Virus record (IMG/VR): IMGVR_UViG_3300020178_000002
Location: 62,001-126,000 of that record
Reading direction: 5' to 3' (one strand)
DNA: 64,000 nucleotides
The notes beneath the pieces were generated by a model. It was given only the letters and a program-made list of their open reading frames with translations. It did not search any database and had not been told where the DNA came from. Position numbers and translations under genes: made by a program. This document shows, one piece after another, positions 1 to 64,000 of the stretch (positions are counted from its first letter, which is position 1; each line of letters opens with the position of its first letter).

Positions 1-3000
1 GAAGTCTTTAACAATTTCGCTAAATCTTTAGCTCTGCTTTCTTCTGATGCTCTAAATAAATCAGGATAGTCTTGTCCCAGCTTTTCCATATGCTTAGTTG
101 CAATCTCTGCAGCAAGTCTTCTCGCTTTAATATTCTTAGTATTTCCAGGTATAGTCTCTAGCTTTGAGCTATCCTCTAAGGGCTGTCCATTCAGGTAAAA
201 ATCAGAGGGGTAACCTGTAGGTATCTTGTTCCTTTGTCTAAATACAAAAGGTCTTATTTGAGCAAGGGTGGAAGTAGGCTTATATTTTTTAGTGATAGTT
301 GTAGTTAAGACATTAATTAAGTTAGTCCGAAAAGAGTTACCAAAGCTATCACTAGACTCCCAAGCAGTGGGGTCTAGCTTTCTTCCTACCTCGACCTCTT
401 TTTGCTCTATTGTTTGATTGACTTGGAATGTTAAAGTTTTGATGTCTTTTGTAGGAACATATTCAAAGCCATTTGTATATAAGGTTCTGGTGTTAATCCC
501 TGCTACGACTTTTCCTCTTTCTTCTTTAACAAGCACATTGTCTTTTCCATGAAGTGGGTCGGAAACAACCATACTGATCCTTGTCGGGTCTGCAATGCCT
601 GGAGGGTCAAACCTTAAATCTGGAACAACACCCTCTGTTTCTTCACTGACTGAAGGGATATATGGTCCTTGATGCTCTCTACTAGGATGTGAACAAGAAT
701 AGTATCTGTAATAGCCAGGTAGGTGAGGGGCAAAGCTACTTTTCTTGTTATCAAGCTGTCTTAGTATGTCAGCTAAATTAAGACCATCATCTTGACCTTG
801 GTTTTGATCTGTTTGTTTTCTTAGTTCTAGTATCAAGTCATAGAGAGTAAAGGTGGGGTCACTACCATTATTTGTTAGACCTTCAAGAGCCTTCTTAAAT
901 TCTTTCTCTGCACTTTCTAGTATTCTTTTAGCTTTAGCTTCGTTTGTAGAAGCAAGTTTACCTTTACCTAGTAGCTTTGAAGCTTTTTCCCTAGCAGATC
1001 TTTTTCTAGAGGCTGCCTTTTCTAAAGCAGATTCCCCTAATATGATACTCTTAGACTTGGCTTGCTTTTTACTTATTCTGTTAGTTACGACTCGACCATT
1101 TTTCAGCTTTCGTAAATAAGGAGATCTTTCTTTCTCTAAGCCTAGAGTTCCCTCTCTTCTTCCTATTTTAAAAGTCCATGGGCCTTCAAATAAACTACCA
1201 CCTTCTACTGTCTTTATAATGCCATACCTTTTACCCTCAATAAGAAGCATGTTTCTATATGCCTGTCTAGCCTCTGTTCCAAGATAACCCATGTTCTGGT
1301 ACTCGATAGCATTTTTAAATGCTTCAGGGCTCATTTTAAAGGGGTCTAGAGCCATGACTACATTAGGGAAGCCTATTCTCTTTTTAACTGTGATTTTCTC
1401 TCCATAACTATTCTCCCTAGATTCAGTAGCATAGATGCTTTTCTCTGGAAGACTTGTATCTGCAAGATCGACAGCTTCAGAAGGGTTTTCTGCATAGCTG
1501 ACTTCAGTTCGACCAGGTGGGATAAACTTTTTCCTTTGGGCAGAGAGTGTCAATCCTGTAGTACACTCACCACCATAAGAAAAGTTATGAGAAACAGATT
1601 CAACATAATAGAAGCAATCATTCTCTTCTACATAGATAGGATAACCTGGCTTTAATTCTGGTCTTAGAGGAATAGTTATGCTGCAACCCTCTGTTGCTTT
1701 GTTAGCATTATCTAAAGCAACTACAGAAGCATAGAATGCTTTTCGAGCGGAATTGTAGAATGTTGTGTCAAAGGACAGGCTCTTCCATCCATACTTGGCA
1801 ACAAGCTTGTAGTCTACATACATTCCTTTTACACCCCATTCACCTTCAAGGTTAGTTCCCTTTAAGTTCCTAAAAGGACCACCAGAACAAATGACATAGG
1901 TAAATTCGGGTTCATTGTGTTCATAACTGATAGATATAGTGTCTTCTCTATTAATCCTATATATTCTATCTTCACTCGTATCCATATTATACATAGGGGG
2001 TTTGAATACAAGATCTCCATCCATATCTTGATAAAACTCATATCCTACTTTTTCAGCAACTTCTTGAGCTAAACTCAACTTACTGCTGAACTGTGACTCC
2101 CAAAAGTTAACCTGTCCTAATGAACCAAGATCAGTAATGAAGCTCTGTAGAGATAAGATATTAACAGCATCTTCTTTTTCACCTATGATAGAAGGAAGCT
2201 GTCTAACATCTAAAGTACGCAAGGTTCTACCTTGAGGGTCATGTGCTATGAACCCAGCTTTCATTAAGTTTGAAAGAGCACCTTTTTTAGCTTTACTATG
2301 TGGCTTAAGCTGTTCCTTAACAACTTTCTTAAATTCATTGTCCCTACCCTCAGGAGTAGTGTCCACCAAGATACTTTGCTCTAAAAGTGTGTAAGCCCTA
2401 CCAGAAGCACCGAACATTCTTAAACCATAAAGACCATTGCCCCACCTATTTTCTAGGTATCTTAAGTAAAGAGAATACTTTTGTTGCCCTGTTGAGATTT
2501 TACTAAGTAAGTTGTTCTTCTTTTGGAGAGCAAAGCCTGTACCCTCTGGAGAACCACCAGTGTCTCTATAAAGGTCATATATAATTTGGTGGGCTGTCAT
2601 ATTTGTATATACATGACCATTTAAACTAATAGACCCTCTAGCTTCTTTAGGGTTTGCAGCAAAGAATCCCTGTTCAGTATTTATCATCTGGCTATTCCAC
2701 ATACTTAAGATGTTGTTTGTGGAAATACTAATAGAATAAGAGTTGTCTTTATTGTCAATGCTCACAGCACTAATGAAACCATGAAAGACAGGATAATAAG
2801 GTCTGGTTTCAATGCTATTTAAATCAATCTCTTCACTACCCTCTCCCGTAGAAAGTGTTGCAACTGCACTATCTGCTTTCAGAGAAAGGTCTTTAGTCTT
2901 AAAAAACCCCCTAAAAAAGACTTTAATCTCAATGCCTGTTTCAAGAATGAATTTACCATCAACATAGACAACATCCCCATAACTTTTTGGGATGACTAAG

Positions 3001-3224
3001 TTAATGCTACAACTAGCTCCACCACTATCAATCCCACCACCTACTGAAACAGAAGTTATGAAAGAAGAGAAATCTATTTTATTTTTGCAAGTAGGACAGC
3101 CTGGTAATGTCGTATTTCCATTAAACTGAACAATGGCATCTGGTGTCCATGATACAACTGTCCTATATTTATTCTGTATGTCTAGTGACCAAGATCCTGC
3201 AAATGGCCTTTTATCTACTTTCAT
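1..3224 (-). CDS. Baseplate hub / tail-tip protein (gpD/gp27-like), 3' end runs off the window
   Basis: Absent from the ORF track because it has no stop in the window. ATG at 3224 (MKVDKRPFAGSW...) is in frame with open sequence at the window start (...ASEESRAKDLAKLLKT). Contains ITIPLRPELKPGYPIYVEENDCFYYVESVSHNFSYGG, typical of hub proteins. Lies downstream of the tape measure gene. Confidence 0.65.
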   Translation of the reverse strand, partial: MKVDKRPFAGSWSLDIQNKYRTVVSWTPDAIVQFNGNTTLPGCPTCKNKIDFSSFITSVSVGGGIDSGGASCSINLVIPKSYGDVVYVDGKFILETGIEIKVFFRGFFKTKDLSLKADSAVATLSTGEGSEEIDLNSIETRPYYPVFHGFISAVSIDNKDNSYSISISTNNILSMWNSQMINTEQGFFAANPKEARGSISLNGHVYTNMTAHQIIYDLYRDTGGSPEGTGFALQKKNNLLSKISTGQQKYSLYLRYLENRWGNGLYGLRMFGASGRAYTLLEQSILVDTTPEGRDNEFKKVVKEQLKPHSKAKKGALSNLMKAGFIAHDPQGRTLRTLDVRQLPSIIGEKEDAVNILSLQSFITDLGSLGQVNFWESQFSSKLSLAQEVAEKVGYEFYQDMDGDLVFKPPMYNMDTSEDRIYRINREDTISISYEHNEPEFTYVICSGGPFRNLKGTNLEGEWGVKGMYVDYKLVAKYGWKSLSFDTTFYNSARKAFYASVVALDNANKATEGCSITIPLRPELKPGYPIYVEENDCFYYVESVSHNFSYGGECTTGLTLSAQRKKFIPPGRTEVSYAENPSEAVDLADTSLPEKSIYATESRENSYGEKITVKKRIGFPNVVMALDPFKMSPEAFKNAIEYQNMGYLGTEARQAYRNMLLIEGKRYGIIKTVEGGSLFEGPWTFKIGRREGTLGLEKERSPYLRKLKNGRVVTNRISKKQAKSKSIILGESALEKAASRKRSAREKASKLLGKGKLASTNEAKAKRILESAEKEFKKALEGLTNNGSDPTFTLYDLILELRKQTDQNQGQDDGLNLADILRQLDNKKSSFAPHLPGYYRYYSCSHPSREHQGPYIPSVSEETEGVVPDLRFDPPGIADPTRISMVVSDPLHGKDNVLVKEERGKVVAGINTRTLYTNGFEYVPTKDIKTLTFQVNQTIEQKEVEVGRKLDPTAWESSDSFGNSFRTNLINVLTTTITKKYKPTSTLAQIRPFVFRQRNKIPTGYPSDFYLNGQPLEDSSKLETIPGNTKNIKARRLAAEIATKHMEKLGQDYPDLFRASEESRAKDLAKLLKT

Positions 3225-3235
3225 TTTTAGATCCT

Positions 3236-4252
3236 TTAACTAAAGTCATAATCATCTTCTTGAGGTTGCAACTCTTGAGAAGCATCCTTTTCCAAAACAG
3301 ATTTCTTAGTATTGAACAAATTAGGTGTAGGCTCATGCATAGGTAGCAAGAAGTTTCTAGTTTCAAAACCTTCTTGAGTATGTTTGTAAACTTCAAAATC
3401 CATTGAGAATTCGATGCCACCATTTTGTTGGCTTTCTCCAACAGAAAAACTTAGAGAAGTTATTCTACCTGTCCACCTTTGACCATCATAATATATGCTT
3501 TGAGTACCAACAGCATGGTTTGCCCTACTTCTCCCAAGTACATCACGAATCGCAGCACTGTTTCTATAAACAGCAAGGATGTTCATGAGCTGTCTCCACC
3601 CAGCACTGTCTCTCCTTGAAGCAAATTGTAAACCTGTCAACCCTGATACATTACCATTTATATCTACAAGCTCTCTTCTAGCCCTACCTGCTATAAAAGC
3701 ACCTATGGTACAGCTTATTTGTATCTTTACAATTTGCTCTCCCCACCTATAAAAGACAAATCCATACCTCGTGGACTCAGAGAAGTTTTGAACGCTCTCA
3801 TAAGAAAATCCCATTGTAGTTGGGTTTATTAAAAAAACAATTGGAGGTGTTGCTCTGATTTGTCTGTCTTGAGTGGCAATAGATATAAGTTGATCTCTAT
3901 CAACAAGACCTGCATCCACCCTTGACTCTAGCCCATTAACTCTGCCACCTCTTATAGGAGATTTTGCAAATGTAGGGATTCTAGGGCTGTACTTTAAATC
4001 CTCATAAGACCTTATCCCTGCCATTCCAGGAGAAGAATATCTAGCACCACTAAAAGGCTTCTTCTTCCCTGATTTAACATAGTCACCCATAAAAGGTGCA
4101 TCTATTGTTAAAACAAAAGGAGACATAGATCTAAGATGCTGTTGATTTGTAGGATCTAAAGGAATTGTCCCATCGTTGTCTTCTGGGAATAAGAAAAAGT
4201 CTTCAGAAGTAGGAAGCTGAAGAAAAGGCTGTGTGTCTATGGTAGCTTTCAT
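3236..4252 (-). CDS. Tail tube initiator / baseplate-associated protein (paralogue of 4255-4857)
   Basis: INPTTMGFSY...TRYGFVFYRWGE and YYDGQRWTGRITSLSF match NPEQIEY...TLHGFVEYYWGDE and FDGGTWFGWFQSFSV of the neighbour. Position between tape measure and hub. Confidence 0.5.
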   Translation of the reverse strand: MKATIDTQPFLQLPTSEDFFLFPEDNDGTIPLDPTNQQHLRSMSPFVLTIDAPFMGDYVKSGKKKPFSGARYSSPGMAGIRSYEDLKYSPRIPTFAKSPIRGGRVNGLESRVDAGLVDRDQLISIATQDRQIRATPPIVFLINPTTMGFSYESVQNFSESTRYGFVFYRWGEQIVKIQISCTIGAFIAGRARRELVDINGNVSGLTGLQFASRRDSAGWRQLMNILAVYRNSAAIRDVLGRSRANHAVGTQSIYYDGQRWTGRITSLSFSVGESQQNGGIEFSMDFEVYKHTQEGFETRNFLLPMHEPTPNLFNTKKSVLEKDASQELQPQEDDYDFS

Positions 4253-4254
4253 TA

Positions 4255-4857
4255 TTAAAGCCTCCTAATAGATTGACTTCTTACACCATGATATTCTCTC
4301 TCAACCTGCATAGCGAGACTTACCTTAAACTGATAAGGAGTGGTTGCATCGTCTGTCACACTGAAAGATTGAAACCAGCCAAACCAAGTACCACCATCAA
4401 AGGTCACTTTAATCTTACCCTGTAAGACAATTTGACCGATACTGTCATAAATAGACCCATTGCTATGGAACATCGCTAAAAGGTCTAAATACTTGTCATA
4501 AGTAATAGTATCTCTACGAGTACCACCTATGTTAGTACCACCCTCTTCTAAAGCAACAGGTCCTGTGATAGCACTTAAGCCTGTATAGGGTCTAATAAAA
4601 GCACCAGAAGCAACATCTATACTCAAAGTGGTAGGTTCATCCCCCCAATAGTATTCAACAAAACCATGTAGTGTCTGACTCATAGACCTTTGTTTTGTGT
4701 ACTTGTATTCTATTTGCTCTGGGTTTGCGTGTAGAGTCAGCTTTATGTCATCTGGCAATAAAGAAGTCATCCCATCAGGACTAACAATATCAAAGATAAA
4801 AGGTCTTATTCCTAAGTTAGCATTTTCAATGTCTTTAGTTATGTGAGATTTTATCAT
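4255..4857 (-). CDS. Tail tube initiator / gpU-like baseplate protein
   Basis: NPEQIEYKY motif, beta-rich; start overlaps the tape measure stop (ATGA). Confidence 0.5.
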   Translation of the reverse strand: MIKSHITKDIENANLGIRPFIFDIVSPDGMTSLLPDDIKLTLHANPEQIEYKYTKQRSMSQTLHGFVEYYWGDEPTTLSIDVASGAFIRPYTGLSAITGPVALEEGGTNIGGTRRDTITYDKYLDLLAMFHSNGSIYDSIGQIVLQGKIKVTFDGGTWFGWFQSFSVTDDATTPYQFKVSLAMQVEREYHGVRSQSIRRL

Positions 4858-7800
4858 TTGCTATATCCCTGAACAGAGTTCTTGAGTTTATTTATTTCTC
4901 TAACTACTTCTTGAGCAACTGCTTCTGGATTCTTAGCACCATTAACAGAAATGTTAGCATTGATAGTATTGCCACCAAGCATATTCTGTATAGGACCATT
5001 GTCCTTGAAAGCCATTACGGAGTCTTTGCTATTTATTGGATATATTTTTCCTTTAGAATAGAACCCATCGTTAAGCTTGACTCCCATTTCTAGCAGTTGG
5101 CTACCTGTATATCCATATCCCTCAAGGTCTGCTCTTGCTATGTTTCGCTGGTTAATTCTCTTTGCAAGCTCAGTTGAGCTCTCATTGTCTCCATATTTCA
5201 AGCCGATGGTACTTGCTAAGGTTTTTAATTTGCTTCTCTTTTCTACTTCCAAAGCTAACTCAGCAGCTCTCTTTGCCTCTTTTTCTTTTTCTTGCTTTAT
5301 AGAGCCATCTTTCATTATGGCTTTCTCTTCCTCTACAGCAGACTTCTTTGAATTATTTGGTTCACCAGCTTCAGCAAGTATCTCAAGGTATTTGTTTGAG
5401 TCTTCCATCGCATTTAGAGTTTGATTGCCTTCTTTAGTCTCTGATTCATATGCTACTGTCTGCCCACCTTTTAGATACATATCACCTTTTTTAGTATAGC
5501 CAGCTCTTGCTGCCAACTCTTCTGTACTAGCCACATGAACTTCCCCAGCTACCATTGTAGCACCAGCTTTTTTCCTCTCTCGGGCGATGTCTGCATCGAA
5601 CTTCTTTTGAGACTCACTTTTTTCACTTGAGTAAACTTTGGTGGCTTTCATTGCCTCCATTGCAGAATTGTTTCTAAGACTTGCTGTAGTTTGCTTCCCA
5701 TCAAAGCTATAAGTGTTAAGAACTTTAATCTGCTCTGAGACTACCCTGCTTGCTCGATTCAGATCTTCAAAATCTTTTTGCTCTTGTGCTAACTTATCTT
5801 TAAGAAACTGTTTTTTCTTGGGGTCTTTAGTTCGAGCTAATTCAGCCTCAGTTTTAGAAAGAGATTTATGCTTCTCTCTAGTTCTTTCTATTATGCCTTC
5901 TTTTCTAGAGTTAAGATCTGTAATGAGGTCTTTTTTGAGAGCTTTTGTTTCCTCAGATTCGTCAGAGCCTTTTGAAAAACTCCAGCTAACTAAAGACATA
6001 AGAGCACTAGAGATGTCCATTAAGATCTGTCCAAGATATGCATTGATCTTATCAGCAACACTTACAGTGGCACTAACCTGTTCTCTCAATAGTTGTTCTT
6101 GAGTGAGATCAGCTTTTCCACTTTTGTTAATAGTTTCACTCTGGGCTAAAATAAAAGTAGAGATGTCATCCACCAGAGCCCCCGATTTAGTCATCAGCTT
6201 TCCATCTTTAGTTTTTAGACCCATGTTGGCTAGTCTTTCTTCATCTTCTTTTGAAATGTCTTTTTTCTTTGCCAACCTTTTCGCAGTACGAAGTTGACCT
6301 TTATAAACCTCTTGCAAGTCTTCAAATTGTTGCATTTGATCTTTATTCAAGTCAGTGAACTTCATCATTTGTTCTTTTTCTAGATCAGACATTGTAGCTA
6401 GAGTCCTACCTCCTAGATGAGTTTCAAGTCTTGCATATTGTGCAGCTAGACCAGCACCTGCACCCATAGCATCTAAACCCTCTGAAATATCTGTCCTACT
6501 TGCATTCTTATCAGCACCCAGAGCGAGGTCTATAGTATTTGAAAGCTCTCTACCTAAACCTGCTGTTTCTTCACGCTCTGCTAACTCTCCAAGTATATCT
6601 TCTATCTGTGTTTGCGACATATTTTGAATTGACTTAATAAGACCTTCATTGCTAGTAGTATCTATCTTAGCTTTGTTTAAGATACTCATTCCTTTTTCAC
6701 TTTTACCAAAAGTCCCCAATAAAGCATCCGCAGATCTTTTGGCTTCTGCATCCAATATTTTCTTTAACTTTTTAGGGTTCGTAAGCATTTGTCTTTTTAT
6801 TTGCTCGAGATAACCCTCTGATTTTAAGTTAGCTATATTACTAAGGAAGCCAGAGACTCCATCTGGACCAACGATCTTACCTAATCTTATAAATAAAGAA
6901 CCTGCTTCTTTGCTTCTTAGATTCATATTATCAAGAGTGCTTGTTAAGTTTTTAACTTTTTCATAGAAGTTGTTAGTAGAATATCCAGTTTGAATTGCCA
7001 TATCTCTAATATCAGCAAAGTCACTTACCATGCTTTTCAATGCTGACCCATCTTTTATAGAGACACCTATTTCATAAGCAAAAGACTCTGCTCTGCTAAC
7101 AGCTTCCTCCATAGTAATGCCCATCAAGACTGATGACTCTTTAAGCTTGACCATTTGATTTTGCATTGCTTTAATGCCTTGCTCACCACCACCCAGAGCT
7201 CTAAATCCTAAATTTGCAGCGTCTAAAGATCCAGCTAGACTTACAACCTCATCACTAGTCATCCCTAAAGTGTTTAAGAAAGACCCTCTGGTAAATGCTT
7301 TTCTAACATCTTTTAGACTTCCTGCCAGATCTCCTTGTTTGACAGCCATCATGTCTGTAGCCGAGATACCTTCAAGGAGAGACTTGTTCATATCTTTAAC
7401 TTTGCCTTCAGCCATCACAAAGAGTGAAACAACAGCAGCAAGTCCACCACCTACCACGGCAAATACTTTGGCGAGTTTTGCCAAAGAAGCTGCAGCTTTC
7501 ATAAAGCCTTTTGCTTTAGTATCATCTGTTTCTTGAGATGCCTTTTGCTCTAACTTCCCAGCTTGTAAGCTTGCGAAATTACTTAAAGACCCAAATAAAC
7601 TTTTAGGTAGATCAGAGAGGTCGCTAACTTTACTCTCTAAGAGATCCATCCCTTTGTTAAGAGAGCCCATTAATTTTTCTTCAAAGATATAACCAGCTTT
7701 ACCAAGTTCTTCAACTTTTGCTTTTCTGTCTTCAAGATCTTGCATATATGCTTGGCTTGATTTCTCAAGCAACTTATTATATTCGACAATTTCTTTTTTG

Positions 7801-8153
7801 CTTTGTTTTTGCCTATCTGCAATGGTCTTAAAAGATGAGGTCACACTAGCAAGTTGTGCTTTGGCAGCGTTTAATGCCACCTCGTCACCCTCCCTTTTTG
7901 CTTTTTTGGACATTTTCTGAAACTTGTCGACCTGATTCATCATCAATTTAAGCTGGCTATCTAAGCTATCCCCAAAGCCTTTTAACATTCTAGTTTGGGC
8001 TTCGTTATTTCGATCTGATGCTTTGCTTTGAAGATCTCTGATTTCACCAGCAATCTCTGCAGCTTCTTTCATGGAGTCTACAGATTTCTTAAAGACATCT
8101 GTCTTTGCAGCTTTATCTAAGGATTCAAAAAGCTTTGTGTAGTCTGTAGCCAT
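4854..8153 (-). CDS. Tail tape measure protein
   Basis: 1099 aa, helical, rich in Ala/Lys/Glu, hydrophobic segment VFAVVGGGLAAVVSLFVMA, C-terminal NTINANISVNG; follows tube and chaperone genes. Confidence 0.8.
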   Translation of the reverse strand: MATDYTKLFESLDKAAKTDVFKKSVDSMKEAAEIAGEIRDLQSKASDRNNEAQTRMLKGFGDSLDSQLKLMMNQVDKFQKMSKKAKREGDEVALNAAKAQLASVTSSFKTIADRQKQSKKEIVEYNKLLEKSSQAYMQDLEDRKAKVEELGKAGYIFEEKLMGSLNKGMDLLESKVSDLSDLPKSLFGSLSNFASLQAGKLEQKASQETDDTKAKGFMKAAASLAKLAKVFAVVGGGLAAVVSLFVMAEGKVKDMNKSLLEGISATDMMAVKQGDLAGSLKDVRKAFTRGSFLNTLGMTSDEVVSLAGSLDAANLGFRALGGGEQGIKAMQNQMVKLKESSVLMGITMEEAVSRAESFAYEIGVSIKDGSALKSMVSDFADIRDMAIQTGYSTNNFYEKVKNLTSTLDNMNLRSKEAGSLFIRLGKIVGPDGVSGFLSNIANLKSEGYLEQIKRQMLTNPKKLKKILDAEAKRSADALLGTFGKSEKGMSILNKAKIDTTSNEGLIKSIQNMSQTQIEDILGELAEREETAGLGRELSNTIDLALGADKNASRTDISEGLDAMGAGAGLAAQYARLETHLGGRTLATMSDLEKEQMMKFTDLNKDQMQQFEDLQEVYKGQLRTAKRLAKKKDISKEDEERLANMGLKTKDGKLMTKSGALVDDISTFILAQSETINKSGKADLTQEQLLREQVSATVSVADKINAYLGQILMDISSALMSLVSWSFSKGSDESEETKALKKDLITDLNSRKEGIIERTREKHKSLSKTEAELARTKDPKKKQFLKDKLAQEQKDFEDLNRASRVVSEQIKVLNTYSFDGKQTTASLRNNSAMEAMKATKVYSSEKSESQKKFDADIARERKKAGATMVAGEVHVASTEELAARAGYTKKGDMYLKGGQTVAYESETKEGNQTLNAMEDSNKYLEILAEAGEPNNSKKSAVEEEKAIMKDGSIKQEKEKEAKRAAELALEVEKRSKLKTLASTIGLKYGDNESSTELAKRINQRNIARADLEGYGYTGSQLLEMGVKLNDGFYSKGKIYPINSKDSVMAFKDNGPIQNMLGGNTINANISVNGAKNPEAVAQEVVREINKLKNSVQGYSK

Positions 8154-8164
8154 AAGTACCTTCT

Positions 8165-9199
8165 TTAAATTGTGGGTAGTTTCCTGTTTGAGACTTTATC
8201 CATGAGAGAAGTGTTTTCGGATTTAACAAGTTCTCTTGCGTTCAGATACTTATTAGAAAGAAGCATATCATATTCTTCTCCCTCGTTGACCTGAACAGCT
8301 TTTTTAGATTTAACAATCTGATCAATCTCGGTATCAGAGAAAGCTCTAAGAGGTGAAACCATAGATAAACTATTCAGGTTGTCTTTCATCTCTTGGTATT
8401 GGCTTTCTTGGTTAGAAACAAACTTCCGACCATTCCTAAGAAACTCATTTAGCTTTTCTTTGTATTCTCTGATTTTAATATCGTGTTCGTCTTCAACACC
8501 CTCAACCCAGTTATAGTACTCTTTTTGCATATCCTCAGTGATTTTAGATTCTGCATCTTCTCTTTGAATTGCGATGCCTTGTTCAGCTTTTTTTAAGACC
8601 TCTTCTCTATACTTTTCTTCTTTATCTCTTCTTTGTTCCCAATCTTTTTGTACTTTCTTAACCCCTTTAGGGTTCATAGCAGATGCTTCAAAGAAAGTTC
8701 GACTCCATGCATCCTCGACTTGTTCTTTTCTATCTTCAACTTCGTTAAAGCTTATCCACTGCATATGGATTTCACTAAGTTCATTTTTATATGGCATCTT
8801 AAACCCAAATTTGATTGAGTGATTCCACCTTCTCCAGAGATACCTTGAGGTTGAGGTGTAGCAAAAAGCTTCAAAAAAGGTAGATAGCTCGCTGTGTTTT
8901 TCTACAACTTTCCAAAAGTGAGGCATAATCCTTCTTTTGATTTTAGGACATGCCTTAATCTCTTTGAGAAAAGAATAATTGAGGGATTGAGGTATCTCAA
9001 AACCTGCAATGGATTCTAAGCAAACAGCAAGTAAGAAATCTTCTTGATCACTACCTACATCACTGTAATTCAGACTTCTGGAGTAGTCTTCTGGATTAGG
9101 TACTCTGAAAGAGTATTTAGAACCTTTGCAGGTTAGAACCAACCCCTGCCCACCAGTGGATATGTAGTAATATAAGTCATCATAAAACAGTTTGCTCAT
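8165..9199 (-). CDS. Putative tail assembly chaperone 2
   Basis: Lies between chaperone 1 and tape measure; N-terminal part weakly resembles 9180-9731. Confidence 0.45.
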   Translation of the reverse strand: MSKLFYDDLYYYISTGGQGLVLTCKGSKYSFRVPNPEDYSRSLNYSDVGSDQEDFLLAVCLESIAGFEIPQSLNYSFLKEIKACPKIKRRIMPHFWKVVEKHSELSTFFEAFCYTSTSRYLWRRWNHSIKFGFKMPYKNELSEIHMQWISFNEVEDRKEQVEDAWSRTFFEASAMNPKGVKKVQKDWEQRRDKEEKYREEVLKKAEQGIAIQREDAESKITEDMQKEYYNWVEGVEDEHDIKIREYKEKLNEFLRNGRKFVSNQESQYQEMKDNLNSLSMVSPLRAFSDTEIDQIVKSKKAVQVNEGEEYDMLLSNKYLNARELVKSENTSLMDKVSNRKLPTI

Positions 9200-9731
9200 T
9201 GGAATCTTCTGAAATAGAGTCTAGATTTTGTGCTCGAACAATTTCTTCAGCTCTTTGCTTGAGTTGCTCAGAAGTAGCTTCAGTATCTTCAACATTTAAC
9301 TTTAAAGACTCATCCATCTCGGATTCGATTTCTTCAGAGAGTGTAGTATAAGCTTCAAAGATTTTAGAGATAACAGGCCGACTCCAACTTTCTATGATCT
9401 TCAAAACAGCTTCTTGTCGAGAGATCTTAATAGGAACACCAGAAGCTGTTTTTTCTCCAGTCTCTAGGTCTTTAAGGTTTCTTAAGTCCATAGAGTTTAC
9501 TTGAACAATAGCCCTAGACAAGGTTTCTCGTCTAAAGACATCTGCAAACTCCATAGCAAAAGAAGCATCTTCTGTAATGTCTGGAAGAAGCTTTTGAACT
9601 TCTGTCTCTTCAATAGGTGTTAATATTCTAAGAGTGACAGAAGTACCAACAAGGCTAATTGTTTTTTCTTTTTTACACATCTCTGTTAAAGGAGACATGA
9701 GTTCTTTTAACTCAGATAGATTTAGGCTCAT
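9180..9731 (-). CDS. Putative tail assembly chaperone
   Basis: Acidic 183 aa protein directly after tail tube; VTLRILT..EE and ETLSRAIVQVN pattern. Confidence 0.55.
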   Translation of the reverse strand: MSLNLSELKELMSPLTEMCKKEKTISLVGTSVTLRILTPIEETEVQKLLPDITEDASFAMEFADVFRRETLSRAIVQVNSMDLRNLKDLETGEKTASGVPIKISRQEAVLKIIESWSRPVISKIFEAYTTLSEEIESEMDESLKLNVEDTEATSEQLKQRAEEIVRAQNLDSISEDSNEQTVL

Positions 9732-9797
9732 ATTTTATATTATCCTGTATTTTTTAAGGGAACGGCTTCCCTATTGTACCACTTTAAATCTTAAATC

Positions 9798-10664
9798 TTA
9801 GGGAAGATTAAGGTTTGCAGGAACTTGAGCAGCCGCTGCCGCTGCTACAACAGGATTAACAGGGTTAGCTGGTTGCTCTCCACCAAAGTTTCTGTCTGCA
9901 CCTACTGTAAGTGAGTTACCACCTAGTCCAGAATAGATGATAGAAGCTCCTTGACCCAATGTAGGATCATTACCTGTAGCCATGAACTCACCATATGTAG
10001 AGTAAAGGTCATGCACATCTGTAACACTAGCACTGCAAGATTGACCTATGATACCACCATCTGTGGTCATAGAACCAAATGCAACTTCTGTAAGCCAGCA
10101 AGCCTCAAAGTATGTGATAATTGCTTTGTGCTTTTGAGAAGGGTTACCACTTGAATCTTTATATTGGTCACCACCAGATGCATTTTGAGCACTAAAGTCA
10201 ATGTCTTTAAGACCCTCAGAAGTAAGACCCTCTGCTTCTTGGTCAGCAGTAGTAGAAAGAACAATCTGTTGCTCAATATCAAAAGGCCATCTATGTTGTT
10301 GGAGTGTACGAACAGGACCATCTACACCACCTGCATAACCAAATGCTTGGTGACCATTTGATAGATATAGGAGGGTTCTCTCCATACTAACAGAGACAAC
10401 ACCTGTCACACCAGGTACAAGTTCTGCGATCTGATCACCAAAACCAATACCTCTAACCTCAGTTACATCCCTAGAACTAGAGCCAGCATCAAAAGAGTTT
10501 ACAACACCGATTTGATAAAGAAGACCCTCATCACCACCATACACAGGTGTGAGAATACGAACTTTTTGAGAGATAACAGCCCTAGTGTTAGGGCTTGAGT
10601 TGTATTTATAAAGAGAAGAAGTGCCTTGCACCCCAGCATTAGGGTTTCTATCTGTATTTCCCAT
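9798..10664 (-). CDS. Tail tube protein (contractile tail)
   Basis: EVRGIG..IAELVPG, VSMERTLLY, WPFDIEQ, ITYFEACW motifs. Start moved to ATG 10664, which has a GGAG RBS. Confidence 0.75.
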   Translation of the reverse strand: MGNTDRNPNAGVQGTSSLYKYNSSPNTRAVISQKVRILTPVYGGDEGLLYQIGVVNSFDAGSSSRDVTEVRGIGFGDQIAELVPGVTGVVSVSMERTLLYLSNGHQAFGYAGGVDGPVRTLQQHRWPFDIEQQIVLSTTADQEAEGLTSEGLKDIDFSAQNASGGDQYKDSSGNPSQKHKAIITYFEACWLTEVAFGSMTTDGGIIGQSCSASVTDVHDLYSTYGEFMATGNDPTLGQGASIIYSGLGGNSLTVGADRNFGGEQPANPVNPVVAAAAAAQVPANLNLP

Positions 10665-10692
10665 TGAACTTTCTCCATTTATGATTGAGTTG

Positions 10693-10725
10693 TAATTCAT
10701 TTATATTAAGCTTATAAAGAAACTA
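10693..10725. promoter_or_regulatory. Divergent overlapping pair of putative late-promoter motifs
   Basis: TAATTCATTTATA (+, 10693-10705) points to 10743; TAGTTTCTTTATA (-, 10713-10725) points to the tail tube gene. Confidence 0.6.
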
Positions 10726-10742
10726 TTAGAGGAGATACTGCT

Positions 10743-11435
10743 ATGGGTTATGGTTTGATTGCTGCAAAGAAGAAGAAAAAGAAAAGAAAAAAAGATCCCA
10801 AGTATGTTCATGACAAATACAAAGAGATATTAGACAATCAGAAAGAAAAGGATGAGGGCAAGGCTAAAGCAGTGGCTTGGTCTATTTACTGTAAGTATAA
10901 GAATCCTGAAAGCCCTAGATGTAGCAAGAAGCCCTCAGAATACCTAACCAAGAAAGCATATAGCTCTCCACAAGAAGAAAATATGTACAGAAAGAGAGCA
11001 CAGCTTGTAGGTTCGATTTTAGATCAATTCGTGAGCGAAGCACTTCTAAAGTCTTATGACATCATTGAACAAGAGTCCAATTCAAAGTATGTGGAAGAGC
11101 TAGCTCTTTATATGTGGACTAGAGGGCAAATACCTCATTCTTTGGTGAGCATTAGCTCTGAAGCTAAGACTCTAGGCTCTATCTCTAATGAGATACACAG
11201 AGAAAAAAAGCCTTCCAGACTACCTACGAGAGAAGAAAAGAGAGAAGTATACAAGATTCTCCGCAAGGTCTTCATCTCCATCTATAAGGATTCATCTGTT
11301 AAAGTTTGGGCGAAGCTCTACAATGTAATTGGAGACTTAAATCTTACAATCATTCAACTAGAGATATTATCTTATGATAACAAGGTCAACACACCTAGCC
11401 TTTATAGTGATTTACTTGGGATTATTCTTGGTTAA
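10743..11435 (+). CDS. Hypothetical protein, basic N-terminal domain
   Basis: GGAG RBS; Lys-rich N-terminus, AKAVAWSIYC motif, internal TKKA junction. Confidence 0.7.
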   Translation: MGYGLIAAKKKKKKRKKDPKYVHDKYKEILDNQKEKDEGKAKAVAWSIYCKYKNPESPRCSKKPSEYLTKKAYSSPQEENMYRKRAQLVGSILDQFVSEALLKSYDIIEQESNSKYVEELALYMWTRGQIPHSLVSISSEAKTLGSISNEIHREKKPSRLPTREEKREVYKILRKVFISIYKDSSVKVWAKLYNVIGDLNLTIIQLEILSYDNKVNTPSLYSDLLGIILG

Positions 11436-11483
11436 GGTTCAATAATTTTATAACAAAGGTATTCTATAAATAAAGGAGTACCT

Positions 11484-13088
11484 ATGTTAGATGATGAACG
11501 AATAAAGAAAACAGTTGAGAAGCTTAGGCAGATTCGGGCTAAAGAAGATTTAAAGCCCCCACCTTGCTCAATACTCAACACACACCTGCCTAATGGAGCT
11601 GAACTAAAACTAAGACAGTATCAGATTCAAGGTATTTTACACCTTCTGGCAATGCCGAGATTTGTTCTAGGGGATGATACAGGTTTGGGAAAAACCCTAC
11701 AAACAATCGCTGCTTTGTCTTATGTCTGGGATAAGAATCCAAACATAGCTGCTGTTATATGCACCACTAAGTCAGCAGTGGGGCAATGGGAGAGTGAATT
11801 TGATAAGTTCACCAATGGTGTGACAGTATTCAAGTGTTTGGGTACAAAGAAAAAGAGAGAGAAGATTCACAAAGAGTATCAACTTTTTGAAGGTCCAAAA
11901 GCTCTGATCATGGGGTACAGAACAGCAGTAATGGACTTTCAACACCTACAACATATGGTAGGTCATGTAATGGTATTTGATGAAGCCACAAACTTTAAAA
12001 ATGACAGAGCACAAGTACATCAAGTATGTAAACACTTGGCTGGTTCAGCAGAGAAAGTTTGGTCTTTATCTGCGACAATCATTAAAAATAGACTCATGGA
12101 AGCATGGGCTATTTATCAAGTAACTGTACCTGGATTGTTTTCAAATAAGACTCACTTTATGAGAGAGTATTGCATCACTAGAGAACAAAGCATAAAAGGC
12201 TCTAGGAGAAAGATACAGATTGTTGTTGGACACAGGAAGCGTGATATAGAAGCCTTTAGAGAGGTGATAGACCCTTTCTTTATTGGTCGCCCTAAGCATG
12301 AGGTTGCTAAAGAACTTCCTTTGCTTACAACTAAGATTTTAGAATGTGAGCTGAACAAGACCCAGAAAGCCAAGTATAAAGAAGCATTAGAAGGTATTCT
12401 TGAGACTATTGATGCTGAGACAGGTGAGGTTGTAGAAAAAGAAGTATCTAAGCTCACAGCAGTCACAATCTGTCAGCAGATAGTGAATCACCCAGCATTG
12501 ATAGATTGTGATGGAGATTCTAGCAAACTTGAGAGTCTTCTAGATCTTTTAACAAACGAGTTAGAGGGCGAGAAGATTATTATCTTTAGTAGGCTTCGTA
12601 AAATGGTAGACATTATGGAAGCTGAAATTGAGGCTAAGGGTATCAAGACTTGTCGTATCACAGGAGCTGAAAATGGAGACCAGAGACTTGCTAGTCAAAA
12701 GGCTTTCCAAGACCCAGAGAATGAAACTAAGGTTTGTTTGATTACAATGGCTGCTGCTGAAGGTGTGAACTTACAGCTAGCTAAAGCTGTTGTTTTTTAT
12801 GACACTCCTTGGTCTGCTGGAGACTATCTACAGATCATAGGTCGAATGATTCGCATTGGGTCTATACATGACAAGGTTTTCAGTTACCATGTTTGTGCTA
12901 AGAAGACTATTGATGAGAGGGTTATGAAGACCCTTAAAGCTAAGATGGGCTTGATAGAAGCTGTCTTAGGTAAGCGTTTGAAAGAAGAAGGTGAGTCTGA
13001 CGAGGTATTAGAGGTTGGTCAATCAGAGTTATCAGACATTTTTGATGGCCTTCTTGAAGATGCGAATGAGATCATAAAGGTGAAGTAA
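11484..13088 (+). CDS. SNF2-family (SF2) helicase/ATPase
   Basis: GDDTGLGKT, DEAT, LSAT, EGVNLQ, PWS..Q..GRMIRIG motifs; AAGGAG RBS. Confidence 0.92.
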   Translation: MLDDERIKKTVEKLRQIRAKEDLKPPPCSILNTHLPNGAELKLRQYQIQGILHLLAMPRFVLGDDTGLGKTLQTIAALSYVWDKNPNIAAVICTTKSAVGQWESEFDKFTNGVTVFKCLGTKKKREKIHKEYQLFEGPKALIMGYRTAVMDFQHLQHMVGHVMVFDEATNFKNDRAQVHQVCKHLAGSAEKVWSLSATIIKNRLMEAWAIYQVTVPGLFSNKTHFMREYCITREQSIKGSRRKIQIVVGHRKRDIEAFREVIDPFFIGRPKHEVAKELPLLTTKILECELNKTQKAKYKEALEGILETIDAETGEVVEKEVSKLTAVTICQQIVNHPALIDCDGDSSKLESLLDLLTNELEGEKIIIFSRLRKMVDIMEAEIEAKGIKTCRITGAENGDQRLASQKAFQDPENETKVCLITMAAAEGVNLQLAKAVVFYDTPWSAGDYLQIIGRMIRIGSIHDKVFSYHVCAKKTIDERVMKTLKAKMGLIEAVLGKRLKEEGESDEVLEVGQSELSDIFDGLLEDANEIIKVK

Positions 13089-13888
13089 TGGAAAACCAGA
13101 TTTTTAATGAGTCCTGTTTGGACACCATGAGCCGAATGGAAGACAACTCCATAGACTTAGTGGTTACTAGCCCTCCCTACGACAATCTTAGAAGCTACGA
13201 TAATGACGTAGATCAAACTTGGGGAGAGTCCGTTTGGAAGCCGATTATCTCAGAGTTGAGTAGAGTTCTAGCAGAAGGTGGGGTTATCGTTTGGGTTGTG
13301 GGAGATGCTACAATTGATGGTTCAGAGACAGGAAGCTCATTTAAACAAGCTCTCTATTTCATGGAGTGTGGACTTAACCTTTATGACACAATGATTTGGG
13401 AGAAAACAGGAACACCATTTCCTTCACAGGTGAGATACAATGGGATCTTTGAATATATGTTTGTTTTTTCTAAAGGCAAACCAAACACTTTCAACCCCTT
13501 AAAGAAGCCCAATAAGACAGCAGGCCAATACCGGAAGAATAGGACTTTCCGACAAAAAGACGGTGGGTTCTCGGAGGGTAAAGAGCTATCGGTTTCGGAA
13601 GAAAGTAATAGGAATAACATATGGGTCATTAAGAATGGCTTTAACAGGTCATCTAAAGATAAATATGCTTTTGACCATCCTGCCATATTCCCAGAAAACC
13701 TAGCTCACGATCATATTATCTCTTGGTCTAACGAGGGAGACTTAATTTACGACCCATTCTTAGGTTCAGGTACTACAGCTAAGATGTGCAAGATCACTAA
13801 GAGAAAATACATTGGATCAGAGATTAGTGAAGATTATTTCAAGATCGCACTTAAGAGGATCGAAGAAGCACAGGAGTATTTCTTTTAA
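13088..13888 (+). CDS. DNA N4-cytosine/N6-adenine methyltransferase, beta class
   Basis: TSPPY, HPAIFP, DPFLGSGTT, IGSEI. Confidence 0.93.
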   Translation: MENQIFNESCLDTMSRMEDNSIDLVVTSPPYDNLRSYDNDVDQTWGESVWKPIISELSRVLAEGGVIVWVVGDATIDGSETGSSFKQALYFMECGLNLYDTMIWEKTGTPFPSQVRYNGIFEYMFVFSKGKPNTFNPLKKPNKTAGQYRKNRTFRQKDGGFSEGKELSVSEESNRNNIWVIKNGFNRSSKDKYAFDHPAIFPENLAHDHIISWSNEGDLIYDPFLGSGTTAKMCKITKRKYIGSEISEDYFKIALKRIEEAQEYFF

Positions 13889-14691
13889 TGGAAAACCAGA
13901 TTTTTAATGAGTCCTGTTTGGACACCATGGGCAGAATGGAAGACAACTCCATAGACTTAGTGGTTACTAGCCCTCCCTACGATAATCTTAGAACCTATGA
14001 TAATGATGTAGATCAAACTTGGGGGGAATCCGTTTGGAAGCCGATTATCAAAGAGCTGGCTAGGGTTATCAAAGATGGAGGGGTTATCGTTTGGATTGTG
14101 AACGATGCAACAGTAGATGGTTCAGAGACAGGTTCTAGTTTCAAACAAGCCATTTATTTCATGGAGTGTGGGCTTAACCTTACGGACACTATGATTTGGG
14201 ATAAAGGGTCAAATGGTGCTGTAGGGAATAATAAGATTTATTGGCAGTCTTTTGAATATATGTTCGTCTTTTCTAAGGGTTCTCCTGCGACAATTAACTT
14301 AATAAAAGACAGGAAAAATAAGAGGGTAGAGAAGAAGAACAAGGGTACAAAAAGAATGAAAGATGGAGAGCTTATTCCCATCACAAAAGGGTCATACGGA
14401 GATTTCGGTAGGAGAACCAACATTTGGTCATACTTAACAGGCAGAGGACATTCAACTTTAGATGTGTATGCCTTTGAACACCCTGCTACATTTCCCGAAA
14501 ACCTAGCTCACGATCATATTGTTTCTTGGTCTAATGAGGGAGATGTGGTTTACGATCCATTCTTGGGTTCGGGCACTACAGCTAAAATGTCTAAGATGAC
14601 CAAGAGAAAATATATAGGGTCTGAGATTAGTGAAGATTATTTCAAGATCGCACTTAAGAGAATCGAAGAATCACAGGAATACCTATTTTGA
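13888..14691 (+). CDS. DNA N4-cytosine/N6-adenine methyltransferase, beta class (tandem paralogue)
   Basis: TSPPY, HPATFP, DPFLGSGTT; flanking domains near-identical to 13088-13888. Confidence 0.93.
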   Translation: MENQIFNESCLDTMGRMEDNSIDLVVTSPPYDNLRTYDNDVDQTWGESVWKPIIKELARVIKDGGVIVWIVNDATVDGSETGSSFKQAIYFMECGLNLTDTMIWDKGSNGAVGNNKIYWQSFEYMFVFSKGSPATINLIKDRKNKRVEKKNKGTKRMKDGELIPITKGSYGDFGRRTNIWSYLTGRGHSTLDVYAFEHPATFPENLAHDHIVSWSNEGDVVYDPFLGSGTTAKMSKMTKRKYIGSEISEDYFKIALKRIEESQEYLF

Positions 14692-14694
14692 TGC

Positions 14695-14763
14695 AAAAAA
14701 AAAGGTCTAGCTTTCGAGGGGCATTTGGTGAAAACAACACCAGCCCCCCTTTTGCTAGACCTT
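14695..14763 (-). terminator. Long GC-rich hairpin with U-tract (intrinsic terminator)
   Basis: Minus strand AGGTCTAGC..AGGGGGC.TGGTG-loop-CACCA..GCCCCT..GCTAGACCT followed by a T run. Confidence 0.7.
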
Positions 14764-14838
14764 ACTAAAGAAGAATACTTAGTCCTATTTAAAAGACCAG
14801 ATTCCTAGTAAAGAATGGGATTACATTCAGAAAAGACT

Positions 14839-15153
14839 TTAATCTGGGTCAATCATTTGAACCTTACGATTAAAGCCTGGTACATGGAACTTACACCATT
14901 CCCATGCTTCGAGTTCTTTAGCTACACCCTCTTTTCCTTCGAGACAGTTACGAAGGAAGTTGAGTCGGACACCAAGATCACCATGATTCTTTAAAAAAGT
15001 AAGGTTATCTATTTCTTCTAGTGTAGCTTTCTCAACAGCTTCTTTTAGAACCTTGAGTTCATCCTTATTGACAAGGAAAATAACTTGGTTATTTACACCG
15101 AACACATCGTTTAAAAGTTTTAATGCTTCTTTATTCATACTTACTCTTTCCAA
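14839..15153 (-). CDS. Hypothetical protein
   Basis: ORF in a tight minus-strand cluster; true start may be the second Met. Confidence 0.6.
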   Translation of the reverse strand: MERVSMNKEALKLLNDVFGVNNQVIFLVNKDELKVLKEAVEKATLEEIDNLTFLKNHGDLGVRLNFLRNCLEGKEGVAKELEAWEWCKFHVPGFNRKVQMIDPD

Positions 15154-15347
15154 GGTGGTAAGAAATCAAAGTTTGAGTTTCCTTGTTCAAGGGCAATTCT
15201 TTCTTGTCTGCGACACTCTGGATAATCTGGTCGCCTTTGTTCATTTTCTCTGCACTTAGGGCAGATTTTTTGTTGATTATACCATGAAGTATAAGAAACA
15301 TTCCCTAACTCTTGGTCACATCTGTCACATACTCTAAAACTTGGCAA
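15141..15347 (-). CDS. Small zinc-finger protein
   Basis: CDRC...CPKC. Confidence 0.65.
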   Translation of the reverse strand: MPSFRVCDRCDQELGNVSYTSWYNQQKICPKCRENEQRRPDYPECRRQERIALEQGNSNFDFLPPWKE

Positions 15348-15630
15348 GGTACTGTCCTTCCTGTGCGATACAAGTTAAGTGGTCAAGAGCCTCAACAGTA
15401 AAGCCTGTTTTGATAGCTGCTTGATTCTCTAGGTCTTGGATAATAACTTGAAGCTCAGAGTTCTTCATACCATTAGCTGGCAGATAACTGTTATTTCCAC
15501 CTCGACCCTTATTTGAAACATGAATAAAAGGTTTATTCTTGTGAAGCAAAACAGCTTCCCATGCAACTCCTTTAGGAGTTTCTCTCATTTTTAGGTCTGT
15601 TAGTTTTAAGTCTTTTAGCTTTACCTTCAT
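15334..15630 (-). CDS. Hypothetical protein
   Basis: ORF with GGAG RBS in operon. Confidence 0.65.
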   Translation of the reverse strand: MKVKLKDLKLTDLKMRETPKGVAWEAVLLHKNKPFIHVSNKGRGGNNSYLPANGMKNSELQVIIQDLENQAAIKTGFTVEALDHLTCIAQEGQYLAKF

Positions 15631-15636
15631 AGGACT

Positions 15637-15948
15637 TTACTCCTTTAGATCTGTGTAAAACTTTAGACAGTTTCCAGACAGTCCACCTGGGAGAGTATCT
15701 CCAACTTTAACTCCTTGCCAAGGTGACATATCGTTGTTGAGGTAAATAACTTTCCACCTCGCCCGATAACCATCGCTGTTTTGTTCGTTCAAGATTTTAC
15801 CTGTGCTTTGTACATGTACGATAAGAGTTTCTCCAGAGAAACATTTCATCTCTGCTGAAGCACCATATTGTCGGTAGGAGTCAAACTCCGCATCTGTACA
15901 ACCTACACCTGCAAGTACCGCTAACCCAATAATAATTTTCTTAATCAT
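15637..15948 (-). CDS. Putative lipoprotein
   Basis: MIKKIIIGLAVLAGVG-C lipobox-like signal. Confidence 0.65.
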   Translation of the reverse strand: MIKKIIIGLAVLAGVGCTDAEFDSYRQYGASAEMKCFSGETLIVHVQSTGKILNEQNSDGYRARWKVIYLNNDMSPWQGVKVGDTLPGGLSGNCLKFYTDLKE

Positions 15949-16331
15949 AGTTTTAATCCTTTTTTGTTTAAATGCTCAACTCGGGTCTCACACTTACTGT
16001 TTTTTGTTTGAGTGATTAGATCTGCTTGCCCAACTGGTAGTTTGAGCCCATACTGATCTGTGTAGTAGTCAAGGTTCTTTAAGAAAACCCATCCTGTGGG
16101 GGCTTCCCATTGAACCCCATTAGCTGATACTACTATCTCTGGGTCATTCGTATATGCGTAAAACACACGATCACGCAGACCTTTGTAGCAAGAAATAGTA
16201 TGATATTGCTCAGTAGTCTTCTGAACAGTTTCTACCTGTTGTGTGCTAAAAGCAACTAAGACCAAGAGAAGTAATACAAACAGACCTTGAAATAGCTTAG
16301 ATTGTGTTATTCTTTTTAATTTTTCTAACAA
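15945..16331 (-). CDS. Membrane-anchored/exported hypothetical protein
   Basis: N-terminal hydrophobic helix; AAAGGA RBS before TTG start. Confidence 0.65.
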   Translation of the reverse strand: MLEKLKRITQSKLFQGLFVLLLLVLVAFSTQQVETVQKTTEQYHTISCYKGLRDRVFYAYTNDPEIVVSANGVQWEAPTGWVFLKNLDYYTDQYGLKLPVGQADLITQTKNSKCETRVEHLNKKGLKL

Positions 16332-16397
16332 CTTTAATTCCTTTCATTCGATTTTTATATACTTATATTATCGAATGAAAGAGGGGGGGAGTGACTT

Positions 16398-16568
16398 TTA
16401 ATAGTGACCTATAGAAAAAACAATCCAACCAAAGACAACACAAATAAAAGCTTCCTTGAACTTCTCAACTCTTTCTTCATGTGTCTCTTGCTCGAAGATT
16501 TGAGATCTTATTTTATAGGCATACAGAAAGATGCAAAAAGAAACAACATCAGCTATAAAGGTGTACAT
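16398..16568 (-). CDS. Small two-TM membrane protein (56 aa, not in ORF track)
   Basis: Own translation: MYTFIADVVSFCIFLYAYKIRSQIFEQETHEERVEKFKEAFICVVFGWIVFSIGHY. Confidence 0.5.
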   Translation of the reverse strand: MYTFIADVVSFCIFLYAYKIRSQIFEQETHEERVEKFKEAFICVVFGWIVFSIGHY

Positions 16569-16582
16569 AGGATCATTCTTTT

Positions 16583-16595
16583 TAATCTATTTATA
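16583..16595 (+). promoter_or_regulatory. Putative late promoter motif
   Basis: TAATCTATTTATA, 34 nt upstream of 16630. Confidence 0.6.
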
Positions 16596-16629
16596 TGCAA
16601 TCTCTTAACAGAAGATAAGGAGAGGCTCT

Positions 16630-18114
16630 ATGGACAGCACAATAACAGATTTAGAATATGATTCAAACTTTAACTTATGGGTTGGAACAAGCCCTGTTAA
16701 AGTAGATGGTAAAGAAAACCCAATAGGGTATTGGACATTGAAGTCATGGAGAGATATGTCTCCTAAGAAAGAGATGAAGAGTAAAGAGAATGAAGTAAGA
16801 AAGCAGTTTGCAGATAAGAAGTTTTTAGAGTTTAAGAGAGCAATAGAAGCAAAAAAGAAGTCTGAATCTGGTGAGGATATCTCGGACATAGATCTTTCTG
16901 GTTTACCTGAAGATGTTCAAGTTGGAATAAAGCAAGAGATTCCCTTAGACCAAGTTAAAAAGATTACTAGGAGAAAGAACTATGGAATCCCCTCCAAGTT
17001 TTATTTCGAGAATAACCTGCATCTGTCAAAAGAAATGTCAGAGGAAGCGATAGATAAGCTTGCTGAGGAACTCAAAAAGATGATGGTGTTTCCTACAAGA
17101 CAAAGAAGCATGGTAAGAACTAAAATATTACCTTACTTAGGAACAGGTGTTCCTTCTACATATTGGAAGTTTGTGTCAAAGATTGCAGATTCTTATTTAG
17201 CTCGCACTACAGATAAGATGGATGAGCTTTTCCTTAACAAGTTTGACGAGATGGCTTTTGGCAAAACACCAGAGGAAAGACAAGAGATTAAGAAAAGAAT
17301 TGAAACTCTAAGAAAGAGCAACCCAGAGGTCATTTCTAGGAACTTTTTTACAGTAGTTCAAACTGCAATAAGTTGGATTGCCATTCCACTTGCTTTTCTT
17401 GGAACAATTAAAAAGTTCACAGGCTTAACAGGTTTCTTATTTAGAATAGCCACTAAGATGGCCCCTGTTCTTGCTTCTTCATTGAAGGGTCTAGCAGCTC
17501 TTTATGCTGGCTGTTTTCTAGGGGTTGTGGTTCTTGGTAGTACAGTCTTTAAGTTTTTCCATACCGACCATGTTGAAAATAAAAAGAAGCAACAAAGAAA
17601 AAAGAAGGACTCAGATCCTAATGAATACCTAGCCTTTGATACACTAGCTTATCAAGTATATAGTGGTGTTGTTATTCCAGAAGACATCACAGCACATTTT
17701 CAAAAAGAGCTAGACTTTATAATGTATACAGACTCTGGAACAGAGGAACAAAGAAAAAAGAGTATTCTCGACCTATGGAAAAGATTTGACTTGAATGTTC
17801 GTTCTTCTATTGAAAAGGGTATCTATCTTAGAAAAGAAGAAGAAGGCTCTGGTTTAACTATCTTTGACGACCCTGATCTTAGGTCTAATCGTAGAGCGAG
17901 TGTAAAACCAAAAGTAGACCCTTTCTTTACAAAGTTCTATATGATAGTCAAGAATATAGAAGCAGAGGAAAAAGTCGAAGAAGCTCTTGCGAGTCCTGAA
18001 TTCAAAGACATTGCAAAAGATGTTATGAAAGGCAAGGTTAAGATTCCTCCACAGTTAGCTAAAATGACAGCTAACTTGTTGGCTTTAGAAGCTAAATCTC
18101 TTACCCAAAGTTGA
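16630..18114 (+). CDS. Hypothetical membrane protein, candidate virion-internal protein
   Basis: Central hydrophobic segments; RRAS before the C-terminal tail; AAGGAG RBS. Confidence 0.7.
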   Translation: MDSTITDLEYDSNFNLWVGTSPVKVDGKENPIGYWTLKSWRDMSPKKEMKSKENEVRKQFADKKFLEFKRAIEAKKKSESGEDISDIDLSGLPEDVQVGIKQEIPLDQVKKITRRKNYGIPSKFYFENNLHLSKEMSEEAIDKLAEELKKMMVFPTRQRSMVRTKILPYLGTGVPSTYWKFVSKIADSYLARTTDKMDELFLNKFDEMAFGKTPEERQEIKKRIETLRKSNPEVISRNFFTVVQTAISWIAIPLAFLGTIKKFTGLTGFLFRIATKMAPVLASSLKGLAALYAGCFLGVVVLGSTVFKFFHTDHVENKKKQQRKKKDSDPNEYLAFDTLAYQVYSGVVIPEDITAHFQKELDFIMYTDSGTEEQRKKSILDLWKRFDLNVRSSIEKGIYLRKEEEGSGLTIFDDPDLRSNRRASVKPKVDPFFTKFYMIVKNIEAEEKVEEALASPEFKDIAKDVMKGKVKIPPQLAKMTANLLALEAKSLTQS

Positions 18115-18427
18115 ATGGATTTGGACTAGGGATTTTGTAGTCTCCCATAGCACCATCTGACCCTGCTTCTGACCCAGCTTCTTCAACAGTAGAATCTGAC
18201 CCAGCTTCTTCAACAGTAGAATCTGACCCTGCTTCTTCAACAGTAGCATCTGACCCAGCTTCTTCAACAGTAGCATCTGATTCCTCTGGTTCAATTTCAG
18301 CATCTTCTTCTCTAACTTCCATATCTAAAGAGACTTCTTCAACTTCAGAATCAGTTTTCTTAATAGGTTTTGCAGATTCTTCTCCACAAGCAGTTAGAAC
18401 AAGAATAAATAGAATTAAGTATCTCAT
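18101..18427 (-). CDS. Acidic repeat lipoprotein
   Basis: MRYLILFILVLTA-C lipobox with AAGGAG RBS at ATG 18427; SD(A/S)TVEEAG repeats. Confidence 0.7.
   Translation of the reverse strand: MRYLILFILVLTACGEESAKPIKKTDSEVEEVSLDMEVREEDAEIEPEESDATVEEAGSDATVEEAGSDSTVEEAGSDSTVEEAGSEAGSDGAMGDYKIPSPNPFNFG
18168..18280. repeat. 27-bp coding tandem repeat, about 4 copies
   Basis: tctgaccc(a/t)gcttcttcaacagtag(a/c)a at 18168, 18195, 18222, 18249. Confidence 0.95.
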
Positions 18428-18502
18428 GGGTTGCTCCTTCCAAGGCAAAAAAATAGGTTGAGACTACAACGCTTTTTAGAGTATTTAAGACCTATGAATT
18501 TT

Positions 18503-18515
18503 TAGTCTCTTTATA
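18503..18515 (+). promoter_or_regulatory. Putative late promoter motif
   Basis: TAGTCTCTTTATA, 40 nt upstream of 18556. Confidence 0.6.
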
Positions 18516-18555
18516 GCCTCTTTAAAGAGAACAATTAACTTAAAAGGAAAAAGCT

Positions 18556-19041
18556 ATGAGAAGAATCACAGCATCCGAGAAAATCGCCCAGCTTGAAAAG
18601 AGAGTCGCTCAACTTGAAAAAGAAAGCTTTGACTTAAAGCAGATTCCAGATTGGCTCTTTGGAAGAGTGGATTCTAAAATGGAAGACCTTCATACACAAC
18701 TTAACTACAACTTCAAAAATCTTTTTGGAAACAAGGTTAAAATCACCTATCCTGTTAAACAACAGATCAAAAACCCTTTTAATGTTTCACAAGCTAAGTA
18801 TGTAGGTAAGCTCATTGTTGGTCGTGAACACATTAACTACACTGTTCTTGTTCTTAACAACTCTAAAATCCAACTCGAGGGACTCAACCCTTTCTCACCA
18901 GAGCAGTTCTATAAGTCTTCTAACTTTGTTTTCTACATCTCTAACAAGAAGGTTGTTTCTTCAAGAGACATTACCTCTGTTGCTTCTTTAGAAGCTATTG
19001 TAGATGCTATTGAAGCTAAGTACTCTCATATCTTAGCCTAA
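18556..19041 (+). CDS. Hypothetical protein with shared N-terminal leader
   Basis: MRRITASEKIAQLEKRVAQLEKES leader. Confidence 0.75.
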   Translation: MRRITASEKIAQLEKRVAQLEKESFDLKQIPDWLFGRVDSKMEDLHTQLNYNFKNLFGNKVKITYPVKQQIKNPFNVSQAKYVGKLIVGREHINYTVLVLNNSKIQLEGLNPFSPEQFYKSSNFVFYISNKKVVSSRDITSVASLEAIVDAIEAKYSHILA

Positions 19042-19487
19042 ACCCCATCTAAAGGGTGTCTTAAAGAATGATGTGAAGGCTTACTTGATTTGAAGTAGGC
19101 TTCCATTATTCTTACTAGGTCAGAATTTGTCCATGCAATACCATCATTAGATTCTTCTGGTTTTGGTTCTACTACTTCAGGCTCAAAAGGCATTTCTGAA
19201 AGAACTATTGCATGGACATTCTTCCTACCTTGTGCAATAGCTTTTATAGCTCTATGGCAACCATCTATAATATTTCCATTGTGTACTAAGATAGGGAATG
19301 AGAGATCAGCTTCCAATACTCTTCCTATATGATCACACAGGTGTGTCTGACCCCAGAACCATTTTTGTAAAAAAGAGTCTGGTATAGACCATTCAACGAA
19401 TGTTTGGTCTTTCGTCATCTCCCAAAGTTTTTTTACTTCCCATTGGTAAGTCACACCATTTTCAGTGTGGGAATAAGTATGTCCCAT
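19038..19487 (-). CDS. ParB/Srx N-terminal-like domain protein
   Basis: ADLSFPILV....IIDGCHRAIKA. Confidence 0.7.
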   Translation of the reverse strand: MGHTYSHTENGVTYQWEVKKLWEMTKDQTFVEWSIPDSFLQKWFWGQTHLCDHIGRVLEADLSFPILVHNGNIIDGCHRAIKAIAQGRKNVHAIVLSEMPFEPEVVEPKPEESNDGIAWTNSDLVRIMEAYFKSSKPSHHSLRHPLDGV

Positions 19488-19491
19488 GTGT

Positions 19492-21270
19492 TTACTCCAT
19501 GCTAGAGAGCATCTCTAAGTTTGCTTTTAATCTTCTTCTGTAACTAGGGTCTCTTTTAACCCTACTAGCAATTCTTTGCAGAGCTGCTTTTTTGTTTCCT
19601 TTGAACTTCTTTTTAATAAAGTCAGCAACGATACCAACAGTCTTAATGCCTTGACTAAAGAGGTATTTAACTAGCCAACCTAGTAGTATAAAAGGTTCTG
19701 ATGCGATTGCAAAGAGAATACCTACCAAAGCAGTAATAAAAGAAGCAGAGCTTAAAAGGATAGATAAAGTAGTAGATCCTAATACAACACCCATTTTTCT
19801 TAGGTGTGAAGCTGTAAACTTAGCATTTGTTAGCAATGCAAAGATGGCTACAAAAACAATGAACCCACCAGCAGAAGTTGCAGCACCCATTAGCACTGTT
19901 TTTGCAGAAAGAGCTTTACCTGTAAAGAGGAAACTCTTAAGGTAAGGCCAGATAAGCTTAAAAGCAGCTATTTTCAGCCCAACAAAAATTGATTTAACTG
20001 CTAATATCTTAGTGTCTGGCAACAAAGATAGATACTTCATTATCTCAGAATACTTGCGAATAGAGTACATCAAAACAATTTGTGCTTTAGAAGAAGGCTC
20101 TTTGAAGTTTGGTATTTCGTGTAGGCTAAATTTACCTTTTTGTACAGACTTGTACTCATCATACTTTCTTCTAAGCTCAAACAACTCTCCTTTTAGCAAA
20201 GCCTCATCTGCTCTATTGTCAGCCAGCTCAATCTTCTCTTCTAGTTCTCTAATTTGCATAGCTACAGATTCAAACTTTGAATTATTCTCAGCTACAACTT
20301 CTCTGTACTTTTGAGAAATTGTACTTTTAATGTCTTTCATATCTTCAAAGCTAGTAGTAAGAAACCATCCTTCTTTTAGATTTATATACTCATCTAACAA
20401 AGAAAGGTACTCTTTGTAGTTTGGATCAAAGCCAAAAAATTTCTCTAGACGTTCAAATGGTATATTTGCAGCCATAGCTACTTCGCCTAGAGTTTTTGCT
20501 TTAACTAAAGTAACGACATTATCCGCCCAGATTGCAGGATTCCTTTGAGGGTCAAATTCATCTAAAACCATCTGTGCGAAAGGGTTGTGCTCTGCCATTT
20601 TCTTTACTGTCTTTGGAGTATACTCAACAAACATAGGCCAAAGAGAGCCTAAGTGTATTTTTTTATTCAAGACAGCTCCAATCAAGTACTTAACCTTAGC
20701 AACCATTCCCTTATCTATCTTCTTGCTTGCTTTTTCAGAGATGTCATTAATGACAGTAGCAGTAGCATCTAAAACTACTTTCTCTTTATCAGAAGCAAGT
20801 CTTCTATTGTCAGACATAAGGTGTGCAAGAATTAAGTTATTCATACTAGCTTTTTTACTGTGTTTCATTTTCCAAGACTTCCATTTGCTATGTGCAGGAC
20901 TAGATTTGAGTGAGGGGTCATGCCCCCAATTTCTGAGACTGATTTCCCATTTGGACATTCCAGAGCCCTTAATAGGTTGTCCTGGTTTGCCACCTAACAT
21001 ACGAGAGTTAAAACCATTCTCCTGAGCAGCATTATCAAAGTCTTGAGCTGTCCATTTGTCGAATGGCTTCGACTTTCTTCTCTTTATTCTGTGAAAAGAG
21101 TCATAGCCAGATTGTATATCACCAGCTTCTTCTGCTTCTTCTCTATTAATTGAAGCAAGAAGCCTATCATCATTCTTTGCCCATGAGTCTAAAGACTTCT
21201 GACTCATGTTTATAAGTGACTTCCACTTATTGTAGATTTCTTTTTTTTCTTCTGGTGATCTTTTGGCCAT
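19492..21270 (-). CDS. DUF3140-like N-terminal domain fused to a coiled-coil and multi-TM region
   Basis: INMS..L..W and SLRNWGHDP signature of DUF3140; C-terminal hydrophobic helices; KKAS, RLAS and RIAS motifs; AAGGAGG RBS. Confidence 0.7.
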   Translation of the reverse strand: MAKRSPEEKKEIYNKWKSLINMSQKSLDSWAKNDDRLLASINREEAEEAGDIQSGYDSFHRIKRRKSKPFDKWTAQDFDNAAQENGFNSRMLGGKPGQPIKGSGMSKWEISLRNWGHDPSLKSSPAHSKWKSWKMKHSKKASMNNLILAHLMSDNRRLASDKEKVVLDATATVINDISEKASKKIDKGMVAKVKYLIGAVLNKKIHLGSLWPMFVEYTPKTVKKMAEHNPFAQMVLDEFDPQRNPAIWADNVVTLVKAKTLGEVAMAANIPFERLEKFFGFDPNYKEYLSLLDEYINLKEGWFLTTSFEDMKDIKSTISQKYREVVAENNSKFESVAMQIRELEEKIELADNRADEALLKGELFELRRKYDEYKSVQKGKFSLHEIPNFKEPSSKAQIVLMYSIRKYSEIMKYLSLLPDTKILAVKSIFVGLKIAAFKLIWPYLKSFLFTGKALSAKTVLMGAATSAGGFIVFVAIFALLTNAKFTASHLRKMGVVLGSTTLSILLSSASFITALVGILFAIASEPFILLGWLVKYLFSQGIKTVGIVADFIKKKFKGNKKAALQRIASRVKRDPSYRRRLKANLEMLSSME

Positions 21271-21302
21271 AAGACACCTCCTTACACTACCTTATTTATA
21301 CT

Positions 21303-21315
21303 TATAAATAGATTA
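21303..21315 (-). promoter_or_regulatory. Putative late promoter motif
   Basis: TAATCTATTTATA, 32 nt upstream of 21270; identical to 16583. Confidence 0.6.
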
Positions 21316-21726
21316 GTGATAAGTGATGTGGTTGTACCCATGAATTAAGTCTGGAAAAAGATCCATGATGTCTAAAGATTGGATATTAACTGCTTCAGCT
21401 ACATCTTCAAGATTACAAGAAATAGCACTAGGGTAGTTGCTACTTTTGTCGTATAGCACACCAATGACTTTTCTGTTCCCTATAATATCTTGAATTAAAA
21501 ACCAGATGTAAACAAAATCTGAGTTGAGCATTTTTTTGTTTACAAATTTAACCCACTCCTCATTACTTCCCAGAAGAAGCTCTATGTTTTCATAATCTTC
21601 TTCTGTATAATAAGCGTGTGGTGGCATAGTAGTTAAATCTACACCTTTCTCTATAGCAATCCTTGCGTGGTTCTGCATAAAAGAGATACATGAGTTAAGT
21701 AATTTATTATGGAGGATGTTTGACAT
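21313..21726 (-). CDS. Hypothetical protein
   Basis: ORF; probable start ATG 21726 (MSNILH). Confidence 0.55.
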   Translation of the reverse strand: MSNILHNKLLNSCISFMQNHARIAIEKGVDLTTMPPHAYYTEEDYENIELLLGSNEEWVKFVNKKMLNSDFVYIWFLIQDIIGNRKVIGVLYDKSSNYPSAISCNLEDVAEAVNIQSLDIMDLFPDLIHGYNHITYH

Positions 21727-21970
21727 GAAGCCCAAACCTTTCAAATCTAAAGAATATATTGTTGAGTTTAAAAAATATGGCAACCTGATATCTCAGTTGC
21801 GTAATGTTCTTTCTTCTTATAGAAATAGCAGTAGCTTATGGGAAAACAATGACCTATTAAACCAAACTAAGAGATGTCAGAAAGAATTAGATTCTCTGAT
21901 GGGTATGATAAGCAGTATTGAAAAGAAAGAATCAGCCAGACTAAGGAAAGAGAAAAATGCCAACTTATAA
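21725..21970 (+). CDS. Hypothetical coiled-coil protein
   Basis: GGAGG 9 nt before ATG 21725. Confidence 0.55.
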   Translation: MKPKPFKSKEYIVEFKKYGNLISQLRNVLSSYRNSSSLWENNDLLNQTKRCQKELDSLMGMISSIEKKESARLRKEKNANL

Positions 21971-22142
21971 CTACAGGTGCAAAAAAGAAGAGTGCAAACA
22001 CGAGTTTGAAAAAATGCACAAGATGAATGACCCTAAGCCTGACTGTCCTAAGTGTAAAGAACCAGACCCAGAGAAGCTAATTTCTAAGAGTGGTACTTTT
22101 ATACTAAAGGGCAAAGGCTGGTTTAATACAGGTGGCTACTAG
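21957..22142 (+). CDS. FmdB-family zinc ribbon protein
   Basis: MPTYNYRC...C.HEFE...CPKC...FILKGKGWFNTGGY. Confidence 0.88.
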   Translation: MPTYNYRCKKEECKHEFEKMHKMNDPKPDCPKCKEPDPEKLISKSGTFILKGKGWFNTGGY

Positions 22143-22465
22143 TGAGACCTTACCTATTCCCTATCTTCTTACTTTGCGTGTCAAATGTGATATTCTGGTT
22201 TAAGGGGAACTCAAAAGAGCTTTTCGGTCTTGATTGGAGTCCTTTTAAGTGGTGGCTTTTTACAAGCCTATTTACTAATTATATGACCTTAACTGCATGG
22301 TGGAAGCTAATCCAGCTAGGGGATGTTTGGAAAGCTGGAGTTGTTTGGGGCTTGGTGAGTTTGACAACAGACCTCTTACTGAACACTGCATATTTTGGAT
22401 TTAATTGGAAAGGCATACTTGCATTGTGTTTATGTGCAATAGCAGCCTTAATTGCTCATAGTTAG
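22142..22465 (+). CDS. Small multi-pass membrane protein (SMR/DMT-like size)
   Basis: 107 aa, about 4 hydrophobic helices. Confidence 0.6.
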   Translation: MRPYLFPIFLLCVSNVIFWFKGNSKELFGLDWSPFKWWLFTSLFTNYMTLTAWWKLIQLGDVWKAGVVWGLVSLTTDLLLNTAYFGFNWKGILALCLCAIAALIAHS

Positions 22466-22475
22466 TTTATTTATA
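22463..22475 (+). promoter_or_regulatory. Putative late promoter motif
   Basis: TAGTTTATTTATA upstream of TopIB; overlaps the upstream stop codon. Confidence 0.5.
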
Positions 22476-22504
22476 CTTTGCTGTAGGCAACAAGTGCAGC
22501 AAAG

Positions 22505-23851
22505 GTGTTGAAGATGACTACTAAGAAGAAAAAGATTAAAGAAAAGAAACAGCTTGCCTTTCAAAAAAAGTCAGCAGCCGCTTTTAGAGCTTTAGGGAGA
22601 GCTGTTTATAGACATAGGCACAAAGCTAGGAAAAAGTACCCTAGCAGGTCAAATGAGTCGTTTAAGAAAAGAGGTAGATGGCTTATCCGCTTTCTGGATA
22701 AAGAACCTAAGACCATAGAATTTCTTGATACCTTTATTGGAACAGAAGATATGAATCCTCGAACAAAAGGTTGGAGAAGAAAAGTCTTAGAGCTTCTCTC
22801 TCTTTACCTTTTAAACAAGATCACATTGAGAGAAGCCTCTAAACTATTTGTGCCTATAGCTGCTAAGTCTTATGAAGTTGTTGCTTTAAACAAACAGCAA
22901 AATAAGATTCAAAAAACATTGCCACCAGAGATCATGGCCTTTTTGCCTAGCTCTATTGTTGTAGAAGTAGACAAAAACAACAACATCAAGGGCATCAATG
23001 ATATGTTTGTAAATGATACATATACATTGAAGGAAAAAATAAAGACCCAGAAGAAGCTAGTTTACCGATACAACACTATTGTTAAGCAAGTAAAGAAAGA
23101 TATGAAATCCAGAGATGAGATTACTAAGCTCTGTGCTTTAGTTACTTCCATCATAATGGAAACAGGCATTAGACCTGGAAAGATTGGTAATAGTGCTGTC
23201 AAGATTATAGAAGACAAGAAGATAGAAGTAGAGACTTTTGGAGCTGTTTCTCTCAATGCAGACCATGTGTCTTTTGTTAAAGACAACTTTGCAGAATTAA
23301 AGTTTGTAGGTAAGAAGGGTGGCTTGAACACAGCATCTCTCAAAGACTCAGATGTGATCAAAGTTTTAAAAGACTATGTAGATAACTCATTGAAGTCTGG
23401 TTCTAAGTACATATTTACAACTAGAGATGGTGAACAGTTTGATTACAAAGACCTTTCAAGCTACTTTAGGAAGAACTTTAAGGGCTTTAAAATCACAGAC
23501 TTTAGAAAGCTAAGAGCTACTAGAACTGTTTTTGAGGTTCTTAAAGATGAAAGAAGAAATATGCTAGGCAGGATCAAAGAGATTGCGTCTGGTGAGGTTG
23601 AGTCTATCAAAGCTAAAGCTACCGAAGAGATTGTTAAAACAATAGAATTGGCTCACCAGCAGGCACAGGCTGCCTTGAGTCACATGGATTCAAGCACAAC
23701 TCAAGATGCTTATATTAACCCTCAGGTTCTCTTACGCTTCTTAAGCACTGCAAAGATAGAGTCTTCTTTTAGAGACTATATCATGCAAGGCAAAACAAAG
23801 TTCAGATTTGATCCTATGATGTTTGTTAAAGAAGCTGAGAAGCTGGCATAA
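22505..23851 (+). CDS. DNA topoisomerase IB
   Basis: Catalytic pentad in order: TGIRPG (R), FVGKKG (K), TDFRK (R), LSH (H), AYINP (Y). Confidence 0.85.
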   Translation: MLKMTTKKKKIKEKKQLAFQKKSAAAFRALGRAVYRHRHKARKKYPSRSNESFKKRGRWLIRFLDKEPKTIEFLDTFIGTEDMNPRTKGWRRKVLELLSLYLLNKITLREASKLFVPIAAKSYEVVALNKQQNKIQKTLPPEIMAFLPSSIVVEVDKNNNIKGINDMFVNDTYTLKEKIKTQKKLVYRYNTIVKQVKKDMKSRDEITKLCALVTSIIMETGIRPGKIGNSAVKIIEDKKIEVETFGAVSLNADHVSFVKDNFAELKFVGKKGGLNTASLKDSDVIKVLKDYVDNSLKSGSKYIFTTRDGEQFDYKDLSSYFRKNFKGFKITDFRKLRATRTVFEVLKDERRNMLGRIKEIASGEVESIKAKATEEIVKTIELAHQQAQAALSHMDSSTTQDAYINPQVLLRFLSTAKIESSFRDYIMQGKTKFRFDPMMFVKEAEKLA

Positions 23852-24332
23852 GCTTTATAGGTTCTACATCAGAAGCCCAATGGTTTCTAATTGAGTTAAT
23901 GATATAGTGACCATGCTCTACTTTATTGACCTTAATATCTCCATGAGTTGAATTGGTATAGATCATATACCTTGCTCTGGGTACGTCATCAAATAGGATG
24001 TCTGTTAAAACTGTGTCAACTTCAAGACTATCTATAAAAAAAGAAAAGTATGTTGTGATCTCAGCTTTAGGTAAAGAAGGATGGCTCATAACCACAGAGT
24101 GATACCTATATTCTTTGTTAGCAGAAATATCTTTTTGATCCTCTGTTGTCTTGACAAATTCGTAACCCATTTCAAGCATTAGACTTTGATAAAAACTCGT
24201 TGTGTTTGCTAAAAACAAGTACATCTGAACTTCATAATCATCACCAACAGCATTTGAGAAGCTAATAATAGGGTCTGGGATATTTATGTTCATAATCCTT
24301 TGACCATTTGAAACTTGTGTATAATTATCCAT
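23826..24332 (-). CDS. Hypothetical protein
   Basis: ORF coupled to 24325-24933. Confidence 0.6.
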   Translation of the reverse strand: MDNYTQVSNGQRIMNINIPDPIISFSNAVGDDYEVQMYLFLANTTSFYQSLMLEMGYEFVKTTEDQKDISANKEYRYHSVVMSHPSLPKAEITTYFSFFIDSLEVDTVLTDILFDDVPRARYMIYTNSTHGDIKVNKVEHGHYIINSIRNHWASDVEPIKLMPASQLL

Positions 24333-24933
24333 TTGTTAACCTCACAAAAGCTCTAGGAATCCAATATGATTCAGACTGTCTGAGCATAGTCTGAAAATCT
24401 TCTTCGGACATGTCTGTAGGAGTTCCACCATCCCAGCCATAATAGTTGGCTTTCAAAGCATAGGGTGTAATAGGTGGCATAGATTCATCATTGTCTGGAT
24501 ATGCATTTATGCTTATTAGTTCCCAATTATCTGCACGAGGCTCTAGCTCATTGTCACCTGTTATAGAAAGGGCTAATGAGTTGTAGAAAATCAACCCTAC
24601 TTTTTGAGCTTGGGGTTTCTGACTACGAAGAACTTCCCTGTAAGGTCTCGGTTCTTCACCTTCTACTCTAGACCTAATTCCCTCAAAGACTTCTTCATCT
24701 TCTTGTATTAAACAAACTGCTGAATAAAAGTGTTGGCTTAGGTTTTCTGGGAGAGTAGCAACGAGGACTCTACCACCTTCATTGTGGTTTAATGGTAGAT
24801 ATCCTTCTCTTGTTTCAGCAACTAGTAAGAGATTAGCCACTTCCTCTAAGGGGAGTGTAGAGTGAGATAGGGGTGCTTCTGCGGTGTGTCTTTTAGCAAA
24901 GCTATTTACAGCAATCTTGTTTATAGTAGTCAA
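24325..24933 (-). CDS. DUF3228-like protein
   Basis: FAKRH, EGY, GEEP, WELISINA, PITP, GGT, YW pattern recalled for DUF3228. Confidence 0.6.
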   Translation of the reverse strand: MTTINKIAVNSFAKRHTAEAPLSHSTLPLEEVANLLLVAETREGYLPLNHNEGGRVLVATLPENLSQHFYSAVCLIQEDEEVFEGIRSRVEGEEPRPYREVLRSQKPQAQKVGLIFYNSLALSITGDNELEPRADNWELISINAYPDNDESMPPITPYALKANYYGWDGGTPTDMSEEDFQTMLRQSESYWIPRAFVRLTNG

Positions 24934-25008
24934 TTAAATTTCCTTTTGTGTAATATAATACCTAATCTAATGTGTTTTTTTTCTTAGATCGAACACTATA
25001 CTTATAGA

Positions 25009-26430
25009 TTACTCTAAAGAAGTTCCTTTAATTTCTTTAATCTTATCAGAGATTTTTTTGAGGTACTTATCCGTAGTAGCCTCTATGCTTTTTAGTTCTA
25101 TACCTGTAAACTCAAAATACTGCATAGCTTCTTCATTATCTAATAGCTGTTTAGCTACCTCTGATGTACTGATTTCACCTTGGTAATTCTCACCTTCTTC
25201 ATTGGTTATATAGCACAAACAAAGCTCTCCTTGAGGGTTTTCCTTTGTGAAAACATAACATTTATCTCTGATATAGGTTGAGGAGCTAGGGTCTGATGGT
25301 TTGTAGCCCTCTCTCTTATCAATTTCCTCTAAGACTTTTTGAGCATGTTCAATAGGGTACTCTAAAAGCATACCTTCCATATACCCATATGGCTTAGTTC
25401 CAAGTACAAGATGTTTTCTTCCTGTGCTATATATGTTGAAAGACCTTGATAGGTTATTAACATGGCCTCTTCTCTTTTTTGTGATTAGCTCTGGAAAGAT
25501 AGGTTCATACATAAGAGAGCCATAGACGAAAACCTTTAGAGTGTTTTCATGTGGGGCCATTAGAGGAATGTCTAACTTATTTTTTTCTAGGTTTGACAGA
25601 GTGACTTCACCCTCATCATTTAGATAAATACGCTTAACACAAAACTTACATTTCTCTTTGCCCTTGAAGTGTTTCTCATAGCCCTCATAAATACTATCTT
25701 CATCTATTAGGATTACAGTCATTCTTTTATACACAGGGTCTAATATGATCTGATTAGAAGTGAACATATTGTCTGTCTTTCTAACCACATTAAAAGGATT
25801 ATGTATGTCCTTTATTCTTTGAGTATAAAGCTTTTTGACTAGATCCATTGGAGATCTTTTGTAGGATTGCATTGCTTTCAATGCAGTATTGTATCTCGTT
25901 TCAGAAGATTCCCTATCTTCACCCTCAAGGTAGCCTGCGTCTGGGTGTCTAATACCGTGATTAGTTCTAACAAAGTGTTTATCTGTAATCTCCTCAACCT
26001 TTGGAGAATGCAAGCTTGTTTGTTCTACAATAAAAGTGTTCTTACCATCCGTGATAATATTATGACCTCTAACACCATTCCTATGGTGTGTCATTACATG
26101 AAGTGCTTCTAAAAGAGAATTACACTCTAAAGCCTTTAGAAACCTCCAAGCATCTCCTGAGAATCTGTTTCTATCTCCAGGTCTTTTTTTCTTACCCTCT
26201 TTTTCATCAGAGATTACAGCAAGAGCAGCATTTGTTATTGCAATACCATGCTCATTAATGCCCTCTACCCAGCCCGATATAGTATCTTGGAAATAAAGTA
26301 TTTCAGTGCCATTTTCAGCCCTTACATGGTATATCTTAAAAGTAGGGACATAGTTCCTATCTCTATTTTTGAACACTATCTTTCTATTTCCTACTTCAGT
26401 GAGTGCAATCACACAAGCGTTTTTATCCAT
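25009..26430 (-). CDS. Fusion: Cys-type Ntn hydrolase + gamma-glutamylcyclotransferase (GGCT/ChaC-like)
   Basis: C6-VIAL, KNRDR, GINEHGI, RTNH (Ntn); VFVYGSLM, IDKREGY (GGCT). Confidence 0.75.
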   Translation of the reverse strand: MDKNACVIALTEVGNRKIVFKNRDRNYVPTFKIYHVRAENGTEILYFQDTISGWVEGINEHGIAITNAALAVISDEKEGKKKRPGDRNRFSGDAWRFLKALECNSLLEALHVMTHHRNGVRGHNIITDGKNTFIVEQTSLHSPKVEEITDKHFVRTNHGIRHPDAGYLEGEDRESSETRYNTALKAMQSYKRSPMDLVKKLYTQRIKDIHNPFNVVRKTDNMFTSNQIILDPVYKRMTVILIDEDSIYEGYEKHFKGKEKCKFCVKRIYLNDEGEVTLSNLEKNKLDIPLMAPHENTLKVFVYGSLMYEPIFPELITKKRRGHVNNLSRSFNIYSTGRKHLVLGTKPYGYMEGMLLEYPIEHAQKVLEEIDKREGYKPSDPSSSTYIRDKCYVFTKENPQGELCLCYITNEEGENYQGEISTSEVAKQLLDNEEAMQYFEFTGIELKSIEATTDKYLKKISDKIKEIKGTSLE

Positions 26431-26499
26431 AGTGGGAATCCTTTGTTTTTATATCTCTATAGGATAAAGGTATATAACAATTACAATACGAGGCGAGAA

Positions 26500-26910
26500 A
26501 TGAGACACTCAAACCAAAGACAGGAGCATGATATGGGTGCTGGTATTATGCTTACTTGCAAGAAAAAAGTTTTAATACTCAAAAGGGCTAACTACAAGAA
26601 AGATCCTTTTGCAGGATATTGGAACTTTCCAGGTGGTAAAACAGATAACACTGAATCTGCATATGAAACAGCCCTTCGAGAAACCTTTGAAGAAACAGGC
26701 TTTGAAGAAAGAGACATTAAGATCTATAAACATGTAGAAAGCAGAGGCTACACAATGTTTATAGGTGTTCTTGATGAAGAGTATATGCCTGTTCTTGATG
26801 AAGAACACACAGACTACAAATGGGTAGATATTGAAGAAGTAAGAAACTATATCTTACACCCAAAAGATGAAAGGTGCTTCAAGAAGTATCTTGCTAGCAA
26901 GAAGAAATAA
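26500..26910 (+). CDS. NUDIX hydrolase
   Basis: PGGKTDNTESAYETALRETFEETGF Nudix box; start reassigned to ATG 26500. Confidence 0.9.
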   Translation: MRHSNQRQEHDMGAGIMLTCKKKVLILKRANYKKDPFAGYWNFPGGKTDNTESAYETALRETFEETGFEERDIKIYKHVESRGYTMFIGVLDEEYMPVLDEEHTDYKWVDIEEVRNYILHPKDERCFKKYLASKKK

Positions 26911-27975
26911 CTACCAGACTTGGAAGTGAACTCCTAAAGACCAAGTGTTAGTTCCATCAGATCCTGCTACCCAACCGAGACCAGGTGCTAGGTTTAGGTT
27001 CTTACCTAGCAAATAAGGATGCCATGTTGCTTTTGCCCCCAAGAAAACATTTGAGGGAGTGATAACACCATTAGCACCTATTCTGTATTGGCCTTTCTGG
27101 AAGTTAAGTAAACTTGCTCCGATGGAAAGCCCAAATTCATTCGCTTGATAAGTACTGCCTACCAAAAGACTAGGTTCAAAAAGTTTTAACAAAGTAGAGT
27201 TCTGAGCATCTTTTTTAGGTACATATATGAGCTTACTGTCAAGGTTAGGGTCGCCTTTTATGAGCTTGCTTTCAAGACCTGGTATTGGAACAAAATTGCC
27301 TTCTTGAACATAGCCACCTAATACATGAATCCCTTGATTCTGAACAGCACCAGAACCCAATCTTGATTGATCTTCACCATATGTGATGGCTACAACTTTA
27401 AAGGCTAAGTTAAGGTCAATGCTTCCAAGACCTTTCCATAGATTCAGAGAAGAGAATCTAGCTAGTGGTTTGCCATTTACTTGATAAGGAGACTCCCATT
27501 CAAAAGTGAATGGGGTACATTTATCTGGGTGGTCAGAGCATCTAGTTATATCTAGTCCGTCTACACCTTTCCAAGACGGGGGTGGTGCTGTTTTTTCTTT
27601 TACAGTCCTACCTATTTTCCCAATCCCTTTTTTAATCCTACCCTCCATACCTAAAACTCTTTGAGAGATACTATCTACCCTAGCACCTGTTTCTTTTGTG
27701 TATTTGTAAATAGCATCTTGTGTTCTTTGGTCTAGATTCGAAATAATCTTTGAAGATTGTTCTTCTAGCTCTTTCCTTGAAACCATTTGAGATTTAACAA
27801 CATTAATCTCATCTCTGGTCTCTGACAAGATTCTAGCAGTCTTACTTAACTCTCCATTCATTTGTTTCTGAATAGTGTTGTCTAACTGACTTATCTTATA
27901 GGTCATCCATGCATTGTTAGCAAGAGAGAGTGTGAGCAGACCTGAAGCTATATATGCTGCTATTTTAATATCCAT
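26911..27975 (-). CDS. Envelope protein: N-terminal TM, coiled coil, C-terminal beta-strand region (spanin-like candidate)
   Basis: IAAYIASGLLTLSLA anchor; ends WSLGVHFQVW; AAAGGA RBS at ATG 27975. Confidence 0.55.
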   Translation of the reverse strand: MDIKIAAYIASGLLTLSLANNAWMTYKISQLDNTIQKQMNGELSKTARILSETRDEINVVKSQMVSRKELEEQSSKIISNLDQRTQDAIYKYTKETGARVDSISQRVLGMEGRIKKGIGKIGRTVKEKTAPPPSWKGVDGLDITRCSDHPDKCTPFTFEWESPYQVNGKPLARFSSLNLWKGLGSIDLNLAFKVVAITYGEDQSRLGSGAVQNQGIHVLGGYVQEGNFVPIPGLESKLIKGDPNLDSKLIYVPKKDAQNSTLLKLFEPSLLVGSTYQANEFGLSIGASLLNFQKGQYRIGANGVITPSNVFLGAKATWHPYLLGKNLNLAPGLGWVAGSDGTNTWSLGVHFQVW

Positions 27976-27981
27976 TTTATT
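27969..27981 (+). promoter_or_regulatory. Putative late promoter motif
   Basis: TATCCATTTTATT, 38 nt upstream of 28020. Confidence 0.45.
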
Positions 27982-28019
27982 GTCCTTTGTCTTAGGCATC
28001 ATTAAAAAAGAGGTATATA

Positions 28020-28868
28020 ATGAATAAAATATCAACACAAGAAATTAGAAAGCTTGAAATTAGGATAGCAAGGTTAGAGAAGGAGTCCAAGATTCTTGAT
28101 TGGTTGAAGTCTATCCCTATAAACCTACTCTCTAAGATTCAAGACTCCTTTGGAGAAATTTCTTCTCTTTTAAAGCTTACCTTAAAAAAGAATAAGGAAA
28201 GTATCTTAGAGGGCTTAGTTAAGTTCTTAGAAGTTAGAGTCAGCAGTGCATTAGATAAATCTCTTATGTCTGGATACCCTATTAGGTTTTATATCACTAA
28301 TTTTGACCCAAACAATCCTATGAACTCTGAAGCCCAGCTTATGGTTAAAGAAGTAGGTGGTGAGTTAAAATCTTATGAAGCTACTATCCGAGATATGCCA
28401 TCAATGCTTAAAGATGTTGAGGGTCTACCCCCTAGCATAGATAAAGATATTAAAGGTGCATATATTTCATGGTGGAAAGACTTTGAAGAAGAACTAAAAA
28501 TGCTTCGTGAAGGAAGGATGAGTAGGTCTACGGATTTGAAATCTTTCTGGAACAGAATCAAAGGTGCAAGTAAGTTTCTTTACAGGTTCTTGAGAGTTGT
28601 CTACAGCTTTAAATGGGCTTATGAAGTGTTCTCTTTAGTTGTGATGTTTACAACCCTAATGCCTTTGGCAGAAGTTGCACCAGAAAGAGGGAAGACCCTC
28701 ACTTATCTAGGTGTTGGTAAGATGATCTTAAACATATTTGAAAAGGTTCTTCGCAGAAGAAAAGTAAATATGGATCTCTTTGATGAGCTTGCAGCTAAAA
28801 AAGCATCTTCTCACCCTTACCCATATTGTAATAGCTTAGTCTCTCATTACGAAAGGGTTTGCAAGTGA
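28020..28868 (+). CDS. Leader-bearing membrane protein (paralogue of 29547-30425)
   Basis: IRKLEIRIARLEKES leader; GAYISWWKD; RRRKVN...KKAS tail. Confidence 0.75.
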   Translation: MNKISTQEIRKLEIRIARLEKESKILDWLKSIPINLLSKIQDSFGEISSLLKLTLKKNKESILEGLVKFLEVRVSSALDKSLMSGYPIRFYITNFDPNNPMNSEAQLMVKEVGGELKSYEATIRDMPSMLKDVEGLPPSIDKDIKGAYISWWKDFEEELKMLREGRMSRSTDLKSFWNRIKGASKFLYRFLRVVYSFKWAYEVFSLVVMFTTLMPLAEVAPERGKTLTYLGVGKMILNIFEKVLRRRKVNMDLFDELAAKKASSHPYPYCNSLVSHYERVCK

Positions 28869-29494
28869 GGCAACTAACAGCATCACAGAAAATCGCTATC
28901 CTTGAGAACAGAGTAGCTCAACTTGAAAAACAAGCAATGCTTGAAAGCATCTTAGCTAAGATAAAAAGCAAGTTGTCCCGATTCAAGCCCCTTAAGGTAG
29001 CTCAACATGTGGCCAAAGACTCTAAAATGACAGTGGGGAAGTTTGAAGCCTTAGCAAAAGCGAATCCAAAGGAACTTAAAGAGTTAAAGAAAGCTGTGAG
29101 GTCTTCTAATCCTCAAACCTCTATTTTAAAGCTATTAGACATTTACAATAATAAAGAAAATGCAATCTATTTGAAAAGTGTATATGGGATAGATCTTGAG
29201 TCTCAAGAAAGAACAAAGAATGCAAGGAAGCTAGTTCAGCTCAACAGTCTGCCTGACTTTGCTCTCTATTTTGGTAGTATCATAGCCTTTTTTATTTGTG
29301 ATTTCGTTGTTGAGCTTTTATTTGACTATCTCCTTGAACTGATAGCTGAAGATCTCGAGAAATCAGACAATGTATTCAGGAAACTTAAACGTGCTTGCCT
29401 CTACTTGATCTTAGCACCTACTATGGGATTACACATACTACTTTCTGGGATCAAAGAAGGGCTGAAAGCAATGAACCCTTTTGCGTTTTTTTAA
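28865..29494 (+). CDS. Leader-bearing membrane protein
   Basis: GTG start overlapping the upstream TGA; RQLTASQKIAILENRVAQLEKQA leader; two C-terminal TM segments. Confidence 0.75.
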   Translation: MRQLTASQKIAILENRVAQLEKQAMLESILAKIKSKLSRFKPLKVAQHVAKDSKMTVGKFEALAKANPKELKELKKAVRSSNPQTSILKLLDIYNNKENAIYLKSVYGIDLESQERTKNARKLVQLNSLPDFALYFGSIIAFFICDFVVELLFDYLLELIAEDLEKSDNVFRKLKRACLYLILAPTMGLHILLSGIKEGLKAMNPFAFF

Positions 29495-29507
29495 TAACTG
29501 TTTTATA
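29495..29507 (+). promoter_or_regulatory. Putative late promoter motif
   Basis: TAACTGTTTTATA, 39 nt upstream of 29547. Confidence 0.55.
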
Positions 29508-29546
29508 GTCCACACCACTTTAGACAAATCGAAGAAAGAATAAACC

Positions 29547-30425
29547 ATGAGACAACTAACAGCATCACAAAAAATCGCTATTCTTGAGAACAGAGTGGCT
29601 CAACTTGAAAAGCAAGCAATCATTCAAATGATTAAGAATCTGGGAATGAACTGGTTTAAACCTCTAATTGCAGCAGCTCAAGACCTTGTGTCCACTTTCA
29701 AGGGGTCAATTATAAGTAATAGAGATACTTTTGCTTCTGCTGCTGAAATGAACTTACAGGCGAGACTGACCGAAGCTCTCCAAAGAAATATGTTTTTTGG
29801 GAAAACCACATCAATAAGTGTTGAAAAATTTGATGCTAAAAACCCAGTAAACTCTGTTTTGAAAGTCTCCTATTCTGTAAATGGAGAACCCAGGTTTCTT
29901 GATTTCACTCTGAGTTCTGTACAGAAAATTAGAGAGATTGACAGTAAAACCCAAAAAGACATTATGGGAGCATATGTTTCATGGTGGAAAGATTGGGGTG
30001 ATTCTCTGGATATTGTAATCAATGGCAAATCTCCATCAAAAAGTATGGTTCAGAGCGTAATTGATTTTTTCTCTAGGAAGTTTAAGTTCCTTGGGAGATT
30101 GCTTTCTGCACTAGTTAAATTTGGAACAAAAATAAGAACCCTAACCCTGATCCCTACTTTAGTAGCATCTTTAATAGTTTGCCTTTGTGGACCTCTCGGC
30201 CTAGTTGTTGGTAGTACTGTAGCTATGAACCAAATTGGGTTAATGACACTACCAAAAGTTGTAGACATGATTCTTAAGATGATTGAGGGTGCTTTCAGAA
30301 GAAGAAAAGTAAACATTGATAAGTTCAATGAAATAATTGGCAAACAAGCATCTGTGAATAAGTATGCAAGTAAATACCCACACACATATTCTATGTTATT
30401 AAGACTTGAGGGTGCTGGAGTCTAA
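29547..30425 (+). CDS. Leader-bearing membrane protein (paralogue of 28020-28868)
   Basis: MRQLTASQKIAILENRVAQLEKQA; GAYVSWWKD; RRRKVN...KQAS. Confidence 0.75.
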   Translation: MRQLTASQKIAILENRVAQLEKQAIIQMIKNLGMNWFKPLIAAAQDLVSTFKGSIISNRDTFASAAEMNLQARLTEALQRNMFFGKTTSISVEKFDAKNPVNSVLKVSYSVNGEPRFLDFTLSSVQKIREIDSKTQKDIMGAYVSWWKDWGDSLDIVINGKSPSKSMVQSVIDFFSRKFKFLGRLLSALVKFGTKIRTLTLIPTLVASLIVCLCGPLGLVVGSTVAMNQIGLMTLPKVVDMILKMIEGAFRRRKVNIDKFNEIIGKQASVNKYASKYPHTYSMLLRLEGAGV

Positions 30426-30426
30426 T

Positions 30427-31053
30427 ATGAACCAGAGAGACATAAAGAATATCAGAGAAGATCTTGATCGAATTGAAAGTAAATACCAAGTCTTAGGGAG
30501 TGCTATGAACAACCCTAAGTACAGTTGGAACTTCTATTCAATTGAAGATCTTAAAGACATCCTTAAAGAGGTTGATTCTTTCCATAAAGCAGATCTTCAA
30601 AAAGCACAGTCTTGGGCTAATATAGAGCTTAATAGAATATCTACTCCAGGTAGCTTTGGGATTGATCAACTTAACTTTGGATGGCATGACCTTATTTACA
30701 AAACAAATAAGGTTTTGATGATCAAAGAATATCTCCCTGAACTTATTAAAAAAAGAGAGCGAGATAGAGATGAAGTTCTTGAGGACATCAAAGATGTAAG
30801 AGAGCTTGTTGCTAAATCATACGAAAGCGACAGTGATCCTTTGGTTAGATTAAGTCTTGAAAGACTCACTAAGAAGATAACAAGACTCAAACCAGTATTT
30901 AAAGATGTCACTGAAGAAATGAGCGAGTTAAAAAGAGACTTAGAGAGGGCTCAAGAGTTCCTACCTAAAGTTAAAAATAAGCTTAGAAAGTGGTTTAGGT
31001 TAGCAGACCAACAAGCTAGTATAAGAGTGGCTAGTAGACACCTCAAAAAATAA
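30427..31053 (+). CDS. Coiled-coil protein with C-terminal QASIRVASRHLKK tag
   Basis: GGAG RBS before ATG 30427. Confidence 0.65.
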   Translation: MNQRDIKNIREDLDRIESKYQVLGSAMNNPKYSWNFYSIEDLKDILKEVDSFHKADLQKAQSWANIELNRISTPGSFGIDQLNFGWHDLIYKTNKVLMIKEYLPELIKKRERDRDEVLEDIKDVRELVAKSYESDSDPLVRLSLERLTKKITRLKPVFKDVTEEMSELKRDLERAQEFLPKVKNKLRKWFRLADQQASIRVASRHLKK

Positions 31054-31118
31054 CACTCTTTGCTTGCCTCTTATCTTATAATAGAAAGTAACTATTAAGA
31101 TTTGAGACAAGGAGAGAT

Positions 31119-33719
31119 ATGTTTAATGATATGCTTGCAGAGCTACTCAGACCTACAATCAACCCAAAAGGTTGGATGAAGGACTGTGAGCTACTACTAG
31201 GAACTGAAAGTAATCTTGAAGAATGTATTCAAGAATGTATGAATGCACCTGATGGTGTGTATGGCTTAGACCTTGAAACAACAGGGTTAGACAATCGTGT
31301 ATTTAATGGTGTCACCAGAGACAAGATTGTGGGTGTCTGTCTTGCCCCTCATAAAGATAAAGGCTACTACTTCCCTCTTGCCCATGCGGAGGGGTCAAAA
31401 CACAATATCTCATGGAGAGTTATGGGGGATGCCCTCAAGCGTTTGTTTGATCTTGAAGTAAAGTCAGACCCTGTGTTCCATAATGCTTCTTTTGACCAAG
31501 AGTTTCTTGAGTTCAATGGGTATGTAGACAGGCTAGGCAAAGAGAGATGGGACAATCAAAAGAGGTGGCATGATACGCTTATTATCAAGTATCTTCTCAA
31601 CCCAAGAGAAAAGGGTGGTCGTGGTTTAAAGCATCTTTCTAAAGTATTGCTTGAAAGAGAGATGATTGAGCTTGAAGACCTAATGCCAGATGCTGTGGAT
31701 AAAAACTATTCTACTTTAGACCCTAGCTGGGATCCCTGTGTTTTATATGCATCAGCAGATGCCATGAACACAGTTGGAATCTTCAACATTCTGAACAAAG
31801 AGTATGAAGAAGATACAGCTCACACTAAGTTCATCTACAACCTTGAGAAGAAAACTTTGTTATGTACTCGTTGGATGATGAGGAATAGGGTTCATGTAGA
31901 CAGGAAAACAGCACTCAAGTTTTGTCAAGAGGGTCAAGAGCTTTGGTTCAATGCATTGCTTGAAGTATATGAGGGTGCTAAAGACATACTTGGTCGAGAC
32001 ATTACTCCAAACTATGTTCGTATCTTAAAAGGTGACATTAAAGGTCTGAATCTTTTCAACCACATGGAAGTAGAGGGTGCAAGCTATAAGACTCGAGTGG
32101 ATGAAGCTCGTAAGGAAGCAAACAGACTACACCCAGACACAAAAGAAACTATCACTAAGCCTGTTAAGAGGTTAAGTAGCGATAAGTTTAAAAAGGCAGA
32201 AGGCTTTGAAGATGTAGACTTCCCTTTAACCTATGATATTCTTTCACCTCAACAGTTAGGTCTGTTGTTTAGAGAGTTAGATGTTCCAGGTCTGATGGTC
32301 ACGGAGAAGTCTGGTCAAGTAGCGACAGGGAAAGATGCTATTGATTCTGTGATTGAGGAAGCCTCTGAGGGATTCCCATTCATGGCAAAGATTAAAACCT
32401 TCCGAGAGCTTGGTAAAGCATTGGGTCAGTACCTTATTCCATTCGTAGAAGATGTAGGTCCAGATGGCACACTCAAACCTAAGTTTGATCAGTTTTCTGC
32501 TGACACAGGTCGCTTTTCTTGCAAGACAAACAGTAGACCTTGGAAAGTCAAAGATGGTGGTTGTCGTGTACCATTTCAAGGTATTCCAGCCACCTATGAC
32601 AAGAACAAGCCTAAATGCATATCTAAAATGAGACAGTGTATCTCTGTAAGGGATGACAACTATTGGTTAGCGGCCATTGACTATGCAGGTGTGGAATTAA
32701 GGTTGGTGACTAACCTATCTAAAGAGCCTAAGTGGATTGATGCTTTCTTCTCTTGTTCTGAATGTGGAAAGAAATATCAGCAAGAGCTTGGTGACGATGG
32801 CTTTGTTATTGCACCACCAAGTCTTTGTTCATGTGGTTCAGATAAGATTGGTGATCTTCACACAGGTACTGCTGTTGCTTTCTATGGAGAGGGTTCAAAG
32901 AAGCAAGACAATTGGAAAGTCCTTCGTGGTAATGGTAAGGCTTGTAATTTTGCCCTTTGTTATGGTGGTACAGGCAAGGCTGTTCAAAGGTCTATTGGCT
33001 GTGACGCTAAAGAGGGTGATGAAAAGTACAGAGTCTTTACCAAGACTTACTCTGGACTTACAGGTTGGTGGTCTCAACAACATAAGTTTGCTCGAAAGGC
33101 AGGTTATGTGAAAACTGCTATGGGCAGAGTACAGCCTTTACCAGACATCAACTCTGATCAGTTTAGGTTTAAGAGTAAAGATGAACGAAAGGCATTGAAC
33201 GGACCGATTCAAGGAACAAGTGCAGATGTTACCAAGTTAGCTATGGCTCTCATTTATGAGAATGTCCAAAAGCGAGGTTGGGAAGATAAGCTGTTAATGG
33301 TTTTAACAGTCCATGACGAAATTGTATTTGAGATCCACAAAGACATTCTTAAAGAGGCTATTGAAATGATTTCAGACCTTATGACTAAGAACAATGTGGT
33401 TCAAAAAATGAATTGGCCTATTCCATTACTTGTAGACGTTGAGTTAGGTAAGGATTGGACTGTTCCTTATGACTTGAAGGACATTATGCAAGCAGATGGA
33501 GACCCAGAGCTTGTTAAAATATTTGAGGGAGAGAAGCCTGAAGAGGTTGTCGAGACAGTAGAAGCTGTGGAAGTACCTACTATTTTAACATTTGAGGTAT
33601 TGAGCCTTGATGAAGAAACAGCAGATAAAATTGCTGAGTGGATTAAAGAAAGAAAACTACTCAATGATGAGTGGGATGTGTCCTACGAGGGCAGATCAGT
33701 AAAAGTATTATTTGAATAA
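31119..33719 (+). CDS. polA: DNA polymerase family A with 3'-5' exonuclease
   Basis: LDLETTG, FHNASFD, YASADA (exo); TGRFS, DYAGVELR, GKACNFALCYG, NGPIQGTSAD, TVHDE. Confidence 0.95.
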   Translation: MFNDMLAELLRPTINPKGWMKDCELLLGTESNLEECIQECMNAPDGVYGLDLETTGLDNRVFNGVTRDKIVGVCLAPHKDKGYYFPLAHAEGSKHNISWRVMGDALKRLFDLEVKSDPVFHNASFDQEFLEFNGYVDRLGKERWDNQKRWHDTLIIKYLLNPREKGGRGLKHLSKVLLEREMIELEDLMPDAVDKNYSTLDPSWDPCVLYASADAMNTVGIFNILNKEYEEDTAHTKFIYNLEKKTLLCTRWMMRNRVHVDRKTALKFCQEGQELWFNALLEVYEGAKDILGRDITPNYVRILKGDIKGLNLFNHMEVEGASYKTRVDEARKEANRLHPDTKETITKPVKRLSSDKFKKAEGFEDVDFPLTYDILSPQQLGLLFRELDVPGLMVTEKSGQVATGKDAIDSVIEEASEGFPFMAKIKTFRELGKALGQYLIPFVEDVGPDGTLKPKFDQFSADTGRFSCKTNSRPWKVKDGGCRVPFQGIPATYDKNKPKCISKMRQCISVRDDNYWLAAIDYAGVELRLVTNLSKEPKWIDAFFSCSECGKKYQQELGDDGFVIAPPSLCSCGSDKIGDLHTGTAVAFYGEGSKKQDNWKVLRGNGKACNFALCYGGTGKAVQRSIGCDAKEGDEKYRVFTKTYSGLTGWWSQQHKFARKAGYVKTAMGRVQPLPDINSDQFRFKSKDERKALNGPIQGTSADVTKLAMALIYENVQKRGWEDKLLMVLTVHDEIVFEIHKDILKEAIEMISDLMTKNNVVQKMNWPIPLLVDVELGKDWTVPYDLKDIMQADGDPELVKIFEGEKPEEVVETVEAVEVPTILTFEVLSLDEETADKIAEWIKERKLLNDEWDVSYEGRSVKVLFE

Positions 33720-33729
33720 GGAGGGACAA

Positions 33730-34503
33730 ATGAAAGTTGAATTAGATGGTGGAAATATCACACTTTATCATGGAGACTGCACCGAAGTATTGAAGTCCCT
33801 ATCTCCAAACAGCGTAGAGGTTGCAGTTACATCACCTCCTTATAATCTTCACCTTGAGGGTGCTGAATACTCCAAATCTAAAACCGCTATGGCATGGAAT
33901 AAGAAGTATGAAGATTGGTATGATGACAATATGTCAGAGTGGATGTATCAAGGGTGGCAACAAAGCGTAGTGCATGAACTGGTGAGAGTTTGTAGAAGTA
34001 GCGTATTCTACAACCACAAGATCAGATATGCATACCATCCTCGCAACAAAGAAAGAAACCTTACAAACATATACCACCCTATGGATTGGCTGAACAAGTT
34101 TCCTATCTGGTGCGAAATCATCTGGGATAGGTGTGGTATAGGTCACCCCTGTGGTCGGTATCACATCCAGACCGAAAAGATCTATCAGATAGGCAAACCT
34201 TGTAAATGGGATAACAAAGATGGTCTGACCAACATTTGGAAGATCCCTCCATCAAAGAATAAAGGTCATGTGTGTACCTTCCCAGAAAAGCTGGTGGACA
34301 ACTGCATATTACCTACGACAGAAAAAGGTGACATAGTGATAGATCCTTTTCTGGGGTCTGGTACTACTGGGGTAGTCGCTGTTCAAAGAGGTCGTAAATT
34401 CATCGGGATAGAGAAAAATGAAAAGTTTTTTGAATTAGCTCTAAAAAACATAGAGGACGAGATTAAGAAAAGAGATTCATCTCTGTTCTTCTATGAGGGC
34501 TAA
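33730..34503 (+). CDS. DNA N4C/N6A methyltransferase, beta class
   Basis: TSPPYN, HVCTFP, DPFLGSGTT; start ATG 33730 after GGAGGG. Confidence 0.92.
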   Translation: MKVELDGGNITLYHGDCTEVLKSLSPNSVEVAVTSPPYNLHLEGAEYSKSKTAMAWNKKYEDWYDDNMSEWMYQGWQQSVVHELVRVCRSSVFYNHKIRYAYHPRNKERNLTNIYHPMDWLNKFPIWCEIIWDRCGIGHPCGRYHIQTEKIYQIGKPCKWDNKDGLTNIWKIPPSKNKGHVCTFPEKLVDNCILPTTEKGDIVIDPFLGSGTTGVVAVQRGRKFIGIEKNEKFFELALKNIEDEIKKRDSSLFFYEG

Positions 34504-34553
34504 TAAAGAAAGAAGTTATCTAAAAAAGAATAAAATTTAAGGAGGAAAGTATT

Positions 34554-34811
34554 ATGGGTAGAGGTGGTAGAAATAAAACCCCAGCAGAGAGGGCTTTAGA
34601 AGTAATTTGTACTATGGCAGGGATTCCTTTTTCAGAGTTCGAGCAACTCTTGAAAAAGTCACAGGGAGACAGAGCCAGAGAAAGGGATTTCCCAGAGTCA
34701 TCTTATGAGATGGTGAGGAAATCTTATTTTAATAACTCTTCTATATCGAAAGATGAGTGGAGAAAGCTATTTCAGCACTGTAAAGAACCTAAAAGCAACT
34801 TTGGAAAATAG
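34554..34811 (+). CDS. Hypothetical protein
   Basis: AAGGAGG RBS. Confidence 0.7.
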   Translation: MGRGGRNKTPAERALEVICTMAGIPFSEFEQLLKKSQGDRARERDFPESSYEMVRKSYFNNSSISKDEWRKLFQHCKEPKSNFGK

Positions 34812-34813
34812 AC

Positions 34814-35122
34814 ATGACAGATAGTTTTAAAGATGAGATAGAACTTCATGCGGAAGAAAATGGGCTTTCATACCATGATGCAATCTTGGATTTGGTAGCT
34901 AAAGAAAACATGATGAGTAAAGACAGAGTAATTGCTGTGGGTTTCAGCACTCATAAAGCAATGTCTCACCTGATATACAATACATGGTCTGACTTTAGGT
35001 CTTTTTCTTTAGCTTTTAATAATCTCATTCTGGCTAAATATGTTAAGCCTGCAAGATATAATAGGACTATTAGTCAAAGTTCAATGAGAAGTCTTTACAT
35101 GAACGCTAAAAGAGCAAATTAA
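34814..35122 (+). CDS. Hypothetical protein
   Basis: ORF coupled to the upstream gene. Confidence 0.6.
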   Translation: MTDSFKDEIELHAEENGLSYHDAILDLVAKENMMSKDRVIAVGFSTHKAMSHLIYNTWSDFRSFSLAFNNLILAKYVKPARYNRTISQSSMRSLYMNAKRAN

Positions 35123-35763
35123 GTTCTCTCATACTTTATAATTTCATCTACAAGGCCAAGCTCAAGGCACTTCTCTGGGTTCATCCACAGATCCCTTTTA
35201 AGAAGTTCTTTGAGCTTTTTCTTTTTGAGCTTGGTGTGCTTCAAGTAGATAGACTCTAACATTTCCATGAGTGAGTCCATAGATTCTTTCTCATCTACAA
35301 GATTCCCATAAGTACCCCAGACACCTGTACTTACTTGGTGAATAAGCATAAAGCTGTGTTCTGTGATGTGTCTTTGAGCACCAACACAAGACATGATAGT
35401 TGCAGCACTCGCAGCAGATCCTTCTACATAAGTGAAGACAGGAACTTCTGATTCTAGGATATGACTAGCACCAGCAAGTCCTGAGAATGCACACCCACCA
35501 CCAGAGTTTATGTGTAAGTGGATAGGTGGGATAGAGGGTAGGCTTAGGTCAGTCATAAGATTAACAATCTGTTGACCTACACTCCTGATAGCAATCCCAA
35601 CTTCCATTACAGACTTTGGGGTGATGTCTGCATAGAGGTAAATGTGGTTATCAGAGATAGTGATGTCACCTTGGTAATTACCCTCTTGAGAACCTGCATA
35701 TACTTGTCCCTCTGAGTTTTCATAAACTCTGCGGTTTGTTGGTCTGTTTAGATACTTATTCAT
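35119..35763 (-). CDS. clpP: ClpP-like (S14) serine protease
   Basis: INSGGG, AASAA (Ser), MLIHQ (His), RDLWM (Asp), LGLVDEI; GAGGTG RBS at ATG 35763. Confidence 0.88.
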   Translation of the reverse strand: MNKYLNRPTNRRVYENSEGQVYAGSQEGNYQGDITISDNHIYLYADITPKSVMEVGIAIRSVGQQIVNLMTDLSLPSIPPIHLHINSGGGCAFSGLAGASHILESEVPVFTYVEGSAASAATIMSCVGAQRHITEHSFMLIHQVSTGVWGTYGNLVDEKESMDSLMEMLESIYLKHTKLKKKKLKELLKRDLWMNPEKCLELGLVDEIIKYERT

Positions 35764-36182
35764 ACAGTCACCTCTCTTATGATGTGGTAACCTTCTAGCC
35801 AAGCAATGACTAAAGGTCTGAGTAATGGGTTTGTTATTGGGGAGAAGCAATCAGGCATCTTTCTATTTCCCATTTGACACTTTTTCTTATCGAATGAGAG
35901 GCAGACGTTTTGCTCATCACAATCTTTAGGTACTTTTAGCATTTTTAAGCACCCATTTGGCTCTCTAAGCCCAGAGTTTAACAAAGGAGTACAATCACCC
36001 CTAGAGGCTCTGTCTATTGTCTCTATTTCGATTTCTGGAATCAATGAGGACATTTCAAGCTCCGAGATTTCATAGTATGCCCCCCAGTTGTTTTCTGTGG
36101 GTATAATTCTAGCAATCCGAACCTCACCCCATGTAGGATCAAAAAATCTGCTGAATATAATGCCATCTCTTCTATAAGTCAT
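35760..36182 (-). CDS. Hypothetical Cys-rich protein
   Basis: Six Cys in the C-terminal half; stop overlaps the clpP start. Confidence 0.6.
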   Translation of the reverse strand: MTYRRDGIIFSRFFDPTWGEVRIARIIPTENNWGAYYEISELEMSSLIPEIEIETIDRASRGDCTPLLNSGLREPNGCLKMLKVPKDCDEQNVCLSFDKKKCQMGNRKMPDCFSPITNPLLRPLVIAWLEGYHIIREVTV

Positions 36183-36231
36183 AGATGCAACCCCCTTATT
36201 TTAATTAACAGACAAGATTTAAGGATTATTA

Positions 36232-36828
36232 ATGTCAGAAATTGAGCCTCGTTTAGTTGTTTTAGAAGGAAGTGACCGAGTTTATGAGACTTTCGTTAAG
36301 CCATACCTTTCTAAGTTTAAGTCAGTTTCTTTAACAAATGAAGATGTTAAAAAACTAAAAGACAAGGTAGAAGCGATCAAGAAAGTAAAAGAAAAAGAAT
36401 ACTGGTTTGATTCAGGGTCTATGGAAAAGAGATGGATGACAGGTTGGGGTGGAGAACTTGCTGTTGAAAAGTATCTGGGCTTGAAAGTTGCAGACTTCAC
36501 TATTGGCAAAGCATACAACTATGCTTACTCTGACTTAAAAGAAGCAGGGTATGATGTAGGTGTTAAAACCTGTAATGAGGGAGACTTCCCTTTATTAAAA
36601 AAGCCTAGTGTATCTAGTCAAATCAATACTGAGATCTTTGTGATGAAAAGAGATGATCTTAATTATTTGATTTGTGGTCTTGGTTCTCGAGAAGTTTTGA
36701 ACAACCCAAAAAACTATTCTTCGCTTCTTGTAAGAAGCCCTTCTGTTAGACATAAAGCCTGCTTCTATAGGTTTGATCTATTGAAGCATGACTTTAGCCT
36801 TGAAGATCTTAGAGAGTATTGTTCTTAA
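36232..36828 (+). CDS. Putative PD-(D/E)xK-like nuclease
   Basis: GELAV...SD......DVGVKT resembles the E..D..xVK pattern, but is degenerate. Confidence 0.45.
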   Translation: MSEIEPRLVVLEGSDRVYETFVKPYLSKFKSVSLTNEDVKKLKDKVEAIKKVKEKEYWFDSGSMEKRWMTGWGGELAVEKYLGLKVADFTIGKAYNYAYSDLKEAGYDVGVKTCNEGDFPLLKKPSVSSQINTEIFVMKRDDLNYLICGLGSREVLNNPKNYSSLLVRSPSVRHKACFYRFDLLKHDFSLEDLREYCS

Positions 36829-38893
36829 ATCTTCTACTTAGTCCAGAGAACCCGTGATTCTTTTTTTGATTGTAAACACAAGTAGCTAAAGCACCAGAAT
36901 CACCCACAAGGTATACTTCATCTTTCGCTCTTGTTATAGCAGTATATAGTAAAGACCTTTGCAATAAGTTAGAGCTACAGCTACTGACTAAAGGCATGAT
37001 AATAAGGTCATACTCCAGACCTTGGCTTTTATGTACAGTGGTAGCATAAGCAAGTCTTAAGATTTTCGATACTTGGTCTCTAGGGATAGAAACTATTTGA
37101 TCTTGCACACCTTTAATCAGAACATCAACAGAGCTTTTGTTAATGCCACAAATACGACCAACATCTCCATTAAAGACCTCTAAGTCATATTCATTCTTGG
37201 TGATCATTACTCGGTCACCCTCTCTCAAGGTGTCTTTTCCAATTTTTAAACGAGAGCCTCCAATGTCAGGATTGAGAACAGACCTCAACTCTTTGTTTAA
37301 GTTGGTCACACCTAACAGGCCATGATGTGTAGGGCTTATAACATGAAAGTCCACATCATCTATATGGAAGTCTCTACAAAGAGAGATGATAGCTTCTAGT
37401 GCTTTTTGTTCTGACTCTTTCTCTAAAAAGTGAAACTCAGTATTACTTTGGGGAGTGATTCCATTATGAACATCATGTGCTGCTTGTGTGACTCCAGAGC
37501 CTTCACCTTGTCTAAAGACTTCCACAAGGTGTGTTCTTGGTACACTTTGACTTTCAATAATATCGGAAAGAACAAAGCCAGCACCTACAGGTGGTAGCTG
37601 TGCAATGTCTCCAACCATAATAACTCTACACTTAGGTGCTATCCCTCTCATCATTCTCCACATGAGGTGAAGATCTACCATAGAGGACTCATCAATAATC
37701 AGAACAGTTTCTGTTCTAGGGTTATTAATGTGATGTTTCCAGATTTCAGCTCTAGGGTTTACTTTTGTTAGGATAGGTTTTAGGTTTTCTGATTCTTCTT
37801 CTTTTTTAATTCCCTCATAGTCTGACTTCTTTTCATCAGATTCAGAGGGCTGACCTGCACCAAAAGCTCTATGTATAGTTACAGCTTTAACACCTGAGAG
37901 TATGGTAGCTCTTTTTGCAGCGATTCCTGTGGGTGCGACAAGTAAGATTTGTTCTTGGTAATCAATTAGGATTTTGCAGATAGTAGACAAGATAGTTGTT
38001 TTACCTGTACCAGGCAAACCTGTGACTATAGAGAAAGGTTCAGTGATTCCTTGTCTTATTGCATTAACTTGAGTGTCTGTAAGATTGTATCTAGTATAGC
38101 TCTTTATTTCTTCATCAGAGATTTCGATTCCAGATTGCTTTCTAACAGGAGAAGTGACTAAGCTTGCTACTTCTTCTTCCATTTGATGATAAGCGGGCAA
38201 ATAAAGGCATTTCTTGCTCTCATTCCTATCAATAATCATCTTTGGAGGGTCACACTCGACCATTTCTTTTATGCACTTTGCAATTTCAGTAGGTTCAGTG
38301 ATTCCTGTAAGTAGAGAAGCATCTCTAAAAACAGTATTACTATCTAAGAAACAGTTGCCTTGTTGTACTCCTTGAGCCATAGACCAGAAGATGCAGGCTT
38401 GAACTCTATATGGGTTAGTGATGTTATACTTATCTTCCATAAGAGTTTTAGCAATAGCATCAGCACCTTGAAAAGAAACACCTTTGTAAACAAGATACCA
38501 AGGATTTTCTTTAATCATATCAGGATTGCTTTTGATTTCTCTCCACAAGCTATTGATGATACTAACAGGTATGCCAGAATCTACAAGAGAGCTAATAAGT
38601 TCTAATGAGGATTCCATTTCTGGGTTAGACCACTCAGCCCATTGGGTGAGAGCAGTTCCTTTTAGAAACTTTGGGTTAATAGGGTTTCGAGAGATCTCAA
38701 GAACAGGCTTATTGTTTTTATCTAGCTTTCGTTTGCCTGAAAAAGTAAAGACAGAGCCACTAGAAACAGGTCCTACAACATTTCCTTTAACAACAATAGG
38801 TTCTGTTCCTATTTCTGAAGCTACAATACACCTAAGAATATAATAAGGTGGGTTTGCAAATATTTGGCTTAAAACTTTACTGGCATAATACAT
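36809..38893 (-). CDS. recD2: RecD2-like SF1B helicase
   Basis: TGLPGTGKTT, DESSM, GDIAQLPPVG, VFRQ, AYATTVHKSQG, LYTAITRAK; N-terminal NPW.L/HhH region; AAGGAG RBS at ATG 38893. Confidence 0.92.
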   Translation of the reverse strand: MYYASKVLSQIFANPPYYILRCIVASEIGTEPIVVKGNVVGPVSSGSVFTFSGKRKLDKNNKPVLEISRNPINPKFLKGTALTQWAEWSNPEMESSLELISSLVDSGIPVSIINSLWREIKSNPDMIKENPWYLVYKGVSFQGADAIAKTLMEDKYNITNPYRVQACIFWSMAQGVQQGNCFLDSNTVFRDASLLTGITEPTEIAKCIKEMVECDPPKMIIDRNESKKCLYLPAYHQMEEEVASLVTSPVRKQSGIEISDEEIKSYTRYNLTDTQVNAIRQGITEPFSIVTGLPGTGKTTILSTICKILIDYQEQILLVAPTGIAAKRATILSGVKAVTIHRAFGAGQPSESDEKKSDYEGIKKEEESENLKPILTKVNPRAEIWKHHINNPRTETVLIIDESSMVDLHLMWRMMRGIAPKCRVIMVGDIAQLPPVGAGFVLSDIIESQSVPRTHLVEVFRQGEGSGVTQAAHDVHNGITPQSNTEFHFLEKESEQKALEAIISLCRDFHIDDVDFHVISPTHHGLLGVTNLNKELRSVLNPDIGGSRLKIGKDTLREGDRVMITKNEYDLEVFNGDVGRICGINKSSVDVLIKGVQDQIVSIPRDQVSKILRLAYATTVHKSQGLEYDLIIMPLVSSCSSNLLQRSLLYTAITRAKDEVYLVGDSGALATCVYNQKKNHGFSGLSRRFKNNTL

Positions 38894-39377
38894 CTTGGTT
38901 CTCCTTCCACCAACTTCTAAAGCCATTTATAAAGGGATTAAATAATTCATCAAGACAACCTACATCAAGACAATCTATAAGGTACTCAAATGGATATATG
39001 TCCTCAAAGACCCTCCATGCAAAACTATAACAGGATTCTTGAGGTACGACTGTTAAGACTTCAACCTTTATCTTTTTATTTTCTTTTAGACAGAACCTAT
39101 CTAGTTGCCATCTTTTGTAGCTTGCAATCTTTTCTTCCCATCTTTTATCTAAATAAAGGTTTCGAATCCAAGTCTCATCAATATCATTTATGCTATTGAG
39201 AGGGGGCGATAAAGAGGGCGATTTTTCTTCTCGGATGAAATTTAATTCTTCCATAGTAGAAGCAATGGCTTTTTCTATAGGTAATATCCCATTAGTATGG
39301 TTTACAAACCCATCTTCCATTAAGATTGGGATGGCCTCTTTAAGACCCCCAGAGTTTTTAGTGAATAGCATATACAA
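38877..39377 (-). CDS. Hypothetical protein
   Basis: ORF upstream of recD2 with AAGGA RBS. Confidence 0.6.
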   Translation of the reverse strand: MYMLFTKNSGGLKEAIPILMEDGFVNHTNGILPIEKAIASTMEELNFIREEKSPSLSPPLNSINDIDETWIRNLYLDKRWEEKIASYKRWQLDRFCLKENKKIKVEVLTVVPQESCYSFAWRVFEDIYPFEYLIDCLDVGCLDELFNPFINGFRSWWKENQDVLCQ

Positions 39378-39453
39378 TTATTGTCCTTAAAAAGTGTGTG
39401 CTTTAATCCCTAATCTTATAAGATAGGAAACTTAACAAGGAGATAAATTAAAC

Positions 39454-40155
39454 ATGGTATGTAAAAAGTGCAATGGCTTTGGGTACATTCAAAGTGACGA
39501 TGGTCATATGGGAATCCCACGAGCAATTCAATGTGAATGTAAGATTAAAAAAGCCCTAGCAGACCAAGCTGAAAGAGCATGGGCAAATTTAAGTCTAGTC
39601 CCTGTAAAGAAAAGCTCTCCACTGAGTAAGTTGTTCTCTAAGAACCTTGTAATATCTTCAGAGAAAGACATTTTAAGGATGCATTTAAGAACCTGCTTTG
39701 CAAAGCAGAATAGACCCTCTCACTTTTACAAAGTCATTGGTGACCACACTCTAATGTCAGCTTGGCTAGGAAGTATGCATGTGCAAGGGATTGCAGTTGC
39801 TGACCCAGATTTCCAAAGAGAGTTAAAAGTTTATTCTCTTGAAGACCTAGCAGAGTCTCCACAATTATTAGTTGTAAGACTTGGTACTAAGATGGCAAGA
39901 AATTCTGCTATGCCAGAAGTCTTGGTAGAGGCCATTGAAATTAGAGAACACTTAAACAAGCCTACTTGGTTGGTAGAAGAACCATATAAACCTCTTGAAG
40001 AAGGACATCTTTCATGGAGTCCAACTTTAGAGGATATGATTGAGACTTGGGAGAAGGTTATCCTAACCACCCCAGAGGGGAAAAAGACAAAGCAAAAAAC
40101 AGGTAGTGGTAGAACAACTACATCTTTAGGAAGCCATAAGAGGGTTAAGCTGTAA
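39454..40155 (+). CDS. DnaC/loader-like protein with N-terminal Zn-binding motif, degenerate ATPase
   Basis: CKKCNGFGY...QCEC; IEIREHLNKPTWL resembles the DnaC R...KPT motif; translationally coupled to dnaB. Confidence 0.55.
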   Translation: MVCKKCNGFGYIQSDDGHMGIPRAIQCECKIKKALADQAERAWANLSLVPVKKSSPLSKLFSKNLVISSEKDILRMHLRTCFAKQNRPSHFYKVIGDHTLMSAWLGSMHVQGIAVADPDFQRELKVYSLEDLAESPQLLVVRLGTKMARNSAMPEVLVEAIEIREHLNKPTWLVEEPYKPLEEGHLSWSPTLEDMIETWEKVILTTPEGKKTKQKTGSGRTTTSLGSHKRVKL

Positions 40156-41675
40156 TGAGTAATATTTTAAGAAGTATTGTTCCATCACCAAGTTCTGGTG
40201 ATAATGAAAAACTAATGTACCAAAACTTTATTACTTTGAGGGAGTCTGTCTTAAGATTCGATATGCCCTCTGATGTAAATATTTATGAGTACATCAAAGA
40301 CTTTAGTCAAAAGCATGGTCACTTACCTAATGCTAAAAGTATTCGAGATTACTTTGAGCAAAACCAGAGCTTTGATGAAGCGGATAGGATACAGCAGATA
40401 AGTACACAAAGTGTTGCTTATCGAGGTGACTTTATCTCTCTAATAGAAAAGTCTGTTGAAGAGGGTAGGCTTACTAATCTAGCTTCTATGCTTGCTGATG
40501 CTAAGATGATAGCTAAGTCAGGTCTTGAAATTAAAGAGGGTAAGACTAAGAGAACTCTAAAAGGTGCAAGGGATGCTAGTAATCACCTCTTGAACCAGAT
40601 CTCAAAAATCAACACACCTACTTTTGGTAGTCGTATTGGTGGAGAAGCACTTAGTGATGGTGATGACTTCTGGGATGCTTATGAGAAAGCTAAGAACAGT
40701 GAGTTAGACATCAGACCAATGACAGGATTATCTGTCATTGACAATGCTATTGGTGGTTTCAAAAAGAAAGAGCTTTATATCTTAGCAGCTTTTACAGGTC
40801 ACTTGAAATCAACTAGCTCTTTAAATTGGGTTTATAATCAAGCAATCTATGGTGGCACTAACACCATTTACTTCTCATTAGAGATGCACTACCCACAGTG
40901 TCGAAGGATTATCTACACCTACCACTCAATGCACCCTAAGTTTAGAAAGAAGCGTATTGCTTTAGGACTTCAAACAGGTCAGACAGATGTCTGTATAGAC
41001 CCTAAGAAGATTAAAGAGGGTACACTGACCAAAGACGAAGAGGCATTTATGAAAGAGGTTGTTAAAGATCTCAATGATGGTGTTAAGTCTGGTCAATATG
41101 GCTCACTTCGATTTGAAGTAGCTGACCCTAATTTGATGGACTTTACAGTTGAAGATTTAAGAGCAAGAGCAGAAGCGATTGCACAATCTGAGTCAGTAAA
41201 GATGATTGTAGTAGACCACGCTCTCTTGGTATCTCCTAGAAGATGGGTAGCTAGTACAACAGACAGGCTTAATGAGGTTATTCGTGACCTTAAAAAGACT
41301 GCTCTGGGCTTCAATAGAGGTGAGGGTATTCCTATTCTTTGCTTGTTCCAAATTAGTCGTGAGGGCTTCAAGTCAGCAGAAAAGAATGGTGGCTCTTATA
41401 ACCTAACTCACTTGAGTTATGCAAATGAAGCAGAGCGTTCTGCGGATGTGGTTATCTCAAGTTGGTTTGGTGAAGACATGAAGCAGAACTCACAGGTTAA
41501 GTATCAATGCCTAAAGTCTAGAGATCAAGCTCCTTTCGATAACTTTGAAGCTCAGATTTCATGGCCTGCTGGTCGAGTTCTTGATATGCCTTTACAGTTT
41601 CAATCTAGTACAGCCAAAAGCAAGCCTGCCCCTAAGGGAGATGCTTTAGATAAGATACTAGATGAGGAACTTTAA
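40155..41675 (+). CDS. dnaB: DnaB-like replicative helicase
   Basis: MTGLSVID..GG, AAFTGHLKST, FSLEM, IVVDH, FQISRE, ERSADVV, KSRD. Confidence 0.88.
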   Translation: MSNILRSIVPSPSSGDNEKLMYQNFITLRESVLRFDMPSDVNIYEYIKDFSQKHGHLPNAKSIRDYFEQNQSFDEADRIQQISTQSVAYRGDFISLIEKSVEEGRLTNLASMLADAKMIAKSGLEIKEGKTKRTLKGARDASNHLLNQISKINTPTFGSRIGGEALSDGDDFWDAYEKAKNSELDIRPMTGLSVIDNAIGGFKKKELYILAAFTGHLKSTSSLNWVYNQAIYGGTNTIYFSLEMHYPQCRRIIYTYHSMHPKFRKKRIALGLQTGQTDVCIDPKKIKEGTLTKDEEAFMKEVVKDLNDGVKSGQYGSLRFEVADPNLMDFTVEDLRARAEAIAQSESVKMIVVDHALLVSPRRWVASTTDRLNEVIRDLKKTALGFNRGEGIPILCLFQISREGFKSAEKNGGSYNLTHLSYANEAERSADVVISSWFGEDMKQNSQVKYQCLKSRDQAPFDNFEAQISWPAGRVLDMPLQFQSSTAKSKPAPKGDALDKILDEEL

Positions 41676-41986
41676 TGAGAAGAAAGAAAAATGATGACCT
41701 TTATTTCATTCAATCTGCAAAGACAGGGATGATTAAAATAGGAAGATCTAAGAACCCAGAAAAAAGACTGAAGCAACTCCAGACAGGCTCTCCAAATAAG
41801 CTTAAGCTTATAGCTTCTTTTAAAGAAGAGGGCTGGAGAGAGTCTGAACTCCATGAGCATTTAAGAGAGTGGAAAGTTAGAAGCAATGGAGAATGGTTTA
41901 CCTATGATTGTGTAGGTAATATACCCAAGCACTTCTATGAAAGAATAGAGTGGGGCTCTTTTGATGATTGGTGGGAGAGTCCTTAG
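41675..41986 (+). CDS. GIY-YIG nuclease (T5orf172/MUG113-like)
   Basis: LYFIQ, IKIGRS..PEKRLKQLQTGSP, GEWF. Confidence 0.85.
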   Translation: MRRKKNDDLYFIQSAKTGMIKIGRSKNPEKRLKQLQTGSPNKLKLIASFKEEGWRESELHEHLREWKVRSNGEWFTYDCVGNIPKHFYERIEWGSFDDWWESP

Positions 41987-42957
41987 TAAGTCTGGAACTT
42001 TTGTAAGAGGTGATCTCTTTTTTGTTCCGCAATCTTGCTTAGGGTTACTCCCATACACTTTTTGTTAAGATAATCCTCTATAGAAGAGATAAGCTTATTC
42101 TTAGCTAACTGCACTTCTTTAGAATATCTTTGCTCATTATATGGAGTCTCAAGCTCCCAATCTTTTAGGCTCTTTTCATAGAACTTCATATCTTGATTTC
42201 GTTTTTCCACCTTTTCTTTTGAAAGGTGGCTCTTAAATTGGTCTTCAATTTTTAAGAGAGTCTCTTCTGTGTCTCTTATAGCAACAAGAACAAACAAGAA
42301 GTTTTTCTTCTTAAAGATATCTCTTTGGACATAGAGAACTTTGTCATAGAATGCTCTTATTTCAAGACCAAACTTCTTTTTTATTACATCACTCAGATAT
42401 TTAATATTGGTGTACTTGCTGAAATTGCTTTCTAAGAACCCTATCCAAGTCTCTTCAAAGTCTCTCTTGTAAGAAGATATTTTCACATAGAGATTAGAAC
42501 TATTGTAAAGAGCAATCCTATAATCTTTAGGGTTTATTTTTAATGGGTTTAATGATTTGTTCAGATCTTCTATCTTCTCTAGTTCACTAATGTTGTATAG
42601 CTTCTCTATTATCTTTCTCACAGTTCGACTACCTAGAGATTTCTTTATAGCACCTGGTTTCTTTTCTTCAATCTTATTTAACATTTCTAATTCTTTAGAA
42701 ACGACCTTTGCTATTTTTATAGGCAGGTTTGAAACAAAGTCATCAGGATAAACAGAAGTTAGCCCCCCATAAGGACTTCTCTCATATTTGTAATACTGTC
42801 GGCCTATAACATCACCAGAGTTATTGTAAAGGTAGTCTCCTGCATAAATCCCCTTTTTTTTAGCTAGAGCGTCTACTTTCATTATATCAAGAGATGAGCC
42901 ATAGACCTCTAAAAAAGTACCTTCTCTTGTCTTAAAAGTTTTATATCTTATCTTCAT
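41983..42957 (-). CDS. Hypothetical basic protein
   Basis: AAGGAG RBS; variant motif TAATACTCTTTATA upstream. Confidence 0.65.
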   Translation of the reverse strand: MKIRYKTFKTREGTFLEVYGSSLDIMKVDALAKKKGIYAGDYLYNNSGDVIGRQYYKYERSPYGGLTSVYPDDFVSNLPIKIAKVVSKELEMLNKIEEKKPGAIKKSLGSRTVRKIIEKLYNISELEKIEDLNKSLNPLKINPKDYRIALYNSSNLYVKISSYKRDFEETWIGFLESNFSKYTNIKYLSDVIKKKFGLEIRAFYDKVLYVQRDIFKKKNFLFVLVAIRDTEETLLKIEDQFKSHLSKEKVEKRNQDMKFYEKSLKDWELETPYNEQRYSKEVQLAKNKLISSIEDYLNKKCMGVTLSKIAEQKRDHLLQKFQTY

Positions 42958-42997
42958 AACAGAACTCCTTCTTCAATCGAGTGTCATATAAAGAGTA

Positions 42998-45037
42998 TTA
43001 AGCGATTACAATGTAATTGACTTTAATACTTATTGAGCCATTACTGTAGTTTGCAATCCCTAAAACACTAGAATGGCCAGCAGCATCACTATACCTCAGT
43101 TGCAGGTAGCGTTTTGTCGCATACACAAAGGAAGCCCCAACATAAAGATAAGGACTCCCATCTATCTCCATAAAAGAGCTGGTGGAAGTCACAAAAGATA
43201 AGACTTTAACATTATCATATAGCAGATTCCCACTTGAGTCTATGGGGCTGTAAAGACCTGTGTAATCTTCTGTAGTCTCTGGATAGAAAAGGGTGTTTTC
43301 ATTATTATTTAGATGACCCATACGAATGTCTGTAGATCCTCCAGAATTATAAGTCACATCTTGAAAGAATAAAGGAATCACATCAACATGGTAGTTCAGA
43401 TTGATGTCAAAAGAAACAGACCCAGAACCTAAGATACTTATACCTAAAGCTCTCAATACATTATTAGCACCTAGAGCCATTAATTTGTTTGGTGCATCCG
43501 AGACAATAGCACTTGAAGATACTGTGACATTAGTACCAGCATCAATCTCCACACCAAGACCTGAAAGTGATACAGTATCTGTGGCTGTAGTAGTTATATT
43601 CTCTGCCGTAGTTTCAATCGAACCACTAACAGCAGAGAATTCAATCAAACCACTAGCAGCAGTAGTGGTCACACTTGGTGCTGTAATATTTATTTCATCA
43701 TCTCCAGTAACATCTACTGTGCGACCATCAATAGCAACAGAACCTCTCTTTTCTAAAATACTGTTGCCACTAACAGCACCACCTCGAATGGTCACAGAAC
43801 CTCCAAAGATACCACCATTGCCATTATTTAAACCTAAGAAGCTACCACCCTCAATCAATACATCTCCTGCATATGCAAAGTCACTATCCAAAAGAGAGAA
43901 ATCAAAGTCTTCAACAGCACCACCTCGAATAAAAACCTTTCCTTTAGTTGCTGCATCTTTAGAGGTAGGTTCATCAGCAGTACCAGCTCCGATAACAACA
44001 TCTCCAGGTGTGCCACTTAGATTTGAATCGCCACTGTAGATATGAATGTCACCACCACTTGAATCTGTAAATCCTGAAGCACCCTCTATGGTTAAACCAC
44101 CTGCTGTGCCACCAGAATAGTTATCGCCTACTTTTATATCTATATCTCCACCAATACCTTGATCTGTTTTACCTGTACCTATATTTATAGAGCCAGCAGT
44201 TCCACTATTTGAATTGCTAGTTTTGATAGAAAGGTCACCACTACTAGAAGAACCGTATAGTGAGCCTGTGAAACTACCTGTACTGATAGAAATACCACCT
44301 GTAAATTCACTAGGGTCTGTTCGATCTGAAGTGTGTAAATTAACACCAGACGCTCTACCTTTTATATCTACATAGTAGGCATCCATTGTAAGATTCCCAT
44401 AACCATAGGCTATTAAGTTAATGTAGCCACCCCAAGTTTCTGAATCTTGCAAACCATTGTTTGCTTTACCACCTAAAATATTAACATCTCCAGCTCTATT
44501 AAAGTAAGATCCATCGAGAGCCATATTGCCCCCTCTTACATCAATACGGCCTGGATCATCTCCTGTATTGTCACTTTGACCATAGATTAAGACATTTGCA
44601 TTCAAGCTTGTGTATGTAGGCTTAGGTACAGGGGAGATTAAAATATCATCTCCAGACCTAAGCTCTAGTCTTTCTTCACTTTGGACATATATGTGACCTC
44701 TTTCAGAGAGGGTAAGAGGAGTAGCATACTCTCCACTTTTAATAAGTATTCGACCAGAGCTAACTCCTGTACCAGAAATCAACTCTATTTTCCCACCGAC
44801 ACCGCCTGTTTTTGACTCTCCTGCATGCAATAGGATTTCACCCCCAGCACCATCAAAAGAGTCTCCAGATTCTAGGGTAATAATGCCACCATCTCCAAAA
44901 CCAGAGGCAGAGTTTATAAGTATACCTCTTTCAGAGCTTCCGAAAAGAGAAGCACTATCTATTGAGGGTTTAATAATTCGACCTCTTTGTTGAGACTGGT
45001 TGATTGAAACTTCTAAGGAATCTTTAGTTGAACTCAT
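42998..45037 (-). CDS. Gly/Ser-rich repeat protein, putative fibre/spike structural protein
   Basis: Many GG-x-I-x-[IL]-x-[GS]G repeats, then a globular C-terminus; late motif upstream. Confidence 0.55.
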   Translation of the reverse strand: MSSTKDSLEVSINQSQQRGRIIKPSIDSASLFGSSERGILINSASGFGDGGIITLESGDSFDGAGGEILLHAGESKTGGVGGKIELISGTGVSSGRILIKSGEYATPLTLSERGHIYVQSEERLELRSGDDILISPVPKPTYTSLNANVLIYGQSDNTGDDPGRIDVRGGNMALDGSYFNRAGDVNILGGKANNGLQDSETWGGYINLIAYGYGNLTMDAYYVDIKGRASGVNLHTSDRTDPSEFTGGISISTGSFTGSLYGSSSSGDLSIKTSNSNSGTAGSINIGTGKTDQGIGGDIDIKVGDNYSGGTAGGLTIEGASGFTDSSGGDIHIYSGDSNLSGTPGDVVIGAGTADEPTSKDAATKGKVFIRGGAVEDFDFSLLDSDFAYAGDVLIEGGSFLGLNNGNGGIFGGSVTIRGGAVSGNSILEKRGSVAIDGRTVDVTGDDEINITAPSVTTTAASGLIEFSAVSGSIETTAENITTTATDTVSLSGLGVEIDAGTNVTVSSSAIVSDAPNKLMALGANNVLRALGISILGSGSVSFDINLNYHVDVIPLFFQDVTYNSGGSTDIRMGHLNNNENTLFYPETTEDYTGLYSPIDSSGNLLYDNVKVLSFVTSTSSFMEIDGSPYLYVGASFVYATKRYLQLRYSDAAGHSSVLGIANYSNGSISIKVNYIVIA

Positions 45038-45065
45038 GTTAACCTCTCTTTTTTAGTATAGGCTT

Positions 45066-45078
45066 AATAAAAGACATA
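45066..45078 (-). promoter_or_regulatory. Putative late promoter motif
   Basis: TATGTCTTTTATT, 28 nt upstream of 45037. Confidence 0.55.
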
Positions 45079-45129
45079 GTGATAGTTAATCTATTGCTTG
45101 TCACTTTTGCTAAATAAAGGAGTTCATCT

Positions 45130-46464
45130 ATGAGTAAATACAACGCTATAAGAGAAGAGAATGAAAAGTTTAATGCATGGATTCTTGAAGAAGAAGAGGC
45201 AGGTGGCTTCTTTGATCCTATAGAAGAAAGAAAAGTTAGGTTTTTTAATGAACTGAGTGAAGAAGGCAAGGAGAAAGCATACGAAGAATTTGAAGCTACC
45301 AAAGAAATCAAAGACATTAAAAGATATAGGGCTCTGGCATTTCAGGGCAAGCTTTTTGCTTTGCGGTGGTTGTTAAAAAGATCTAAGGATTTTGAAGAAT
45401 TTAAAGAGCCTTTAGAAAACAAAACCAAGAAATTAGATCTCAGTCCTAGTAAAGATCGAAGAACAAAAATCAAAGATATGACCCAGACCAAAGCAAGAGA
45501 CTTATACTTGGAAGATGTTATATTTGATGACTTAGACCTATCTTGGTCAGACTTCTCGGGTAGCACTCTAGTCAACTGTAGTTTTAATAACACAACACTG
45601 ACAGGTGCAAAGTTTGTAAACTGTTCTTTACAGATAGTAGACTTTGGTGGTGCAGACCTCACCTTAGTGGACTTCAAAAATGTGGATCTTCGAGCCACCA
45701 AGGACTTTGGTAAGGCAACAATTAAGCAAACCAACTTATCTGGTGCTGATGTTAGAGGTGTTGATCTAAGAGGTGCTGGAGAAAGTAAGGAAGATCTTTT
45801 CTATGTTAGTCCAACAACTAAATTTGATGTTACTAACAAAAAGCTGATTACTAAAGTGCCTATTTACATGGAGAAGTTTGATGTTCTGTTAAAAAACATA
45901 GAAGACCAAATCAATAAAGGAAAAGAAATTGGATATGATAAGTCTAAAGTCAAAGAACTAAAAAAATATCTTAATGAAAATACATTTAAGGTCTTCTATG
46001 GAGATAGGATATTAAAAGTACTAGACTACTACAAAAAAGAGCTTTCTTGGAGAAAACGCTTGCCAGATTCCTTTTTGCCTTTTTCTTATTCTTTTAAAGA
46101 CTTAAAGAAGTTCTTTAGGAACACTGACAGCCAAGTTAAGAATATGGTTAGCAAGATTAATCAAAAGATTGGCTCAAAGAGATATGTACTGACAGAGCCT
46201 GTTAATACTAACAGCCATACTAACAGATTAAAGGGCAAGATAGTCTATGGGGGAAATCTTTTAGGTTTATCTCAAACAGTGCCCTATTACATAATTGTAA
46301 ACATTGGAAATTCTGGCTTTGGCCTTAGAAGATTTTATACACCAGAGTCTTATATCTTCTGCATACCTCAAAAGAGTTGCTCATCCGAATTTGAAGAATT
46401 TGGTCAAAGAGAGCTAGGTACTATTGTTATGAAGATAGAAGACTTAATCTGGAGAGAACGTTAG
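45130..46464 (+). CDS. Pentapeptide-repeat protein with extra N- and C-terminal domains
   Basis: LDLSW SDFSG STLVN CSFNN TTLTG AKFVN...ADLTL VDFKN VDLRA; AAGGAG RBS. Confidence 0.85.
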   Translation: MSKYNAIREENEKFNAWILEEEEAGGFFDPIEERKVRFFNELSEEGKEKAYEEFEATKEIKDIKRYRALAFQGKLFALRWLLKRSKDFEEFKEPLENKTKKLDLSPSKDRRTKIKDMTQTKARDLYLEDVIFDDLDLSWSDFSGSTLVNCSFNNTTLTGAKFVNCSLQIVDFGGADLTLVDFKNVDLRATKDFGKATIKQTNLSGADVRGVDLRGAGESKEDLFYVSPTTKFDVTNKKLITKVPIYMEKFDVLLKNIEDQINKGKEIGYDKSKVKELKKYLNENTFKVFYGDRILKVLDYYKKELSWRKRLPDSFLPFSYSFKDLKKFFRNTDSQVKNMVSKINQKIGSKRYVLTEPVNTNSHTNRLKGKIVYGGNLLGLSQTVPYYIIVNIGNSGFGLRRFYTPESYIFCIPQKSCSSEFEEFGQRELGTIVMKIEDLIWRER

Positions 46465-46928
46465 TACTGATATAAAGCCATGATCTTTTGACGCTGGCGA
46501 GGTGTTCTAACGCTATTTTTGACGATAGTTTTAATGTTCTGGATGATGAATTTAGGGTTTTCAGAAGAGAAGTTAGGCACTACCACTAAATTAAATTGTT
46601 CTCTGGTGTATATACTTGTTAAGTAAACCCTTAGTAGGTCTTGCTCCTTATCAAGCTCTACATTAATAAACATAAGTTGTTGTCTATCATTTTTGATATG
46701 ACCTCGTGCCTCTAATTGGTATATTTTATTGGGCTTTTTGATGTAGCCATCATCACCTTTGGTGTTTGCAAGACCATAGTCTACCAGAGCATCTCCTGTT
46801 CCGTTAGCTATTGCCTTAAGGGTTTCTTTAATTTTATCTCCAAAAATGTCAAATAGTCCAGCTTCTTTTTCAAGCCTGGCGATTCTCATTTCAAGAGATC
46901 TGATTTGTTGTGCTGCTGTTCTTCTCAT
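46461..46928 (-). CDS. Hypothetical protein with shared N-terminal leader
   Basis: MRRTAAQQIRSLEMRIARLEKEA from ATG 46928 (AGGA RBS). Confidence 0.75.
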   Translation of the reverse strand: MRRTAAQQIRSLEMRIARLEKEAGLFDIFGDKIKETLKAIANGTGDALVDYGLANTKGDDGYIKKPNKIYQLEARGHIKNDRQQLMFINVELDKEQDLLRVYLTSIYTREQFNLVVVPNFSSENPKFIIQNIKTIVKNSVRTPRQRQKIMALYQY

Positions 46929-46969
46929 TTTACGTTTTCCTATCTGATAAAGATTCATTCCTTGTGGGA

Positions 46970-46982
46970 CATAAAAGACATA
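46970..46982 (-). promoter_or_regulatory. Putative late promoter motif
   Basis: TATGTCTTTTATG, 41 nt upstream of 46928; 12/13 identical to 45066. Confidence 0.55.
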
Positions 46983-48812
46983 TTAATATAAAGGTGTCTT
47001 TGCGACAGAGATTTCACGACTAGATGCTTTAACTTCTTCTTCTACAATGTCGATGATATCATCAACAACCAACTCTGAAGAGAGATCTCTTACTGCGTTG
47101 ACTACATTTTGTGGGATGCTAAAGAGTTTTTCTAACAGACCTGTACAAGTCACTATGTTTGATGTTGTCAACTCTTCTTCAAAGGTATGTGGCATAACAG
47201 ATAAGATCAAGCTCATACGAACACCCTCTGCCATAGGGATTGCAACAAGAGAGTAAGGGTAGCTCTTGTCACTATCTTTAAAGTAAGACTTTACCCTATC
47301 TTTGTAGATCCTATTAACAACAGAGAGTTGAATATCTCCCCTTTGCATTTCTTTTTCTCTGATGTTCAAATATATGTCAATATACTTCATCATTGTAGAT
47401 TTGAAGTTAGCAGGTGTAACTCCCATAGTAGTTATAGGCAAGCAGAGTTTGCAAGACTCCCACAAGGCTGCAATGTAATCCTCTGGCTCTGTGCTGTTCT
47501 CTGCAATATTTGCCATTGAAGTACCCCATTTTTTAGAGCTACTGTGCAGATCACCCTCAATCTTGATTCCCTGATAGGTGAATCCACCATTAACAGCCAA
47601 GAACAAGTTGACCCACTGAGGAATAGATTTGGTTCTCTTCCTCATTCTTTTTGCAAAGTCAGACTTTCCTTTTTTAACCTTTGTTTTAATCTTAGGGTTA
47701 AAGATTTTAGCATCTGCATCCATACAATTATCAACAAAAGAAGCAAAGAGCCTAAGTTGTCCAATGCTCATAAACTTGTATTTCTTAATGATCATTGGTG
47801 CAAGCTTCCTCGAAGACACCTCACTACAAGTCATTACTATATCTTGAACTATATCTTCATCCCATCTCTTAGCGATAAGCATAGCCCAATCTTCATCAAG
47901 CATTCTCCATACACTCGCAGACAAGAATAAGAGATCTTTCTTCTTTTGTAGCATATTTGCAGACATATTATATGTTGCGTTCTCTTTAAATGCCTTACCC
48001 TCTAAAGCTCTGGTGATAAGATTATCTACTTCTTTTTGAGCAACTAAAGGGTCTGTGCCATCAAAGAGTTCCATTTGGTCATAGACAGTTGTATTTGATG
48101 AGGTGTCCTCTATATTTTCAATTGGGTCACCATAAGCATTTTCGTCTGTGTTTAAGTCTACAATATATCTTTTCCTCTTTAAGTCACCTGGCATGATCTC
48201 TCGTTTGGTGAAGTGAGGACTTTTTGGGTCATATACTCTTCTAATATAATTGCCAACATACTTAATTGCAGATGCAATGTCTGTAAACTTACTAGGGTCT
48301 TTGTTGAGTCTGTACCAGACACCACCATTAAGCTCCATTTGAGTCTTACCAGCACTAGAGCGAGAAGCTTCAGGTTCGCTCTTATTTCTGCCATGAGGTA
48401 TTAAGAAATATCTAGAGAAAAGGTCTGTACCTAAGTCCATAAAAGAACCTCTAAATGTAGATGCTAATTTACTAAGCATAGTAGCCCATTCAGCACCACC
48501 AGAACCATTCCACTCATCCATAATCATCTTATCAAGAGAGCTGTCTCTTCTTCTTAATTGTCTTCTTAGCCCTCGAAAGTCCGAAGGTAAAGTAGAGTCT
48601 GTAGGTTCTAATTCTGTTTGACCAAGAGCGAATAAAGTGGACCATGCAGTGTAATAAAAGTACCTTTGAGAAGTCTCTTTATTAAAAGGGTCGCTAAGGT
48701 CTTTCAAAAAAGCTTCTTTAAGCCACATCTCTGAGGCTGCTTTGATGAGATTCTCTGAAGCTTGCTTATCTCTCTGGCTTATAATGTCAACTAACTTTAA
48801 ATATGGACTCAT
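46983..48812 (-). CDS. Large hypothetical protein with KQAS/KAAS/KEA-containing N-terminus
   Basis: 609 aa ORF, GGGAGG RBS, late motif upstream. Confidence 0.7.
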   Translation of the reverse strand: MSPYLKLVDIISQRDKQASENLIKAASEMWLKEAFLKDLSDPFNKETSQRYFYYTAWSTLFALGQTELEPTDSTLPSDFRGLRRQLRRRDSSLDKMIMDEWNGSGGAEWATMLSKLASTFRGSFMDLGTDLFSRYFLIPHGRNKSEPEASRSSAGKTQMELNGGVWYRLNKDPSKFTDIASAIKYVGNYIRRVYDPKSPHFTKREIMPGDLKRKRYIVDLNTDENAYGDPIENIEDTSSNTTVYDQMELFDGTDPLVAQKEVDNLITRALEGKAFKENATYNMSANMLQKKKDLLFLSASVWRMLDEDWAMLIAKRWDEDIVQDIVMTCSEVSSRKLAPMIIKKYKFMSIGQLRLFASFVDNCMDADAKIFNPKIKTKVKKGKSDFAKRMRKRTKSIPQWVNLFLAVNGGFTYQGIKIEGDLHSSSKKWGTSMANIAENSTEPEDYIAALWESCKLCLPITTMGVTPANFKSTMMKYIDIYLNIREKEMQRGDIQLSVVNRIYKDRVKSYFKDSDKSYPYSLVAIPMAEGVRMSLILSVMPHTFEEELTTSNIVTCTGLLEKLFSIPQNVVNAVRDLSSELVVDDIIDIVEEEVKASSREISVAKTPLY

Positions 48813-48841
48813 GTGTAATCCCTCCCTTGTCTACTCTTTCT

Positions 48842-48854
48842 TATAAAAGATTTA
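48842..48854 (-). promoter_or_regulatory. Putative late promoter motif
   Basis: TAAATCTTTTATA, 29 nt upstream of 48812. Confidence 0.55.
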
Positions 48855-48873
48855 CAAAAGATAACTGTACCCC

Positions 48874-48907
48874 TTGCTTTTTATTGATAAGTGTATATAA
48901 TCAATAA
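48874..48907 (+). promoter_or_regulatory. Sigma70-type promoter overlapped by an inverted repeat
   Basis: TTGCTT-16nt-TATAAT; arms TTATTGAT (48881-88) and ATCAATAA (48900-07). Confidence 0.5.
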
Positions 48908-48968
48908 CACATCACGACAAAGTTCCGTTAGAACAAAGTCAAAGTTAAAGTAAAAACAAGGAGTGTAA

Positions 48969-49853
48969 ATGTTTAATATCTCGGTAGAGAGTACCCAACC
49001 TATTCTCAAAGAGTTGACTATTCTTAACATCCAGCCCTCATTCAATTTCCTCTATGAACTTGATTCTTTAAACAGAGAAGTCTCTAAATACAAGCTCTTT
49101 AAAAAGAGATCACGAAAGAGATTATCTGGCAATCCAACCAAAGCAAAAGAGCTTAATAGTTGGAATGAAACCCAGAAGTGGATTTTCGATGCTGAGTCAA
49201 ATCGGTTTGAGAAGATAAAGAACTTCTGTATCAAGACAGCCTCTAAGGATATCAAGACAGGTGACATCATCTATGACAACTATGAAGATTTCTTCATGGG
49301 ATGGGTCACAGACCTCTGTAAAAGAAACACCTTAGCTACAAAGATCAATAGCGGTGAGAAGATCAACAACTCAGTGCTTTATTGGTGGTACAGACAGTTT
49401 ATTCAGAGAGCTTCTATGAAGTCTGCACAAGATGCTCATTCAAGAGTTTATGGTGTTCGGACTCAAAGTGAAATCACCCATGAAAAGGTTCATGAACATG
49501 ATCTTGCTTACTTAGATGCTTCTGGCCTACAAGAAGCTAAAGTAGTCCACAAGTTTAATGAGGAAACAGGTTCTACAACAGGAGAGCCTGACTATTATGT
49601 TGATGAAGACCCTTATCAAAAGCTACACCTGCAAAGTGTGCATGCTTTTGTTAAAAAAGTTTTTTTGAGGTCTTATGGGAGTGTTGAAAAGACAGAGAAT
49701 AGATACCAGCTTTTCCTTGAAATCCTTGAAGGTAAAGGTGGTTATTCAAATCTTGAAGAATGGGCTGAGTCTCATGGTATTTCTATTAACAAGCTAAAGA
49801 AGCGTATCTCTCACATTGAAAGTCTTTTAAGTAAGCACAAAGACGAGATCTAA
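48969..49853 (+). CDS. Putative phage sigma-70-like factor
   Basis: VLYWWYRQFIQRA resembles sigma region 2.3-2.4 (TYAxWWIRQAIxRA); C-terminal HTH YSNLEEWAESHGISINKLKKRISHI resembles region 4.2. Confidence 0.6.
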   Translation: MFNISVESTQPILKELTILNIQPSFNFLYELDSLNREVSKYKLFKKRSRKRLSGNPTKAKELNSWNETQKWIFDAESNRFEKIKNFCIKTASKDIKTGDIIYDNYEDFFMGWVTDLCKRNTLATKINSGEKINNSVLYWWYRQFIQRASMKSAQDAHSRVYGVRTQSEITHEKVHEHDLAYLDASGLQEAKVVHKFNEETGSTTGEPDYYVDEDPYQKLHLQSVHAFVKKVFLRSYGSVEKTENRYQLFLEILEGKGGYSNLEEWAESHGISINKLKKRISHIESLLSKHKDEI

Positions 49854-49888
49854 TTCTTTACCAATGCCCTCTAAAACAATTTGCTTTT

Positions 49889-49930
49889 AAGCCCTGCTTC
49901 CCAGAAATGGAAGGCAGGGCTTTTTTTTTT
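49889..49930 (+). terminator. Intrinsic terminator
   Basis: AAGCCCTGCTTCC-loop-GGAAGGCAGGGC followed by T10. Confidence 0.9.
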
Positions 49931-51554
49931 ACAAGAATTTTTTGAGGTTCTTAATCTCTGACTTTAAATTTTGTAGAGCACTTGAAGCAATATGCATCTT
50001 TTCAGAGGCAGCTTTACCTGCCTTTTGTTTCTGGTTTACAGACTTAACATACTTCTGAACCTGTGCCTTGATTTCAGCAACAGCTTTTTCCATTTCAGCC
50101 CTGTAGCCATCTGCATCAAAGTTCCCATCTTCATCAATAAACTGAGAAACAGCTAGTAGCTCATCTTTACCTATGTTCCCATAAAATTGAGCAAGGGCAT
50201 CTTCAAAGTTGACTTTAGCAGCAACTCTCATTGCATTGTCTACTGCATTACCTACTAAGAATGCACTACCACCAACAACTTTGCCTATACCTGAAATGCC
50301 TGCGTTGAAAGTGCCCCAAAGCAGACCCTCTGACACTTCTTTAGCTCCAATGGCAAGCTCTTTTGTAGCTTCAGCTATAGCTGACATAGCACTTTGCCTA
50401 CCTTTTGTGATTTCTTCACTAATCTTAGTCTGGCTTTCTTTATTGACACTATTTCCAAAAACTGCGGAGATTGCTTTCTTAACAGAGTTTGAGATTTTCT
50501 TGGTGTCAACTTGAGCAGCTTGACTAAAACCCTCAGAGAACGAATCTCGAGGGTCTCTAGTGCCATCTAGCATAGCTTTACCAATAGCTTTCGGTGCTTT
50601 ACCAAAGGCTGCTTGGATAGGAGTAGCGAGAGCTGGCCCCCATGTAGGTAAATGTTCAGAGCTTTTAACAACTTGATCAGTCCACCTTGTTTTGTTGTGT
50701 TTTTTCATAAACGCAACAGCTTTACTATTCAGAGGATGGTCTTTCTTTGATGCATAAGACCTAACAGTAGAAAGAGCTAAGTCTTTACCTTCAAATTGAA
50801 CTCTTTCAACTTTTTTTGGCTTAGATTCAGGCTTGCTTTTCGGTTTCTTTTTGTCTTTGCCAAAAATTGCAACTCTTTCATTATGTGCTTTTTTAATTCC
50901 GAAGAAGCCACCTATGTCTCTTTTAAAACGATTCCATTTATTACCAGCTATATTTGCAAGGCTGTCATTCTCTTCAACGACTTTACATAGCCTATCAAAT
51001 TCTGGCTCAAGCTCTCTAAATATGGGAAGCTCTAGTCTTCCTAAATTGTTTTTTTCTCGATATATGCCTTGTTTTATCTTATCAAGAGCATCAAAAGAAG
51101 AAGCTGTCTCTGCTTCTTCAGTCCAGCCTTTGATTAAATCCCTTACTCTCTTTAGCTTTTTAGTACGCTCTTTGACAATATCATCTATGGTAGTCTTAAT
51201 CTTATACAAGTCCTTTGCTTTATTTTGAACTCGACTATAATAGTGGTGGTGTAAAGAATTGTTTATAGCCTTAAGATCTATCTTCTTCATGGTATAAAAT
51301 ATGTTCTTCATATCTTTAGTTGATAGGTCTTCTGGACTATAAGTGCTAGAAAACATACCTTTACCATAAGACAAAACTTTGTAGTTAAGTTCTGACCATA
51401 TCTTCTCAACTTTATGACCATCCTCTATTAGCTTCTTGAGACTAGGCCACTTCTTATCAAAGTCAGCCCTATGTCTCTCTAAAGCTTCACCACTAGGCTG
51501 GTAAGGTAGTCTTTTCAAGTATTCATCAAATTCTATCTCTTTGTTAATATTCAT
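49929..51554 (-). CDS. Multi-module helical protein, candidate virion-internal protein
   Basis: Coiled coil, KKA/RVA junctions, Ala/Gly-rich hydrophobic segment, KAAS..HIAS tail. Confidence 0.65.
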   Translation of the reverse strand: MNINKEIEFDEYLKRLPYQPSGEALERHRADFDKKWPSLKKLIEDGHKVEKIWSELNYKVLSYGKGMFSSTYSPEDLSTKDMKNIFYTMKKIDLKAINNSLHHHYYSRVQNKAKDLYKIKTTIDDIVKERTKKLKRVRDLIKGWTEEAETASSFDALDKIKQGIYREKNNLGRLELPIFRELEPEFDRLCKVVEENDSLANIAGNKWNRFKRDIGGFFGIKKAHNERVAIFGKDKKKPKSKPESKPKKVERVQFEGKDLALSTVRSYASKKDHPLNSKAVAFMKKHNKTRWTDQVVKSSEHLPTWGPALATPIQAAFGKAPKAIGKAMLDGTRDPRDSFSEGFSQAAQVDTKKISNSVKKAISAVFGNSVNKESQTKISEEITKGRQSAMSAIAEATKELAIGAKEVSEGLLWGTFNAGISGIGKVVGGSAFLVGNAVDNAMRVAAKVNFEDALAQFYGNIGKDELLAVSQFIDEDGNFDADGYRAEMEKAVAEIKAQVQKYVKSVNQKQKAGKAASEKMHIASSALQNLKSEIKNLKKFL

Positions 51555-51557
51555 ATC

Positions 51558-52064
51558 TTAGCCTCTAATTCTACGCTCATGTAGAAATATAACATCTCCA
51601 CTGCTGGGGTTTTTTCTAGCTAGAGACTTCCAGACTCTAATAGCTTTATCTGAAGTAGTTCTAGTATGACAATAGTTAGGAATAAAGAAGATAGGGATTC
51701 CAACATCCTCTCTTACTTTATTTGCAATGGTTTTATACATCAATATGCCACATTTTTTATTTCGATGCTCTTCATCTAGGTTAGATTCTGTTATCTCAAA
51801 AACAGGAATACCATTTTCCCATGTGCTTGCAGGGAAAGAATCGCTCCACAGTTCCCATAAGATTTCCATGTCCTCTTTGCATACAAAGTTATCGAAATCA
51901 GATACCTCTATATAGTGGAGAGCACCCTCGATAGAGCCTACTATTTCATCATTATGGATCAAATCAAAACCATGTGTTGCGTCATATCTTGTCCAATCTG
52001 TTTCTTCAATAGTGTACCTGTTTTTCTTAGCGTACCTGAGAGCTACTTTCTTTGCTAATCTCAT
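51558..52064 (-). CDS. GNAT-like acetyltransferase (paralogue of 53767-54270)
   Basis: LDEEHRNKKCGILMY acetyl-CoA-loop-like; TSDKAIRVWKSL. Confidence 0.6.
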   Translation of the reverse strand: MRLAKKVALRYAKKNRYTIEETDWTRYDATHGFDLIHNDEIVGSIEGALHYIEVSDFDNFVCKEDMEILWELWSDSFPASTWENGIPVFEITESNLDEEHRNKKCGILMYKTIANKVREDVGIPIFFIPNYCHTRTTSDKAIRVWKSLARKNPSSGDVIFLHERRIRG

Positions 52065-52432
52065 CGTTTACCCCCATCGTATGATACAGCATGGCCTACA
52101 CGAATCATTTCATCATTTAAAGACTCACCTAGTTCTTCCATACCATCTTCGTAAATCCATATAACACCTAACCAGCGACCAAATTTGCCTTTCTTAACAG
52201 TGTTAATGACAATGGTCTTACCCTCGATACGAGATTTCAGGTAGTCCTTAGCAGCATACCCTCTCTCTTTTTCTTCAAGGTCTTTAGTTCTTATTTCAGG
52301 TGTGTTGATGCCAATCATGCGAACTTTGACTCTAGCAAAGTGCTTCATGCCTTGGTCAATCATGACTGTGATGGTATCTCCGTCATAGACCGAAAGTACC
52401 TCTGCTTTGTAATGATATAAGTTGAGAGCCAT
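52061..52432 (-). CDS. Thermonuclease (SNase) family nuclease
   Basis: VYDGDTI, VRMIGINTPE, GKFGRWLG, YDGGKR. Confidence 0.92.
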   Translation of the reverse strand: MALNLYHYKAEVLSVYDGDTITVMIDQGMKHFARVKVRMIGINTPEIRTKDLEEKERGYAAKDYLKSRIEGKTIVINTVKKGKFGRWLGVIWIYEDGMEELGESLNDEMIRVGHAVSYDGGKR

Positions 52433-52464
52433 TCTATATCTCCTAAATGTTTTTCAATTGGAGA

Positions 52465-52477
52465 TATAAATAGACTA
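52465..52477 (-). promoter_or_regulatory. Putative late promoter motif
   Basis: TAGTCTATTTATA, 32 nt upstream of 52432. Confidence 0.6.
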
Positions 52478-52480
52478 TGA

Positions 52481-52873
52481 CTAATCTTCTTTTTTGGGTT
52501 CTTCTGGCTTAGGTGTTTCTTCTAATGTAAGAGTGCTTTTAATCTTTTGCTTGAAGGCTTTAACAATATATGCATTTAAAACACCTGCACAAGCACCCAT
52601 CCATATATCTACCATTTGGAGTGGGTCAGATAGAGTGTATGCCACAAAAGCACCTGTTAAAACTGCAAAGGACCTTATAAAAGAGTCTGCCATACCATTG
52701 CAAAACTTCCACAAAAAAGGCTTCACAATTTGAGTGACTGCAAAGCTGATGATAGCTGCAATGAGAACAAGATAAAGATGACCCATATGAGGTTCTAAGG
52801 AGTTAGGTTCATTTGGGTTTACTTCTTTTGCTGTATGTATCTGGTGACCAGGTACAAAATGTTTATTGCTCAT
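52481..52873 (-). CDS. Holin-like three-TM membrane protein
   Basis: Three hydrophobic helices, VTQIVK motif, charged C-tail. Confidence 0.5.
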   Translation of the reverse strand: MSNKHFVPGHQIHTAKEVNPNEPNSLEPHMGHLYLVLIAAIISFAVTQIVKPFLWKFCNGMADSFIRSFAVLTGAFVAYTLSDPLQMVDIWMGACAGVLNAYIVKAFKQKIKSTLTLEETPKPEEPKKED

Positions 52874-53754
52874 ACAAGACCCCCATCTAAATGTACTTTT
52901 GGTTTACCATATTCATCTACAAGATTCTTTGTGTAGAGAGCATATAATTGAAAAGCAAATGCAGGGACTAAGATAGCATTCCAACCTATACTTAATGACT
53001 TAAGAATCCAGCCAGATGGAACAGAAGGGAATAGAATGCCGAAGACAAGACCTAAACCAGACTCTGGTAAGCTATCTATCAAATCTACCCAATCAATCAT
53101 CCCTAAAAGCCCTGTCAATATGTCAGTTATCTTCCAACTTATCTCTGAAACATTGATCCAGATAAACCAGAAAATATATGCTTTAGCAGGCCAAGTAATT
53201 AGCTTTAACAAAGGATGTTTTTTTGCAAAGTTATCAAGCCACTCCCCTATATTACGAGACTTACCTGTAATAGGTTTAACAAAAGAAGCCACCCACTTCC
53301 CAAGCTTTCCTGTATATCCACCATACTTGTTGATAATAGACTGAACTATCGAGGTGAACGTAGGGGCATCAGATGCATATAAGAACAAGAAGTGTATTAG
53401 CTTACTCTTTTTCTTTAGCTTATTAGCTGTAGCTCTCCACCAATCTTTGCCCCTATCAAGCAAAACTTGAAACTTTTTGGAGAGTTGCCAATACATATCA
53501 ATACCAGCAGTGATTCCCAACTTGTCTTTGAAAATCTGCCACAGGTTAGGGGCTTTTTGAAAGCCTTGATAGATCTCTTTAAGTTTCTTAACAAGAAGAC
53601 CTTTTTTGGTGTGACTGCCAAATCTTAAAATACCCTCTCCAAAGACGCTCAAAGACCTAACATCTAACTCTCTTGTCACAAGGCTTGATGTTTTACAATA
53701 TGAAGAAGACTTGATAGCCAGATAAGAGGCAGCTAGAGCTATTTCTTTACTCAT
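52870..53754 (-). CDS. Membrane protein, basic/amphipathic with C-terminal TM helices
   Basis: Hydrophobic C-terminal third; KSS/KTS in the N-terminus. Confidence 0.65.
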   Translation of the reverse strand: MSKEIALAASYLAIKSSSYCKTSSLVTRELDVRSLSVFGEGILRFGSHTKKGLLVKKLKEIYQGFQKAPNLWQIFKDKLGITAGIDMYWQLSKKFQVLLDRGKDWWRATANKLKKKSKLIHFLFLYASDAPTFTSIVQSIINKYGGYTGKLGKWVASFVKPITGKSRNIGEWLDNFAKKHPLLKLITWPAKAYIFWFIWINVSEISWKITDILTGLLGMIDWVDLIDSLPESGLGLVFGILFPSVPSGWILKSLSIGWNAILVPAFAFQLYALYTKNLVDEYGKPKVHLDGGLV

Positions 53755-53766
53755 TACAGATAATCC

Positions 53767-54270
53767 TTAAGGTCTTTTTAAGATAGCAATACAGTCACCA
53801 GAGGAAGGGTGGTTTTTAGCGAGGGAACTCCACACTCTTTTAGCATCTACACTAGTGCTCCCACCCTCATCATTACATTCCTGTGGAATGAAGATAAAAG
53901 GATTACTACCATTTCTATCCCATTGGAGTTTTGCATACATGAGATACATCTTAGTGCCATACCCTTGACCCTTAAGCTCTTGCTCTATCCTACTTCTATC
54001 GACTTCAACAATACGAATTCCTTTAGAGCTTTTCATTTGAGGGTACTTGTTTACAAGAACCATTATGTCGTCATAGCAAGCAAACCTTGTGATGTCAGGG
54101 TATATGTTATGATACCCTTCAACAATCCCTAAACGATTGCCATCACCAGACATGAGACTAACAGAAGCCAACTCTCCAAATGGAGGGTCTTTTTGATACT
54201 GCTTCATAAATGTTAGTTTTTGTTTAGCCATGTGCTTCATTGCAATTCTCTTTATAAGTTGTTTTTTCAT
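53767..54270 (-). CDS. GNAT-like acetyltransferase
   Basis: IEQELKGQGYGTKMY motif A; start ATG 54270 after AGGGGG. Confidence 0.7.
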   Translation of the reverse strand: MKKQLIKRIAMKHMAKQKLTFMKQYQKDPPFGELASVSLMSGDGNRLGIVEGYHNIYPDITRFACYDDIMVLVNKYPQMKSSKGIRIVEVDRSRIEQELKGQGYGTKMYLMYAKLQWDRNGSNPFIFIPQECNDEGGSTSVDAKRVWSSLAKNHPSSGDCIAILKRP

Positions 54271-54297
54271 ACAGCCCCCTATATGAAAAGGGTCTTC

Positions 54298-54310
54298 GAT
54301 AAACAAAATA
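54298..54310 (-). promoter_or_regulatory. Putative late promoter motif
   Basis: TATTTTGTTTATC, 27 nt upstream of 54270, directly after a terminator. Confidence 0.45.
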
Positions 54311-54347
54311 AAAAAAGCCCTGCTCTCATTAAGAGAAACAGGGCTTT
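54307..54347 (-). terminator. Intrinsic terminator
   Basis: AAAGCCCTGTTTCTC-loop-GAGAGCAGGGCTTTTTTT on the minus strand. Confidence 0.85.
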
Positions 54348-54416
54348 AAGAGACAGCTACTTCTACCCAATAGCAGAAGCACATCAGAAGCTCCTCAGAG
54401 TAAATGCATTCCCACA

Positions 54417-54605
54417 TTACTCTTCGTTCTTGCGAGCCTCCAGAACATCTTTTCGTACTTCCTTACAAGAAGCAATGACCTCTTGCATAGCCTTACGAAC
54501 TCTTGTTCCAGCAGACTTGTTTCCATTGTCTGTCTTTTGTGCATCCTCATTAAGGGCTGCTAGGGTACTTTGTAGTTGTGCAATCTTTGTTGTAATGTCA
54601 CTCAT
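54417..54605 (-). CDS. Histone H1-like (Hc1-family) nucleoid protein
   Basis: GNKSAGTRVRKAMQ matches the Hc1-family GNKAAxxRVR core; AGGAGG RBS. Confidence 0.75.
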   Translation of the reverse strand: MSDITTKIAQLQSTLAALNEDAQKTDNGNKSAGTRVRKAMQEVIASCKEVRKDVLEARKNEE

Positions 54606-54654
54606 TGTGAACCTCCTAATTTATGGTTTATATTTGATTATACCGATTGTGTAC

Positions 54655-55008
54655 TCAATCTTTATAGAAAAAGATCTCATGTCCCTCTAAAAATTTGAAC
54701 GTTTCTTTTTTAGTCTTGGAACTGTATTCTTTTACCAACAAAGGATTAATTTGTGACACCCAAAGTAGCAAGTCAGGTTTATGAGGTAGCTTAGTCCAAC
54801 CGATATAGATTAAACCATCTTCATCAAGCCAAACTCTCTCATGCCCTAAAGCTTTTCGATTAGTAAAAAGTATAACCAAGCCATTCTTCTCTACCCAAGC
54901 TTTAGACTTCTCTAAAGTTTCGGGGTCTTTATCATAGAACCCTCGTATATAAGAAGAGGGTAGTATGCAAGAAGGCTTGACTCTACGCTTATACTTTATT
55001 GGCTTCAT
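54655..55008 (-). CDS. Hypothetical protein
   Basis: TAATG-coupled to 55008-55976. Confidence 0.55.
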   Translation of the reverse strand: MKPIKYKRRVKPSCILPSSYIRGFYDKDPETLEKSKAWVEKNGLVILFTNRKALGHERVWLDEDGLIYIGWTKLPHKPDLLLWVSQINPLLVKEYSSKTKKETFKFLEGHEIFFYKD

Positions 55009-55976
55009 TAATCTTTTTGAAAGGTTCTAGGGTTTACCTTAGAAAGTTCCTTCAAATCACCCATAGCATCCTCTACAAATACATTCTTATCTGGGATAAA
55101 GTCATCAAGGTCTTGGTTATCAACAAACATGTCTGTTGTTCCAGAGAGTACTTTCTTAAACCTAGCCCAAGCTTTCCCTCTCTTAAGGAATGCTTCTTTT
55201 GGATTGTAGTAGAAAAGTCCAATGACCCCAAGTGTCAAACCATATTTAAAGAGGAAGGTAGCTAAAGATGGGAAAACCATTCCTATCATGAAAGTCTTTA
55301 CAGCAGCAGATATAAAAGGACCTAAGCCTTTTGACTCACTGCCCCAATATTTTTTTGCAATAAGAGCATCTTTAACAGGGTTAATAGTATTCAAAGCTGC
55401 ATTAGCTACTTCAGAAATAGTTCTTGTACCGATATCTCTTCTTGCAACAGAAATAGCTCTAGCTTTTAACTCTGAAGAAGGCTGACCCTCATATCCCATT
55501 AAGTATTCTTCATAGAAAGGAGCTGTCTGGTAGAAAGAGCCAGAAACTTGAGTTGTGAGCTTTGCAAACTTTTTATTCTTAACTTTCCATGCAAGATAAG
55601 AAAGCAACTGTTCCTCATCTCTTTTAGGTTTTTCATTCTTCCTATCTAAAGCACCTCTTCTCCAAGAGTCATACATACCCTCAAGGAGTCTTTCAAAAGC
55701 AATCGCTCTAAAGAACTTAGTTAGGTGTGAAATGATAGGTGTGTATATGAATATAAACTTTGTAATCTTATGGAGAATGTTAGCAAAGAAAGTCCTAACA
55801 CCGACAATCTTAGCCACACCTGAGTCTATAAGATTTGTTATAAAGTTTTTAGCTTCCTTTATAGTAGTTGCTTCTTTGAACTGATAGTTAGCAATCCTAT
55901 AAAGGGTTCTTTTATCTTCCGAAGCAAACCTTAGATTTGCCTTGAAAACACTAGGGTCATCTAGAAAATTAATCAT
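55008..55976 (-). CDS. Membrane protein, tandem paralogue A
   Basis: MINFL..RFAS..RIANYQFKEA; PFYEEYLMGYEG; RDIGTRT. Confidence 0.75.
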   Translation of the reverse strand: MINFLDDPSVFKANLRFASEDKRTLYRIANYQFKEATTIKEAKNFITNLIDSGVAKIVGVRTFFANILHKITKFIFIYTPIISHLTKFFRAIAFERLLEGMYDSWRRGALDRKNEKPKRDEEQLLSYLAWKVKNKKFAKLTTQVSGSFYQTAPFYEEYLMGYEGQPSSELKARAISVARRDIGTRTISEVANAALNTINPVKDALIAKKYWGSESKGLGPFISAAVKTFMIGMVFPSLATFLFKYGLTLGVIGLFYYNPKEAFLKRGKAWARFKKVLSGTTDMFVDNQDLDDFIPDKNVFVEDAMGDLKELSKVNPRTFQKD

Positions 55977-57033
55977 TATCTAGTTCCTTTCTTATATCCT
56001 CTAGCTCTTCCTCAGATGGATTTACAAGCTGACCTAAAGAGTTCGAAACAAACACATCTTTCCTCAAGACTTTTTTGCCTAGAACTTCTTCAAAGTTGGA
56101 CTCAAAGTATTTCTTATCTTTGAAAAGTTTAGAGAAATGTCTAACCACATAGCCTTTTTGGAAGAAAGCTTCTGAGCCACTGTAATAGAAAAACCCTAAA
56201 ATACCAAGAGGGATCATTCCTTTTAAAAGAAGCATTCCATAGCCCATCTCAACCACAACAATCCAGAGTATTGATTGAGGGAGAATTCTCCTTATAACAT
56301 CGTTTGTATAATTACTTTTAGTTATTTTAACTTGTTGTCCTGTTCCTCTTTGCAGCTTTTTGCCTGTATATGCCTCATTGTCTACCATATCTCGCATAAG
56401 CTGGAACATAGTATTAAAGATATTCAAAGAGTCAAAGGCAGCTTTAGCTACCTCAGAAACAGTTCTTGTACCAATATCTCTGTCTGTAACCATCTTAGCT
56501 CTAGCAGCAAGACTGTTCTCATCTTTACCCTCATAGCCCATTAAGTATTCTTCATAGAAAGGATCTGCCATATAGAAAGTGCCTTGAGATTTAACATAGG
56601 CACTTCGGAAGTGCCTGCCATTGAACATCTTGCTCTTTTTTATTCGATTGCTTAGATAAACACTCACAGCCTTTGCTGTTCTTTTTTTGTTGTTTATTTT
56701 GTCTTTAACACCCAACAGCCATGAATCATACATTGCACTTAAAAGTCTCTTATAAGCTACCTTTCTAAAGAAATTAGTAAGGTGCGAGATGACAGGTGTA
56801 GATAAAAAGAACTTTTTGGTCACAGCATGGATTGCATTGACTGTCTTCTGATAAAGGTTTTTAACCCAGATCACACCTGAAGATATAGCATTAGTTAGCC
56901 AGTTAGAGACCTTAGGCATTGAGTTTGCTTGTCTTAACTGATAGTTTGCAATCTTATATAAAGAAGACCTGTCAACAGAAGCAAGCTTGACTTGAGCAGA
57001 GAATTGCTCTGGAGAAGCAAGGAAATTAATCAT
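55969..57033 (-). CDS. Membrane protein, tandem paralogue B
   Basis: MINFL..KLAS..KIANYQLRQA; PFYEEYLMGYEG; RDIGTRT. Confidence 0.75.
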   Translation of the reverse strand: MINFLASPEQFSAQVKLASVDRSSLYKIANYQLRQANSMPKVSNWLTNAISSGVIWVKNLYQKTVNAIHAVTKKFFLSTPVISHLTNFFRKVAYKRLLSAMYDSWLLGVKDKINNKKRTAKAVSVYLSNRIKKSKMFNGRHFRSAYVKSQGTFYMADPFYEEYLMGYEGKDENSLAARAKMVTDRDIGTRTVSEVAKAAFDSLNIFNTMFQLMRDMVDNEAYTGKKLQRGTGQQVKITKSNYTNDVIRRILPQSILWIVVVEMGYGMLLLKGMIPLGILGFFYYSGSEAFFQKGYVVRHFSKLFKDKKYFESNFEEVLGKKVLRKDVFVSNSLGQLVNPSEEELEDIRKELDND

Positions 57034-57074
57034 ATCTTTACCCTTTGAGTGTGTTATGTTGATAACATAAGGCT

Positions 57075-57087
57075 TATAAATGAATTA
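57075..57087 (-). promoter_or_regulatory. Putative late promoter motif
   Basis: TAATTCATTTATA, 41 nt upstream of 57033; identical to 10693. Confidence 0.6.
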
Positions 57088-57627
57088 TTAGCCACCCATC
57101 TTAAACTTCCCACCAACAGCAACAGTTTTAGATACTGCCCAAGGGTCTTGGACTACAGGCTTTACCTCTTCTAAGTGACCCCCTAAGTTAAAGGATTGTG
57201 CAGGTGTGTTGAAGCTACTGTCTGCTTTTCTAGGCACTGCTTCCTGAACCTCTGGGGGCTGACAATCTTGTACTTCTATGGTAGGTTTAACCTCTATTAT
57301 AGTAGGCTTAACTTCTATCTTTGGTTCTTCTATATGAACCAAAGGTTGAGAACTAGACCCCCAAGTTTCACTCTGTTGCTCTTGGAAAACTTCTAAGTCT
57401 GCAATGCCTTCCCACCTAGAAGACTCTGATTGCTTGACTATATTTGGATTGTCTAGCAACCTATCTACCTGAGTTAGTATTCTCTTATCCCAAGAAGAAT
57501 AACCCCAACTCGCACGAACACACTCTCTATTCTTGCATTGAGAGCAAAAAATCTCTTCAAACTGTTGAGGGCTTAACTTAGAAGCCCCGTCATTGCATTC
57601 TATATAAAAATCTTTGCTTGGTTTCAT
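57088..57627 (-). CDS. Hypothetical protein, N-terminal Cys cluster and low-complexity tail
   Basis: C..FCSQCKNRECVR; motif TAGGCTCTTTATG at 57662-57674 upstream. Confidence 0.65.
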   Translation of the reverse strand: MKPSKDFYIECNDGASKLSPQQFEEIFCSQCKNRECVRASWGYSSWDKRILTQVDRLLDNPNIVKQSESSRWEGIADLEVFQEQQSETWGSSSQPLVHIEEPKIEVKPTIIEVKPTIEVQDCQPPEVQEAVPRKADSSFNTPAQSFNLGGHLEEVKPVVQDPWAVSKTVAVGGKFKMGG

Positions 57628-57671
57628 CTGGATCTCTCTTTCAAGTTATATCTCAGAATACCATAAAGAGC

Positions 57672-58028
57672 CTATAACGTAAAAGTAAGGTGTAAAAGAG
57701 AGCCTTTCTTTTTGTATGATAAAGTGTAGCCTTTTGGTGCAACGACACGCAAACCTTTTGCTTCCTGCTTTAAGAACACCTCTCCTACAAAAGAGCTTGA
57801 GCCAGAGCTAGTAAAACAGTCTTTAATCAGTAGTGTGTTTCCTTGCTTTTCATAAGTGACCCACTCTATAGGCTCATTGAAAGAGAGTATGATTGATATA
57901 GTCTTATCAGCAGAGACACGAACTGCCTCTGGGATAGTATATAAATAATTCTCATCAATACACCCAACCTCGGCTAAACTAACAGATAGAGGGAGAATTG
58001 TAAGTATGCAACATAGTAAATACTTCAT
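57672..58028 (-). CDS. Exported protein with signal peptide
   Basis: MKYLLCCILTILPLSVSLA-E. Confidence 0.6.
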   Translation of the reverse strand: MKYLLCCILTILPLSVSLAEVGCIDENYLYTIPEAVRVSADKTISIILSFNEPIEWVTYEKQGNTLLIKDCFTSSGSSSFVGEVFLKQEAKGLRVVAPKGYTLSYKKKGSLLHLTFTL

Positions 58029-58618
58029 AGCAAGCCTTTCTTTAATCTTGCATGTTTTCTTCGAACAGCCAAAACACTTTTGTTTAAATGAGTGGAGATC
58101 TCAGCAAAAGAAGTACCTTTAGCTCTCTCTCTTAAGAGATAGTTTTCTTCTTTCCCTGTCCAACCTTTTTTATTAACATCTAGCCAGAGTCTATCTCTTT
58201 TATTTCTACATGCACTAGCAGGTCGGCCTATGGCTTTTGAAATATCTTCCCAAGATTGACCTTCAGAAACCATCTTAGAGAGCATCTCTATTTCATCTTC
58301 TGTCCAAGCATTGTATTCAAGGCTATAGCCCATCCTAGAAGCCTTTAATCGGATAGCTTTTTCTGACTTACCTAGAGATCTTGCAATACCTTTAGTTGAG
58401 CTTTTGTCATATATAGCTCTAGCTAGCTTTGCTTCCTCTTCCTCAGTCCATGTTCTCTCGCCTCTATGTGTCTTTCTGACCTTACTTTTTAAGCCGAGTT
58501 CTGACATTTTCTTCTTTACCCCAGATTCTCCTCTGCCAAGACTCTGAGCTACCTTGTGAATAGGGTAGATTTCAAGAAGAACTTCTAGCTTTAACAAATC
58601 CTCGCTTGACCACTTCAT
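58025..58618 (-). CDS. Myb/SANT-like HTH repeat DNA-binding protein (4 repeats)
   Basis: WSSEDL, WTEEEE, WTEDEI, WTGKEE, each followed by IAxxLG[RK]-type helices. Confidence 0.75.
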   Translation of the reverse strand: MKWSSEDLLKLEVLLEIYPIHKVAQSLGRGESGVKKKMSELGLKSKVRKTHRGERTWTEEEEAKLARAIYDKSSTKGIARSLGKSEKAIRLKASRMGYSLEYNAWTEDEIEMLSKMVSEGQSWEDISKAIGRPASACRNKRDRLWLDVNKKGWTGKEENYLLRERAKGTSFAEISTHLNKSVLAVRRKHARLKKGLL

Positions 58619-58679
58619 TTTAAAAACCTTTCTGTATAAGTATTTTCTACTTATAGAAAAAGGCTTTGAACCCTATTAA

Positions 58680-59567
58680 TTAAAGAGCAGTATTATCTTC
58701 TTCTCCATTAGGAACATCATCTAACAAACACTGATAAAGGCTAAGTGGATTCTTTAAAGCTAGAGGGTTGTTTAAATCGGGAACTCTTTTAGGGTAGTCT
58801 TCTTTAACATTGAAGAAGTTTAAATCTATGTTAGTGATGATATAACTCAAATGGTTATCTGCCAAGAGTTCTTTTTTGTCGAAAGTTTCTAGTGTAGCTA
58901 CGCTACCTGCAAGGGTGTTATACAAGATAACATCTCTTTCTTTCATAAGTTGCTCTCTAAGGTCACAAAGTTTAAGAATCCTAGCTTCTAGGTCATTCCT
59001 TAGCTGTGCAATCTCTTGTCTTATCCAACCTCTGGCTTTTGAAACTTGACCACCAACTTCATCAGCTTCTGGAAATACATTAACTTCTCCGCTACCTAAC
59101 TTTCGAGGAGAGTACTTCCATAAAGGAAGCCAACCTCTTTGGTCCACACCCCTAAAATCTTCTTCTTCCTGACCTTGAGGTGCAAGAACTCCACCATAAG
59201 GCTGGGTGAAAGAAACCTTTGTATCACCTACAGTCCAACCCTCATTAGAGTCATCTTCACCAACTTCTACAATTTTGTAGGAGTCTGGCATTAGGAACAT
59301 TGAGATATCAAAAGGATTTCCACCTTGTGCGATATATGCAACAAGAAGCTTACCTAGCGAGGTATCTCTATTAACACTAATGCCTGTCCTTTTTTCTGTC
59401 CTTTTACCATCAGCTTCTTCGTAAGTAATGGTGATATTACCTATCTTGTCTAGCTCTCTTTGGATATAGAGAAATCTATCTGGTACATTTTGTCTTTGGT
59501 TGAGTGCAAACCTTCTAAACTCAAGCCAAGAGCCTTTTCTAAACATACATGTCCAACCAAAACTCAT
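58680..59567 (-). CDS. Hypothetical, probably structural protein
   Basis: Last gene of a tightly coupled operon of large genes. Confidence 0.55.
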   Translation of the reverse strand: MSFGWTCMFRKGSWLEFRRFALNQRQNVPDRFLYIQRELDKIGNITITYEEADGKRTEKRTGISVNRDTSLGKLLVAYIAQGGNPFDISMFLMPDSYKIVEVGEDDSNEGWTVGDTKVSFTQPYGGVLAPQGQEEEDFRGVDQRGWLPLWKYSPRKLGSGEVNVFPEADEVGGQVSKARGWIRQEIAQLRNDLEARILKLCDLREQLMKERDVILYNTLAGSVATLETFDKKELLADNHLSYIITNIDLNFFNVKEDYPKRVPDLNNPLALKNPLSLYQCLLDDVPNGEEDNTAL

Positions 59568-61987
59568 TAGTCATCTCCTCCAATCATAAGCTTAAGAAGA
59601 TCTACCACAATATTAGGTAGGCCACCAGCTACAAGCATAGCACCTACTCCTACTCCATCATTTCCAATAGGAGGTTTGTTTTCTGATCTAGAAATAGCTG
59701 AAACTAAGGCATTTGTGCCATTTGTGATGTGGTAAGTTGCAAAGATACCTGTGGGTAAACTGAAGTTTAATATCGCATCTATCAGAGCTTTAATTTTTAA
59801 GATGATGAGCCTTAGCTCCTCAATTCGAATCTGAATCAACTTTATGTACTTTAAGATCTCATCAATTATTCCTTGAGTTGCATTAAAAAAGCGATCCAGA
59901 AAAGACTTAAAATCTTCAAAACCAGAGATAAGAGCAGACAAGTCTGTGTTCTCAAAAGGTCGATACTTATACCACTGACCTCCAAAAGAACCTGCAACTA
60001 CGGGAACTCCATAAAGTAAAATAGCACCATTCTCTACTATCTTCCTAGCTTGAGGCAATGAACCTATATAACTCTGTACTTTGTTCGACCCCTCAAGTAT
60101 AGAAATAAACCCTTGAGGGTATGTATCTACAATGATTTCATACTCTGCATATATCTCTATGTTATCCCAAATTTTTTCCAAATCCTCAAAAGAGGTATAA
60201 CCTTCAAACATATTCTCACCAAATTCAGTGAATATGCCTTCATACTCTGGAGTACTACTTTTGAAGTAACCATCCTCATTCCCACCACTGTCTTGGCTTT
60301 GAACTAAAACCTCAAAGAAAGAGAAAGGGAGTTGGTTAATCTCATCAATCAAATTTTGGTTTGCAGAAATAAAATCTGCTGCTGGAAGTGTTGTGTTTAA
60401 CAAAGATCTTTCAATGAAGCTTTCAAAGAACTCTAAAGTAATCTCTCTATCACCAAAAGTGCTTAATGAGTCATCATAAACTTTAGCCTTGATAGAACTA
60501 AGGAACTTTGCAGTCTCGCCATAAATCATCTCTTGATTGAAATAATACTTTTGAGCTTCTACACTTTCAAGATTACAAAGGTAATAGATTGTGTAAAACT
60601 CTCTTAAAGCTCTAAGAAAGTCAGACTTTTGTATTGTTGGTATGTCTATATGCTTTATCTCTGTAGGTTCAGACAAACCAAGCACCTCAACACCAGATAA
60701 TTGATAAGGGTCAATTAAATCTTCTTCCACCCCATTTACTTTTTTTAGGTTTGAATCTCTTACTGTCTCATAGAAAAGAGTCTGATCCTCTGGCTTATTG
60801 TATGAGTATACAGAGACATAATAATCATCTGCAAGTTTATTGCCTATCTTCATCTCTTCTAATGGTAAGTAAGCTTCAAAGTCTGGGTCATTTAAGAAGC
60901 CAAAAATCTCATTGTCTGGGACTTCTAGCGAATATACCCTATAAGCATCTTTAAGAGAGACTCCCTCGGCCTTGTTTAGATAGACATCTTCTTCTGCAAG
61001 AACAGCATACCTGTAATCTTCTGTCTTAAGATTAGAGTTTTTTACCTCTAAGCCAACAACTTCAGCATCGTCTGCAAGAGGCTGACTCTTACTTAAAACC
61101 AAAGGAAGTAAGTTTGCAGGTATTTGTCTAGGGTTTTCAATAAGCTTGACTTCTGTTTTAGAGTCCTGACCTTTCTCTCCCTCGTTGCTATCCAGAGTTC
61201 TGGTCTTTAAATACCCTATCTTCTCATTCTTGTTCCTAGTTGAGATCGCTATAAGGAACTCTTTTGGAGCTAAATAAGGTCTAGGGAAGAAAGGATTATC
61301 TGAGGGTTGACCTTTTAACTGCCATTTAACCTTAACACCATCTGGAAGACTATCTTCTGTAAAGCTACTCTTAAAGTCTACTTCGTACTTTAATAAGCCT
61401 CCCTTATAGAGAGATGTTTCTAAGTTTTTCGGAGAGGATGCTTTATCCTCATTACCACCTTTTTTCAAAAGAGCTAAGAGCTGGCTAATAGGCTTAATGA
61501 TATTTTTGTAGATGCCTTCAATACCTTCTAAACCAACCCCTGCAAAGAAGTTAATTGCAAAAAGGCTAGTATCAGCAGAAAAGTCTGGCCTTGTGTAATC
61601 ATCCTTATTTAAAAGCTTCTTTATAATTCTATCTTCGTATGCTGGATAGCCACCAAAGTATTGTGCAATGTCCTCTGTAAAACCCTTATCATAAGTATAA
61701 TAGAAGCCAGCTTTCTTGATGTCATTTATTAAAGATTCTAAGATAGAAAGTATAAGCTCTATTACAGGCTTAAGTGGGTTTGTTATATCTAGTAAGAAAG
61801 AAGCAATTAAATCTAAGACTGTGTTGACTAACTCAAAGCCTAACAAAATTACTTCAAAGACAGCATCTGTCTGCTGCTTTATTTCTTTAGATACTTTTGC
61901 AAGGTCACTTCTAGCTGGCCCAAAAGGGTCAAAGACACCCCAAGAGTCTCTTGATGGTTTTTTAAAAGCTTTATCTGAATCAGGCAT
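59567..61987 (-). CDS. Large hypothetical, probably virion structural protein
   Basis: 806 aa; amphipathic helices at both ends, beta-rich middle. Confidence 0.55.
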   Translation of the reverse strand: MPDSDKAFKKPSRDSWGVFDPFGPARSDLAKVSKEIKQQTDAVFEVILLGFELVNTVLDLIASFLLDITNPLKPVIELILSILESLINDIKKAGFYYTYDKGFTEDIAQYFGGYPAYEDRIIKKLLNKDDYTRPDFSADTSLFAINFFAGVGLEGIEGIYKNIIKPISQLLALLKKGGNEDKASSPKNLETSLYKGGLLKYEVDFKSSFTEDSLPDGVKVKWQLKGQPSDNPFFPRPYLAPKEFLIAISTRNKNEKIGYLKTRTLDSNEGEKGQDSKTEVKLIENPRQIPANLLPLVLSKSQPLADDAEVVGLEVKNSNLKTEDYRYAVLAEEDVYLNKAEGVSLKDAYRVYSLEVPDNEIFGFLNDPDFEAYLPLEEMKIGNKLADDYYVSVYSYNKPEDQTLFYETVRDSNLKKVNGVEEDLIDPYQLSGVEVLGLSEPTEIKHIDIPTIQKSDFLRALREFYTIYYLCNLESVEAQKYYFNQEMIYGETAKFLSSIKAKVYDDSLSTFGDREITLEFFESFIERSLLNTTLPAADFISANQNLIDEINQLPFSFFEVLVQSQDSGGNEDGYFKSSTPEYEGIFTEFGENMFEGYTSFEDLEKIWDNIEIYAEYEIIVDTYPQGFISILEGSNKVQSYIGSLPQARKIVENGAILLYGVPVVAGSFGGQWYKYRPFENTDLSALISGFEDFKSFLDRFFNATQGIIDEILKYIKLIQIRIEELRLIILKIKALIDAILNFSLPTGIFATYHITNGTNALVSAISRSENKPPIGNDGVGVGAMLVAGGLPNIVVDLLKLMIGGDD

Positions 61988-62192
61988 CTCTATTCCTCAC
62001 TTTCCTTTTTTTCTTTTGAAGTAAAAGTAAGTCTTTCTTCTTCTCAAGATACTCTAAGTTCTCAATGTTCTTTTCAAGCTCCTCTGAAAAATGATCTTTG
62101 AGTTTAATTAGGTTTTCAAGCAAATCGCCTACTTGAGTACCCTCAAAGTTGACCTTAGTGCCCTCTGTCTGATTCCATTTATTCTCACTCAT
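61980..62192 (-). CDS. Small coiled-coil protein
   Basis: 8-nt overlaps with both neighbours; GGAGG RBS. Confidence 0.6.
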   Translation of the reverse strand: MSENKWNQTEGTKVNFEGTQVGDLLENLIKLKDHFSEELEKNIENLEYLEKKKDLLLLQKKKRKVRNRDA

Positions 62193-64000
62193 CTATGTCC
62201 TCCAAAGCTTTTATGTCTGGGCTTGCCAGATCTATTCGAGAGAGCTTTTGTAAAGTACCCTCTACAGTATTAGTCCTTACCTTAATCCACCTGTTTCTCT
62301 TCTCTCTAGCTTCCATAATAGAAAGACCAGAATTAAACAGTGAAGGCATACCTGTCACTAAAGTATGACCCTCATTAAGCATTTGAGGGTCTTCTACTAG
62401 CAATCTTCTGTCTGGAACAGACAACATATCATCACTGAATGGGAATGAACCATCTCCAAGTATTGTCGAAATCAACAAATCATTTGAAGGGTGGGTGTTA
62501 TCATTAACCCCTACCTTATCAATCAAATCTTCTGCTTCATATAAAGCCCAAGTTTGTCTTTCTAAAGGTATAGAGTTAAATTGCCTAATCTTATCAGCCC
62601 AAGATAAGGTTCTCTCTCTAAAGAAGAAAACAAGAGCTGCTAAAGAATCATTAAGATAGGTCTTCCTCTTGTATATCTTGTAAGAGAATGGATGAATTGA
62701 ATTAGGGTTAGCTGTGTAAGTTCCATTTTCAATACCAGATGTCACCCTTAGTTCATTTGAACTCACACCATTAACCAATGGTAAGAAATAATCTTCTGGA
62801 TTATCATCTCCTGCATAAAACTCAACAGATATAGAGTTAGCTGTAAATGAAGTGATCTTATAAACACCTCTATTGTCATCCAAAGGACTAGGGCTACCAA
62901 ACACCCCCTGTGAGTCATCACCTAAAGGTGGCTGACCATACTCATCTAAAGTGTTCGGAAGCAAACCTTGAGGATCTATGATCAAGTAATATAACTCTTG
63001 ATCATCTGCATTTAAGAGAAGATTGAAATCTACATTGGTGTCTGTTAGCTCATTTACTTGGTCTACACTTATCCCATCTACAGGCTCTGATGAATACACC
63101 TCTTCAAAGCCATGTGAGATGAACTTCTCAAAAGACTGTATTTCAGGTACTAAACTATCCCTAACCTCTACTTTAAAGTAAGAATGCAGGTCTGAAAGAG
63201 AACCCGAAACGACCTTACCTAATAAGTAGGTGTCGTCTACCTCTGAAACTCTAAACTTAAGAGTTTCATTGTCCTCTTCATCAAAACACCTTACTATATC
63301 TCCGATAGATACTGTGTCTGTAAAGAGACCTATGTTAGTACCCTGACCACTATAATCAAAGTAGTCCTCAACAGAAGCTAACCTTATTAAATCTCCCACT
63401 CTGTCTATCTGGCTAACAATCCCATATCTTTCATCATAAAGGAATCTAAAGCCTGTTAAAGTAGTATGAAGCCTTGTAAATAATTCACTAAATCTTCTAA
63501 GCCTACGAACTACAAAACCTACTTCTTCATAACCTACCCAACCTGTAGTGCCACTCACTGTGTAATCAGAAAAAGTCTTAACTTGTGAAGTAGGGTCACC
63601 CAATAAAACAGGCTCTGTACCTCTGTAATCTCTCCATAATTCTGGGAAAGAATTGTCTAAGTAAATACCCCTATAACTATTCACTGTGAATGTTATAATG
63701 TCCTCTGGTGTTATAAAGGCTTCACCATAGTCATTCCCTGCACCATCTAAGATGGAAGCAAAAGAAGCAGACCATGAACCCCCAAAAAGAACCCTCAAAG
63801 TATAAAGACCTGAAACTATAAAACCATCATATATGCTTGAAAGAGAACTTGAAGTACCTGTTAAACCACCAGCTACTTGTAAAGAGTAGTCAAAAGAACC
63901 CTCTACATCAACAATATGCAAAGAGCTGACTAAAGAAGTCTTAAGGGTATCAAATGAAAACTTATGAATACCAGCAATGGTCTGACCAGCACTGTCTAAA
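62185..64000 (-). CDS. C-terminal part of a large acidic, probably structural (baseplate/tail) protein; 5' end outside the window
   Basis: Frame stays open from 63921 to the window end (LDSAGQTIAGIHKFSFD...). Confidence 0.6.
   Translation of the reverse strand, partial: LDSAGQTIAGIHKFSFDTLKTSLVSSLHIVDVEGSFDYSLQVAGGLTGTSSSLSSIYDGFIVSGLYTLRVLFGGSWSASFASILDGAGNDYGEAFITPEDIITFTVNSYRGIYLDNSFPELWRDYRGTEPVLLGDPTSQVKTFSDYTVSGTTGWVGYEEVGFVVRRLRRFSELFTRLHTTLTGFRFLYDERYGIVSQIDRVGDLIRLASVEDYFDYSGQGTNIGLFTDTVSIGDIVRCFDEEDNETLKFRVSEVDDTYLLGKVVSGSLSDLHSYFKVEVRDSLVPEIQSFEKFISHGFEEVYSSEPVDGISVDQVNELTDTNVDFNLLLNADDQELYYLIIDPQGLLPNTLDEYGQPPLGDDSQGVFGSPSPLDDNRGVYKITSFTANSISVEFYAGDDNPEDYFLPLVNGVSSNELRVTSGIENGTYTANPNSIHPFSYKIYKRKTYLNDSLAALVFFFRERTLSWADKIRQFNSIPLERQTWALYEAEDLIDKVGVNDNTHPSNDLLISTILGDGSFPFSDDMLSVPDRRLLVEDPQMLNEGHTLVTGMPSLFNSGLSIMEAREKRNRWIKVRTNTVEGTLQKLSRIDLASPDIKALEDIDE

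Follow-up and report, generated by a model that had tools for sequence, protein, structure and literature searches.

Maturation proteases and N-terminal-nucleophile hydrolases

Many phage head proteins are made with N-terminal propeptides that are removed during capsid maturation. In phage T4, the prohead protease gp21 cleaves the capsid-targeting sequence from internal proteins IPI-III and from the ejected enzyme Alt at sites bearing the P3/P1 signature I/L-x-E, examples in Alt being ITE-6 and LTE-619; at the former, Alt loses only six residues (PMC5694885). In phiKZ and SPN3US, ejection proteins are processed at A-X-E by a prohead protease of the S80 family, and many head proteins of these jumbo phages carry N-terminal propeptides, multiple cleavage motifs and paralogous relationships (PMC10052503). 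In these T4 proteins, cleavage only releases the propeptide.

Cysteine-type N-terminal-nucleophile (Ntn) hydrolases, such as isopenicillin-N acyltransferase (AAT, MEROPS C45), penicillin V acylase (PVA) and bile-salt hydrolase (BSH; C59), likewise depend on N-terminal processing, because their catalytic Cys must become the free N-terminus. Autoprocessing is the rule in this superfamily, and the residue preceding the Cys is small in AAT (G/C junction) and PVA (MLG/C junction). Known members mature by autoproteolysis, by methionine removal or, for periplasmic enzymes, by signal peptidase; none is known to use a viral capsid protease. A third relevant group is the ChaC/gamma-glutamyl cyclotransferase family (ChaC2, yeast Gcg1, GGCT and GGACT).

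A predicted two-domain enzyme with a five-residue leader

The window analyzed here is a 64,000-nucleotide stretch (positions 62,001 to 126,000) of IMG/VR record IMGVR_UViG_3300020178_000002, a 312-kb phage genome designated G000. An initial annotation had noted that an open reading frame at window positions 25009..26430 places the putative nucleophile of an Ntn hydrolase directly after K-x-A, and this observation was confirmed. The frame lies on the minus strand, encodes 473 residues beginning MDKNACVIAL, and ends with a stop codon at 25009-25011. Translation starting elsewhere had been named beforehand as grounds for refutation; however, the start is secure, as an in-frame TAA (26449-26451) lies six codons upstream with no intervening start codon (479 residues of open frame in all), and a Shine-Dalgarno-like AAAGGA (26439-26444) sits 8 nt before the ATG. 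A promoter and terminator scan around the gene found no more signals than shuffled controls.

The leader M-D-K-N-A is encoded by 26416..26430 (minus strand), with K3 at P3 and A5 at P1 relative to the junction, and the TGT codon for Cys6, the predicted nucleophile, occupies 26413..26415. The Ntn-hydrolase domain follows (25696..26415, residues 6 to about 245) and contains the motifs NRDR (residues 22-25), GINEHG (57-62) and RTNHG (155-159). Residues 14-218 match Pfam AAT (PF03417) with 33.7 bits against a cut-off of 23.2. In an AlphaFold2 model of the protein (pLDDT 89, pTM 0.76), Cys6 directly precedes the first strand (residues 7-13), and Foldseek comparison of the N-terminal half returned isopenicillin-N acyltransferase (2x1c/2x1d/2x1e, E 7e-9 to 2e-7), 3gvz, bile-salt hydrolases, penicillin V acylase and PLBD1, in agreement with the four-layer alpha-beta-beta-alpha fold. 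As in C45 and C59 enzymes, an R-D pair lies on strand 2 and an Asn in the RTNHG loop. Sequence searches of the PDB with the N-domain profile and with the C-domain gave nothing usable; only fold comparison was informative, and there is no detectable sequence match between the Ntn domain and any solved chain.

A beta-rich segment without a family match (25546..25695, residues about 246-295; modeled strands 247-253, 262-270 and 276-280) connects this domain to a ChaC/GGCT-like domain (25132..25545, residues about 296-433). Residues 300-433 match Pfam ChaC (PF04752) with 35.7 bits against a cut-off of 21, and the domain also matches GGACT (PF06094; 24.1 bits against 22.8) and PHROG 2520. Foldseek placed the C-terminal half with ChaC2 (6ky1/6k95; E 1e-10, TM 0.77) and a yeast homolog (5hwi). 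The YGSL substrate-binding motif is present and conserved as VYGSLM at residue 302, and KREGY at residue 372, a candidate motif for the catalytic Glu identified without residue-level alignment to a solved ChaC, is kept in 13-15 of 17 two-domain relatives. A poorly conserved helical tail of 40 residues closes the protein (25012..25131, residues 434-473; modeled helices 433-448 and 455-468). Unlike the described ChaC-type enzymes, the cyclotransferase domain is thus fused behind an Ntn hydrolase, although in the related locus L135 the two are encoded by separate, adjacent genes.

Junction sequences across the family

On this sequence alone, the K-x-A motif is weak evidence: 26% of G000 proteins have K/R at residue 3, and 6.9% combine it with A/S at residue 5. 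Across homologs, by contrast, the pattern is strong. The initial annotation had proposed aligning relatives to ask whether K/R-x-A before the Cys is conserved only in this phage lineage, and in the three alignments made here Cys6 is invariant, including across 63 homologs from both clades of the family, and K3 is nearly invariant in one of them. R23, D24, R25, N157, H158 and R179 are also invariant across both clades, among 27 invariant positions in the catalytic core. Of 171 distinct junctions, 82 are of the form [K/R]-x-[A/S/G] before the Cys (K in 72 and R in 10 at P3; A in 54, S in 25 and G in 3 at P1), with 12 different residues at P2. A further 88 have the form [I/L]-x-E (I in 46, L in 36 and other residues in 6 at P3), the T4 gp21-type site, again with P2 free, and one relative (P0114) has simply Met before the Cys. 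The junction MFSNE|C in relative P0077 hints at an [S/A/G]-x-E form, as would be predicted for genomes with phiKZ-type S80 proteases. Leader lengths range from 4 to 492 residues overall, and in the [K/R]-x-[A/S/G] clade from 5 to more than 300.

The junction type co-occurs with the type of head protease. E-type proteins, which occur in T4-like phages, lie in jumbo-phage records with a T4-type (Pfam S77) protease: S77 was detected in 11 of 16 IMG/VR records, all five misses being incomplete, and in the cultured Chryseobacterium phage MA9V-2 (Ntn protein MA9V2_239), whereas none of the 16 records has the G000-type protease. Among nine records with the K-x-A type, S77 was found in none and the G000-type protease in eight. 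G000 itself gave no match to Pfam S77 or S78 (PF03420 or PF04586). Its own head protease (G000 176745..178133, outside the window) has no Pfam match and was found through PHROGs (phrog_18299, head maturation protease, E 1e-16). Foldseek comparison of the protease model was weak, with T4 gp21 as best hit at E 0.03; VIA-align also ranked T4 gp21 first, followed by herpesvirus proteases, but at Z 8.4, the edge of what that method treats as meaningful. The enzyme resembles the phage G protease, for which the literature searched reports no cleavage specificity. Moreover, a tree of the family separates the two junction types at a single branch; the co-occurrence with protease type therefore represents one evolutionary event, and its instances cannot be counted as independent support.

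A shared N-terminal leader in the genome

Twenty-six proteins of G000 share an N-terminal leader, ..LE-x-R-[IV]-A-x-LE-K-[EQ]-[AS]. The motif R[IV]A.LE occurs in the first 45 residues of 26 of 319 proteins and only once in the other 82,417 residues, and conservation ends after [KR]-[EQ]-[SA]. Some Ntn relatives carry this whole leader directly against the Cys; for example, relative P0055 (..SKVASLHIASLNKKA|C) has the same leader, in the same register, as G000 ORF 10246 (..QRVASLHIAKMEKEA|F). Similarly, the E-type genome G003 encodes at least 15 proteins with the leader type of its Ntn protein, MKNLIRSILNEE.., and E-type leaders resemble T4 capsid-targeting sequences. The protease family, the motif and the very uniform, coiled-coil-like leader of about 24 residues in G000 (I..LE.R[IV]A.LEK[EQ][AS]) all differ from the phiKZ/SPN3US system. 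The protein studied here, like all its two-domain relatives, has only 5-6 leader residues and lacks the long targeting-like leader, and its K-x-A matches only the inferred end of the leaders in this genome.

Gene context in relatives points to the head module. In L139, the Ntn gene lies just upstream of scaffold-like, protease and capsid genes. In other relatives, the Ntn domain forms the N-terminus of ORFs of more than 2000 residues with R-V-A motifs at domain borders. A type IB topoisomerase gene (22514..23851, plus strand; Pfam Topoisom_I, E 4.5e-15) is linked to the gene in the window; the Ntn and topoisomerase domains share one giant ORF in the related genomes G021 and G023 and are adjacent genes in L139. 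In G000, however, the gene is about 90 kb from the head module. PHROG and Pfam scans of neighboring ORFs (24325-24933, 23826-24332, 26911-28002 and 19492-21270) and of the leader proteins found no families. The Ntn family, with roughly 900 viral-contig homologs, is almost confined to viral contigs: a pattern-limited scan of 185,579 species genomes gave one hit, in a MAG contig with an RVA-type leader, which offered no clue to the host.

Proposed activation by the head-maturation protease

The explanation favored here, which is held to be only somewhat more likely than not, is that the gene encodes an inactive precursor of a bifunctional enzyme. Removal of MDKNA would make Cys6 the free N-terminal nucleophile of an AAT/PVA-like amidohydrolase, and the cut would be made in trans by the phage's own head-maturation protease, a phage-G-type enzyme of the predicted gp21/assemblin fold. 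This protease would read K/R at P3 and a small residue (A/S/G) at P1, the signature that also closes the leader of about 26-32 other proteins of this phage. The enzyme would then switch on only late in infection, in or near the maturing head, and by analogy with T4 Alt and the internal proteins it could travel with the DNA into the next cell. The two domains may act in sequence on a gamma-glutamyl amide or peptide, with glutathione as the prime candidate: the cyclotransferase would release 5-oxoproline, and the Ntn domain would hydrolyze the remaining amide or dipeptide. The comparative analysis itself establishes the modeled folds, the invariant Cys, the junction rule and the co-occurrence with protease type; that cleavage occurs and exposes the Cys, that the protease performs it, that the protein is packaged, and which substrate is turned over are inferences from sequence and structure prediction. 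The six residues that T4 gp21 removes from Alt are a precedent for a very short propeptide. Entry into the prohead, where such proteases normally act, is particularly tentative given the short leader and the distance from the head module. Also against this explanation, one relative (P0114) starts with Met directly before the Cys, so the enzyme needs no propeptide to fold.

The interpretation offered by the initial annotation is thus partly supported. Its domain assignments, the requirement for a free N-terminal Cys and the statement that a cut after K-N-A would expose exactly this residue were correct. Its suggestion that the same [K/R]-x-A code activates the enzyme gains support from the conservation of P3 and P1 throughout a deeply diverged clade whatever the leader length, from the I/L-x-E site of the sister clade in genomes with T4-type proteases, and from the shared leaders ending at the Cys, but this evidence is comparative only. 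The annotation further suggested removal of amide- or isopeptide-linked groups from peptidoglycan, glutathione or protein modifications; glutathione-type gamma-glutamyl substrates fit the ChaC-like fold best, and nothing in the present data points to peptidoglycan or protein isopeptides.

Autoprocessing, which the annotation had named as an alternative, is considered less likely but is not excluded. In this scenario, Cys6 attacks the A5-C6 bond (N-to-S acyl shift) and releases the leader unaided, the conserved P3 and P1 residues seat the leader in the enzyme's own active site, and the resemblance to protease sites is a lineage-specific coincidence or a relic. Such a mechanism is compatible with the small P1 residue in this clade, with AAT, the best structural match, being solved as both precursor and mature form, with the single split between junction types, and with the absence of a long leader and the distance from the head module. 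Yet the catalytic core is the same in both clades while P1 is Glu in one and A/S/G in the other, so the chemistry does not dictate P1; furthermore, the E-type junction reproduces the P3/P1 rule of the protease in those same genomes, and long leaders belong to multi-protein families of the same genome whose last conserved residue abuts the Cys. Prediction of a complex between protease residues 30-262 and Ntn residues 1-245 returned a score of 0.00, which is not evidence either way.

Removal of the leader by host aminopeptidases or another cytoplasmic peptidase, or retention of the leader by a protein that works in another way (for example, as a binding module or with an internal Cys), appears very unlikely. 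The Met-Cys start of P0114, for which host methionine aminopeptidase would suffice, lends this some plausibility. However, strict conservation at P3 and P1 with a free P2 does not fit stepwise trimming, junctions lying 140-490 residues inside longer ORFs keep the same rule, and the full set of Ntn catalytic-type residues is invariant. The remaining possibility, that K-x-A merely reflects lysine-rich N-termini in an A+T-rich genome, was rejected as contradicted by the family-wide counts: all 82 distinct junctions keep K/R at P3 in sequences down to about 33% identity, including junctions far from any start codon and phages of 53-55% G+C (L137 and L139) or otherwise GC-rich (G021 and G023).

Implications

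Literature searches found no paper combining Ntn hydrolases with prohead proteases or jumbo phages, and no experimental data on this family or on the specificity of its protease. To the best of our knowledge, and as far as these searches reach, activation by the head protease would make this the first Ntn hydrolase whose activation is handed to a viral morphogenetic protease, and enzyme activity would then be tied to capsid maturation. A broader reading, which is tentative and held at slightly less than even likelihood, is that capsid-maturation proteases of at least two different families activate a phage-specific Ntn-hydrolase family by cutting in front of its catalytic nucleophile, so that the junction works as a built-in read-out of protease specificity. 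On this reading, the large, uncharacterized phage-G-type protease family (more than 1600 members), common in huge environmental phages, would cleave after [K/R]-x-[A/S], a signature that has not been described, and the specificity of other uncharacterized prohead proteases could be read from sequence alone. The roughly 30 leader-bearing proteins of this phage, and the giant multi-enzyme ORFs of its relatives (Ntn, topoisomerase IB and pyrophosphatase, with an RNA-repair enzyme encoded by the neighboring gene), would be head-packaged cargo released at R-V-A/K-x-A sites. The finding points to a large set of leader-tagged, probably packaged, proteins in these phages, including enzymes (glutathione-type cyclotransferase, topoisomerase IB and RNA-repair modules) that could act at the very start of infection.

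Gene Structure and Predicted Domains

The coding region of interest lies on the minus strand (window 25009..26430) and constitutes a single ORF of 473 aa that begins MDKNACVIAL. Its start codon is not in doubt, as an in-frame TAA lies six codons upstream with no start codon in between (open frame 479 aa), AAAGGA is located 8 nt before the ATG, and a later start would lose the conserved Cys. The window is part of a 312,136-bp virus record (here G000) that carries direct terminal repeats, is rated complete, and has a G+C content of 38%. A NUDIX hydrolase gene (26533-26910, plus strand; Pfam E 1.5e-19) lies on the opposite strand, just upstream of the start of the Ntn gene.

Pfam analysis identified AAT (PF03417) at residues 14-218 (33.7 bits against a cut-off of 23.2), ChaC (PF04752) at residues 300-433 (35.7 bits against a cut-off of 21), and GGACT, whereas PHROGs returned only 'gamma-glutamyl cyclotransferase'. 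In an AlphaFold2 model built on 63 homologues (pLDDT 89.2, pTM 0.76), Cys6 lies directly before the first strand (residues 7-13) and NRDR lies on the second. Foldseek comparison of this model with the PDB returned human ChaC2 (E 1e-10, TM 0.77 on the target) and the yeast glutathione-specific cyclotransferase for the C-terminal half, and precursor and mature isopenicillin-N acyltransferase (E 7e-9), CV2077, bile-salt hydrolases, penicillin V acylases, and PLBD1 for the N-terminal half; sequence searches of the PDB found nothing. Across both clades of homologues, 27 positions are invariant, including C6, R23, D24, R25, N157, H158, G159, and R179. A candidate for the catalytic Glu motif of the predicted cyclotransferase, KREGY at residue 372, is conserved in most two-domain relatives. 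The initial annotation described an Ntn-hydrolase nucleophile placed directly after K-x-A in a protein fused to a GGCT/ChaC-like domain, and this observation is confirmed.

The Junction Preceding the Conserved Cysteine

Taken alone, K at residue 3 and A at residue 5 mean little, because 6.9% of the proteins of this genome have K/R at residue 3 together with A/S at residue 5. The family changes this picture. A search of 5.8 billion proteins gave 373 relatives, and two scans of IMG/VR gave 517 and 348 encoding stretches; the residues preceding the conserved Cys were then extracted from 120 of these proteins and 159 loci. Of the 171 distinct junctions obtained, 82 have A (54), S (25), or G (3) at P1, and these have K (72) or R (10) at P3 without exception, while P2 takes 12 different residues. 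A further 88 have E at P1, with I (46), L (36), or other residues (6) at P3 and a free P2, and the single remaining junction is M↓C (the arrow marks the junction). The rule holds for leaders of 4-7 residues (MDKNA↓C, MKKQS↓C, MINE↓C, MDTKLNE↓C) and of 10-44 residues, as well as for junctions buried 76-492 residues inside longer ORFs.

Co-occurrence With Head Proteases

The [I/L]-x-E motif is the site of the T4 prohead protease gp21, with ITE-6 and LTE-619 cited as sites in Alt (PMC5694885), whereas SPN3US uses A-X-E (PMC10052503). The large viral records were therefore searched for protease families. Among the records with an E-type junction, Pfam S77 (gp21 type) was found in 11 of 16, the five misses being 33-93% complete, and the protease type of G000 was found in 0 of 16. 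Among the records with a K-x-A-type junction, S77 was found in 0 of 9 and the G000-type protease in 8 of 9, the miss being 48% complete. The only cultured phage lineage found with a family member comprises Chryseobacterium phage MA9V-2 (OR513085.1) and its relative MA9V-1. The MA9V-2 protein (MA9V2_239; L204:3971-4795) is E-type (MTSADNNAFINE↓C, ending ..AFINE↓C), and the phage has an S77-type domain at 167084-167422; it is a ready experimental system.

The G000 protease (G000 176745..178133; L008:16745-18133) matches PHROG 18299, 'head maturation protease', at E 1e-16, and lies two genes upstream of the major head protein. Its family has more than 1600 members, and its cultured relatives are Tunturiibacter phage Tunturi_5, cluster C mycobacteriophages, and others; the capsid protein relates the phage to Bacillus phage G. 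In a model of moderate quality (pLDDT 70), the best structural match of the protease is T4 gp21 (VIA-align Z 8.4), followed by herpesvirus proteases, which indicates the same fold class but a different family. The protease family has a nearly invariant W-D-K-V-R-V-A-S near its own N-terminus (R25 and A27 at 90% or more), an R-V-A motif that could be an autocleavage or targeting site, and a Cys-rich insert (C184..C191-x-x-C194..C205) suggests a zinc ribbon. In the 618,736-bp record G023, the head-protease gene (L202) lies in an open frame of 971 aa and appears to be interrupted by an intein-like insert (MITMADGTVRPIEEIREGDEVLSH..).

In a tree of 124 mature Ntn domains, the A-type and E-type junctions fall on the two sides of a single branch (SH-aLRT 90); the co-occurrence with protease type is therefore one evolutionary event, not many. 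The weight of the argument lies elsewhere. The E-type junction reproduces a protease specificity that was known beforehand, and both signatures are held without exception over very deep divergence (end-to-end paths above one change per site), while P2, P4, and leader length vary freely. Moreover, the catalytic core is the same in both clades, so the chemistry of self-cleavage does not dictate whether P1 is E or A/S.

A Shared Family of N-Terminal Leaders

The genome of this phage contains a striking family of N-terminal leaders. The motif R[IV]A.LE occurs within the first 45 residues of 26 of 319 predicted proteins and once in the remaining 82,417 residues, an enrichment of about 150-fold, and a looser pattern finds 32 proteins. 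These 26-32 otherwise unrelated proteins share a leader of roughly 24 residues and are encoded in the window at 18556-19041 (plus strand), 28020-28868 (plus strand), 29547-30425 (plus strand), and 46461-46958 (minus strand), with 22 more elsewhere in G000. When aligned, the conserved block reads I-x-x-L-E-x-R-[IV]-A-x-L-E-[KR]-[EQ]-[SA], and information content falls to background right after the [SA], although the anchor columns, unlike the flanking ones, were selected by the pattern. K/R at +6 together with A/S at +8 occurs in 20 of the 26. The block looks like a targeting and cleavage leader for head cargo.

Some Ntn relatives carry this very leader butted against the Cys. The relative P0055 reads MPKNSISKVASLHIASLNKKA↓C and G000 ORF 10246 reads MRNLTASQRVASLHIAKMEKEA↓F, in identical register, while other relatives read ..PRRIAASYLKKA↓C, ..HRVAHAHIASMTREA↓C, and ..HKVATQRVARAKVA↓C. 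The E-type genome G003 shows the same logic in its own dialect, in that at least 15 proteins start like its Ntn protein (MKNLIRSILNEELHREVIHE↓C), many of them clustered around that gene. Thus, in both lineages the Ntn protein is, or was, a member of the genome's set of leader-tagged proteins, and the leader ends exactly at the nucleophile. The protein in the window has lost all but the last five residues; however, T4 Alt, an ejected enzyme, loses only six residues at ITE-6 (PMC5694885), so a very short propeptide is not without precedent. Relatives carry a second recurrent N-terminal motif, K-L-I-[KR]-[LI]-A-Y-x-x-P-[ED]-L-R-x-x-[IL].. (L128:1537-2094, L135:978-5186, L137:9554-9901, and P0074), which is repeated inside one 1402-aa protein and may be another targeting leader.

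Genomic Context

In several relatives the Ntn gene sits in the head module, although in G000 it is about 90 kb away from it. At the locus L139, the gene lies 4-5 kb upstream of the scaffold-like, protease, and capsid genes. In the record G021, the Ntn domain (leader MKPSPARVVAMMQGRTA↓C) opens a 2130-aa ORF that also holds topoisomerase IB and an inorganic pyrophosphatase and ends just before the scaffold-like and protease genes; S-x-x-R-V-A motifs lie at its domain borders, at residues 404, 867, 1439, 1529, and 2119, as in a polyprotein. In G023, the Ntn and TopoIB domains share a 2020-aa ORF about 9 kb from the protease. In the window, a TopoIB gene (22514-23851, plus strand) lies 1.2 kb from the Ntn gene; the corresponding stretches in relatives are L134:9959-16351, L162:9785-15847, and L139:10888-12069. 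The gene before the giant Ntn ORF of G021 (L134:7203-9962) encodes a 919-aa fusion of poly(A)-polymerase/CCA-type head, HAD, and 2'-5' RNA ligase domains (RNA repair) with SRVA-type leader motifs, and the relatives P0065 and P0067 fuse Ntn with PolyA_pol.

At the locus L135, a GGACT-like gene directly precedes the Ntn gene; the Ntn-cyclotransferase fusion in the window therefore reflects a conserved functional pair. The window also contains a 592-aa ORF (19492-21270, minus strand) whose N-terminal domain (EKKEIYNKWKSLINMSQKSL..) is encoded directly upstream of the Ntn gene at the locus L128, and a gene of this type lies about 3 kb upstream of it in L135. This domain is fused in frame to the Ntn domain in the relatives P0026, P0029, P0042, P0049, and P0064, with the M-x-K-x-[AS]↓C junction kept; the only family hint is a weak DUF3140 match in the L128 homologue. 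Elsewhere in the window, two tandem, near-identical DNA-methyltransferase-like paralogues (MENQIFNESCLDTM.RMEDNSIDLVVTSPPYDNLR..) lie at 13088-13888 and 13888-14691 (plus strand), with a third related gene 19 kb away (33730-34503, plus strand), and adjacent paralogues with similar N-termini (MINFL.(D/S)P..F.A....AS.D...LY.IANYQ..) lie at 55008-55976 and 55969-57033 (minus strand). The Ntn family is nearly absent from cellular genomes, as a pattern-limited scan of 185,579 species genomes gave one hit, on a MAG contig with an RVA-type leader.

Interpretation and Significance

The explanation considered best, and somewhat more likely than not, is that the protein is a zymogen in which the head-maturation protease cuts after K3-N4-A5 and creates the N-terminal Cys, whereupon the amidase and the ChaC-like domain would act together on a gamma-glutamyl compound, with glutathione the most likely. 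The interpretation of the initial annotation, in which a cut in the proposed [K/R]-x-A register would expose this Cys, is partly supported. The invariant Cys, the junction rule, and the co-occurrence with protease type emerge directly from the comparison; cleavage itself and its agent remain inferences from that comparison, packaging into the head and ejection into the next host are inferred from analogy and from gene context in relatives, and the substrate is inferred from the ChaC-like fold. The main rival, ordinary autoprocessing with the conserved residues serving the enzyme's own active site, is possible but less likely. Action of host peptidases, or no processing at all, appears improbable, and a compositional accident is very unlikely, being contradicted by the internal junctions.

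No paper linking Ntn hydrolases with prohead proteases or jumbo phages was found, and none gives the specificity of the phage-G-type protease. Ntn hydrolases, ChaC-like enzymes, and propeptide processing by prohead proteases are each of a known kind. What appears to be new, well supported by comparison although still without biochemical proof, is the K/R-x-A/S signature, the leader family of this lineage, and the proposed hand-over of Ntn activation to a capsid protease.

What the first reader, a model, noticed from the sequence alone, without database searches (positions are those of the whole stretch)
28865..29620. The leader has been swapped as a DNA cassette: identity ends exactly at the KQA boundary
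Seen: 28865-28938 and 29547-29620 are near-identical over about 74 nt (about 6 mismatches: the start base, otherwise synonymous). Identity ends just after CAAGCAAT (K-Q-A), yet the two bodies are unrelated. Conversely 28020 and 29547 have homologous bodies (GAY[IV]SWWKD, RRRKVNxDxF) but more divergent leaders. Inference: leader and cargo evolve independently, so new cargo is recruited by recombining a tag module onto it, and synonymous-only divergence implies purifying selection on the peptide.
Basis: partly seen in the sequence, partly recalled or inferred. Interest (0 to 1): 0.8.

Follow-up and report, generated by a model that had tools for sequence, protein, structure and literature searches.

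The report
Exchangeable address tag on giant-phage proteins
Two neighbouring genes of an uncultured 312-kb salt-marsh/marine phage begin with the same 24-residue helix although the rest of the proteins are unrelated; the same helix heads at least 169 other protein families in related giant phages and behaves as a movable address tag, most likely (not shown) for loading proteins into the virus particle.

Summary
Codons 1-24 of the genes at 28865 and 29547 encode the same peptide (MRQLTASQKIAILENRVAQLEKQA). They differ only in the start base and five synonymous sites, against about 13 expected from codon usage (P=3.5e-4). Similarity collapses at codon 25, and the two bodies show no profile-level homology.

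The leader is not local. Five genes in the window carry it. So do 169 protein clusters in public metagenomes, at residue 1 in about 95% of cases, nearly all on large phage contigs. None was found in cultured phages or in 185,579 bacterial and archaeal genomes, and Pfam, PHROGs and the literature do not hold it.

Shuffling is supported in four ways:
- Leader type is incongruent with the body tree (AU p=5e-5).
- Leader flavour follows the phage lineage rather than the cargo.
- A relative carries a mosaic paralog with near-identical ends and a saturated core.
- One tagged cargo has leaderless homologs in cultured phages.

Function is inferred. I read it as an amphipathic, leucine-zipper-like N-terminal targeting or pro-peptide, analogous to the T4 capsid-targeting sequence. 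A ClpP-like head-maturation protease lies 5 kb away. Packaging and cleavage are untested, and a retained docking helix is the main rival.

The parts
28865..28936 (+). 24-codon leader of the 209-aa gene (GTG start overlapping the stop of the upstream gene)
28865..29494 (+). Leader gene B: leader, helical region and two hydrophobic segments near the C-terminus; member of a 43-protein body superfamily
29547..29618 (+). 24-codon leader of the 292-aa gene, identical peptide to 28865-28936
29547..30425 (+). Leader gene A: leader, alpha/beta core (residues about 59-160), hydrophobic region and a conserved C-terminal tail
28020..28868 (+). Leader gene A0: body paralog of 29547 with a divergent 23-residue leader (28020-28088, MNKISTQEIRKLEIRIARLEKES)
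18556..19041 (+). Fourth leader gene (leader 18556-18627); soluble 161-aa body unrelated to the others
46461..46928 (-). Fifth leader gene. The leader Met at 46928 (leader 46860-46928) is the likely start, not the upstream ATG at 46958
29502..29510 (+). Promoter-like TTTAT(N)GYC element 37 nt before the leader ATG. Equivalent elements lie at 18510-18518 (+), 27976-27984 (+) and 46968-46975 (-)
35122..35763 (-). ClpP-like serine protease matching phage head-maturation protease families; candidate processing enzyme (link to the leader is inferred)
30427..31053 (+). Conserved 208-aa coiled-coil protein directly downstream of the array (context; role unknown)

Best explanation
SHOWN (about 0.85-0.9 confidence). 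The repeat is the coding sequence of a discrete 23-24-residue N-terminal module, consensus M-R-x-(L)-T-A-S-Q/E-x-I-x-x-L-E-x-R-V/I-A-x-L-E-K/R-Q/E-A/S. It is under strong purifying selection. It has been joined many times to unrelated protein bodies in a lineage of uncultured giant phages from marine, estuarine and salt-marsh samples. Recombination at the conserved gene ends moves bodies and leaders relative to each other.

INFERRED (about 0.45). The module is an address tag. It would form a short amphipathic, leucine-zipper-like helix that docks each tagged protein onto one shared partner made by the phage. The most likely partner is the scaffold or interior of the assembling head. The tagged proteins would then be packaged as internal or ejected proteins, and the tag would be removed at its conserved K/R-Q/E-A/S end by the ClpP-like head-maturation protease encoded 5 kb downstream. 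This is the logic of the T4 capsid-targeting sequence on its polymorphic internal proteins.

The cargo set evolves fast and is mostly of unknown function. In this phage it is mainly small proteins with C-terminal membrane-type segments, as expected for proteins that meet the host on entry.
For: Module anatomy:
- Information content is 2.3-4.3 bits at positions 1-24, except the two solvent-facing positions 12 and 15. It falls to 1 bit or less at position 25 (n=160).
- The leader sits at residue 1 in 156 of 165 proteins. The internal cases each start with Met and look like fused tandem genes.
- The a/d positions (I10, L13, V17, L20, A24) are hydrophobic and the e/g positions are E or R. AlphaFold models residues 6-31 as a helix.
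- Type II leaders are followed by S/T/G-rich linkers and soluble cargo.

Spread:
- Five genes in the window and at least one more on the same 312-kb contig.
- 169 clusters at 50% identity.
- 44 IMG/VR loci, including contigs of 143-376 kb.
- No hits in 185,579 species genomes or in 50,697 phage records.

One shared partner: leader flavour tracks the phage lineage across unrelated bodies (2.97 vs 4.72 differences, 0 of 20,000 permutations as extreme).

Modularity.

Protease: phrog_94 'head maturation protease', E=2.5e-39, conserved in relatives.

Precedents:
- T4 internal proteins share only a capsid-targeting sequence (PMC3012670).
- SPN3US gp53 and gp54 have identical N-termini on diverged bodies.
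- SPN3US gp47 is a processed ejection protein with a transmembrane helix (PMC5694885).
Against: - There is no virion, proteomic or cleavage evidence of any kind.
- The leader genes lie among replication and DNA-modification genes, not head genes. No capsid, portal or scaffold gene was recognised in the window.
- The ClpP-like protein could have another role.
- The leader end does not match the Glu-directed sites of T4, phiKZ or SPN3US proteases.
- In families A and B the predicted helix runs on past residue 24, and hydrophobic periodicity continues. That suits a retained coiled coil as well as a cleaved tag.
- Membrane-type cargo is unusual for head contents.
Confidence: 0.45

Rival explanations
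1. Retained docking or oligomerisation helix. The leader is not cleaved. It is a two-heptad zipper through which the tagged proteins bind each other or a hub protein in the infected cell, for example a membrane-associated assembly built from the membrane-type members that recruits the soluble ones.
For: - The heptad core has E at e positions and R at g positions, which is self-complementary for parallel pairing (inference).
- The helix and amphipathic periodicity continue past residue 24 in families A and B.
- 48 of 50 close relatives carry hydrophobic segments.
- The lineage-specific leader flavour fits any shared partner.
Against: - An oligomerisation helix has no need to sit at residue 1, yet 95% do.
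- Non-core positions (T5, A6, S7, K22, Q23, A24) are as conserved as the core. That points to recognition of the whole peptide, including its ends.
- Type II leaders are set off from cargo by flexible linkers.
- In the broad set only 24 of 115 proteins have hydrophobic segments.
Confidence: 0.25
2. Recognition tag for timed proteolysis or chaperoning. The N-terminal peptide would be a degron or adaptor site that hands a class of accessory proteins to the ClpP-like protease, with a host unfoldase, or to a chaperone. It would not serve packaging.
For: - The tag is strictly N-terminal.
- A ClpP-family protease is conserved 5 kb away.
- Weaker matches of that protein to 'ATP-dependent protease' PHROGs exist.
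Against: - The best matches of the protease, by more than 20 orders of magnitude, are head-maturation proteases.
- No phage unfoldase was recognised.
- A 24-residue, fully conserved helix is much more than known N-degrons need (established knowledge; not tested here).
Confidence: 0.08
3. The conserved unit is a nucleic-acid element rather than a peptide: a translational operator or enhancer, an RNA structure, or a recombination site.
For: Across 21 distinct leader DNAs from several lineages, codons 2-11, 13 and 20 are nearly fixed. These include codons that are rare in this genome (CTA, TCA, ATC). Codons 14, 18, 21, 22 and 24 vary freely. Neighbour-dependent codon usage does not explain this.
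Against: - Substitutions are overwhelmingly synonymous.
- Leader synonymous divergence between orthologs is not lower than in the bodies.
- There is no consensus RNA structure, and folding z-scores are near 0.
- The 5' untranslated regions differ between copies, and the 28865 copy has none of its own.

At most this is a secondary constraint on the first 30 nt.
Confidence: 0.05
4. Plain duplication and divergence. All leader proteins would be one ancient paralog family whose N-terminus simply evolves slowest, with no module exchange.
For: - 28020 and 29547 are true paralogs.
- Weak similarity continues to about residue 45 between 28865 and 29547.
- There is a marginal profile alignment, E=0.05.
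Against: - Profile comparison of the two body families gives probability 1%.
- The leader-type/body-tree incongruence has AU p=4.7e-5.
- The paralog in L004 is a mosaic.
- Leaderless homologs of a tagged body exist in cultured phages.
- Bodies range from 37 to 402 aa, with and without membrane segments.
Confidence: 0.05

Closest known systems
T4 capsid-targeting sequence (CTS) on the internal proteins IPI/IPII/IPIII and relatives
   Same: A short conserved N-terminal peptide is the only shared part of otherwise unrelated, highly polymorphic phage proteins. There are several per genome, and a head protease is encoded by the phage. The logic is one tag and many interchangeable cargos (PMC3012670; PMC5694885).
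   Different: - No sequence similarity: no T-even hit among 50,697 phage records.
- 23-24 residues here against 10-20.
- Zipper-like heptads.
- The tag end is K/R-Q/E-A/S, not a Glu site.
- The protease here is ClpP-like.
- Packaging and cleavage are not shown here.
- Many cargos carry membrane-type segments.
Processed head and ejection proteins of giant phages phiKZ, 201phi2-1 and SPN3US (e.g. gp53/gp54, gp47)
   Same: The setting is a giant phage. Paralogs have identical N-termini on strongly diverged bodies. An ejection protein has a propeptide and a transmembrane helix.
   Different: Their propeptides end at A-x-E or S/A/G-x-E and are often more than 100 residues long. Here A-S-E occurs in only 51 of 160 leaders, and it sits at positions 6-8, not at the module end. 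There is no detectable homology.
Encapsulation peptides of bacterial microcompartments and cargo-loading peptides of encapsulins
   Same: A terminal amphipathic helix of about 18-24 residues, set off by a linker, addresses diverse cargo to the inside of a protein shell (established knowledge). The anatomy here matches.
   Different: No microcompartment or encapsulin shell gene was recognised in the window ORFs scanned. The carriers are giant phages, so the shell would be the phage head.
Polymorphic effector systems with a conserved N-terminal trafficking part and swappable C-terminal part (CDI/Rhs-type toxins, MIX/FIX effectors, double-glycine bacteriocin leaders)
   Same: A conserved leader is paired with variable cargo. 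Genes lie in tandem arrays, and recombination at conserved borders creates mosaics.
   Different: No secretion apparatus, toxin or immunity domains, or GG cleavage motif were found. The module is found only on phage contigs.

Membership tests
T4-type capsid-targeting sequence / internal proteins | Short conserved N-terminal peptide shared by otherwise unrelated, polymorphic proteins of one phage | tested here: met
   Identical 24-residue leader on non-homologous bodies. Five copies in the window and 169 clusters overall.
T4-type capsid-targeting sequence / internal proteins | Relatedness to the T-even CTS, and cleavage after Glu by a gp21-type prohead protease | tested here: not met
   tblastn of the leader against 50,697 phage records found no T-even hit. 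The leader ends in K/R-Q/E-A/S. The protease in the window is ClpP-like.
T4-type capsid-targeting sequence / internal proteins | Tagged proteins are inside the prohead or virion, and the tag is removed at maturation | not testable with these tools
   Needs particle proteomics with N-terminal mapping.
phiKZ/SPN3US-type processed head proteins | Propeptide ends at A-x-E or S/A/G-x-E | tested here: not met
   Positions 6-8 are A-S-Q in 102 of 160 leaders and A-S-E in 51 of 160. No such motif sits at the module boundary. Motif definition from PMC5694885.
Microcompartment encapsulation peptide / encapsulin cargo-loading peptide | Terminal amphipathic helix plus linker on diverse cargo | tested here: met
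   Heptad pattern and information profile, predicted helix at residues 6-31, and S/T/G-rich linkers after type II leaders.
Microcompartment encapsulation peptide / encapsulin cargo-loading peptide | Dedicated shell genes (BMC-H/T/P or encapsulin) in the same locus | tested here: not met
   No such Pfam family among the window ORFs scanned. Not every ORF was scanned.
Sec/Tat/lipoprotein signal peptide | Basic n-region followed by an uninterrupted hydrophobic h-region | tested here: not met
   The leader alternates charged and hydrophobic residues and has no hydrophobic run.
Double-glycine bacteriocin/RiPP leader | GG/GA/GS cleavage motif, small core peptide, C39-peptidase exporter | tested here: not met
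   There is no Gly at the leader end. Bodies have a median of 158 aa and reach 402 aa. No C39 hit.
Parallel leucine-zipper coiled coil | Heptad repeat with hydrophobic a/d and charged e/g positions | tested here: met
   I10, L13, V/I17, L20 and A24 at a/d; E14, R16, E21 and Q/E23 at e/g. There are only about two heptads, and the oligomeric state is not testable here.
ClpP-like phage head-maturation protease (ORF 35122-35763) | Profile match to the family and serine-protease core motifs | tested here: met
   phrog_94 E=2.5e-39. PF00574 on the orthologs. GSAAS and IHQ motifs are seen in the translation (motif identity is from general knowledge). Its role in head maturation, or on the leader, is not tested.

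The most novel reading that the evidence does not exclude
A cosmopolitan clade of uncultured giant phages uses one universal, recombination-portable 24-residue sorting signal. With it the phages send a large and fast-turning repertoire of proteins to a phage-built compartment: at least 169 families, including membrane-anchored ones. The compartment could be the head interior or something not yet described. This would be a viral protein-sorting system with its own receptor and processing enzyme, unrelated in sequence to any known tag.
Probability: 0.35. Interest if true: 0.8.

Novelty: new variant of a known kind. Interest (0 to 1): 0.65.

Why it matters
If the leader is a packaging or sorting tag, it identifies in one step the whole set of proteins that these uncultured giant phages deliver or co-localise. 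These are dozens of families with no annotation. They are likely to be entry factors, host-takeover factors or counter-defence factors.

It would show that the 'one tag, many cargos' design of T4 arose independently, with a different peptide and a different protease family. It would also offer a compact natural tag for loading foreign proteins into large capsids.

The mosaic genes give a clear natural example of how conserved gene ends act as recombination handles to exchange cargo between phages.

Even if the mechanism differs, a 24-residue peptide conserved across 169 or more unrelated proteins, and absent from every curated library, needs explaining.

Tried and rejected
- Pfam and PHROGs on the three array genes, on 121 leader proteins and on 10 type II cargos. 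There were no functional hits, only unknown-function PHROGs on some bodies.
- Literature search for the peptide strings: none found.
- blastn and tblastn against cultured phages: no leader found.
- AlphaFold model of the 29547 protein, then Foldseek against PDB and BFVD: nothing below E=0.001.
- ESM Atlas on three leader proteins: only unnamed viral clusters at chance-level scores.
- Conserved RNA structure in the leader: rejected.
- Neighbour-dependent codon bias as the cause of the fixed codons: rejected.
- Concerted evolution within a genome: not seen. Paralog leaders are no closer within a genome than between genomes.
- Recognising capsid, portal or scaffold genes among the large unknown ORFs with PHROGs, Pfam and PDB sequence search: failed.
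- Literature on cleavage sites of ClpP-type prohead proteases: nothing usable.
Full report
OBSERVATION

- Both encode MRQLTASQKIAILENRVAQLEKQA.
- 66 of 72 bases agree. The six differences are the start base (GTG vs ATG) and five synonymous third positions.
- The pair is the longest direct repeat in the region, 81 nt at 90%.
- From codon 25 on, only one of the next 16 codons gives the same residue.
- If the same peptide were encoded twice independently with this genome's codon usage, 13.3 +/- 2.3 codons would differ. Five do (P=3.5e-4). The two copies therefore share DNA ancestry beyond what selection on the peptide alone would give.
- BLASTP finds nothing between the two proteins after about residue 45.
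- 28020 and 29547 are full-length paralogs (27% identity, E=2e-30) with leaders only about 10/24 identical.

GENE MODELS

- The 28865 gene starts at the GTG, which overlaps the stop of the 28020 gene (GTGA). Its ortholog in a relative has ATG at that position, with the same overlap.
- Each of the four transcription units that carry a leader has a TTTAT(N)GYC element 36-39 nt before the leader Met. The motif is not enriched in the window as a whole (13 found, 14 expected). Four hits at a fixed distance from the four leader starts cannot be chance.
- A similar TTTATA element precedes many other genes at -35 to -47, so this is a variant of the phage's general promoter.
- The element implies that the ORF listed from 46958 really starts at the leader Met at 46928.
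- RNA-library contigs from salt-marsh metatranscriptomes cover 28395-28702, 28791-28987 (across the 28020/28865 junction) and 29987-30189 at depth 2-3. This is weak evidence of expression, because DNA carry-over cannot be excluded.

HOW FAR THE LEADER REACHES

- A profile of the leader finds five genes in the window: 18556-19041, 28020-28868, 28865-29494, 29547-30425 and 46461-46928 on the minus strand.
- The window belongs to a 312,136-bp IMG/VR contig. That contig holds at least one more copy outside the window (L018). A contig fragment from the same sample series (L011) holds four within 6 kb.
- A 48-column leader profile, searched exhaustively against 1.84 billion cluster representatives, finds 169 clusters at E<=0.001.
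- The leader is at residue 1 in 156 of 165 proteins. The exceptions begin with Met and look like fused tandem genes.
- There are two main flavours: a 24-residue MRQLTASQKIA type and a 23-residue MRRTASEVIRNLE type.
- Degenerate DNA patterns find 18 and 26 loci in IMG/VR, many on contigs of 143-376 kb. They find none in one genome for each of 185,579 bacterial and archaeal species.
- No cultured phage has it. Pfam, PHROGs and the paper library do not hold it.
- The phage occurs in salt-marsh, estuary and marine metagenomes.
- Its DNA polymerase is nearest (44%) to an uncultured 485-kb phage.

THE BODIES

- Without their first 24 residues, the proteins fall into separate families. Family A (29547, 28020) and superfamily B (28865, 43 members) are the largest. 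The 18556 and 46928 bodies stand alone.
- Profile-profile comparison of A and B gives probability 1%, E=0.05.
- A model of the 29547 protein (pLDDT 66) has three parts. The leader is helix 6-31. A confident alpha/beta core spans about residues 59-160. The hydrophobic C-terminal part is of low confidence. It matches nothing in PDB or BFVD.
- Close relatives of A and B nearly all have one or two membrane-type segments (48 of 50). In the broad set only 24 of 115 do, and none of 43 type II proteins does.

TESTS OF SHUFFLING

(a) Selection. Leader pN is 0-0.04 and pS 0.07-0.56, so the peptide is under strong purifying selection.

(b) Tree incongruence. On a maximum-likelihood tree of family A bodies alone, the MRQLTAS-type leader occurs in two separate places. 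P0007 groups with P0128 (support 84/96), which carries another leader type. The strongly supported sisters P0131 and P0136 (100/99) also carry different leader types. A tree that holds the MRQLTAS-type rows together is rejected (AU p=4.7e-5). I named the group after seeing a first tree, which weakens the p-value somewhat.

(c) Lineage flavour. Among proteins with unrelated bodies, leaders differ at 2.97 of 24 positions within a phage lineage and at 4.72 between lineages (0 of 20,000 permutations as extreme). One lineage has H15/I17 on three body families. Another has H3 on four. All copies in a genome therefore follow something they share: a common partner, or exchange among copies. The rows are not phylogenetically independent, so the p-value is indicative only.

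(d) A mosaic caught in a relative. L004 (90% relative) has an extra family A gene between the orthologs of 28865 and 29547.
- Against its neighbour it is 85-92% identical in the 60 nt upstream and 87-93% in codons 1-30.
- It is 40-60% identical in the core, with third positions at about 40%, which is saturation.
- It is 96-100% identical in the last 50 codons, with third positions 47/50.
- The duplication junction keeps the first 17 nt of the downstream gene.

(e) A tagged protein with leaderless relatives. The 205-aa L045 protein is leader, 17-residue linker, then a domain that stands alone as the 151-aa gp13 of Microbacterium phage PiperSansNom and phrog_8582.

(f) Limits.
- Leader dS between the two window copies is about 0.4.
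- Leader dS between orthologs is not lower than in the bodies.
- Paralog leaders are not homogenised within genomes.

The 28865/29547 join is therefore old, and exchange is episodic.

AN UNEXPLAINED DETAIL

Across 21 distinct leader DNAs, codons 2-11, 13 and 20 are almost fixed, including codons that are rare in this genome. Codons 14, 18, 21, 22 and 24 vary freely. Neighbour-dependent codon usage does not explain this. There is no conserved RNA structure. Some constraint on the first 30 coding bases, or repeated spread of the same DNA, remains possible.

HOW IT PROBABLY WORKS

Anatomy of the module:
- Positions 1-24 carry 2.3-4.3 bits each, except positions 12 and 15. The value drops to 1 bit or less at position 25.
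- Hydrophobic residues fall at heptad a/d positions, and E or R at e/g positions. The non-core residues T5, A6, S7, K22, Q23 and A24 are just as conserved.
- The module always sits at the very N-terminus and ends in K/R-Q/E-A/S.
- Type II leaders are followed by a flexible linker.

This is the anatomy of a terminal targeting peptide recognised as a whole by one partner.

Context:
- The carriers are giant phages.
- The cargos are small, unannotated, numerous, fast-evolving and partly arranged in tandem.
- A ClpP-like protein whose best matches are head-maturation proteases (E=2.5e-39) lies 5 kb downstream. It is conserved in the relatives.

Closest precedents:
- The T4 capsid-targeting sequence is the only shared part of the diverse internal proteins (PMC3012670).
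- SPN3US paralogs gp53 and gp54 have identical N-termini.
- SPN3US gp47 is a processed ejection protein with a transmembrane helix (PMC5694885).

I therefore favour a capsid-targeting pro-peptide, at confidence 0.45. The module and its mobility are shown. Docking, packaging and cleavage are inferred.

RIVALS

- Retained zipper (0.25). The tagged proteins would assemble with each other or on a hub in the cell. This fits the heptads and the helix that runs past residue 24 in families A and B. It does not explain the strict N-terminal position or the conserved non-core residues.
- Degron or chaperone tag (0.08).
- A purely nucleic-acid element (0.05).
- Plain duplication and divergence (0.05). 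The tests above speak against the last two.

COMPARISON AND NOVELTY

It works like the T4 CTS or a microcompartment encapsulation peptide. It is not a member of those families:
- There is no sequence relation.
- The length is different.
- There is no Glu-directed site.
- The protease family is different.
- No shell genes were found.

I rate it a new variant of a known kind. The tag itself, its breadth (169 or more families) and its restriction to uncultured giant phages appear to be undescribed.

MAIN LIMITS

- Only 64 kb of the 312-kb genome was available.
- No head genes were recognised.
- No experiment bears on localisation.

Noticed in passing
L004:9085-10070 (relative of window 29494-29547): An extra family A paralog is inserted as a complete unit: promoter, leader, body, tail and the first 17 nt of the downstream gene. 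The junction creates an in-frame upstream ATG. This explains the spurious 23-residue N-terminal extension of database protein P0002 (315 aa).
   Followed up: yes
window 29547-30425, last ~50 codons (and L004 paralogs): Family A proteins share a highly conserved C-terminal tail (RRRKVN.D.F ... K-Q/K-A-S ... YP). Between paralogs it is almost identical at synonymous sites. Its K-Q-A-S motif resembles the K-Q-A end of the leader and could be a second processing site. This is speculation.
   Followed up: partly
leader codons 2-11, 13, 20 (e.g. window 29550-29579): Codon choice is nearly fixed across 21 leader DNAs from several phage lineages, including codons that are rare in this genome. Other synonymous sites vary freely. 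Codon context and RNA structure do not explain it.
   Followed up: partly
window 30427-31053 (+): A 208-aa coiled-coil protein lies directly after the leader array and is conserved in relatives. Its N-terminus (…DIKNIREDLDRIE…) has a leader-like heptad pattern but does not match the leader profile. It has only a sub-threshold hit to a phage scaffolding family.
   Followed up: partly
window 46929-46958 (-): The first ATG of this ORF lies only about 9 nt after the promoter-like element. The leader Met, 30 nt further on, is the likely true start.
   Followed up: yes
window 22505-23851 (+): A 448-aa protein carries a eukaryote/poxvirus-type topoisomerase IB catalytic core (PF01028, E=4e-15), which is unusual in a phage.
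   Followed up: partly
window 25009-26430 (-): A 473-aa fusion of an acyl-CoA:6-APA acyltransferase-like (peptidase C45-type) domain with a ChaC/gamma-glutamyl cyclotransferase domain.
   Followed up: no
window 13088-14691 and 33712-34503 (+): Three N6/N4 DNA methyltransferase genes. The one after the DNA polymerase is present in L004 but absent at that position in L006.
   Followed up: partly
window 45130-46464 (+); L027:7051-7830: A pentapeptide-repeat protein abuts the leader gene at 46461-46928. Another pentapeptide-repeat gene sits near leader genes in a 296-kb relative.
   Followed up: no
L011, leader ORF about 560 nt downstream of the MRHLTASEKIA gene: A superfamily B paralog has a decayed leader (…ILEDKVAMLEIDL…) that has lost the LEKQA end. 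It may be a copy released from the constraint.
   Followed up: no
L027:9092-10004: A family A gene is split into 95-aa and 179-aa ORFs (frameshift, pseudogene or assembly error). In the same locus a C-terminal domain is fused to a B-type protein in some phages and free-standing in others.
   Followed up: no
window 58025-58618 (-): A 197-aa protein matches D5-like/HTH transcriptional regulator PHROGs (E=8e-28). It lies within a long minus-strand block of otherwise unannotatable genes.
   Followed up: no

What the first reader, a model, noticed from the sequence alone, without database searches (positions are those of the whole stretch)
48874..49930. Stand-alone early unit encoding a divergent sigma factor, candidate reader of the phage promoter motif
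Seen: a host-type TTGCTT-16-TATAAT promoter inside an inverted repeat, a 294-aa ORF with YWWYRQFIQRA and a C-terminal HTH, then a strong terminator. Known: the WW-RQ segment of sigma region 2.3/2.4 melts and reads the -10 element. Inference: a phage sigma that is expressed early, is possibly repressed at the inverted repeat, and redirects host RNAP to middle or late promoters.
Basis: partly seen in the sequence, partly recalled or inferred. Interest (0 to 1): 0.6.

Follow-up and report, generated by a model that had tools for sequence, protein, structure and literature searches.

The report
Sequence-orphan sigma factor of a jumbo phage
A one-gene unit in a 312-kb uncultured marine jumbo phage most likely encodes a sigma factor too diverged for sequence databases to recognise, which probably switches the host's RNA polymerase onto the phage's own promoters.

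Summary
TTGCTT-16-TATAAT, the 8-bp inverted repeat, the 294-aa ORF with YWWYRQFIQRA and a strong terminator are all at the stated coordinates.

The sigma reading is supported by fold, not by sequence. Pfam, NCBIfam and PHROGs find nothing. An AlphaFold model built on 38 metagenomic homologues (pLDDT 80) matches almost only sigma factors. The match is colinear from region 2 to region 4.2. Separate sigma-2 and sigma-4 domain matches reach Z 5-7. Weak profile alignments place YWWYRQFIQR on sigma70 [10 protein letters not shown] and the C-terminal helix-turn-helix on region 4.2.

No RNA polymerase gene was recognised in the phage, so host core enzyme is the likely partner. An in-silico docking to the beta' clamp helices gave only weak support.

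Two points need correcting. The inverted repeat is neither significant nor conserved. The promoter is composite: a host-type -35/-10 pair overlaps a phage promoter class, CCCCC-N10-11-TTGATAAK, found at about 20 sites. Both layers are conserved in six related phages.

Which phage promoter class the factor reads is unresolved. Overall this is a new variant of a known kind.

The parts
48870..48873 (+). C-run, the upstream element of the phage class B promoter motif (CCCCC-N10-11-TTGATAAK)
   Evidence: About 20 intergenic class B sites genome-wide. CCC is invariant in six homologous loci.
48874..48879 (+). -35-like hexamer TTGCTT of the host-type promoter
   Evidence: Sequence. It matches TTGACA at 3 of 6 positions. 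T.G is conserved in 5 of 6 homologues. It is the only one of 20 class B sites with TTG right after the C-run.
48884..48891 (+). TTGATAAG, the -10-like core of the class B phage promoter; it overlaps the left arm of the inverted repeat
   Evidence: GATA is invariant in the homologues.
48896..48901 (+). -10 hexamer TATAAT, 16 nt after TTGCTT and exactly 10 bp downstream of GATAAG
   Evidence: Sequence. TA...T is invariant in six homologues. It is absent at this offset from the other 19 class B sites.
48881..48907 (.). 8-bp inverted repeat TTATTGAT / ATCAATAA, probably fortuitous
   Evidence: Found. Such a repeat occurs in 7% of shuffles. The right arm is not conserved in L015 or L017.
48840..48858 (-). 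Class A-like promoter (TTTGTAAATCTTTTATAAG on the - strand) for the divergent 609-aa gene
   Evidence: The equivalent sites in L001 and L018 score 18.7 and 19.9 bits.
48958..48963 (+). Shine-Dalgarno sequence AAGGAG, 5 nt before the ATG
   Evidence: Sequence. AAGGAG occurs 39 times in upstream regions against 5.5 expected.
48969..49853 (+). 294-aa ORF, the candidate sigma factor
   Evidence: It has 9 close and 35 distant homologues. The model has pLDDT 80.1.
49149..49424 (+). Sigma-2-like domain (residues about 61-152), including YWWYRQFIQRA at 49380-49412
   Evidence: VIA-align matches: SigR sigma-2 (1h3l) Z 6.1; sigmaE region 2 (2mao) Z 5.7, rmsd 3.2 over 85 residues; SigC -10 domain (2o7g) Z 5.2. 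hhalign matches to sigma70 residues 425-447 and to regions 2.1-2.4.
49425..49613 (+). Linker (residues 153-215) with the conserved QDA..R..G.RTQSE segment and a beta-hairpin; there is no three-helix sigma-3 domain
   Evidence: Secondary structure of the model. R159 is invariant; D155 and Q166 are at least 90% conserved.
49614..49850 (+). Sigma-4-like domain (residues 216-294); helix-turn-helix at about 262-289 (49752-49835)
   Evidence: VIA-align matches: 3mzy Z 6.8; CnrH Z 6.4, rmsd 2.2 over 66 residues; SigD4 and SigL region 4 Z 6.3-6.4; sigmaE region 4 bound to -35 DNA Z 5.3. hhalign to RpoS 236-314. Atlas cluster carrying Sigma70_r4.
49889..49932 (+). Intrinsic terminator: interrupted stem of 14 pairs (11 + 3), then U10
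   Evidence: -23.1 kcal/mol, z = -4.5. Analogous hairpin plus U-tract follows the gene in L002 and L015; the U-tract is weaker in L037.

Best explanation
The 294-aa protein is a phage-encoded two-domain sigma factor (sigma-2 plus sigma-4, no sigma-3). It belongs to a sequence-orphan family confined to uncultured jumbo phages.

Proposed mechanism:
1. Unmodified host holoenzyme transcribes the gene as a monocistronic unit from the conserved host-type promoter (TTGCTT-16-TATAAT). Transcription ends at the hairpin-U10 terminator.
2. The protein binds host core RNA polymerase: its sigma-2 domain to the beta' clamp helices, and presumably its sigma-4 domain to the beta flap.
3. The new holoenzyme is redirected to phage-specific promoters.
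4. The gene's own promoter is a composite of the host-type pair and the class B motif CCCCC-N10-11-TTGATAAK. My preferred version is therefore that the factor reads class B: it activates itself and about 20 class B units. A further step, or the same factor with a co-factor, then opens the commoner class A promoters (TAATAG-N4-TTTATA).

Shown: the gene, its conservation, the predicted fold, the motif classes and their distribution. Inferred: RNA polymerase binding, timing of expression and promoter specificity.
For: Fold:
- Foldseek against the PDB, with two independent models, returns only sigma factors in the top 50.
- VIA-align against 48,161 chains ranks sigB, ECF sigma L, sigma H and sigma32 first. 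It gives separate sigma-2 and sigma-4 domain matches.
- The second look aligns residues 54/64-294 colinearly with E. coli sigma70 residues 356/371-607 at Z about 7.
- BFVD hits are mostly annotated phage sigma factors.
- Language-model features score 0.95 to Sigma-70 and viral sigma clusters.

Sequence:
- hhalign places 132-153 on sigma70 425-447, 103-151 on regions 2.1-2.4 and 208-288 on region 4.
- The near-invariant D107 and Q143 fall on sigma70 D403 and Q437 in those alignments.

Partner:
- Six-frame searches of the complete 312-kb genome find no Rpb2_6, Rpb1_2 or T7-type RNA polymerase.
- The four largest ORFs carry no RNA polymerase domain.
- No D-x-DGD catalytic motif occurs in a plausible context.
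- The complex test of the sigma-2 domain with E. coli beta' 215-350 scored 0.36 against a best control of 0.00.

Unit:
- The gene is a lone + gene between - genes in all eight contexts.
- The promoter footprint is conserved. A canonical TTGACT-18-TATGAT precedes a distant homologue.
- Only 1 of 20 class B sites, this one, has the added host-type elements.
Against: - No sequence method reaches significance. Pfam, NCBIfam and PHROGs give nothing. The hhalign E-values are 0.025-0.22, with probabilities under 2%.
- All structural Z-scores are below 8. The tool warns that this range is common for helical models. Foldseek E-values are about 0.01 and TM-scores about 0.2.
- The WW pair is not invariant in distant family members.
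- The complex result is rated weak support and used E. coli beta', which may not be the host's.
- The C-run lies only 12-13 bp from GATAAK, closer than a canonical -35/-10 pair.
- The RNA-library contigs include the promoter itself, so they give no start site.
- A very divergent phage RNA polymerase cannot be excluded.
Confidence: 0.72

Rival explanations
1. The protein is a sigma factor as above, but it reads the abundant class A motif (TTAATAGTcTnTTTATA; the reader's TA-N5-TTTAT). Class B would then be the early class, read without new phage protein.
For: - Class A is the dominant phage motif: 63 of 103 hits at 11 bits or more are intergenic, and they sit 25-40 nt before start codons.
- It precedes giant tail-fibre-like genes and the units containing the SNF2 helicase and DNA polymerase A.
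- Class B units include runs of small ORFs typical of early genes.
- Class A is strongly conserved in related phages of different GC content: L001 at 20.7 bits, L018 at 22.2 bits.
Against: - Class A is a compact block of 16-17 bp with no separate upstream element for a sigma-4 domain.
- It leaves the unique host-type overlay on the sigma gene's class B site unexplained.
- Class A is only weakly present in the distant homologue contigs L037 and L038.
- Pentapeptide-repeat genes occur under both classes, so function does not separate them.
Confidence: 0.3
2. The protein is not a sigma factor. It is an ordinary DNA-binding regulator, a helical N-domain with a LuxR/GerE-type helix-turn-helix, acting as activator or repressor at one of the phage motifs.
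For: - The C-terminal domain also matches DosR, EsrB, DesR and KorA at Z 4.8-5.6.
- The profile search of PDB sequences finds only the FIS helix-turn-helix, weakly.
- All Z-scores are middling, and no Sigma70 Pfam model matches.
Against: - The N-terminal domain independently matches sigma-2 domains.
- Full-length colinear matches are to sigma factors only.
- The YWWYRQFIQR segment sits exactly where region 2.3/2.4 lies.
- The nearest language-model clusters are sigma factors.
- Docking to the beta' clamp helices scored above all controls.
Confidence: 0.15
3. The protein is a sigma-like specificity subunit of an unrecognised phage-encoded RNA polymerase, as gp68 is in phiKZ and gp226 in AR9.
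For: - The genome is a 312-kb jumbo phage with many giant ORFs of unknown function.
- It has compact phage-specific promoters.
- Canonical sigma70 promoters are not enriched.
Against: - No Pfam RNA polymerase domain appears in six frames.
- There is no DFDGD-type motif.
- No gp68-like or gp226-like chains appear among the fold matches.
- As far as I know, sigma70-type two-domain factors are known only with bacterial core enzyme.
Confidence: 0.07

Closest known systems
ECF (group 4) sigma factors, e.g. E. coli sigmaE, M. tuberculosis SigL and SigH, S. coelicolor SigR
   Same: - Two-domain sigma-2 plus sigma-4 architecture without sigma-3.
- Best whole-chain and domain fold matches.
- Possible positive autoregulation from a cognate promoter upstream of its own gene.
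   Different: - No Sigma70_ECF, r2 or r4 sequence signature.
- A group-1-like aromatic WW-RQ motif in region 2.3/2.4, which ECF factors lack.
- An N-terminal extension of about 60 residues and a linker of about 60 residues with a beta-hairpin.
- No neighbouring anti-sigma gene recognised.
Bacillus phage SPO1 gp28 (and gp33/gp34)
   Same: A phage sigma made from a host-type promoter replaces the host sigma on host core and switches transcription to phage promoters. This comparison rests on established knowledge and on PMC13401047.
   Different: No detectable sequence relationship. The host and the promoters differ. Here the sigma gene is a conserved monocistronic unit with a composite promoter.
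T4 gp55 late sigma, with gp33 and the sliding clamp
   Same: A highly diverged phage sigma reads a compact AT-rich -10-type element. T4 reads TATAAATA; the class A core TATTTATA is its reverse complement.
   Different: gp55 is a minimal sigma-2-only protein that needs gp33 and the clamp. This protein has a full sigma-4 domain. The phage uses a family A DNA polymerase and is not T4-like. Group 2 jumbo phages carry recognisable sigma factors (PMC7824862).
phiKZ gp68 and AR9 gp226, specificity subunits of phage multisubunit RNA polymerases
   Same: Sequence-orphan promoter-specificity factors in jumbo phages.
   Different: They serve phage-encoded beta/beta'-like enzymes. None is detectable here, and they do not appear among the fold matches.

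Membership tests
sigma70 family | Sigma-2 domain fold (regions 1.2-2.4) | tested here: met
   Model residues 61-164 match SigR sigma-2 (Z 6.1), RpoE (Z 5.8, rmsd 3.2 over 85 residues), sigmaE region 2 (Z 5.7) and the SigC -10 domain (Z 5.2). The Z-scores are moderate; see the caveats.
sigma70 family | Sigma-4 domain with helix-turn-helix (regions 4.1-4.2) | tested here: met
   Residues 216-294 match 3mzy (Z 6.8), CnrH (Z 6.4, rmsd 2.2 over 66 residues), SigD4, SigL region 4 and sigmaE region 4 bound to DNA. An Atlas cluster carrying Sigma70_r4 matches at rmsd 3.1.
sigma70 family | Colinear order of sigma-2 then sigma-4 along one chain | tested here: met
   Residues 54/64-294 align to E. coli sigma70 356/371-607. 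The Foldseek top 50 are all sigma chains, over 240-290 alignment columns.
sigma70 family | Sequence signature: Pfam Sigma70_r2, r4 or r4_2, or NCBIfam sigma models, at the curated cut-off | tested here: not met
   No hit for the protein, for any of its 38 relatives, or in six frames at this locus.
sigma70 family | Region 2.3/2.4 melting and -10 recognition motif | tested here: inconclusive
   YWWYRQFIQR aligns with [10 protein letters not shown] at hhalign E 0.086. Q143 is at least 90% conserved. The aromatic pair varies among distant members as YW, HF, EW or MF.
sigma70 family | Binding to the beta' clamp helices of core RNA polymerase | tested here: inconclusive
   Complex test: ipSAE 0.36 (three runs 0.25-0.38) against a best control of 0.00, rated weak support. 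The mark was reached by 51 of 78 solved complexes and 2 of 108 mismatched pairs. At 0.60 or under it was reached by only 5 of the 78 solved complexes, and all 4 passing mismatches scored in that range. Runs agree in at least 49% of contacts; partner pLDDT is at least 58.
sigma70 family | Confers promoter-specific initiation on core enzyme | not testable with these tools
   Needs in vitro transcription or infection transcriptomics.
ECF (group 4) sigma | ECF sequence models (Sigma70_ECF, TIGR02937) and a co-transcribed anti-sigma gene | tested here: not met
   No model matches. The gene is monocistronic in all eight contexts.
phiKZ/AR9-type specificity subunit | Co-occurrence with phage beta/beta'-like RNA polymerase genes | tested here: not met
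   No Rpb2_6 or Rpb1_2 match in the complete genome. There is no DFDGD motif.

The most novel reading that the evidence does not exclude
A 312-kb jumbo phage without its own RNA polymerase may run its whole programme from a single immediate-early gene. In this reading, a sequence-orphan sigma factor is the only conserved target of unmodified host holoenzyme. It then locks itself on through an overlapping cognate promoter offset by one helical turn (class B) and opens the rest of the genome. The factor's family would define a previously unrecognised clade of marine and salt-marsh jumbo phages and a new branch of the sigma70 superfamily, with its own promoter geometry (C-run 12-13 bp from a GATAAK -10).
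Probability: 0.25. Interest if true: 0.65.

Novelty: new variant of a known kind. Interest (0 to 1): 0.48.

Why it matters
- Phage-encoded sigma factors are a classic mechanism. This family is invisible to Pfam, NCBIfam and PHROGs and was found only on metagenomic contigs, three of them 270-312 kb long.
[quoted passage not shown] Families like this one could fill part of that gap.
- The locus comes with two well-defined, conserved promoter classes and a composite promoter. Together they form a compact system that can be tested directly for how a giant phage takes over host transcription.
- The factor and its promoters could also serve as an orthogonal pair for synthetic biology.

Tried and rejected
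Searches that found nothing:
- Pfam, PHROGs and NCBIfam on the protein.
- Pfam and PHROGs on all 38 family members: no sigma family.
- tblastn and megablast against 50,697 phage records: no match.
- Profile searches of PDB sequences: only chance or weak helix-turn-helix hits.
- A second word search with the profile: no Pfam-annotated bridge to sigma families.
- IMG/VR scan: only an identical 47-kb fragment.
- Atlas structure search: uninformative except for one Sigma70_r4 row.
- Rfam: only sub-threshold attenuator-like hits on the terminator.

Results that were spurious or non-discriminating:
- The genome-contig scan returned one hit. It is a chance SVLYWWYR peptide in a 770-aa DUF262-like ORF of a Capnocytophaga MAG.
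- The 5' leader is unstructured, z = -0.8.
- Metatranscriptome contigs (run X20) cover patches of the region, including the promoter itself. They cannot show a start site, a strand, or even transcription.
- Separating classes A and B by gene function failed, because pentapeptide-repeat genes occur under both.
- Deep conservation of class A did not discriminate either: it is weak in L037 and L038.
- The first expectation-maximisation motif run drifted onto the Shine-Dalgarno sequence.

Readings rejected:
- The inverted repeat as an operator.

Full report
**Context.** The window is bases 62001-126000 of a complete IMG/VR virus record. The record is 312,136 bp long, has 127-bp direct terminal repeats and is 38% GC. 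It is a jumbo phage with many short transcription units on alternating strands. It has a family A DNA polymerase, SNF2 and RecD-like helicases, a methionyl-tRNA synthetase, an ATP-dependent DNA ligase and several pentapeptide-repeat proteins. It has no relative among 50,697 deposited phage genomes. Near-identical DNA occurs in salt-marsh, marine-plankton and seawater metagenomes. The host is unknown. AAGGAG is strongly used as a ribosome-binding site.

**Observation.** Three qualifications apply.
- The -35 hexamer matches the consensus at only 3 of 6 positions, so the consensus scan did not list the site.
- sigma70-type promoters as a class are not enriched upstream of genes in this genome: 14 found against 15.6 expected.
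- The 8-bp inverted repeat arises in 7% of shuffles of this intergenic region, and it is not conserved in the 70%-identical homologues.

**The protein.** Pfam, NCBIfam and PHROGs give nothing. A word search found 9 homologues of 46-96% identity. An exhaustive HMMER profile search found 35 cluster representatives. All come from metagenomes, none carries a Pfam domain, and some lie on contigs of 270-275 kb.

With 10 sequences, AlphaFold gave pLDDT 60. With 38 sequences it gave pLDDT 80.1. The model has:
- a disordered N-terminus of about 60 residues;
- a helical domain at residues 64-152;
- a linker with a beta-hairpin at residues 191-210;
- a four-helix C-terminal domain at residues 215-289.

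Structure searches gave a consistent answer.
- Foldseek against the PDB returned only sigma factors in the top 50 for both models. Best E-values were 3.6e-3 and 7.6e-3, with probabilities 0.8-0.95.
- VIA-align against 48,161 representative chains, which does not depend on Foldseek, ranked sigB, ECF sigma L, sigma H, sigma32 and sigma-domain crystal structures first. It gave separate matches for the N-domain to sigma-2 and for the C-domain to sigma-4.
- Realignment of the Foldseek list placed residues 54/64-294 colinearly on E. coli sigma70 residues 356/371-607 at Z about 7.
- In the viral structure library the best hits are mostly annotated phage sigma factors.
- The nearest language-model clusters are Sigma-70 and viral sigma families, at score 0.95.

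Individually these scores are middling: all Z-scores are below 8 and TM-scores are about 0.2. The low TM-scores are expected, because free and holoenzyme-bound sigma differ in how the domains are arranged. The weight of the evidence lies in the near-exclusive identity of the hits and in both domains matching in the right order.

Sequence-level support is only suggestive. hhalign puts INNSVL-YWWYRQFIQRASMKSA on sigma70 [23 protein letters not shown] at E 0.086. It puts residues 103-151 on regions 2.1-2.4 at E 0.22 and residues 208-288 on RpoS region 4 at E 0.025. In those alignments the near-invariant D107 and Q143 fall on sigma70 D403 and Q437. From my own knowledge, not tested here, D403 belongs to the core-binding region 2.2 and Q437 contacts the -12 base pair.

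**Which polymerase.** Six-frame searches of the complete genome found no Rpb2_6, Rpb1_2 or T7-type RNA polymerase domain. The control for the T7-type family did not ring in any control genome, so that negative is weak. The four largest ORFs carry no polymerase domain. No DFDGD-type motif occurs. Host core enzyme is therefore the default partner.

A complex test of the sigma-2 domain with E. coli beta' residues 215-350 scored 0.36 against a best control of 0.00, rated weak support. The mark was reached by 51 of 78 solved complexes and 2 of 108 mismatched pairs. Passes at 0.60 or below are more often wrong than right unless the pairing was already likely. The runs agree in at least 49% of contacts, and the partner's pLDDT is at least 58.

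**The unit.** In all eight genomic contexts recovered, including distant family members, the gene is a single + gene with a divergent - gene upstream and a convergent - gene downstream. Hairpin-plus-U terminators follow it in L002 and L015, and a weaker one in L037. The 609-aa upstream neighbour is 60% identical in L002 but has no recognisable family.

**Promoters.** Motif analysis of 161 upstream regions shows two phage-wide classes.
- Class A has the consensus tcTTAATAGTcTnTTTATA. Of 103 hits at 11 bits or more, 63 lie in the roughly 6% of the genome that is intergenic, mostly 25-40 nt before a start codon. It precedes tail-fibre-like giant genes and replication units alike.
- Class B has the consensus CCCCC-N10-11-TTGATAA(G/T). 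It has about 20 intergenic sites. They precede pentapeptide-repeat proteins, the tRNA synthetase, the ligase, an SNF2 helicase, runs of small ORFs, and the sigma gene itself.

Both classes recur in related phages of 38-47% GC.

At the sigma gene, the class B elements are CCCC at 48870-48873 and GATAAG at 48886-48891. They are interleaved with TTGCTT and TATAAT, and the two -10-like hexamers lie exactly 10 bp apart. Alignment of six homologous upstream regions shows that both layers are invariant: CCCT.G..TTT..T.GATA......TA...T. Among the 20 class B sites, only this one has TTG directly after the C-run and TAnnnT 4 nt after GATAAK. A distant homologue in a 48%-GC phage carries a canonical TTGACT-18-TATGAT and no class B element.

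**Mechanism.** The conserved host-type promoter argues that unmodified host holoenzyme makes this protein first. The added class B layer, unique in being paired with a host-type promoter, is most simply explained if class B needs the factor itself. That would be a bootstrap followed by positive autoregulation, as in many ECF sigma factors. A bipartite class B site also suits a two-domain sigma better than the single-block class A.

Arguments on the other side are as follows.
- The distance from the C-run to GATAAK (12-13 bp) is shorter than a canonical spacer.
- Class B units look like early genes.
- Class A is the dominant motif.

My estimates are about 0.4 that the factor reads class B, 0.3 that it reads class A, and the rest for both, neither, or not a sigma at all.

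The genome also encodes a 144-aa protein with two Sigma70_r4_2-type helix-turn-helix motifs (49 bits) and a weaker 189-aa one. These are candidates for the second specificity or for a co-factor.

**Comparison and novelty.** Functionally this resembles SPO1 gp28 and, in architecture, ECF sigma factors. It fails the sequence definition of every curated sigma family, so I file it as working like a sigma and folding like one. It is a new, sequence-orphan variant, not a member of any named subgroup.

**Limits.** No experiment or usable transcript data were available. RNA-library contigs cover patches of the region, including the promoter itself, and may derive from DNA. The host is unknown. A very divergent phage polymerase cannot be excluded.

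Noticed in passing
whole genome; window sites at about 10707(-), 10711(+), 16601(+), 18521(+), 21297(-), 22481(+), 29513(+), 42979(-), 52459(-), 57069(-), 57656(-): Class A promoter-like motif tcTTAATAGTcTnTTTATA. Of 103 hits at 11 bits or more, 63 are intergenic, mostly 25-40 nt before start codons. It is conserved in related phages of higher GC content.
   Followed up: partly
whole genome; window sites ending at 16367(-) and 48891(+): Class B promoter-like motif CCCCC-N10-11-TTGATAA(G/T), then AAGRGTA. About 20 intergenic sites precede pentapeptide-repeat, MetRS, ligase and SNF2 genes and clusters of small ORFs.
   Followed up: partly
outside the window: genome 297685-298119(-) and 209720-210289(-): Two further small proteins with sigma region 4-type helix-turn-helix motifs. 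One is 144 aa with two motifs (Sigma70_r4_2, 49 bits, above the cut-off). The other is 189 aa with a sub-threshold Sigma70_r4 hit. Both are possible extra transcription factors or co-factors.
   Followed up: partly
window 46983-48812(-) and 49929-51554(-): The two neighbours of the sigma gene (609 aa and 541 aa) have no Pfam or PHROG family. The 609-aa protein is 60% identical in L002, which is more conserved than the sigma itself. Only the C-terminal half of the 541-aa protein is shared, at 42% identity.
   Followed up: partly
outside the window: genome 20241-21185(+), 295747-296358(-), 57200-58807(-), 305492-306769(-); also L015, L016, L018: The phage and its relatives encode at least four pentapeptide-repeat proteins. 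Relatives also carry a small Hc1 (histone H1-like) protein.
   Followed up: no
outside the window: genome 28900-30426(+) and 158578-159516(-): A phage-encoded methionyl-tRNA synthetase (Pfam E 7e-109) and an ATP-dependent DNA ligase. Both sit behind class B sites.
   Followed up: no
window 11484-13088(+), 31119-33719(+), 36809-38926(-): Replication module: SNF2-family helicase, family A DNA polymerase with 3'-5' exonuclease, and RecD2-like helicase.
   Followed up: no
window 62185-64000 and beyond (genome 124185-133208, -); genome 271249-285305(-): Giant ORFs of 3007, 2344 and 2321 aa. The 2344-aa ORF starts with an Mtd_N tropism-determinant domain and looks tail-fibre-like. The others have no family.
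   Followed up: partly
window 47000-52000: A salt-marsh metatranscriptome run holds 100%-identical short contigs over patches of this region, including 48876-49034, which spans the promoter. Marine strains 95-99% identical show no difference between 48641 and 49159. They also have one T fewer in the terminator U-run.
   Followed up: partly
L040 1279-3591: The peptide SVLYWWYR occurs by chance in a 770-aa DUF262-like ORF of a Capnocytophaga MAG. It is not a homologue.
   Followed up: yes
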